From Steroidobacteraceae bacterium (GTDB lineage Bacteria; Pseudomonadota; Gammaproteobacteria; Steroidobacterales; Steroidobacteraceae), in assembly GCA_035577165.1 (NCBI GenBank), contig DATLVV010000109.1, forward strand, positions 1 through 26,640: 26,640 nucleotides of DNA. Direction: 5' to 3'. Positions 1 through 26,640 of the stretch are shown here, in pieces. Both the position numbers and the translations under genes were made by a program. Within the stretch, counting starts at the first letter, position 1. Each line of letters opens with the position of its first letter. Under the pieces are notes generated by a model that did not search any database, was not told the origin of the DNA, and saw only the letters and a program-made list of their open reading frames with translations.

Positions 1-1
1 C

Positions 2-259
2 GTGGCATTGCCACCCGACGCCGAACTCAAGGCCGACCTCGCGTCCTACCGTTGGGAGCACACGCTCAACGGTATCCTGATCGAGGACAAGTTGAAGATG
101 AAGGACCGGCTCGGTCGTTCTCCGGACAAGGGCGACGCCGCGGTGATGTGTCTCTCGGAAGGCGCGCGGGCGGTGGAGCGGGCAGCGCGGCTCGGGGCGC
201 GTAGTGGGCCGCTAGCGGCAAACACGGGCGGGCGGCAGATGTCAAGTGTGAGGCGGTGA
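2..259 (+). CDS. terL: Terminase large subunit, C-terminal fragment (5' truncated by window)
   Basis: LPPDAELKADL...IEDKLKMKDRLGRSPDKGDAAVM matches the typical TerL nuclease C-terminus (E.K..MK.R.GRSPD.ADA); lies upstream of portal. The ORF-track Met is an internal GTG. Confidence 0.85.
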   Translation: MALPPDAELKADLASYRWEHTLNGILIEDKLKMKDRLGRSPDKGDAAVMCLSEGARAVERAARLGARSGPLAANTGGRQMSSVRR

Positions 260-516
260 ACGAGGAAAGACGCAGAGTGCTTTTCAAGCACTGGCCACGT
301 TTCCGGCGATCGTTGGTTGAGGGGCTGACGCCGCGGCGGCCTCGGATGGCACTGCCGTACCCTTCCGAGGTAAGCATGTATTCGGACGAGGCGTTCGCAG
401 CGATCAGAAATATTCCGCAGCCGTTTCAGTTCGATCTCGAAATTGGATGGTTCGACGGTCGCCGCGCCTTTCGTGTGAAGTGTGAAGACGTGGTGCTCGA
501 AACGGGCTTCGCGTGA
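256..516 (+). CDS. Hypothetical phage protein (86 aa)
   Basis: GTGA overlap with terL stop, GAGG at 250-253, protein-like composition. Confidence 0.6.
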   Translation: MNEERRRVLFKHWPRFRRSLVEGLTPRRPRMALPYPSEVSMYSDEAFAAIRNIPQPFQFDLEIGWFDGRRAFRVKCEDVVLETGFA

Positions 517-734
517 GAGACCGCCCCTTCCTCCCCGCCAACGAATCCCCGCGGCCTTATAGCGAGATCAGGGCGGAACGCTTGGGATCGGACCCCGCGC
601 AGCGCATGCGGGAATCGCTTCGCGCGCAAATCCGCATGCTTGAAGCTGAAGCGCTGGGGGCTTCGACCGAGGCCGAACGCCAGTCCCGGCAATGCGAGGC
701 GGAAGCGCTGCGGTGCAGGCTTGACGGACGATAG
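513..734 (+). CDS. Hypothetical helical phage protein (73 aa)
   Basis: GTGA overlap with previous stop; E/R/A-rich helical sequence. Confidence 0.55.
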   Translation: MRDRPFLPANESPRPYSEIRAERLGSDPAQRMRESLRAQIRMLEAEALGASTEAERQSRQCEAEALRCRLDGR

Positions 735-743
735 GGGGTTGAT

Positions 744-983
744 GTGACCAATCCATTCGGGAAGGCAGCGCCTCCCCCTCCGCCTGCGCCGACGCCGATG
801 GCGCCGCCGCCGCTTCCCGACCTGAATTCGCCGCAGAACCTCGCCGCGCAAAAGCTTGCAGCGGCGAGGGCGAACTCGGCGGGGCGAGCGGCAACGCAAC
901 TCACGACATCGGCGATGGCCGGCGCGACGCTCGCGGGCGCGGCCGGCGGGGCGTATAGCGGTGCAAAGACGGGAAGCAGGTAA
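744..983 (+). CDS. Small Pro/Ala/Gly-rich virion protein (positional analogue of T7 gp7.3-type pre-portal protein)
   Basis: GGGGG SD at 734-738, GTG start, poly-Pro N-terminus then Ala-rich basic tail (AARANSAGRAATQLT); this composition is typical just upstream of podoviral portals. Confidence 0.65.
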   Translation: MTNPFGKAAPPPPPAPTPMAPPPLPDLNSPQNLAAQKLAAARANSAGRAATQLTTSAMAGATLAGAAGGAYSGAKTGSR

Positions 984-1423
984 TGCGCGCACCGAACAAG
1001 CCCGCGACTGATCCGCTGCTCGCCGCTCTCATCGAGAAGCTGCCGGCGGCAGGCTCGACATGGGGCGCAGCCGAGCGCGAGGCGTGGCTGAAGATGATGT
1101 CGATGGCGTTCAATGTGGTCTACCAGGGCGCGCCGGCAGAGGTGCCGCAGTTCCTTGTGCCCGCCACTGCGCAAGTCGATCTCTCGCCGAGCAGCTTCTC
1201 GCTTGTCTCGGAAGGTGAGACTTTCGCCAAGTTCACCCCGCACACCTATTGGATTGACAAAGCGGGCATTGCCCGCGGTCCCGGCGGCAAGCAGATTGCC
1301 GGATCGGAAGTCATCGGCACCATCTACGACCTGCGCGGCGAGCACGGTGACCTCGGCTCCATCCAATGGGCGGACGGCAAGACCGGGGTGAGTGGGCTGC
1401 AACTGGACATCGCGGCGGCGTGA
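983..1423 (+). CDS. Hypothetical protein (146 aa), apparently two-part
   Basis: TAATG overlap with previous stop; N-terminal DPLLAALIEKLP..G..W...R..WL...F..VY motif; distinct beta-rich C-terminal half. Confidence 0.7.
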   Translation: MRAPNKPATDPLLAALIEKLPAAGSTWGAAEREAWLKMMSMAFNVVYQGAPAEVPQFLVPATAQVDLSPSSFSLVSEGETFAKFTPHTYWIDKAGIARGPGGKQIAGSEVIGTIYDLRGEHGDLGSIQWADGKTGVSGLQLDIAAA

Positions 1424-1424
1424 C

Positions 1425-1703
1425 ATGATCGTTAAGGGATTTGGCGAGGTCGGACACAGGCTGCTGGTCGAAATGCCCTTCGTGCTGATGCGGTATGATT
1501 ACGACGGTGGCCGCCGCGCGGATGGGCTTTGCGGTGCCGCGCCGAGGCTGTACGTCCTGGTCGGCAGCGAGGAGCAGGACTGCGTTGAAGCCATCCCGAT
1601 CGCGTGGGCGGCTGCGCAAGCGCTCGCGCCTGAGACTATGGAACGCCTTGCGTTGCAGCTCAGAAGGCTCCGCGGCGCAGAACCTCCTCGCGGAGGCGAT
1701 TGA
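1425..1703 (+). CDS. Hypothetical protein (92 aa)
   Basis: ATG 1 nt after the previous TGA (in frame with track ORF 1392..1703); stop overlaps portal ATG (TGATG). Confidence 0.55.
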   Translation: MIVKGFGEVGHRLLVEMPFVLMRYDYDGGRRADGLCGAAPRLYVLVGSEEQDCVEAIPIAWAAAQALAPETMERLALQLRRLRGAEPPRGGD

Positions 1704-3385
1704 TGCGCCAGCGCGTCAGGGAAATCGTCGCGCTCGGGGACCAGCTTTTCAGCCGGCGCTACCCCGTCATGTCCCAGTGGCAGACGCAGGCTGAGAATTT
1801 TCACGTCATGCGCGCCGACTTCACCCGGCGCCGTTACTTCTCCGAGGAGTTCGGTTCGTACCTCATGAGCGGGCGGCCGGCGCGATGCTGCCGCGACCTC
1901 ATGAACTCGTTCTCGACCATGCTGCGCCGGGACCAGTGGTTTCACGCTAAGACGGACTCCGAAAAGGTCAACGAGGACCGTGACGCCAAGATATGGCTCG
2001 ATTGGGCATCGCAGACGATGCGCCGGGCGATGTATGACAAGCGCACCGGGTTCGTGCGCGCGGCCAAGATCACCGACGGTGATTTCTGCGCGTTCGGTAA
2101 TGCGGTCATCACCCGCGAGGTCGTCGACTACTCGCATTTTCTCTATCGCAACTGGCATTTGCGCGATGTGGCCTGGGAACAGGACGTGCGCGGTGTCATC
2201 GACTCGGTGCATTTCGACTGGAAGCCCTACGCCGGCCAACTCATGCAGAAGTTCGGCAAGAGCACGTCTGGCACCATCGATCCCCGTGTCCTCGACATGG
2301 CGAAGGACCCCAAGCAGAAGCTCTCCGAAATCCAGTGCCGGCGCTTCCTGTGCCGAGCCGACGAATACGACCTTCCGTCACAGGCGACCAAGGGCAAGTC
2401 CTACGTCTCAGTCTATGTCGACGTGCAGCATGAGACCATCCTCGAAGAGGTGGCACTGCGCACATGGCCGGTGACCATCCCGCGATGGGAGTTCGGCGGC
2501 TCGATGTTCGGGGACCAGTACGGCTATTCGCCGCCCGTGGTCTACGGCCTGCCGGATTCGCGCATGTACCAGCAGATGATGCTGTCCATGCTCACGGCAT
2601 CGGAGATGGCGACCTATCCGGCGATGATCGCGGTCGGCGAGGCGATCAACGGGGCGATCAACCTCTACGCTGCCGGCATCACGCAGACCGATGCGGATTA
2701 CGACGAGCGCACCGGGGAAGTGCTCCGTCCCATCACCACGCAGTTCGAAGGCATCCGCTGGGGCGCCGAGCAGATGGAGCGGCTGGAAGCAGCCTTGGAT
2801 GACTCCTTCCTGCTATCCAAGATCAGACTGCCTGAAATTCAAAAGGACATGACGGCCTACGAGGCATCGAAGCTTTACGAGCAATTCATCCGGGAATCGC
2901 TGCCGCTGTTCGAGCCGGTGAATGACGAATACAACATGCACCTGGTCGACGGCACGTTTCAGGATTGCCTCAATCTCGGCATGTTCGGCTCGGTCGATGA
3001 CATGCCGCAAGTTCTGCGGGGCAGGGATATCTCGTGGCAGTTCGACACGCCAATCACCCAGGCGGTCGAGGCGGGGCTGACGAAATCGTTCGAGGCCACC
3101 ATTCAGGCGGTCGTCCAGGGCGCCCAGGTCGATCCGACCGTGAGGATGAACGTCGACTGGAACACGGCCACGCGCGACGCGGTGACCGGTACGGGCGCGC
3201 GGGCGAAGTGGCTCTACCCCGAGGACCAAGTCAAGAAGATGCAGGACCAGGAGCGCGAGCGCCAAGCCGCGCAACAGGCCGCAGAGCAGATGGCCCAGCA
3301 CGCCGACATGGCGACGCGGGTCGGTAACGCAGCGGAATCCGCCGGCAAGGCCGCGGGGGCGCTGCAAGAGGCGGGGATGATGTGA
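1703..3385 (+). CDS. Portal protein / head-tail connector (T7 gp8 / Bbp21-like family)
   Basis: GGAGG at 1692-1696, ATG 1703; 560 aa; motifs DFCAFGNAVI, IPRWE...YGYSP, LSKIRLPE..KDMTAYE, and QQAAEQ-rich C-terminal barrel typical of podoviral connectors. Confidence 0.9.
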   Translation: MRQRVREIVALGDQLFSRRYPVMSQWQTQAENFHVMRADFTRRRYFSEEFGSYLMSGRPARCCRDLMNSFSTMLRRDQWFHAKTDSEKVNEDRDAKIWLDWASQTMRRAMYDKRTGFVRAAKITDGDFCAFGNAVITREVVDYSHFLYRNWHLRDVAWEQDVRGVIDSVHFDWKPYAGQLMQKFGKSTSGTIDPRVLDMAKDPKQKLSEIQCRRFLCRADEYDLPSQATKGKSYVSVYVDVQHETILEEVALRTWPVTIPRWEFGGSMFGDQYGYSPPVVYGLPDSRMYQQMMLSMLTASEMATYPAMIAVGEAINGAINLYAAGITQTDADYDERTGEVLRPITTQFEGIRWGAEQMERLEAALDDSFLLSKIRLPEIQKDMTAYEASKLYEQFIRESLPLFEPVNDEYNMHLVDGTFQDCLNLGMFGSVDDMPQVLRGRDISWQFDTPITQAVEAGLTKSFEATIQAVVQGAQVDPTVRMNVDWNTATRDAVTGTGARAKWLYPEDQVKKMQDQERERQAAQQAAEQMAQHADMATRVGNAAESAGKAAGALQEAGMM

Positions 3386-3678
3386 AGTCTCCCCGCAAAC
3401 CTCCGCCCCGCTGTCCGTGGGACCCCGTCGACCTCGAACTCCACGAACTCTCCGCCATCAAGGCGGTCGCCAACACCATGCCGCTCGCATGGGCGGCCCT
3501 TGAGAAGATCACCGGCGTCGACCGCATGTCGTTTGCGGCGGGCGGCGAAGAGGGCCGAAGGGCCACAGACTTTGCCGAGGGCAAGCGCTGGGTGGGCAAC
3601 ACGTTGCGCTTGGTGCGTGACATGAAACTGCCCTCGCGGCCGATCGGCCCGCCCCCTGATGAGCCGCGTCCCGCATAG
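3382..3678 (+). CDS. Bbp19-like small phage protein
   Basis: GTGA overlap with portal stop; SF...RRATDFAEGKRWVG motif and position between portal and scaffold match Bbp19-like proteins. Confidence 0.7.
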   Translation: MKSPRKPPPRCPWDPVDLELHELSAIKAVANTMPLAWAALEKITGVDRMSFAAGGEEGRRATDFAEGKRWVGNTLRLVRDMKLPSRPIGPPPDEPRPA

Positions 3679-3758
3679 GGGACAATTCAACAATAGCCGC
3701 CGTTCTGCCCTCCCCACGGAATGGCTGTGCCGCGGCTTGCGTTAACTAGAGGTGATTG

Positions 3759-4781
3759 ATGGTTGATCCGACCCCGGCACCTGCGCCGGCTGCGACCCCT
3801 ATTGCTCCATCGTCGGCGCCGGCTCCCGCTCCGGCCCAACCAACCCCGGCACCTGCGCCGGCTTCGGCTCCGGCGCCGACGACCCTCGCAACACTCGATC
3901 CCGCTGCGCCGCCGCTGTCGAATGCGCCTCTTGCGCCGGCATCGTTCCCCGACAACTGGCGCGATCTGATCGCAGGCGAGGACAAGGGCTTCGCCGAACG
4001 GCTCAAGCGGTTTGCCTCGCCCAACGACCTCGCAAAGTCCTATCGCGAGATCGAAGGCAAGATGTCGTCTGGCGAACTGCGGGCTCCGCCCAAGCCGCTG
4101 CCAGCCAACGCGACCGACGAGCAGAAGGCGCAATGGAGGCAAGCGAACGGCCTGCCCGACAAGCCGGAGGGCTATGTCGAGAAACTGGCGCTCCCCAACG
4201 GGGTCGTGATCGGCGAGGCCGACAAGCCGCTGGTCGGCGACTTCGCCAAGCGCGCGATGGAAAAGGGCTGGTCGCAAACGGCCTTCAACGAGGCCGTTGG
4301 CTGGTTCTACGAGGCGCAGGCCGAAGTCGAGGGGCGGCGCGCCGAGAATGATGTCGTGGCCCGCACGCAGAACCAGACCTCGCTCATGAGCGAGTGGGGG
4401 CCGGGCGACTACAAGGTCAACATGAATGCCGTCGGCTCGCTGCTCGCCGGCATGCCGGAGGACTTCAAGGTGGCGCTGCTCACCGCCCGCACCGCGGACG
4501 GCCAGATGCTCGGCGACACAGTGGCATTCAACAAATGGGCGGCGGCACATGCGCGCGACTTCAATCCGGCGGCGACTGTTGTTGCTCCAACTGAACTCAA
4601 CGCACCGAAGGCCATCGCTGATGAAATGGCCGAGCTCGAAGCCTTGATGGGTCGCGCGCAGAAAGACCCGGAAGCCAAGCGCCAGTATTATGGCGACGAC
4701 GGCAAGCCTGGTCTCGATGCACGGTATCGGCTTCTTGTTGAGACACAGCAGAAGATGGCCGCGCGCGGACGCGCCGCGTGA
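3759..4781 (+). CDS. Capsid assembly scaffolding protein
   Basis: GAGGTG SD at 3749-3754; Pro/Ala-rich N-tail, then WRD...KRF.SP.DLAKSYRE.E, PDKPEGY and EWG..Y motifs; sits between portal and capsid. Confidence 0.85.
   Translation: MVDPTPAPAPAATPIAPSSAPAPAPAQPTPAPAPASAPAPTTLATLDPAAPPLSNAPLAPASFPDNWRDLIAGEDKGFAERLKRFASPNDLAKSYREIEGKMSSGELRAPPKPLPANATDEQKAQWRQANGLPDKPEGYVEKLALPNGVVIGEADKPLVGDFAKRAMEKGWSQTAFNEAVGWFYEAQAEVEGRRAENDVVARTQNQTSLMSEWGPGDYKVNMNAVGSLLAGMPEDFKVALLTARTADGQMLGDTVAFNKWAAAHARDFNPAATVVAPTELNAPKAIADEMAELEALMGRAQKDPEAKRQYYGDDGKPGLDARYRLLVETQQKMAARGRAA
3771..3863 (+). repeat. 21-nt direct repeat ACCCCGGCACCTGCGCCGGCT (3771-3791, 3843-3863) encoding TPAPAPA in the scaffold N-tail
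   Basis: Two exact copies read directly from the sequence. Confidence 0.85.
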
Positions 4782-4951
4782 TTAGGTCCGAAGTGGACAA
4801 GGCGCGCGCTCGTCGGCCGTTTCGCGCGAGCGAGTACAACGCGATTTTGAACAGAATCGCCGCGCACGGATCGGCTTCTGTGCAGGAGAATATCCGAGAA
4901 CGCGGCTTTATTGCGCGCTGTAAGAAGCGGCGCAAGAAAAGACCTGCGTAG
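4778..4951 (+). CDS. Small basic protein (57 aa), below ORF-track cutoff
   Basis: GTGA overlap with scaffold stop; MIRSEVDKARARRPFRASEYNAILNRIAAHGSASVQENIRERGFIARCKKRRKKRPA, TAG at 4949-4951. Confidence 0.5.
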   Translation: MIRSEVDKARARRPFRASEYNAILNRIAAHGSASVQENIRERGFIARCKKRRKKRPA

Positions 4952-5126
4952 TTTTTCGCGCCTACCCGGACAACCCGCATCGCGGCTCCGGCGCGGCGCA
5001 CTCACCCGCCAACGTAACGCCCCGCAAGGCCAAGTGACGGCCCGGCATCAGCCGGCAACCCGCTCGCACGCTCACGCGGACAACCCGAACGAAGGCCCGT
5101 CAATGCTCAGATAATGGAGCATTCCC
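4952..5126 (+). promoter_or_regulatory. 175-nt non-coding, probably structured leader of the major capsid gene
   Basis: CGGACAACCCG at 4967-4977 and 5077-5087, CGGCAACCCG at 5053-5062; hairpin CCGGC-ATCA-GCCGG at 5042-5055; 7-bp stem AATGCTC/GAGCATT (5102-5123) covering most of the GGAG SD. Confidence 0.5.
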
Positions 5127-5972
5127 GTGGCTGATACCGCTTTCCAGGTTCAATACCGGAAAGAGGCGATCATGGGCTTCGAATACGGCATGTCCGATCT
5201 GCGGACTGCCGTGACCACGGAAGCCGTCATCAAGGGCAACCAAGCAATCTTCCTTGTTGCGGATTCCGGCGGTGCCTCCGCCTCCAACCGTGGCGTCAAC
5301 GGCCTCATCCCGGCCCGCGCCGACGATCTCCAGCAGTACACGGCGACCCTGGTCGAATGGCACGACCTCGTCCGCCGCACCTCGTTCAACCTGTTCGCTT
5401 CGCAGGGCGACGGTCGTCGCATCATGCAGAAGACGACCAGGAACGTGATGAACCGCAAGGTCGACCTCGACATCATGTCGGCCCTGCAGACGGGAACGCA
5501 GTTCATCGGCACCTCGGCGGTGACGATGACCCTCGCTCTCGCCCTTCGCGCCAAAACCGTCCTCTCGTTGAATCAGGTTCCGATCAACGAGGCCGACAAC
5601 ATGTTCGCGGTCATCTCGCCAGCGGCCATGTCGTTCCTCGAACAGGTCAAGGAGTTCAACTCCGCGCCGTTCGTGGACGTGAAGCCGCTCAACGCTCCGG
5701 CCAACCGGTTCCGGCGCTGGGCCGGCTTCAACTGGATCGAGCATCCGCTCGTTCCCGGCGTCGGCACCTCCGCCGAGACGCTGTTCTTCTATCACCGCGA
5801 CGCCATCGGCCATGCGGTGAATACCGGCGAAATGCAGGCCCTCGCCGGCTATCACGAAGAGCAGGATTACTCCTGGGCTCGCACCACCTGTTTCATGGGC
5901 TCCGTCCTTCTGCAGAACCGCGGTGTGGTTCAGTGCAGGCACGATGGCTCCGCCTATGTGACCACGGCGTAA
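5127..5972 (+). CDS. Major capsid protein
   Basis: GGAG SD at 5116-5119, GTG start; 281 aa; F..QY...GFE..MS.LR..V, RKVD.DI..AL, F..W.GFNWI.HP, YHRDAIGHA, GS.LLQNRGVV motifs of the BPP-1/APSE-type podoviral capsid family; follows scaffold. Confidence 0.9.
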   Translation: MADTAFQVQYRKEAIMGFEYGMSDLRTAVTTEAVIKGNQAIFLVADSGGASASNRGVNGLIPARADDLQQYTATLVEWHDLVRRTSFNLFASQGDGRRIMQKTTRNVMNRKVDLDIMSALQTGTQFIGTSAVTMTLALALRAKTVLSLNQVPINEADNMFAVISPAAMSFLEQVKEFNSAPFVDVKPLNAPANRFRRWAGFNWIEHPLVPGVGTSAETLFFYHRDAIGHAVNTGEMQALAGYHEEQDYSWARTTCFMGSVLLQNRGVVQCRHDGSAYVTTA

Positions 5973-5985
5973 GGGGGGCGGACAC

Positions 5986-7434
5986 ATGGCTTACAATCCT
6001 GGTTATGTCGACGCCAACAAGATCGCCACCAACGCCAACTACGTCTCCGGCGCGGGCCTGTTCAAGGTCTTCGACACCGTCGAATCGGGCGTCACCTTCT
6101 GGGTCTATCTCACCAGCGATTCCCTCGCTGCGACCCAGGTGTCAGGTTACGTCACCGACGCGACGGCAAAGCGCCTCAAGGTCGGCGACATCGTGGACGT
6201 GTTCTCGGGCACGTTCGCATCGCAGGCCGCCACAGCCACCACGGGCCTCGCGCTCGGGGCGGTGACGTTCCCGGCGACCGTCGGTCTCTCCTCGCTGTTC
6301 ACGTCCCAGCCGCAATACCAGCGGATGATCGTGACGACGGTGACGGCCGGCACCACCACCACGTCCGGTGTCGGAACGTGGTCGGCGGCGGAACCTGCGG
6401 TGATCGGGCTCGGCAATCTGCCGCGCAACCTGATCGACTGCGGCGACTTCACCACGAATCCCTGGCAGTTGGGCACCTCGTTCAATGGCAGCTCCACCAC
6501 TCCGGCGCTGACGGCTGATCGGTTTGTCGCAAATGCCGGCGGTTCGCAGGTGTGGACCGCGGGACGTACCTCGAACACCACGATCGCGGGCTTCTCCGCC
6601 GCGTATGTGTGGGGCCGATCCGTCGGCGACACGCACACCGTCGGCCAGTCCTTCGGTCAGGTGATCGAAAGTGTGGACTCGGTGCGCGTGCAGGGCTTGC
6701 CCATCTCGCTGTCGTGGTATGTGGCTTCGGACGCAAACTTCGCAGCGGGCGCTTCGGGCGGCACCTACACCGCGACCATCGTGTCCGGGACGGGTCTGAA
6801 CGAGTCGAGCGGCAAGATGTTCTCGGGTGCGTGGTCCGGTATGACCACGATCGCCACCCAGGCCTACACGCCGACATCGACGATGGCCCGCATCGGGCCG
6901 CTCGGGGGCACGGTGCCCACGGGCGCGAGCCAGTTGGGCGTGATGTTCTCTTACGTCCCGACCACAGCGGCGACCTCTCCCGGCCTCACCGCCGGGGCGC
7001 ACGAGAGCCTGCAGTTCATGGGCATCCAACTCGAAGCCGGGGGCACCACCCCGTTCGAGCATACGGAGGTCGCCGAGGTGGTCAATATCGCCACCCGGTA
7101 TCTGCAGGTGATCAACGAGCCCACGTCCAGCGTCATGGTTGGCGTCGCCGGTTACAACGGCGCGACCTCCACCGCGCAGGTCCACATCCCGCTGGCATCG
7201 CCGATGCGGCAGGCCCCGACCGTGACGTTCACGCCCGGCGGCTTTGCCATCATCGACCTCGCCAACACCGCCCACACCATCTCGTCTGGTGGTCTGGTCG
7301 GTGCGACGACGGGAGCGGTGACGCTCAACGTCACGGCGGCCACCACGATGTCGTCCGGCAACAGCGGTGCGCCTGCGTTCCTGCAGGGACGCTCGACCAA
7401 CTCGGGCATCATCATTCTCAACGCCGACTACTGA
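5986..7434 (+). CDS. Capsid decoration protein fused to a fibre/carbohydrate-binding-like domain (putative head fibre), 482 aa
   Basis: N-terminal Y.TSD.....SGY.TDA...LKVGD.V.V decoration-type motif directly after the capsid gene; from about 6421 RNLI.CGDF..PWQ.GTSF...ADRF, QLE.G..TPFE and MR.APTV motifs seen in phage fibre domains; very Thr/Ser/Gly/Ala-rich. Confidence 0.7.
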   Translation: MAYNPGYVDANKIATNANYVSGAGLFKVFDTVESGVTFWVYLTSDSLAATQVSGYVTDATAKRLKVGDIVDVFSGTFASQAATATTGLALGAVTFPATVGLSSLFTSQPQYQRMIVTTVTAGTTTTSGVGTWSAAEPAVIGLGNLPRNLIDCGDFTTNPWQLGTSFNGSSTTPALTADRFVANAGGSQVWTAGRTSNTTIAGFSAAYVWGRSVGDTHTVGQSFGQVIESVDSVRVQGLPISLSWYVASDANFAAGASGGTYTATIVSGTGLNESSGKMFSGAWSGMTTIATQAYTPTSTMARIGPLGGTVPTGASQLGVMFSYVPTTAATSPGLTAGAHESLQFMGIQLEAGGTTPFEHTEVAEVVNIATRYLQVINEPTSSVMVGVAGYNGATSTAQVHIPLASPMRQAPTVTFTPGGFAIIDLANTAHTISSGGLVGATTGAVTLNVTAATTMSSGNSGAPAFLQGRSTNSGIIILNADY

Positions 7435-7442
7435 CGGCGTGG

Positions 7443-7472
7443 CCCTGGGGCATCCGTGCCCCAGGGTTTCTT
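7443..7472 (+). terminator. Rho-independent terminator after capsid/decoration genes (positional analogue of T7 Tphi)
   Basis: Perfect 10-bp stem CCCTGGGGCA-TCCG-TGCCCCAGGG followed by TTTCTT, 8 nt after the stop at 7434. Confidence 0.8.
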
Positions 7473-7486
7473 GGCTCAGGGGACAC

Positions 7487-9553
7487 ATGCAAATCGAAGT
7501 TTCGGACCAGGCGCGAAACGTCGCCTCGCTGCTCAACAATGTCGGGCTCGCTGCCGCGGGGGATGGTGGTGACGGGCTCGAAGCCGGGGTCGCCATGATA
7601 CGGCGCTCCATTGCCCTCAATCCCCTCGATCTCAATCTGCGCATGAACCTCGCGTCGTTGCTGATGCAGCGCGACGCGGACGATGAGGTCGAGGAAATCT
7701 GCCTGTTCACCCTCAAGCACAACGAGAACGCCGCAGGCGCGTGGTCGGTGCTCGGGGTGATCCACACCCATCGCGGTCAGATCGACGATGCCACGGCCTG
7801 CTTCAAGAAGGCGTGGGACATCGAGCCGACCGGTCAGCACACGTTCGACCTCGCCGCCGCCTACCTGCGTGCGGGGGATTTCGAGCGGGGCCTGCCGCTC
7901 TACGAGCATCGCCACCTGATCCTACCCAAAACGGGACCGACGCCGAATGCGCCGGTCTGGAAGGGCGAGAAGGTTGATCATCTCGCGGTCTACTCCGACC
8001 AGGGATATGGCGACGTGATGCTGTTCTCCCGGTTCCTGCCGTGGGCCAAGGAACAGTGCGGGAAGGTCACGCTCTACACCGACCCGGCCACGGTGCCGCT
8101 GCTCTATAACTTCCGCTCGATCATCGACGTGGAGTCGGTCTACTCGACGGAAACCAAGTTCGGCGCACAGATTGCGCTCGCAAGCATTCCGCTGGTCTAC
8201 GGACTGCGGATGCACAATATCCCTCCAGATTCCGGGCTGCTGAGCCCGTCCGCCACGGATGGGCGCCTCGTCAGCCCCGGTCTCAAGATCGGCATCGCCT
8301 GGCAGGGCAACCGTCGCTTTCCCGCCGACGTGGTGCGCTCGATCCCGTTCAAGGAATTCCTCCCCCTCGCGGCTGATCCCCGCAACACCATCTATAGCCT
8401 GCAGTGCGGCCACGATGCCGGAATCATCGCCAAGCTCCGGACTGGCCGCATCATCCGCGACATGACGCCCGACATCGAAGGCGAATGGTCGCACACCGCG
8501 GCGGTCATCAAGAATCTCGACCTCGTGGTGTGCTCGTGCACCGGCATCGCGCATCTCGCGGGTGCCTTGGGCGTGCCGTGCTTCGTCATGGTACCGCGGT
8601 TCGGTTATTGGCTCTGGTTCCATGGCCGCGACGACACGCCATGGTATCCGCACACGCAATTGTTCCGGCAGACCAAGGTCGGGCAATGGTCCGACGTGAT
8701 GACGCGGGTCCTCGCGGCAATCGAGATGATGCACAAGCGGCGCTCCTTGGTCGCGATGCTCAATCGCGGTTATGGGGCGTCATCTCCGGTCGTCCAGCAG
8801 TACGAGCCGGAAGTCGCAGCGGTGCTGCGCAAGGTGCTGCGCAAGGGGGATTGTTTCATCGACGTGGGCGCGGCGGCCGGCATTCATACGGTGGCGGCAT
8901 CCGATCTCGTGGGGGATGAAGGCCGCGTGATCGCATGCGAGCCCGGCGAGCAGAACTTGCCGAAACTGCGGCAGAACATCGGGGATAGGAAAAACGTGGA
9001 GATCGTCGAGGCGCCGCTCTCGAATGCCGCGGACGACGTGACGCTCTACATCAACTCGGACAACGAGAACAATTCGCTGTGGGACCCTGGGGAATTTCCG
9101 GGGCCGGCGAATATCAAGTCGCGGGAGAATCCACGGCCGGTGACGATGCGGGCGACGACGCTTGATGCGATCGCAGGCAATCGAGTTGTTCCAACCCGCC
9201 TCATCAAGATCGATACCGAGGGTGCGGAACAGACTATCCTTGAGGGTGCGGCCGACCTTCTGTCGCGCTCAGACAGGCCGCCCTACATCGTCGCCGAGCT
9301 TCACGAGTTTGGCCTCAACAAACTCGGGCACAGCCAAAAGTCCCTTCGGACATTCATGTCCGGGCACGGTTATAGCACCTATATCCTCAAGCCCGACGGC
9401 TCTCGCCCGGTGCTCGTCGATGAAAAGCAGGGCATCACGTTCGACCGCGACGGCTGCGTTCTCAACATGCTGTTCTCGACGCGCGAGGCGATCGATGAGG
9501 CGTGGGGTGTTGAGGCCGATGAGGTCGATCAATGGGCGGGGGTGGCGGCATGA
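7487..9553 (+). CDS. TPR + GT9-like (GT-B) glycosyltransferase + FkbM-family methyltransferase fusion, 688 aa
   Basis: AGGGGA SD, ATG 7487 (in frame with track ORF 7367). TPR helices at about 7570-7915; DQGYGD...F.RF, KIGIAWQG, AHLAGALG.P, TPWYP...LFRQ...W at about 7950-8735; FkbM motifs IDVGA..G, .EP, IKIDTEGAE..IL.GA at about 8790-9480. Confidence 0.88.
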   Translation: MQIEVSDQARNVASLLNNVGLAAAGDGGDGLEAGVAMIRRSIALNPLDLNLRMNLASLLMQRDADDEVEEICLFTLKHNENAAGAWSVLGVIHTHRGQIDDATACFKKAWDIEPTGQHTFDLAAAYLRAGDFERGLPLYEHRHLILPKTGPTPNAPVWKGEKVDHLAVYSDQGYGDVMLFSRFLPWAKEQCGKVTLYTDPATVPLLYNFRSIIDVESVYSTETKFGAQIALASIPLVYGLRMHNIPPDSGLLSPSATDGRLVSPGLKIGIAWQGNRRFPADVVRSIPFKEFLPLAADPRNTIYSLQCGHDAGIIAKLRTGRIIRDMTPDIEGEWSHTAAVIKNLDLVVCSCTGIAHLAGALGVPCFVMVPRFGYWLWFHGRDDTPWYPHTQLFRQTKVGQWSDVMTRVLAAIEMMHKRRSLVAMLNRGYGASSPVVQQYEPEVAAVLRKVLRKGDCFIDVGAAAGIHTVAASDLVGDEGRVIACEPGEQNLPKLRQNIGDRKNVEIVEAPLSNAADDVTLYINSDNENNSLWDPGEFPGPANIKSRENPRPVTMRATTLDAIAGNRVVPTRLIKIDTEGAEQTILEGAADLLSRSDRPPYIVAELHEFGLNKLGHSQKSLRTFMSGHGYSTYILKPDGSRPVLVDEKQGITFDRDGCVLNMLFSTREAIDEAWGVEADEVDQWAGVAA

Positions 9554-10596
9554 AGATCGCCCTCGGCTGGCAAGTCTCTTCGTATTTCGGATGGGGGGTC
9601 TACGGCCTCAACATCGCCCTCGAATGGGCGAACGACCCCACAATCGAAGCCTCGGGGTGCATCGGCAAACTCGATGACATCGTGGTCGACAACCTTCGGC
9701 GCCGCGTTCTGGTGCCGTTCATGCGTCGTAGTTTGCAACCGGTCGCCCGCGCCGCAATCGCCATCGACGCGCTCGGCAACGAATGCGGGGGCAGTCGCGA
9801 CACCAAGGCCCTTCATGCGGCGATCTTCTTCGAGTTGCCGCTGTCGTCCACGGCGATCGAGCGCGCGAAGCGGTATGAGACCATCATCGCCGGTTCGACG
9901 TGGAACGCCAATGTGCTGCGTAGTCACGGGCTCACCAACGTCGAGACCATCTTCCAGGGCGTCGACCGCTCGCTGTTCCACTGGGCACCCAAGCGTGACC
10001 TCTACCCCGGCAAGTTTTTGATCTTCTCCGGCGGCAAAGCGGAGCCTCGCAAGGGGCAGGACCTCGTCGTCAAGGCGTTCCGCATCTTCGCCGAGAAGCA
10101 CAAGGACGCCATGCTGGTGACGGCATGGCATTCGCCCTGGCCGCAACTCGCCAAGGGTATGGACCTCGACCTCTCGAAATTCGCCGACCGCGTCATCGAC
10201 GTGGGCGCTGTGCCGAACGGCCAGATGGCGCCGATCTATCGCGAGTGCGACGTGGCGCTATTCCCGAACCGAGCCGAAGGCGGGACGAACCTCGTCGCGA
10301 TGGAATGCATCGCCTGCGGTGTGCCGACCATCGTGTCGAGCAACACCGGCCACCTCGACCTGCTCGATGTGCCGGGCGTGATGGGTTTGCAGATCGGCCG
10401 GCCCCCGCTCGGAGAATGGTCGGAATGGGGCGAATGCGACGTGGACGAGATTGTCCACGAACTGGAGACGGCATACCGCAATCACGGCGGCGTCCGAGTG
10501 ACGGACCCGATGGGGCCGCGTTTCCATTGGTCGACGGCTGCACGGCAGATCGCTGACCTCGTCAGGAATCATCAACCACAGAAGGAAGTCGCGTAA
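9550..10596 (+). CDS. GT4-family (Glycos_transf_1) glycosyltransferase, 348 aa
   Basis: ATGA overlap with upstream stop; GK.E.RKGQDL...AF and DV..FPNRAEGGTNLVAMECIACG.P motifs of retaining GT-B enzymes. Confidence 0.88.
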   Translation: MKIALGWQVSSYFGWGVYGLNIALEWANDPTIEASGCIGKLDDIVVDNLRRRVLVPFMRRSLQPVARAAIAIDALGNECGGSRDTKALHAAIFFELPLSSTAIERAKRYETIIAGSTWNANVLRSHGLTNVETIFQGVDRSLFHWAPKRDLYPGKFLIFSGGKAEPRKGQDLVVKAFRIFAEKHKDAMLVTAWHSPWPQLAKGMDLDLSKFADRVIDVGAVPNGQMAPIYRECDVALFPNRAEGGTNLVAMECIACGVPTIVSSNTGHLDLLDVPGVMGLQIGRPPLGEWSEWGECDVDEIVHELETAYRNHGGVRVTDPMGPRFHWSTAARQIADLVRNHQPQKEVA

Positions 10597-10904
10597 TGGC
10601 GTCAAAAGACGATGCGGGATTTCTCATCCGTTCTCTGGGGCGGACCCATGCCATTGCCGATCAATGGCCTCCAAAGATCACTGAAATCGAAGGTCAAATT
10701 CTCTTCATGGATTGGGCTTCTCTACGCAAGCAGGTCGAGTTCGTCCGTGAGAACGTAAATCTTGCGCAAGCGATGATCGAAAGAATTGATCGCAAAGATC
10801 AGCAAGATGTGAGCGAATTGACCACGATTCTTGAGGATACGGAGAGGGCTCGCCGCATTGCGCAACTATTCAATAGGTTGGCCGATGCTGAGGTGGTGTC
10901 GTGA
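10596..10904 (+). CDS. Hypothetical helical protein (102 aa), lower GC
   Basis: TAATG overlap, AAGGAAG SD; coiled-coil-like C-half; about 50% GC by hand count over 10621-10920. Confidence 0.6.
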   Translation: MASKDDAGFLIRSLGRTHAIADQWPPKITEIEGQILFMDWASLRKQVEFVRENVNLAQAMIERIDRKDQQDVSELTTILEDTERARRIAQLFNRLADAEVVS

Positions 10905-11173
10905 CATTCAAGTCAGCGGCCGACGCCGCCCGTGAAATTCTCAACCGCCCGTTACCGGGGGAATACAGGGCAACACATACCACGACCAAGCCCAGCGGTG
11001 GCGGGCCACGCATAACATGGCGCGAGGCGGTCGCTATTACCGACGGTGAAATCGACAAGGTGGAGCCGTTTACGGTGAGTTTGCCCACATTCGGGGACGT
11101 GGCGTCTCCGTCTCTGCGAGCGGCTATCCGCCGGGATGTTGAAAGATCCAATGCATGGCAATTGAAAGTCTAA
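10901..11173 (+). CDS. Hypothetical protein (90 aa)
   Basis: GTGA overlap with previous stop, GAGGTG upstream. Confidence 0.55.
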   Translation: MTFKSAADAAREILNRPLPGEYRATHTTTKPSGGGPRITWREAVAITDGEIDKVEPFTVSLPTFGDVASPSLRAAIRRDVERSNAWQLKV

Positions 11174-11394
11174 AAACACGGGACATGCGCAGGGACAGGA
11201 TTGAGATGGTTGCGTGCGCAATCGCGCGGCAGCTCACGGGACTCGACCCAGATATGTGCGTTCTTCCGAACGCACACCCGATGATCGCCTGTCTTGAAAG
11301 AGGGAACCGTCCCCTTCCATGTGAAGTGCCGCTATGGACCTACTTCGCGAGCGCCGCATTCGCGGCTCTCGAAGAAATGTATGAAACTGTTTAA
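11155..11394 (+). CDS. Hypothetical Cys-containing protein (79 aa; start may be ATG 11185)
   Basis: Fills the gap between 11173 and the SD of 11409; four Cys; weak SD. Confidence 0.45.
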   Translation: MAIESLKTRDMRRDRIEMVACAIARQLTGLDPDMCVLPNAHPMIACLERGNRPLPCEVPLWTYFASAAFAALEEMYETV

Positions 11395-11408
11395 CCAAGG
11401 AACTCAGT

Positions 11409-11879
11409 ATGGCGGAAGCAGCCAAGAAACTCCCCGTTGACGCCGAGGTTGTGCGGATCGTGCCGCCGCTGGCGCAGAACCGCTGGAACCTCAAGGAGCA
11501 CGCGAACCCCGGCCATTGGGTGTGCGTGCCGGCCGACACCGAGGTCGCGGACTTGCTGGAGCCTGGGTTCTGGGCGAACCACGCGCAGCGCATGCGGCCT
11601 AACTCGACCCTCGAAGTGCATTGGGATGACAGCAGTCGTTTCATTCTGCTTTATGTCGTTTCGGCCGGCCGCAACTGGGCCGATGTCGATTTGATGTTTG
11701 AGCACAAGATCAAGAGCCATGCACGGCCGTCTCAGACGCATCGGTACGAGGCCAAATATAACGGCCCGGTCGATCTCTGGCGCATCACGAACCTGTCGAA
11801 CGGCTCCGTGCTCAAGGCGGGCTTCGCGACCGAGGAAGACGCCCGCAAATTCCTCGCCGAGCATCTGAAGAAGTTCTGA
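11409..11879 (+). CDS. Probable virion structural protein (156 aa)
   Basis: AAGGA SD; phage-like codon usage; DLLEPGFWANHA and C-terminal GF.T.E.A..FL.EH motifs; starts the coupled chain leading into tail genes. Confidence 0.75.
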   Translation: MAEAAKKLPVDAEVVRIVPPLAQNRWNLKEHANPGHWVCVPADTEVADLLEPGFWANHAQRMRPNSTLEVHWDDSSRFILLYVVSAGRNWADVDLMFEHKIKSHARPSQTHRYEAKYNGPVDLWRITNLSNGSVLKAGFATEEDARKFLAEHLKKF

Positions 11880-12151
11880 TGGCGCGCTGCGTCCCCTGCG
11901 AAGGCACCGGGCGCATCCCGCAGGCACTCGATCCGCCGCCGTGGGATGGGGCTTATCGGCTCGTGAAGTGCGAGGCGTGCGACGGCGTTGGTGCGGTGGC
12001 TGACGCGGCCACGACTCCGATGAATCAATGGGCGCAGAACCAGCTTACTGTGGCTCCGTATTGTGAGCGGGCAATCGCGGCTTCCCCCAAGCGTGTGCCG
12101 CAAGAGTCCCATGATGCCGATGGGCGTCTCATTATCGATTGGCGGCCCTGA
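11879..12151 (+). CDS. Small protein with DnaJ-type zinc finger (two CxxCxGxG motifs)
   Basis: CVPCEGTG and CEACDGVG; TGATG overlaps at both ends. Confidence 0.65.
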   Translation: MARCVPCEGTGRIPQALDPPPWDGAYRLVKCEACDGVGAVADAATTPMNQWAQNQLTVAPYCERAIAASPKRVPQESHDADGRLIIDWRP

Positions 12152-12432
12152 TGAGTGCAGTTGAAAACGGCGACCATCGCCGCGTTTCCGACAGTGTGGT
12201 GCACAAGCTCGCATCCCTGCTGATGGAAGCCAAGCGCGGCAACGTCGATGCGGTGTGCGTCATCACCGTGGGCGCTGACGGCAAGCCGCGAGCGCACTTT
12301 GCCGGGGAGGGCGACCTCATCCCCTCGGTCAATCTCGGGCTCGATATCTTCAAGGCGACCATCATGGCCCAGGTCGTGGGGGCGCCGGGGGCCGTGGAAT
12401 TGCGGTCGGGGATCGTACTGCCGGGCGGATGA
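12151..12432 (+). CDS. Hypothetical protein (93 aa)
   Basis: ATG 12151 overlaps previous TGA; in frame with track ORF 12139..12432. Confidence 0.65.
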   Translation: MSAVENGDHRRVSDSVVHKLASLLMEAKRGNVDAVCVITVGADGKPRAHFAGEGDLIPSVNLGLDIFKATIMAQVVGAPGAVELRSGIVLPGG

Positions 12433-12608
12433 GTAGAAGTCTTCGACGCGCCACGGATGCCTACTGGGCGGCATGTACGGCCGATCAGGAGTGGCTTGCG
12501 TGCTGTGCCATCAAGCTATTTGGCGGGCGCGATGGCTATCGCGATGAAACGCTACGAACACGTATAGCGCGCTTGCTACGCAAGTTCGCCTGTTGGGTGG
12601 AGGGCTGA
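12429..12608 (+). CDS. Small hypothetical protein (59 aa), below ORF-track cutoff
   Basis: ATGA overlap; MSRSLRRATDAYWAACTADQEWLACCAIKLFGGRDGYRDETLRTRIARLLRKFACWVEG; exactly fills the gap to 12610. Confidence 0.5.
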   Translation: MSRSLRRATDAYWAACTADQEWLACCAIKLFGGRDGYRDETLRTRIARLLRKFACWVEG

Positions 12609-12609
12609 C

Positions 12610-12822
12610 ATGGCCGGCAAGGTATCGAAGGCGGATGTCGATTATGGTCCCGGCCAGCCGCATTGCGGCATGTGCGACCACTTCATCGACAATGACGAAG
12701 GTGAGGGCGATGACGAGGCCGGCACCTGCGAGATCGTGATGGGCAAGATTCGCGAGGATGCGTGGTGCAAACTCTATAAGTCGCGCCGCCAGCCGACCCT
12801 TGCTGAAGGGCCATACGAATGA
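12610..12822 (+). CDS. HiPIP-like (high-potential iron-sulfur protein fold) small protein without signal peptide
   Basis: GGAGGG SD; K..V.Y...C19xxC22..F...C40..V.G.I....W52C53..Y56 matches the small-HiPIP pattern; ATGA overlap into the tail A gene. Confidence 0.7.
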   Translation: MAGKVSKADVDYGPGQPHCGMCDHFIDNDEGEGDDEAGTCEIVMGKIREDAWCKLYKSRRQPTLAEGPYE

Positions 12823-13466
12823 CCGACAAACTTACGCTGTACCGCGGCGCGCTCTCCTATCTCCAGGAGCGCACCATCGCGTCGCTCTCGGAAGCGCGCG
12901 AACCGGTGCGCGTCCTGAACGATATCTACGACCAGGAAGTCGCCTATTGCCTGGAGCGCGAGTTCTGGAATTTCACCTACCGTGCAATTCAACTGGACGC
13001 GGACAGCAACTTCACGCCGTCGTTCGGCTACAACTTCGCGTTCCTCATCCCGACCGATTGGATTCGCACGCGGCGCATATCGGCGACACCGGAGATGCTG
13101 GAGCCGATCACCCGCATTTCCGAGGAGGCGGGATATTGGTTCTGTGATCTCACCCCGCTTTATATCCAGTACAACTCGAATGATCCCCAATACGGGATGA
13201 ATCTCGGCAAGTGGCCGCCGACGTTCGCCGACTATGTCGAGGTCAGGCTGGCCCGGCGCGCGGCGGGGCGCATCACCAGCAAGGCCGAACTGCTGACCGG
13301 CCCCGATAGCCTCATCAAGCAGGAATACAACGCAAGGCGCGTTGCCGCCGCGAACTGCGCCATGAACGAGGCGGTGGCGTTTGCCCCGATGTGCTCGTGG
13401 GCGAAGTCGCGCCGCTACCCCGGCCCGAACGCCGACAACCCGACCGGCCCGACGCTCATCCCGTAA
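12819..13466 (+). CDS. Tail tubular protein A / head-tail adaptor (T7 gp11-like)
   Basis: 215 aa; N-terminal AL..L.ER.I.SL.E...R.L..IY, WNF, Y.F.IP.DWIR, WP.TF..YV..RLA motifs; directly precedes the nozzle. Confidence 0.85.
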   Translation: MTDKLTLYRGALSYLQERTIASLSEAREPVRVLNDIYDQEVAYCLEREFWNFTYRAIQLDADSNFTPSFGYNFAFLIPTDWIRTRRISATPEMLEPITRISEEAGYWFCDLTPLYIQYNSNDPQYGMNLGKWPPTFADYVEVRLARRAAGRITSKAELLTGPDSLIKQEYNARRVAAANCAMNEAVAFAPMCSWAKSRRYPGPNADNPTGPTLIP

Positions 13467-16400
13467 ATGGCCCGCGTCAACGCACCACTTCTCGCGTTCA
13501 ATCGGGGCGAGGTCTCAAAGACCGCGCTTGCGAGGCTCGACCTCGCCAAGTTGCAACTCGCCGCCGAGAGCCAGGTCAACTGGCTGCCCACGGTGATGGG
13601 CGGCATGATGCTGCGGCCCGGCCTCAACAACGTGGGCGAGGTTGCCGGCGATAGTGCGTGTCAACTGATCGATTTCGTTTACGCCAAGGATGACACCGCG
13701 CTGCTCGAATTGACCGCAGGCTCGATGCGGGTGTGGATCAACGATGTGCTACTGTCGCGCGTCGCGGTGTCGACGGCGGTGCTCGATCCCAACATGTCCG
13801 GCTCTGGCGGCCACTGGGACACGAGCGACACCACGGCCGGATGCACGGCGACCGTGACCGGCGGTGTTGCGACACTTACCGCGTCCGCGCGTGGCGGCAT
13901 CGCCCGTATCAAACAGACGCTATCGATTGCGGGCGGCGACCAGAACAAGGAGCACGGGCTGCGGGTGGTGGTGACCAACGGCCCCGTCACCATCCGTGTG
14001 GGGTCGTCCGACGGCCTGCAGGACTATATGACCTCGGCGGAGATCGACACCGGGACTCATTCCCTGGTGTTCACCCCGTCCGGGGCGAATGCTTATCTGC
14101 AGATCGAGTCGACCGACACCTGGAACAAATATCTGACCTCGGTTTCGATCGAGGCGGCGGGCGTCGTGAGCGTGCCGACCCCGTGGAATGCCCCGGTTCT
14201 GTCGACGCTGCGCTGGCACCAGTCGAACGACATCGTTTATGTCGCGCAATATGGCGGCCAGCAGTACAAGATCGAGCGCCGCGGCACCCGGCCCGGCGCG
14301 CGGGGCTGGTCGGTCGTCATCTACAAGTCGAACACCGGCCCCTTCCTCAATCTGCCGACGGTGGCAAACCTGATACTCACGCCCTCGGTCTACGAGGGCA
14401 ACGGCACACTCACGGCCTCGCGGCCGTTCTTCCAGTCCGGCCATGCCGGCGCGCTGTTCCGCTTGTTCACGGCGGGCCAGGCGAACAAGACGGTGCTCGG
14501 TGCGCTCGGCGCTTTTACCGACCCGGTGAGGATTTCCGGTGTCGGCAGTGTTCGCAAGCTGTTTTGGACCGTGGCAGGGACGTATTCCGGAACGCTCACC
14601 CTGCAGCAATCCTTCGTGGGTCCGACCTCGGGCTTTGCCCCAATCCAGACTACGACAGGCACCGGATCCACGGCCTATGACGACACGGGTGGTCCGCTCA
14701 ACAATAACGTGGTTTGCTGGCTGCGGGTCGGCTTCGTCAACTCCGGCGATTATGTGAGTGGATCGGCGACGGTGAGTTTCACCGACGGAACCGGTTCCGT
14801 CGTCGGATCGACAACGGCGGGGGCGTGCGCTGCCGGGGGTCAATACGGCATCTGTCGGGTCACGGGTTATACATCGCCCACATCCGTCACCATCGAGGTG
14901 CTGTCCTACGGCGCCCTCAACGGGGGCGGGGCATTTTCCACGCTTGCCGGGACCACAAACTGGCAGGAAAGCGCGTGGTCTGGGGTGCAGGGCTGGCCCT
15001 CCGCCGTGGCTTTCATCGAGGGCCGGCTCGGTTGGTTCTCGGCGCAGAACTTTCCGATCGCCCTCTCACAGTCGAACAATTATACCGGGTTTGCCTCGGA
15101 TGATATGTACGGGGCTTCGCTCGGCGATTCCGCGGTGATCCTTGCCAGCTTCGGGGACGGCCCGGCCGATCGCGTCAACTGGGCCGTCGCGCTGCAGCGC
15201 CTTCTTCTCGGCCGTGAGCAGTCCGTCGCTTCGGTGCGCTCGTCGTCGTTCGATACCCCGTTGACCCCGACCGACTTCGCCGTCAAGGATTGCTCGGCGC
15301 AGGGCGCCTCCAGGCTGCGCGCCATCAAGGTCGGCAAGCGTGCGATCTTCATCGAGACGGCCGGCGCCAAGGTCTACGAACTCGCCTTTGCGCCACAAGA
15401 GGCAGACTATGGCGATGCCGATCTGACCCGGCTCAACCTCGACATCGGCGCGACCGGCTTTACCGATATCGCCTACGCCAAGCAACCCGACGGCATGGTC
15501 TATCTCGCCCGCGGCGACGGATTGTGCGCGGCGCTGCTCTACGATCCGAACGACGAGGTGGTGGGGTGGTGGCGGTTGATGACGCTCGGCGTCATCGAGA
15601 ACGTGCGGACCCTGCCGAACTGGCAGAGCGGGAACGACACCTTCGTCTATTTTGTGGTCAACCGGACCATCAACGGGACGGCGCGGCGCTTCATCGAAAA
15701 ACTGGCGCAACGCGGCAACTGCATAGGCGGACTGCTCAATCAGCAACTCGACGCGGCCTATGTCTATTCCGGGTCACCCGTGTCCTCGATCACGATTTCC
15801 TGGTTGCCGAGCACGACTGTTTCGGTATGGGCGGACGGTGCGTTCATCGGAACGGGAACGACGAACGGCTCGGGTGTGCTTTCTGCCCTTCCCGACGGGC
15901 TGTCGCATTCGAAGATCGTTGCCGGCCTTGCCGGGGCGACCTTCTCCTATTCCGGTGCAGCGACGGGCACCATCACCGGGCTCTCGGCGTATAACGGAAT
16001 TCCTGGGGAATTCTTTGCGGACCAGCAGCCGTCGGGGCGGATGATCCATATCGGACCCCTGACGCCATCAGGCGGCTCGGTGACGCTTCCGAATGGCATC
16101 ACTAGCGCCAATGTGGTGGCGTTCTTCGGATACCAGGCGCCGTACATGTCGGCGAAGCTCGCCTATGGGGCTCAGTTGGGCTCGGCGCTGGCGCAGAAAA
16201 AGAAAATCCAGCACGTCGGCCTTGCGATGTTCGACACCCACGCCACGGGATTGCAGACAGGTCAGCGGTTCGATCACCTCGACGCCCTGCCGCAATACGA
16301 AGACAACGCTGCAGTGTCGGCCTCCGGCATCTGGTCGGAATACGACCAGCCGATGATCGAGGTCGCAGGGGAGTGGGACACCGATGCGCGGCTGTGCCTG

Positions 16401-16469
16401 TTGGCGCAGGCGCCGTTTCCTTGCAAGGTGGGCGGGGTGGTCGTTGCTATGGAGACACGGGAGAAGTAG
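13467..16469 (+). CDS. Tail tubular protein B / nozzle (T7 gp12-like), 1000 aa
   Basis: N-terminal FNRGEVS...R.DL...N..P...GG...RPG, GWPS.V.F.EGRL, KQPDG.VYL.R.DG, VGWWR, FIEKL motifs. Confidence 0.88.
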   Translation: MARVNAPLLAFNRGEVSKTALARLDLAKLQLAAESQVNWLPTVMGGMMLRPGLNNVGEVAGDSACQLIDFVYAKDDTALLELTAGSMRVWINDVLLSRVAVSTAVLDPNMSGSGGHWDTSDTTAGCTATVTGGVATLTASARGGIARIKQTLSIAGGDQNKEHGLRVVVTNGPVTIRVGSSDGLQDYMTSAEIDTGTHSLVFTPSGANAYLQIESTDTWNKYLTSVSIEAAGVVSVPTPWNAPVLSTLRWHQSNDIVYVAQYGGQQYKIERRGTRPGARGWSVVIYKSNTGPFLNLPTVANLILTPSVYEGNGTLTASRPFFQSGHAGALFRLFTAGQANKTVLGALGAFTDPVRISGVGSVRKLFWTVAGTYSGTLTLQQSFVGPTSGFAPIQTTTGTGSTAYDDTGGPLNNNVVCWLRVGFVNSGDYVSGSATVSFTDGTGSVVGSTTAGACAAGGQYGICRVTGYTSPTSVTIEVLSYGALNGGGAFSTLAGTTNWQESAWSGVQGWPSAVAFIEGRLGWFSAQNFPIALSQSNNYTGFASDDMYGASLGDSAVILASFGDGPADRVNWAVALQRLLLGREQSVASVRSSSFDTPLTPTDFAVKDCSAQGASRLRAIKVGKRAIFIETAGAKVYELAFAPQEADYGDADLTRLNLDIGATGFTDIAYAKQPDGMVYLARGDGLCAALLYDPNDEVVGWWRLMTLGVIENVRTLPNWQSGNDTFVYFVVNRTINGTARRFIEKLAQRGNCIGGLLNQQLDAAYVYSGSPVSSITISWLPSTTVSVWADGAFIGTGTTNGSGVLSALPDGLSHSKIVAGLAGATFSYSGAATGTITGLSAYNGIPGEFFADQQPSGRMIHIGPLTPSGGSVTLPNGITSANVVAFFGYQAPYMSAKLAYGAQLGSALAQKKKIQHVGLAMFDTHATGLQTGQRFDHLDALPQYEDNAAVSASGIWSEYDQPMIEVAGEWDTDARLCLLAQAPFPCKVGGVVVAMETREK

Positions 16470-16471
16470 GC

Positions 16472-16861
16472 GTGCGCGTCACGTTCCGGCCGACTATCCC
16501 CGCTGACATCCCCTTCCTCACCAATCGCCCACTCCCCTCCCGCATCCAGGCCATCACCGCAGAGATCGAGGGCCGCATCATCGGCCTGGGCGGCTTCGCC
16601 TTCCAGCCCGACGGCACGGTGATCGCGTTCGCGGAAATCTCCGACGAGGCCCGCAAGTACCCCGTCGCCATTCACCGGGCGGGCCTGATGGCGATGGACC
16701 TCATCGCCAGGTCGCGGCGGCAGTTCGTGGTGGCGGAAGCCCAGCCGGGAAACCCCGCGGCGGAGCGCTGGCTGTTACGACTGGGGTTCACGCCGACCGA
16801 GATCATGGGGCGCAAAGCCTACGTCTGGGAGCGCGCCGAGCATGTTGCACAACCGGTATAA
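16472..16861 (+). CDS. GNAT-fold protein at the T7 gp13 (internal virion protein A) position, 129 aa
   Basis: GTG 2 nt after the nozzle stop (in frame with track ORF 16373); GNPAAERWLLRLGF matches the GNAT N..A...L..LGF motif. Confidence 0.7.
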   Translation: MRVTFRPTIPADIPFLTNRPLPSRIQAITAEIEGRIIGLGGFAFQPDGTVIAFAEISDEARKYPVAIHRAGLMAMDLIARSRRQFVVAEAQPGNPAAERWLLRLGFTPTEIMGRKAYVWERAEHVAQPV

Positions 16862-17402
16862 CGCAGGCTTGTGGGAGCGGGCGGTGTTTGACCCGGCCAC
16901 GATGCTTGCGGTCGGCACGGGCAGTACCATCGCGGGCGGCGGGCTGTCCGCCTTGGCGACGCTTGCGGGCGGTGGAAGCGCCAAACAGGCAGGCCTCCTC
17001 CAGCAGCAGGCCGAAGAGTTCAAGGCGAAGCAGGCCGAACAGAACGCGGGCCTTGCGATAGCCTCGTCTCAGGTCAAGATGGCCGACACGCAACTGCGGA
17101 CATCGCAGGCGATCTCGACCTCGACGGCGCGGGCGGCGGCATCGGGGGTCGATGCGGGGACGGGCTCTGCCGCGACGAATGTCGGGGAACTGGCGAAGCG
17201 CGGCACCTATTTGGCATCCCTTGATCTCTATAACGGCGAATCCCAGGCAACCGGTCTTCTCAACGAGGCGAAGGGCTTTCGGTATTCCGGGGAGATCGCG
17301 AGAATGGAGGGCGAGGAAAAGGAAAAAGCCTCTGAGCTCCAGGCTCTCGCCACGCTTGCTGGCTCGGCCGGTAGTGCCTTCAAGATGTACGGGAAGGTGT
17401 AA
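16842..17402 (+). CDS. Small internal virion/ejection protein (T7 gp14-like); start may be GTG 16884
   Basis: Gly/Ala-rich hydrophobic N-terminus (TIAGGGLSALATLAGG), Q/A-rich helix, AAASGVD.GTGSA motif typical of this family. Confidence 0.75.
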   Translation: MLHNRYNAGLWERAVFDPATMLAVGTGSTIAGGGLSALATLAGGGSAKQAGLLQQQAEEFKAKQAEQNAGLAIASSQVKMADTQLRTSQAISTSTARAAASGVDAGTGSAATNVGELAKRGTYLASLDLYNGESQATGLLNEAKGFRYSGEIARMEGEEKEKASELQALATLAGSAGSAFKMYGKV

Positions 17403-20021
17403 GTGGCCAAACTTCCCGGCATCATGGACCTCGGCGGTGCGTCGGTCGTCTCGGGCCGCGCGACCGGCAGCGTCGATGTCTCCGGCTACGCCCGCGGGGC
17501 GGAAGCGCTGGCTGGCGCGGGCCGGGCTTTCGGTGCCGCGGTCGCCAAGGTCGGCGGCGATCTTGAGGATGTGGCGAAGAAGCAAGAAGAGACACAATAC
17601 CTCACGGCCACGGCAGGCCGCGACATCGAACTTGCAAACCTTCACACCGAGTTAGCCAAGTCGAAGGACTTCGCGAACCTCGACGATACCTACCAAGCCC
17701 GCTCCAAGGAGATCATCGACAAGTACGCTGCGACCGTGCCGGACGGAAGGCTGCGGGCGCATTACGAGGCGACATCCGGGGTGATGCAGGCGCACGGCGC
17801 CTCGTCAATCTCGACGCAGGCATTCCATGGTCTGACACAGGCCGACGCTGATCACCGCAAGGCGACGCTGTTCGATATCCAGAAGGACATCGGGGACAAT
17901 CCCGACAATCCGTTCCGCGCCGCGGCAATTGACGGCTACAATCTCAAGGTCGATGCCGCGGTGCGTAACGGCTACATGACCCCGGAGCAGGGGGCGCTTG
18001 AAAAGCGCCACGCCGCCGTTGCCCTGCAGACCACGGAAGCGCAGACCGACGCGGTGCGGCAGCCGCTCAAATTCCTGCGCGAGACCGGCGGCTTGCCGCG
18101 GGGCACCGAGGCGCTGCCGGGCTACTGGAACAAGGACGTTGCGAAGCGTGCGGCCGGGGTCGATTCCGACCTCATGGCAGTGGTCAAGCGCGCCTCTGAA
18201 ATCTCCGGGACGCAGTTTGTCATCGGGGACAAGGGTGGGGTGCGGGACCAGGGGACGCAGGACCAGCTTGTTGCCGCGGGCAGGTCACAGACCCGCAACT
18301 CCAATCACCTCACTGGCAGGGCGATCGACCTCATCCCGATCGTCAATGGAAAGCCAAATCCGGAAGCCTCACCCGACCAGTACCAGGAAATCTCCCGCGC
18401 CATGAAGCAGGCGTCCACGGAATTGGGCGTCAACGTCGGCTGGGGTGGGGACTGGAAGTCGTTCAAGGACGACGCGCATTTCGAACTGCCGAGGGATCAC
18501 GCGGCGGGACCGAACAAGTTCGGCCTCATCGATCCAAACACGATGCTGCGGCTGCAGAACCACGCACAAACGATTTTGCGCCAGCGCTCGACCGACGAGA
18601 TGCGGATTGCGGCGCAAAACCAGACGGCCGCGGCGCAAGGCTATGAGCGCTCCATCATCGATGGCGAAGCCGGCGTTGCCGCGCTTCCGCAGCGCAAGCA
18701 GATCGAGGACGATCCCACCCTCGACGAAGGTCACCGCAACACACTGTTGAAGCGGCTCGATGCGGCCTCCCGGCAAGATGACGCCTACAACGAGACCCTT
18801 GCCAAGTTCATGAGGCCGGACGGCGGGTTCTTCAACCCGTTCGACACCGACGAGCGCAAGCAGGTCGACAAGATTTACCGCAACCTCGGTGGCGACCAGA
18901 AGGCGCTCGAAACGGTCATCGACCGCACCGGGATTGTCCCAGCCACAGCGGCGGCGGGGATGCGTGGCGCACTAGTGTCGAACAATGCGCCGGCCGTCAT
19001 AGCCACAGCCCAGACCGCCCGCAACCTGATGGCCCGCAACCCGCAAATCTTCGCGGGGACCACGGGACAGAGCGACATCGAAAGCGCGGCCATCTCCTAT
19101 GGCCAGTACACCGAACACTTCGGGATGACCCCGGAGCAGGCGGCACAGAAGATCATCGAAGGCAATTCCCCCGAGTACAAGGCGAAGGTGGCCGCCCGCA
19201 TCAAAAACGAGGACGTGGGCGAGATCATCAAGAAGCAACTCGACCCCGCTGATTTGCAGAAGGCCTTCAACGAAGGGTGGACCCGGTTCGGTCGTCCCAA
19301 TATCGAGTTCACGGAGGGTGCCAAGGCTGCGGCATACAGCGATTACGCCGAGTTGTTCAAATCGAAGTACATGGAATCCGGCAACGTCGATACCGCCAAG
19401 GCCCAGGCGATCGAGCAGATGAAGAAAATCTGGGGCGTGTCCCATCTCAATGGGACAGGCTCCGGCACGCTGATGCGCTATCCCCCGGAGCGGGCGCCAG
19501 CCTATGCGGGAATACCCGACGTGGTGGGACGGATCGCCGACGAGGCGATTGCTGCCATCAAAGCGGAAGCCGGGCCTTCCGGACCGCAACTCGAAAAGGG
19601 TGCGCCGGAAGGTGTGGCGATCACCCGCGACAAGATCATCCTCACGCCGACTCCGCGCGGCGAAACCGCGCAAGCCTACATGGCCGGCGAGCCGGTGCCC
19701 TACATCCTGTCGTGGTTCGACAAGGACGGCCATTTGCAGATGCTCAACCCCGGCAAGGCCTTCGTGTTCGATGGCCAGAAGGCGCGGGAGAAGATCACCG
19801 AGGAACGCCGTGTGGGGCTGGAAAATGCAGTTAAGAGCACGGGTGAAATGGTTACTGCGTTGGGTGGACAGGGTGACACGCCGGTCATCGGTACGCCGTC
19901 CAAGGTTGAGCCAAGGACGGCGGCGCCCGTTCTAGCGGCCAAGCCAGACATTCCCGCCGCGCCTACGGACACTTTTGTCCTGCCCGGCAACCGCCGCCCC
20001 GGCCTTCCGACGTTGAAATAA
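17403..20021 (+). CDS. Internal virion/ejection protein (gp15-position) with embedded M15-family (L-Ala-D-Glu type) peptidase domain, 872 aa
   Basis: Helical Ala-rich body; at about 18120-18490 R...Q..L...GRS.T.NS.HLTGRAIDL and WGGDW.SFKD.AHFEL give the H/D/H zinc-ligand pattern of M15C peptidases. Confidence 0.82.
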   Translation: MAKLPGIMDLGGASVVSGRATGSVDVSGYARGAEALAGAGRAFGAAVAKVGGDLEDVAKKQEETQYLTATAGRDIELANLHTELAKSKDFANLDDTYQARSKEIIDKYAATVPDGRLRAHYEATSGVMQAHGASSISTQAFHGLTQADADHRKATLFDIQKDIGDNPDNPFRAAAIDGYNLKVDAAVRNGYMTPEQGALEKRHAAVALQTTEAQTDAVRQPLKFLRETGGLPRGTEALPGYWNKDVAKRAAGVDSDLMAVVKRASEISGTQFVIGDKGGVRDQGTQDQLVAAGRSQTRNSNHLTGRAIDLIPIVNGKPNPEASPDQYQEISRAMKQASTELGVNVGWGGDWKSFKDDAHFELPRDHAAGPNKFGLIDPNTMLRLQNHAQTILRQRSTDEMRIAAQNQTAAAQGYERSIIDGEAGVAALPQRKQIEDDPTLDEGHRNTLLKRLDAASRQDDAYNETLAKFMRPDGGFFNPFDTDERKQVDKIYRNLGGDQKALETVIDRTGIVPATAAAGMRGALVSNNAPAVIATAQTARNLMARNPQIFAGTTGQSDIESAAISYGQYTEHFGMTPEQAAQKIIEGNSPEYKAKVAARIKNEDVGEIIKKQLDPADLQKAFNEGWTRFGRPNIEFTEGAKAAAYSDYAELFKSKYMESGNVDTAKAQAIEQMKKIWGVSHLNGTGSGTLMRYPPERAPAYAGIPDVVGRIADEAIAAIKAEAGPSGPQLEKGAPEGVAITRDKIILTPTPRGETAQAYMAGEPVPYILSWFDKDGHLQMLNPGKAFVFDGQKAREKITEERRVGLENAVKSTGEMVTALGGQGDTPVIGTPSKVEPRTAAPVLAAKPDIPAAPTDTFVLPGNRRPGLPTLK

Positions 20022-20024
20022 CCA

Positions 20025-23000
20025 ATGCCCATCGTCGACCTCGAAGCGCCGTCTCCCTTCCGCATCTCCGGCCGCCCGGAGGGCTTCGCCGTCACGCCCG
20101 GCGAGGATGACCTCACCAAGGGATCGGATGCGCCGGATACCTCGCCGGGTTCCGTGGCGGCTGCGGCGTTTCGCCAAAACAACATGATTGCGTCGGCGAT
20201 TACCCGCAAGGACTGGGGCGCCGAGCGCGAGGTGGAGCCCGGTTTCAATCCGTGGGACGCCATCAAGGGCACGAAGTACGAGCCGCACTGGAATTCGTTC
20301 GTGGACATCCGGTCCAGTTCTGGGGCGGACGCGCGCAAGCGGCAACTCGACATGGAGGATGAGGACCGGCGCACGCTTGCCGCGGCCAATTGGTCGCAGA
20401 ACTTGGTAATGGGGCTTCTTGCCGGCACGGCTGATCCCACGGTGTTGTTGCCCGCTGGGGAGTTCGTTCGGGGGGTGAAGGGCGGCATCTCGATTGCTGG
20501 CACGGCGCTAAAGACCGGGGCCGCAGCGGGTGGTGCTGCGGCGCTGCAAGAGACCGGCCTCCACGCGACACAGCAACTCCGCGAGACTTCAGAATCCGCG
20601 ATGAACATCGGCGCGTCGGTGTTCCTCGGCGGCTTGCTCGGGGCAGGGGGCGCGAAACTGCTCTCCCATGCGGAATGGAACACAGCGGTCGCTGGGCTCA
20701 ATCGCGATCTCGGTGTGACAGCCAAGGCGCCTATTGCCGGCGGCCCGCTGCACGAGATCGTCCTCGCCCACCCCGACGTATCCGAGGCCATCGCCAACCC
20801 GAAGATCAATCGCACCCAGGACGTGCCCTATACGGCTGGGCCGGACAAGACGGGGCCGGGGCTCAACATTGATCAGCATTTCCCGCATGAGTTCACGGTC
20901 GAAGGCAAGACCTTCGACCCCGCCCAACCCTTCGCGGTGCACGAGTTCTCCGAACGCCACGCGATGGAAAAGCTGATCGCGGGAGGAATGGATCAAGAAA
21001 CCGCCTACAAAGTCGCCCACTGGGAAGTTGCCGAACCGGCCGAGGGAGGCTGGTACGAAGCAAACGGCATCGACCAGGGAAAAGCCGAAGCCGCCTATCA
21101 GCCCTTCATCGACCAGATCGAGCACGAAAAGCTCGCCAAAGGCGACGGAGACGTTCCCCGAGACCTCTACCGAAAGCCGTATCCCCACGACAGCGTCGAC
21201 GCTGCAGCAAGAGAAAAGGCGCCAGTTCCGAAACCGACGGCGGAAGAGGCGGCAAGAGGCCGCGAAATCCTGGCGCAGGGGGAAGCGAAAGCATCCGGGG
21301 CTCCCGCCTCCGTGGGGGCCGCCGCGCAGGAACCGGTGACGATCGAGGGCAACGCCATCGCCGGACGGGCCGCGGGCGCCGTGGCTGCGGCTACGGCGAA
21401 ACTCAACCCGCTGCTTCGCCTGATGCAGAGCCCGTCCGCGACGGTGCGCGAGGTCGCCGGCAAGCTTTTCGAGAATCCGCTCTACCTCAAAAAGAACTTC
21501 GAGGGCGTGGCCTCAGAGCCGGCCGTCGAGACCTTGATGAAGGAGTGGAATGGGGGCCTCGTCAAGGCGCTGCAGTCGACCGAGGGCGCCTGGCGCGACT
21601 ACCGCAAGGCCGGCGGCCAACTGAGCAAGACAGAATTCCGCGAGGCTGTGGGCCGCGCGATGCGCCGCAAGGACGAAAGCGAGATTCCCGAAGTCGCCAA
21701 GGTCGCCAAGGCGTGGCGGTCGCAGGTGTTCGATCCTCTCAAAGAGGCGGCGATCAAGGCCGGGCTGCTGCCCGAAGATGTGTCGGTCGATACCGCGGCG
21801 TCCTACTTCTCCCGCATGTGGAACCGCAACCGGCTGATCGCGCAAGAGGGGCGGTTCAAGGGGATTGTTTCGGATCACTACTCGGGAGTGATTGGGCGGG
21901 AGTACGACAAGGCGACGGCGTCAACGCGCTCCAGGCTTGCCAAGCTTGATCAGGAAATTGCCGATCTCACGCTTTCGGCGGAGGGGCGGGCAGAACAACT
22001 CTCCAAGGTCGAGGCCGAACTCGCGGCCCATGAGGAAGCCGGCGACGCCTATCAGGGCTTCACGGAAAAGGCCGATCGCCTAGGCGAACTTGCGGGCGAA
22101 ATGCGCAAGGCCAAGGACGCGGGCGACACGGCCGCGCTGGAGGCGGCAAGAGCCGAAGCCAAGGCCATCAAGGAGCAGGGTGGCAAGGCACTCAAGGAGT
22201 TCATGGCGGAGCGGGCCGCGCTGCGCACACGGCGGCGCAATATCGACCTCGGCGCGGCCGGAATTAGTGAACGCGCCCAAGCCATCGCGGAAGGCCTCGC
22301 CGATCTCGAAGAGGCGAACCAGCGCAGCATGCAACGGCTTGTCAAGCGTGGGCAAGTCCTCGAACGCGACCTCGACAAGATCGACCCGGATGTCCTCGCC
22401 GAGCGCATCGGCGGCATGCGGGACTCTTTCATCTCGATGGCGCAAAAGCACGATGCCGCGGCCGACCGCGCCGACCAGGCGATTGCGAAGATCAAGGAGG
22501 ATGCACAGAAGCGCGCCGAACGCGCGGACGTGCGGGAGGACAAGGAAGCTGCTCCCGTGGTTCCGGCCCGCAAGGCCGGCCTGTCGCTTCTGGCGTTCAT
22601 TCGAAAGCGCGGTGGCATTGCCGCCAGTGATGCGCTTGCGGGTGACGTGAAGGGCCTCGGCCTGGGGCGGATGCTTTCCAAGCGCGGGGTTCCGTTGGAT
22701 CGCCTCCGCGAAGCCGCGGTCGAGGCGGGTTACCTGACCGACGAAGGCGCGCGTGGGGGTGGCGTCAGCACCAGCACCGTCAATGATCTGCTCGACTCCA
22801 TGGGGGCGGAGGCGCGCGGCAACAAGGTCTACATTCCCGGCGAAGAACCACTCCCTGAGATCAGGCCGCCCGTGGGCGGCGGGCCGCTCGGCCGCAGCGA
22901 GAAGGGATCGCAAATCCTTGATGCCGCAGAGGCGAAGATCATCGATCGCCTCGAAAAGCATGCGGCCGAACAGCGCGCGCGGGCGGAGCGTATGGAAACG

Positions 23001-24923
23001 ATCTCCACCCGCCTCGACATTGCGGAGGACTTCGACCGCGAGGGTGCGGTTGCCGAGTTGCGGCGGAGTATCGACAGGTCGGTCGCCGAAGTCTCCAATG
23101 TAAGCCTGGGCCGTGGCGAACGTGCCCAGCGGATGCAGGAACGTCTCGCCGCCCTCGACCCCGCGAAGGTCAAGAAGCGCGTCGAGGTTGTCGAGCAGAT
23201 GAAGCGGGACCTCCAGCGCGCCTATTACGACCGCTGGGAAACGAAGAACCTGGGCCAGAACGTCGACCTTTTTGCCGCCGACAAGGAGCGCCCCGACTTC
23301 TCGGACATGGCCCGCGAGATCGCCGACACCGCTTACAACACCCTGACCGGCCGCACCGAGTCCGGCGTCCGTCCAGAATTCATGTCCGTGGGCACCCGCG
23401 GCCCGATGAAGGACCGCACCTTCAACATTCCCGACGAACTGATCGAGGACTTCCTGGAGCACGACATCGATCATGTTGGACGCCGCTATGCGCGGGTGAT
23501 GGGCGCCGATGTCGAGATGGCGCACAAGTTCGGCTCTGTCGACATGAAGGAGCAACTGGAATCCATCCGGGCGAACTATGACAGGCTGCGCTCCGGCGTG
23601 ACCGACGAGGCGATACTCGCCAAGCTCGGCAAGCAGGAGCGCGCCGACGTGGACGACATGACGGCGCTGCGCGATCTTCTGCGCGGCACCCGCGCCGAAT
23701 CCCCGGTCGAGCGCAACTTCGGCAAGATCGCCCGCGTCGCGGCCCATATCAACTACATCCGCCAGATGGGCGAGGTGGTGCTCGCGTCTCTCACCGACGC
23801 CATCCGCCCCGCCATGGTGCACGGCCTCACGCCGTACATGGCAACGGTCGGTCAACTCGCGAAGAACCTCGACGCCATCAAGCTGTCGGTCGGGGAGGCC
23901 CAACTTGCCGGAAACGTCGCCGAGCGCATTCTCGCTCATCGCATGGCGACCCTGACGGATATTGCCGACCCCTATGCCTCCCGTGGTCCGGTCGAGGCCT
24001 TCATGGAAAACATGTCGAATGTCGCTTCCAAGTGGAACGGCATCCGGCTGTGGACCGATATGATGAAGTCCTTTACCGCGGTGATGACGCAGAACCGCAT
24101 CCTCGGCAACGTCGATCGCTTCGCGAAGATCAAGGGCAGCGAGCGGGCCTATATGGCGATGCTTGGCATCGACGAAAGCATGGCGGAGCGCATCGCGGCG
24201 CAGGTCGCAAAACACGGCGAAACCATCGACGGCGTGCGTGTTGCCGGCACCGAGAACTGGACCGACGACGTGGCCCGGCGCACCTACCGTGCGGCCGTGA
24301 ACAAGGACATGGACTCCATCATCGTGCAGTCCGGCAAGGCCGACGTGCCGCTGTTCTCGCACACCCCGATGGGGAAGATGCTGCTGCAGTTCCAGTCGTT
24401 CAATCTCGCCTCGCACCAGCGGGTAATGATGCGTGGCCTGCAGGAAAGTCCCACACGTTTCATCGGCGGCACCATCGCCATGAACTCGATGGGCATGCTG
24501 ATGACCTACCTCAAGGCTCTGAGCGGGAACCGCACCGAAAAGCAGGAAGCCTTCACGTCGAATCCGGGCTGGTGGATCGGGGAGGGGCTTGACCGCTCCG
24601 GCATCATCCCTGTCCCGATGGAACTTGCGAACCGTTTCGAGAAGATGACCGGCGTAAACCCCATCAAGGGTGCCCTGAAGGTCTTCGATAAGGGCTCGGC
24701 CGAAAGCCAGAAGAACCAGAACCGCAGCGGCTTCGGCTCGATGCTCGGCCCCACTGTCGGGCTTGGTGAGGACATCTTCAACGTCGCCAAGATTCCGCGC
24801 ACCCTCTACGATGGCAAGGACGTGAGCCAGGCCCAGAAGAACGCCGCGGTGCGGTTGGTGCCGTTCAACTCCTATTTTGGCTGGCGGCAGATGTTGAACT
24901 ACGTGGTGAATCCGCCGCACTAG
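20025..24923 (+). CDS. Large internal virion/ejection protein (gp16-position), 1632 aa, with inserted domains
   Basis: Largest ORF, follows the two other ejection genes; helical; core segments SYFSRMWN, RGPMKDRT.NIPDE.IEDFLE.D, LLQFQSF; long coiled coil at about 21890-23230. Confidence 0.82.
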   Translation: MPIVDLEAPSPFRISGRPEGFAVTPGEDDLTKGSDAPDTSPGSVAAAAFRQNNMIASAITRKDWGAEREVEPGFNPWDAIKGTKYEPHWNSFVDIRSSSGADARKRQLDMEDEDRRTLAAANWSQNLVMGLLAGTADPTVLLPAGEFVRGVKGGISIAGTALKTGAAAGGAAALQETGLHATQQLRETSESAMNIGASVFLGGLLGAGGAKLLSHAEWNTAVAGLNRDLGVTAKAPIAGGPLHEIVLAHPDVSEAIANPKINRTQDVPYTAGPDKTGPGLNIDQHFPHEFTVEGKTFDPAQPFAVHEFSERHAMEKLIAGGMDQETAYKVAHWEVAEPAEGGWYEANGIDQGKAEAAYQPFIDQIEHEKLAKGDGDVPRDLYRKPYPHDSVDAAAREKAPVPKPTAEEAARGREILAQGEAKASGAPASVGAAAQEPVTIEGNAIAGRAAGAVAAATAKLNPLLRLMQSPSATVREVAGKLFENPLYLKKNFEGVASEPAVETLMKEWNGGLVKALQSTEGAWRDYRKAGGQLSKTEFREAVGRAMRRKDESEIPEVAKVAKAWRSQVFDPLKEAAIKAGLLPEDVSVDTAASYFSRMWNRNRLIAQEGRFKGIVSDHYSGVIGREYDKATASTRSRLAKLDQEIADLTLSAEGRAEQLSKVEAELAAHEEAGDAYQGFTEKADRLGELAGEMRKAKDAGDTAALEAARAEAKAIKEQGGKALKEFMAERAALRTRRRNIDLGAAGISERAQAIAEGLADLEEANQRSMQRLVKRGQVLERDLDKIDPDVLAERIGGMRDSFISMAQKHDAAADRADQAIAKIKEDAQKRAERADVREDKEAAPVVPARKAGLSLLAFIRKRGGIAASDALAGDVKGLGLGRMLSKRGVPLDRLREAAVEAGYLTDEGARGGGVSTSTVNDLLDSMGAEARGNKVYIPGEEPLPEIRPPVGGGPLGRSEKGSQILDAAEAKIIDRLEKHAAEQRARAERMETISTRLDIAEDFDREGAVAELRRSIDRSVAEVSNVSLGRGERAQRMQERLAALDPAKVKKRVEVVEQMKRDLQRAYYDRWETKNLGQNVDLFAADKERPDFSDMAREIADTAYNTLTGRTESGVRPEFMSVGTRGPMKDRTFNIPDELIEDFLEHDIDHVGRRYARVMGADVEMAHKFGSVDMKEQLESIRANYDRLRSGVTDEAILAKLGKQERADVDDMTALRDLLRGTRAESPVERNFGKIARVAAHINYIRQMGEVVLASLTDAIRPAMVHGLTPYMATVGQLAKNLDAIKLSVGEAQLAGNVAERILAHRMATLTDIADPYASRGPVEAFMENMSNVASKWNGIRLWTDMMKSFTAVMTQNRILGNVDRFAKIKGSERAYMAMLGIDESMAERIAAQVAKHGETIDGVRVAGTENWTDDVARRTYRAAVNKDMDSIIVQSGKADVPLFSHTPMGKMLLQFQSFNLASHQRVMMRGLQESPTRFIGGTIAMNSMGMLMTYLKALSGNRTEKQEAFTSNPGWWIGEGLDRSGIIPVPMELANRFEKMTGVNPIKGALKVFDKGSAESQKNQNRSGFGSMLGPTVGLGEDIFNVAKIPRTLYDGKDVSQAQKNAAVRLVPFNSYFGWRQMLNYVVNPPH

Positions 24924-25057
24924 CGGCATTCGTACTTGTACGGCCCGGACCCGCACTCGTGCATCGCGGGGCCGCCGAGACCAAGCAATCCGAACACGAT
25001 CGGGACCAAGAGGCTCGCGAGCAACAGCATCGCGCCGATGATGGTTTCGCGGCTCAT
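24920..25057 (-). CDS. Antisense single-pass membrane microprotein (45 aa), below ORF-track cutoff
   Basis: MSRETIIGAMLLLASLLVPIVFGLLGLGGPAMHECGSGPYKYECR; GGAGG SD (plus-strand CCTCC 25066-25070) 8 nt before ATG; its TAG overlaps the TAG of the convergent gene in a CTAG palindrome. Confidence 0.7.
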   Translation of the reverse strand: MSRETIIGAMLLLASLLVPIVFGLLGLGGPAMHECGSGPYKYECR

Positions 25058-25113
25058 CGTGCATCCCTCCGGTTGAGGGCTGCGACCTTACACCAATTCC
25101 CCACGGAGCGACC

Positions 25114-26388
25114 ATGGCCGTCATCGATCGCCGCGGGGCTACGGTTGACGCCTCCGCCACTCCGCTGGAGAGTGGGCCGACCACGACGCTCGCCATCAAG
25201 GCGCCGTGCCTCGTCGCTACCACGGCAAACATCACGCTGTCGGGAACGCAGACTATCGACGGCGTGTCGGTCGGCTCGGGCAGCGAGCGCGTGCTGGTCA
25301 AGGACCAGACCGACCAGACGACCAACGGCATCTATGTCGCGTCGACCGGCAACTGGACGCGCGCGGTCGACGCCGCCTCCAACACGTCATGGACCGAGGG
25401 CACGCTCGTCTATGTGCAGTCCGGGACCGCGGGCGGCGGCAATGTTTTTGCGCAGACCACGTTTGCGTCTCCGCTCATCATCGGGACCAACAATCTCACC
25501 TTCGCCTTTGCGGCGCAGTTCATCAGCGCTCTGGCGGCAGGCAAGACATTGGGGCGCAACTTCGGGGCCGGAACCGGCGCCGTCCAGATCATCCCGCTGC
25601 GGCAGAAACTCGATGCCGCCCTCACGCTCTATGCGGATTTCGTCAACGGGAACGATGCGAACGACGGGCTGACTGCGGGTGCGGCTCCGGCTGGCACCAC
25701 GCACGGCGCCTTCAAGACCGTGCAGGCCGCCTATAACGCGCTGACAACGCGCTACGATACCGGCGGCCAGAACGTCACGATCTCGTTCAACAATAACGAC
25801 ACGCAGGGCCTCGTCATCACATTCCCTTGGGCGGGGGGTGGACAACTCGCCATCCAGGGTCCGGGCGGTTCTCCTCCAAGCATCGGCCTGGTGCCGAGTT
25901 CGGGGAGCGGCATCACGGTGCTGGCACCGCTGCCGGCGACGCTGTTTCTGCTCAACTTCAAGGTCTCCGGGTTGCTCTATGGCGTCTCGCTTCAGGCGCC
26001 CGGCAAGATCAGCGTCAAGAACCTCAATTTCGCGGCGACCGGAACCGCACATATCAGCGCTCTCGTGCCTGGGGCGAGCATCGTCGCCAATGGCTCCTAC
26101 ACGATTTCAGGTGGTGCCGCGATCCATTGGTATGCCGCGCTCGGCGGCAACATCACCATGCAGATTCCCCTTACTTTGAGTGGGACGCCAGCCTTCTCCG
26201 CGGCGTTCGCCGCATCCGATACAATCTCGCTAGTTTATGCCGGCGGCGCTTCGTATTCCGGCTCCGCGACAGGTTCGCGATACTTCGTGAACAATAACGC
26301 CGTCGTGAACACCGGCACATCCGGAAACCCGAACGCGCTACCGGGCAACTCGGCGGGCACAGCCTCGAATGGGGGTATCTATCAATGA
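25114..26388 (+). CDS. Tail fibre / tailspike-like protein, 424 aa
   Basis: GGAG SD; N-terminal K.PC.VATTANITLSG.QTIDGV...RVLVKDQT..TTNGIYV...W.RA.D phage fibre domain; LY.D..NGND.NDGLT...FKTVQAA motif leading into a beta-helix-like C-terminus. Confidence 0.8.
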   Translation: MAVIDRRGATVDASATPLESGPTTTLAIKAPCLVATTANITLSGTQTIDGVSVGSGSERVLVKDQTDQTTNGIYVASTGNWTRAVDAASNTSWTEGTLVYVQSGTAGGGNVFAQTTFASPLIIGTNNLTFAFAAQFISALAAGKTLGRNFGAGTGAVQIIPLRQKLDAALTLYADFVNGNDANDGLTAGAAPAGTTHGAFKTVQAAYNALTTRYDTGGQNVTISFNNNDTQGLVITFPWAGGGQLAIQGPGGSPPSIGLVPSSGSGITVLAPLPATLFLLNFKVSGLLYGVSLQAPGKISVKNLNFAATGTAHISALVPGASIVANGSYTISGGAAIHWYAALGGNITMQIPLTLSGTPAFSAAFAASDTISLVYAGGASYSGSATGSRYFVNNNAVVNTGTSGNPNALPGNSAGTASNGGIYQ

Positions 26389-26640
26389 GGCGGCTGGCCG
26401 GCGTTCTCCTTTGCCTGTGGGGTCTCACGGGGGCTGCGCTGGCGCAGACCATCCCGACCTATTGGTATTGGCAGGTCGCCGATTCGAGCCCGTCGACCTC
26501 GGTGTGGGAGGCGACCAGCGGGACACTCGTCTCCAACACGTCGAGCAACTTCACGACATGGCTTACGGCGGTCGCGGCGCAGCCGGGGGTCTCCGGTCAG
26601 GGCCTTGCATACACGATCTGCAACGTCACCAACAATGGCT
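26385..26640 (+). CDS. Fibre-associated protein with predicted Sec signal peptide (3' truncated)
   Basis: ATGA overlap with fibre stop; MRRLAGVLLCLWGLTGAALA-QTIPTYWYWQV...VWEATSG..V...F.TWL; open to the window end. Confidence 0.65.
   Translation, partial: MRRLAGVLLCLWGLTGAALAQTIPTYWYWQVADSSPSTSVWEATSGTLVSNTSSNFTTWLTAVAAQPGVSGQGLAYTICNVTNNG

Follow-up and report, generated by a model that had tools for sequence, protein, structure and literature searches.

A TPR, GT9-like and FkbM enzyme gene that accompanies a head fibre in podoviruses: a candidate system for virion glycosylation

A soluble three-domain enzyme, here called gene A, is encoded in the structural operon of an uncultured T7-like podovirus directly behind the gene for a head fibre, and its homologues are linked to homologues of the same fibre in other phages. 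Gene A and a partner glycosyltransferase of the GT4 type would together form a cytoplasmic, phage-encoded system for O-glycosylation and sugar methylation that acts on the phage's own head fibre, a reading to which an even chance is given. The window, i.e. the whole stretch of DNA that was analysed (26,640 nucleotides), is an entire 26.6-kb contig that was binned in a soil MAG and represents the late half of the phage genome. The features to which the text refers are:

1700-3385, + strand: portal
3756-4781, + strand: scaffold-like gene
5127-5972, + strand: major capsid (PF19821, E 1.7e-22; phrog_3437, E 3.7e-55)
5986-7434, + strand: head fibre / capsid decoration protein, 482 aa, the proposed acceptor
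7441-7474, + strand: intrinsic-terminator-like hairpin, after the fibre stop codon and before gene A
7487-9553, + strand: gene A, 688 aa, soluble three-domain enzyme (Pfam and NCBIfam matches)
7505-7903, + strand: TPR domain of gene A, aa 7-139 (structure model)
7940-8749, + strand: GT9-like GT-B domain of gene A, aa 152-421 (structure model, fold matches)
Gene A aa 402-430, + strand: long linker helix (structure model)
8807-9505, + strand: FkbM methyltransferase domain of gene A, aa 441-673 (structure model; PF05050 and TIGR01444 matches)
9550-10596, + strand: GT4 glycosyltransferase (PF13692, PF00534, PF20706, phrog_2170)

The major capsid gene, which is 79-88% identical in T7-like relatives, begins a capsid-fibre unit that is proposed to be strongly expressed late in infection. 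On the 3' side of GT4 and on the same strand are the two tail tubular genes (A and B) and those for internal virion proteins and a fibre; the structural operon thus encloses the cassette of gene A and GT4, with the capsid and fibre genes on one side and the tail tubular genes on the other. At least nine distinct contigs show the same gene order, and so the arrangement is more than chance. A DNA search of a phage collection with the window gave no match, and a protein search of the collection gave weak partial matches only, including one annotated as TibC and some from Synechococcus phages. Among the sequencing runs searched, the source DNA run alone contains the window sequence; no RNA run containing it was found.

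Folding of the 52 nt gap between the fibre gene and gene A, which has no room for a promoter belonging to the enzyme genes, detected a hairpin that a simple consensus terminator scan did not list. Its stem has 12 pairs (7441-7452/7457-7468), the loop is UCCG and UUUCUU comes next; the predicted free energy is -28.6 to -30.2 kcal/mol. A hairpin with a U-run is found at the same position in 7/7 loci (the window and six related loci, among them that of the SU10-like phage described below); the stem sequences differ among the seven and the position is kept. As judged from its GC-rich hairpin, its U-run and this positional conservation, 7441-7474 is probably an intrinsic (rho-independent) terminator. 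T7 has a terminator, T-phi, in the equivalent place after gene 10. A preliminary description of this DNA had already placed the cassette in a structural operon and a terminator after the fibre gene, and both claims agree with these results, but the start that it gave for the cassette, 7443, falls in the hairpin; the ATG of gene A is at 7487, with AGGGGA 6 nt upstream.

The structure model of gene A has a pLDDT of 89.6. The FkbM assignment is clear from profiles: residues 457-630 match PF05050 (E 1.9e-17; 64.4 bits where the cut-off is 22.7; covering positions 1-172 of the 173 in the profile) and TIGR01444 (81.5 bits against 37.7), the SAM motif D459-V460-G461-A462...G465 is invariant in 34 full-length gene A homologues, and the domain fold matches SAM-dependent methyltransferases with Z 14-15. 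The GT-B domain is assigned from its fold. Its best domain-level structures are of the GT9 rather than the GT41 family, namely WaaF (Z 16.3), 3tov (Z 16.3), TibC (Z 16.1) and WaaC (Z 15.1), upon which 235-244 residues superpose with an rmsd of 3.1-3.9 Å. Pfam Glyco_transf_9 (PF01075) scores 17.2 bits over 28 residues, below the cut-off of 22, and a profile of the domain matches WaaC with E 0.047. D176 and H356, residues of catalytic type, are invariant in the 34 full-length homologues, which together with the conserved SAM motif speaks for an active enzyme. Of the GT9 signature D-T/S-G-x-x-H-L, Thr352 and His356 are kept and the sugar-binding aspartate is replaced by Cys351; this cysteine is the consensus of the phage family, whereas cellular relatives retain the aspartate. 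Signal peptides and membrane segments are absent from both the gene A and the GT4 protein; the peak of the Kyte-Doolittle mean over 19 residues, 1.74, falls within the Rossmann core. Relatives of gene A in AlphaFold DB clusters are all unnamed.

The likely start of GT4 is the ATG at 9550 (348 aa), which overlaps the stop codon of gene A as ATGA; an alternative listed start at 9532, 18 nt upstream, gives 354 aa. From this overlap GT4 appears to be translationally coupled to gene A. The protein has a C-terminal domain of the Glycos_transf_1 type (PF13692, E 1e-13, 52.2 bits against 27; PF00534, E 7e-13, 48.9 bits against 26.4), and it matches PF20706 (E 6.9e-9) and phrog_2170 (E 4.2e-22), and more weakly the sequences of PimA and sucrose-phosphate synthase-like structures. 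It is present in T7-like relatives at 51-67% identity and absent from the SU10-like phage. The domain calls made earlier (TPR, GT9-like, FkbM and GT4) hold in the light of the profile matches and fold comparison, as do the coupling of two genes, read here in the ATGA overlap, and the lack of export signals in either enzyme.

In whole-chain comparison with Foldseek the best matches of gene A are SPINDLY and OGT (8dtf, 7y4i, 5npr, 2jlb; E 1e-11 to 1e-10), with TM-scores of only about 0.2. The overall order of TPR then GT-B is common to gene A and the GT41 enzymes OGT, SPINDLY and XcOGT, and since these are solved protein O-glycosyltransferases the layout supports a protein acceptor. Unlike them, gene A has no match to PF13844, the GT41 catalytic domain, at E 0.01, and its catalytic domain aligns better to the GT9 structures WaaC, WaaF and TibC (PDB 2h1f, 1psw and 4rap; Z 15.1-16.3 over about 240 residues), with which it shares the C-terminal signature residues T352 and H356. 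TibC is a protein heptosyltransferase, showing that the GT9 fold can glycosylate proteins. Gene A departs from GT9 enzymes in its sub-threshold Pfam score, in the Cys351 that stands for the Asp of WaaC's D-T-G-x-x-H-L, and in its TPR and methyltransferase domains, both of which those enzymes lack.

A parallel in division of labour is FlmG, the flagellin O-glycosyltransferase of Caulobacter crescentus and Brevundimonas (PMC7591256, 10.1101/2022.03.25.485807), likened here by domain layout. It too is a soluble cytoplasmic enzyme with an N-terminal TPR followed by GT-B; its TPR domain binds the protein acceptor and its GT-B domain does not (PMC7591256) but selects the donor, and the same split is proposed for gene A. 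In contrast to FlmG, gene A is phage-encoded, carries a fused FkbM methyltransferase and has a GT4 partner; its presumed acceptor is a head fibre rather than flagellin, and no pseudaminic or legionaminic acid genes lie nearby. For mycobacteriophages, glycosylated virion proteins and phage-encoded glycosyltransferases associated with structural genes are described (Freeman et al. 2023, as cited in PMC12582341 and PMC12619734). The present locus likewise has glycosyltransferase genes inside a structural operon. According to those citing accounts, the mycobacteriophages are actinobacterial siphoviruses whose acceptors are the C-termini of capsid and tail-tube proteins, whereas the window derives from a high-GC soil podovirus; a TPR-GT9-FkbM fusion, present here, is not apparent in the mycobacteriophage system as they portray it. 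In the present locus three activities are fused in one chain, and a candidate acceptor is pointed out by a co-transfer event.

The distribution of the genes among phages gives an indication of the acceptor. Scans of viral contigs with a single protein as query matched nothing, and relatives were found with alignment-based queries; a metagenome scan with an alignment of the whole enzyme yielded one partial family member among FkbM domains that were for the most part unrelated. In every contig with visible context a gene A homologue directly follows a homologue of the window's fibre, and among these loci no A-family gene was seen apart from a fibre homologue. For 19 of about 35 gene A homologues the longest contig has the same size as that of a fibre homologue. 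In the fibre family, which comprises 68 proteins, the cassette is missing from most members (51 of 61 informative loci), and therefore the fibre does not need it. In a tree of the fibre C-terminus the nine A-linked rows and one cut row form one clade (support 100/97), and 51/51 rows without gene A fall outside it.

The SU10-like phage L002/L072 has a PF17236 capsid and SU10 portal and adaptor genes, and its post-capsid protein is 66% identical to residues 141-482 of the window fibre. The C-terminus of this protein is nested within the T7-like clade, and its gene is followed by a gene A homologue that is 52% identical overall. Its SU10-like kin, which are without gene A, are 73-74% identical to it in capsid protein and only 42% in fibre. 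These comparisons show that a podovirus with an unrelated capsid acquired the C-terminal part of the fibre together with gene A; counted as independent events, the association amounts to one gain and one co-transfer. The preliminary description had suggested looking at whether the enzyme genes co-occur with the fibre across related genomes, and they do, in constant adjacency, in one clade and through the co-transfer.

These three observations favour the fibre over the capsid as target. It is quite improbable that the target of the cassette is a different virion protein, the major capsid or a tail protein, instead of the fibre. The capsid gene is just one gene upstream of gene A, and mycobacteriophage glycans are described on capsid and tail-tube subunits in the account given in PMC12619734; yet in the A-bearing SU10-like phage the capsid belongs to a separate Pfam family and the portal, adaptor and tail genes differ too, and the fibre C-terminus is the only part of a structural protein common to it and the A-bearing T7-like phages. 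Of the two acceptors named earlier, head fibre or capsid, it is accordingly the fibre that gains from the clade and the co-transfer, and the capsid, unrelated in the SU10-like phage, that loses.

The same data bear on whether the cassette is merely a mobile accessory insert at a permissive site, linked to the fibre by hitch-hiking and with a function unrelated to the virion. L013 and L038 carry other inserts at this site, of 4 to 4.7 kb and including class I methyltransferases, and the identity rankings among relatives differ between GT4 and gene A, which shows the region to be mosaic. Against this, the recombination into the SU10-like phage swapped the fibre C-terminus with its break at a domain boundary, the terminator and gene A being retained, and every A-family gene seen in context had a fibre homologue beside it; hitch-hiking is judged improbable.

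Besides the one gain and the co-transfer, L055 offers a loose parallel, in which a GT4 is accompanied by a GT9-like gene that has neither TPR nor methyltransferase. A wider pattern also speaks for a virion role: relatives that are split or more distant likewise occupy virion modules of other phages, as in L092, where they follow structural proteins with Ig domains. The extra SDR gene of L003 is a generic epimerase/dehydratase.

In the fibre itself (model pLDDT 83.5) the N-terminus, from aa 1 to about aa 140, is lineage-specific; a jelly roll of CBM4-like fold (aa 147-352) forms the middle and a beta-sandwich (about aa 360-482) the C-terminal part. The fold of the fibre matches CBM4-2 (Z 15.0) and the distal domains of tailspikes and tail fibres (Z 13.7-14.2). 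The composition is rich in threonine (14.3%) and serine (9.8%), but Ser+Thr is 22.6% in A-linked fibres against 20.1% in other fibres; this difference is too slight, and Ser/Thr enrichment was rejected as evidence for glycosylation of the A-linked fibres. Residues specific to the A-linked clade are S212, D215, H217, G220, G255, E340, T380, S395, H430, A452 and T471, of which D215, H217 and H430 could point to the binding of a metal or ligand instead of to acceptor sites.

The CBM4-like domain, a glycan-binding fold also found at the tips of tail fibres and tailspikes, raises an alternative: the enzymes may act on the host surface, on a glycan or a protein there, with receptor masking, superinfection exclusion or lysogenic conversion as the outcome, and travel with the fibre because its CBM-like domain recognises the same glycan. 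FkbM-type and GT4 enzymes are common in polysaccharide synthesis. Furthermore, there is a weak RfbT match, and two related contigs are classed as proviruses by IMG/VR, so lysogenic conversion is conceivable. However, the cassette has no membrane segment, flippase or Gtr-type partner; its genes lie behind a terminator in a late operon where there is no space for a promoter of their own, and late expression would leave little time for remodelling of the cell surface. To our knowledge the known LPS heptosyltransferases carry no TPR arm. Modification of the host surface is therefore considered unlikely.

Glycosylation and methylation of the phage DNA is very improbable indeed. Hydroxymethylated bases are well-known targets of glycosylation by phage GT-B enzymes (10.1101/2023.12.21.572611), but neither a thymidylate-synthase-like hydroxymethylase nor a TET/JBP gene was found in four related near-complete genomes, although the TET/JBP half of this search is weak because the TET model matched no control genome either. 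Moreover, the GT domain resembles GT9 and not the DNA glucosyltransferases, and neither the TPR arm nor the late position in the structural operon fits.

Among the neighbours of the uncharacterised cellular relatives of the GT domain (50 neighbours at 25 loci), functional clues are limited to genes for TPR paralogues, GT41, methyltransferases and sulfotransferases, and no flagellin or pilin gene was among them. With regard to the donor sugar, the genes next to one cellular relative (PfkB, HAD and cytidylyltransferase-like) suggest that heptose is activated there. An ADP-heptose donor may be hinted at by this one cellular locus; on the other side, no GmhA in the MAG was above the cut-off, and the phage family has Cys in place of WaaC's Asp.

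In glycosylation of the fibre, the capsid and fibre genes would be heavily transcribed late in infection and part of the transcripts would pass the conserved hairpin, giving less of gene A and the coupled GT4. The TPR arm of gene A would grip the C-terminal module of the fibre (CBM4-like jelly roll plus beta-sandwich), the GT9-like GT-B domain would place a first sugar from a nucleotide sugar onto Ser or Thr of this module, and the fused FkbM domain would O-methylate that sugar. GT4, where present, would add a second sugar, and the modified fibre would then be mounted on the capsid. In this scheme we infer the binding of TPR to fibre, the protein-linked glycan product, the order of steps, the donor, the sites and the purpose. 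A complex prediction with gene A(1-440) and fibre(100-482) scored 0.00, which is no answer and counts neither for nor against binding.

It is possible, though put forward tentatively, that the fibre C-terminus, the terminator and the TPR-GT9-FkbM enzyme constitute a portable 'self-glycosylating adhesin' module that is exchanged as a unit between unrelated capsid lineages of podoviruses, where a methylated sugar on the CBM-like receptor-binding domain might tune adhesion or hide the domain from host or environmental lectins and proteases. As far as the literature search found, virion glycosylation of tailed phages has been demonstrated only in mycobacteriophages; if true, the module would supply the first enzyme with a defined acceptor in virion glycosylation beyond the actinobacteriophages. 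The locus is useful since it offers a small, testable pair, one soluble enzyme (which would suffice in the SU10-like phage) and a fibre module of about 340 residues, and gene A would be a natural example of a putative TPR-directed protein glycosyltransferase fused to a sugar methyltransferase. If a capsid-borne fibre is indeed glycosylated and methylated in podoviruses of soil and freshwater metagenomes, sugar coats on virions would be a general phage trait; this would matter for adsorption, for particle stability, for how the immune system recognises therapeutic phages and for the interpretation of structural gene modules in metagenomes.

The window is an entire contig, C109 (26,640 bp), of a 3.6-Mb MAG with 630 contigs, and in a sequencing-run search its full-length sequence was present only in one soil-metagenome DNA run. 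Its credible genes, all on the + strand, make up the late part of a T7-like podovirus genome, as listed here.

Features of the window
1700-3385, + strand, portal (PF12236)
3756-4781, + strand, scaffold-like gene
5127-5972, + strand, major capsid protein (PF19821, phrog_3437)
5986-7434, + strand, 482-aa ORF (probable head fibre, called the fibre below)
7487-9553, + strand, gene A (688 aa)
between the enzyme genes and tail tubular A, + strand, several small ORFs
12819-13466, + strand, tail tubular A
13467-16469, + strand, tail tubular B
16842-24923, + strand, internal virion proteins
from 25114, + strand, a separate fibre gene

Immediately upstream of tail tubular A lies a 70-aa ORF (12610-12822); a 67-aa ORF at the equivalent place in a related 68-kb contig gives a weak match to PF01355 (HiPIP). 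At 5357-6265 a 302-aa open frame, offset by -1 from that of the capsid gene, extends beyond the capsid stop into the fibre gene and gave no match in Pfam and PHROG searches. It recalls the frameshift product of T7 gene 10B, but may have arisen by chance in a genome of high GC content.

Gene A, which has AGGGGA 6 nt upstream of its ATG, encodes TPR repeats within residues 1-145 (Pfam, NCBIfam) and a full-length FkbM methyltransferase (PF05050, E 1.9e-17; TIGR01444, 81.5 bits, cut-off 37.7); its Pfam match to Glyco_transf_9 is sub-threshold (17.2 bits, cut-off 22). In an AlphaFold model based on 34 homologues (mean pLDDT 89.6) the chain is predicted to form a TPR domain (7-139), a GT-B domain (152-421), then a long helix reaching residue 430 and, at 441-673, a methyltransferase with a Rossmann fold. 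The top whole-chain Foldseek matches are the TPR-bearing protein O-glycosyltransferases SPINDLY, OGT and XcOGT, and for the GT-B domain alone the best superpositions are with GT9 enzymes (WaaF, Z 16.3; 3tov, Z 16.3; TibC, Z 16.1; WaaC, Z 15.1), of which TibC is a protein heptosyltransferase. D176, H356 and the SAM motif do not vary within the phage family, and on this basis both catalytic domains look functional. D176 is in a G-x-G-D motif, placed, we presume, where GT9 enzymes carry the catalytic Asp; the Asp of the WaaC motif D-T-G-x-x-H-L is replaced by Cys in both the window protein and the phage-family consensus.

The coupled GT4 gene (9550-10596), for which PF13692 and PF00534 both exceed their cut-offs in Pfam, probably starts at the ATG at 9550, in an ATGA overlap with the gene A stop codon. 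No signal peptide and no membrane helix were found in either protein by sequence analysis, as the preliminary description had stated, and its assignment of TPR, GT9-like, FkbM and GT4 domains was confirmed by Pfam/NCBIfam, the AlphaFold model and structure comparison. From these checks and that of the start codon, the description is correct apart from the gene start, since 7443 lies within a hairpin and gene A begins at 7487. The hairpin (stem 7441-7452/7457-7468, loop UCCG, then UUUCUU) has a folding energy of about -29 to -30 kcal/mol and is absent from the list returned by a simple consensus terminator scan. A hairpin with a U-run was present between the fibre stop codon and gene A in each of the seven loci examined, the SU10-like phage described below among them, and the seven stems differ in sequence.

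Hundreds of uncharacterised cellular relatives of the GT domain of gene A (30-38% identity) occur in groups that include Alphaproteobacteria, Planctomycetes and Acidobacteria, and almost all of them are joined to a long array of TPRs. The genes next to them are for the most part TPR paralogues, plus a few GT41, methyltransferase and sulfotransferase genes and no flagellin gene. A cellular TPR-GT9-FkbM protein, P0083, is one of three TPR proteins encoded side by side on a 241.7-kb contig (JGI 3300047160); the cytidylyltransferase-like, HAD phosphatase and PfkB kinase genes downstream look like a nucleotide-heptose activation set. In the MAG of the window, however, no match to GmhA exceeded the cut-off. 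On an unrelated 43-kb viral contig (L092:6676-12610) GT4-like, TPR-GT and separate FkbM-like genes come after those for two Ig-domain structural proteins, which is a split form of the enzyme set beside another type of surface protein.

Approximately 35 full-length homologues of gene A were found (44-84% identity), all with the identical three-domain set. The co-occurrence of cassette and fibre, which the preliminary description had put forward as a check, was borne out: the order capsid, fibre homologue, gene A is seen in every contig with visible surroundings, and for 19 of the ~35 the longest contig has the same size as the longest contig of a fibre homologue. GT4 usually follows, in one case with an SDR epimerase/dehydratase gene between it and gene A. 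The fibre family is broader, 51 of the 61 viral-contig fibre loci with an informative downstream flank being without gene A; in most such T7-like loci tail tubular A comes directly after the fibre. Maximum-likelihood analysis of the fibre C-terminus groups all A-linked fibres into a single clade (100/97) with a long stem.

Other genes also occur behind related fibres. In two T7-like phages whose fibres are more distant, differing inserts of 4 to 4.7 kb lie between fibre and tail tubular A (L013:11438-15961 and L038:11345-15272). Each encodes a class I SAM methyltransferase along with several proteins that have no match in Pfam, possibly as alternative modification cassettes for this site. In a divergent T7-like phage (L055:6244-8633) a long-branch fibre is followed by a 416-aa GT9-like protein, in which no TPR or methyltransferase was detectable, plus a GT4; this may be a second, independent fibre-GT association.

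The most informative member of the A-linked fibre clade is the 44-kb podovirus L002/L072, which has SU10-type capsid, portal and adaptor genes. The protein encoded after its capsid begins with a short N-terminus of its own; over the last 340 residues it is 66% identical to the window fibre, and it nests within the T7-like clade in the maximum-likelihood tree. Behind it lies a homologue of gene A (52% identical overall) without GT4. The SU10-like kin of this phage have no gene A; their identity to it is 73-74% in the capsid protein and just 42% in the fibre. From this nesting, these identities and the distant fibres of kin without gene A, sequence comparison indicates that the fibre C-terminus and gene A were gained as a pair and that the break falls on the domain boundary of the fibre. 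Hitch-hiking of the cassette at a permissive site, for which the other inserts at the same place speak, would leave such domain-precise co-transfer unexplained and is improbable. Furthermore, the fibre C-terminus is the sole structural protein part common to this phage and the T7-like A-bearing phages; therefore, if the target is a virion protein, the comparison points to the fibre rather than the capsid, and the SU10-like case makes another virion protein quite improbable as the target. A 236-aa class I methyltransferase is also encoded inside the structural module of this phage (L002:5466-6176, minus strand).

The 482-aa ORF, of which Ser and Thr make up 24%, is predicted (pLDDT 83.5) to contain a CBM4-like jelly roll at 147-352 followed by another beta-sandwich. 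The jelly roll matches CBM4-2 (Z 15.0) and the distal domains of CBA120 tailspike 4 (Z 14.2) and the Kp7 tail fibre (Z 13.7). This glycan-binding-type fold, together with the position of the gene directly 3' of the capsid gene and the terminator behind it, is consistent with a fibre or decoration protein that is borne on the capsid and has a tip of the glycan-binding type. Ser/Thr content barely differs between A-linked and other fibres. Residues found only in A-linked fibres are S212, D215, H217 and G220, all in one loop, and further an inserted G255, E340, T380, S395, H430, A452 and T471; these could serve in acceptance or recognition, or else mark a site for a metal or ligand.

FlmG binds its protein acceptor through the TPR domain, and its GT-B domain chooses the donor (PMC7591256). 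A similar division of labour is the reading best supported by our analysis, and we judge it about equally apt to prove right or wrong: the TPR of gene A would bind the phage's own head fibre while the GT-B domain picks the donor, the fused FkbM domain would methylate the sugar, GT4 would extend the glycan, and terminator read-through would govern enzyme amounts. The main rival, that the enzymes act on a glycan of the host surface which the CBM-like fibre recognises, would draw on the glycan-binding fold and on the provirus class that IMG/VR gives two close T7-like relatives, L005 (47.3 kb) and L008 (50.4 kb), from which the phage group may be temperate; yet it would have to work without any membrane component and does not sit well with the TPR arm of gene A or the late-operon position of the enzyme genes, and we regard it as unlikely. 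DNA modification is highly improbable, no supporting genes having been found in four related genomes.

According to the accounts in PMC12582341 and PMC12619734, Freeman et al. (2023) showed virion glycosylation by phage-encoded glycosyltransferases in mycobacteriophages, with glycans on capsid and tail tube. Our literature search found no published description of virion glycosylation in podoviruses of this kind, nor of a TPR-GT9-FkbM fusion. As read from its sequence, what this locus adds is three activities fused in one enzyme, together with a specific, phylogenetically supported candidate for the acceptor.
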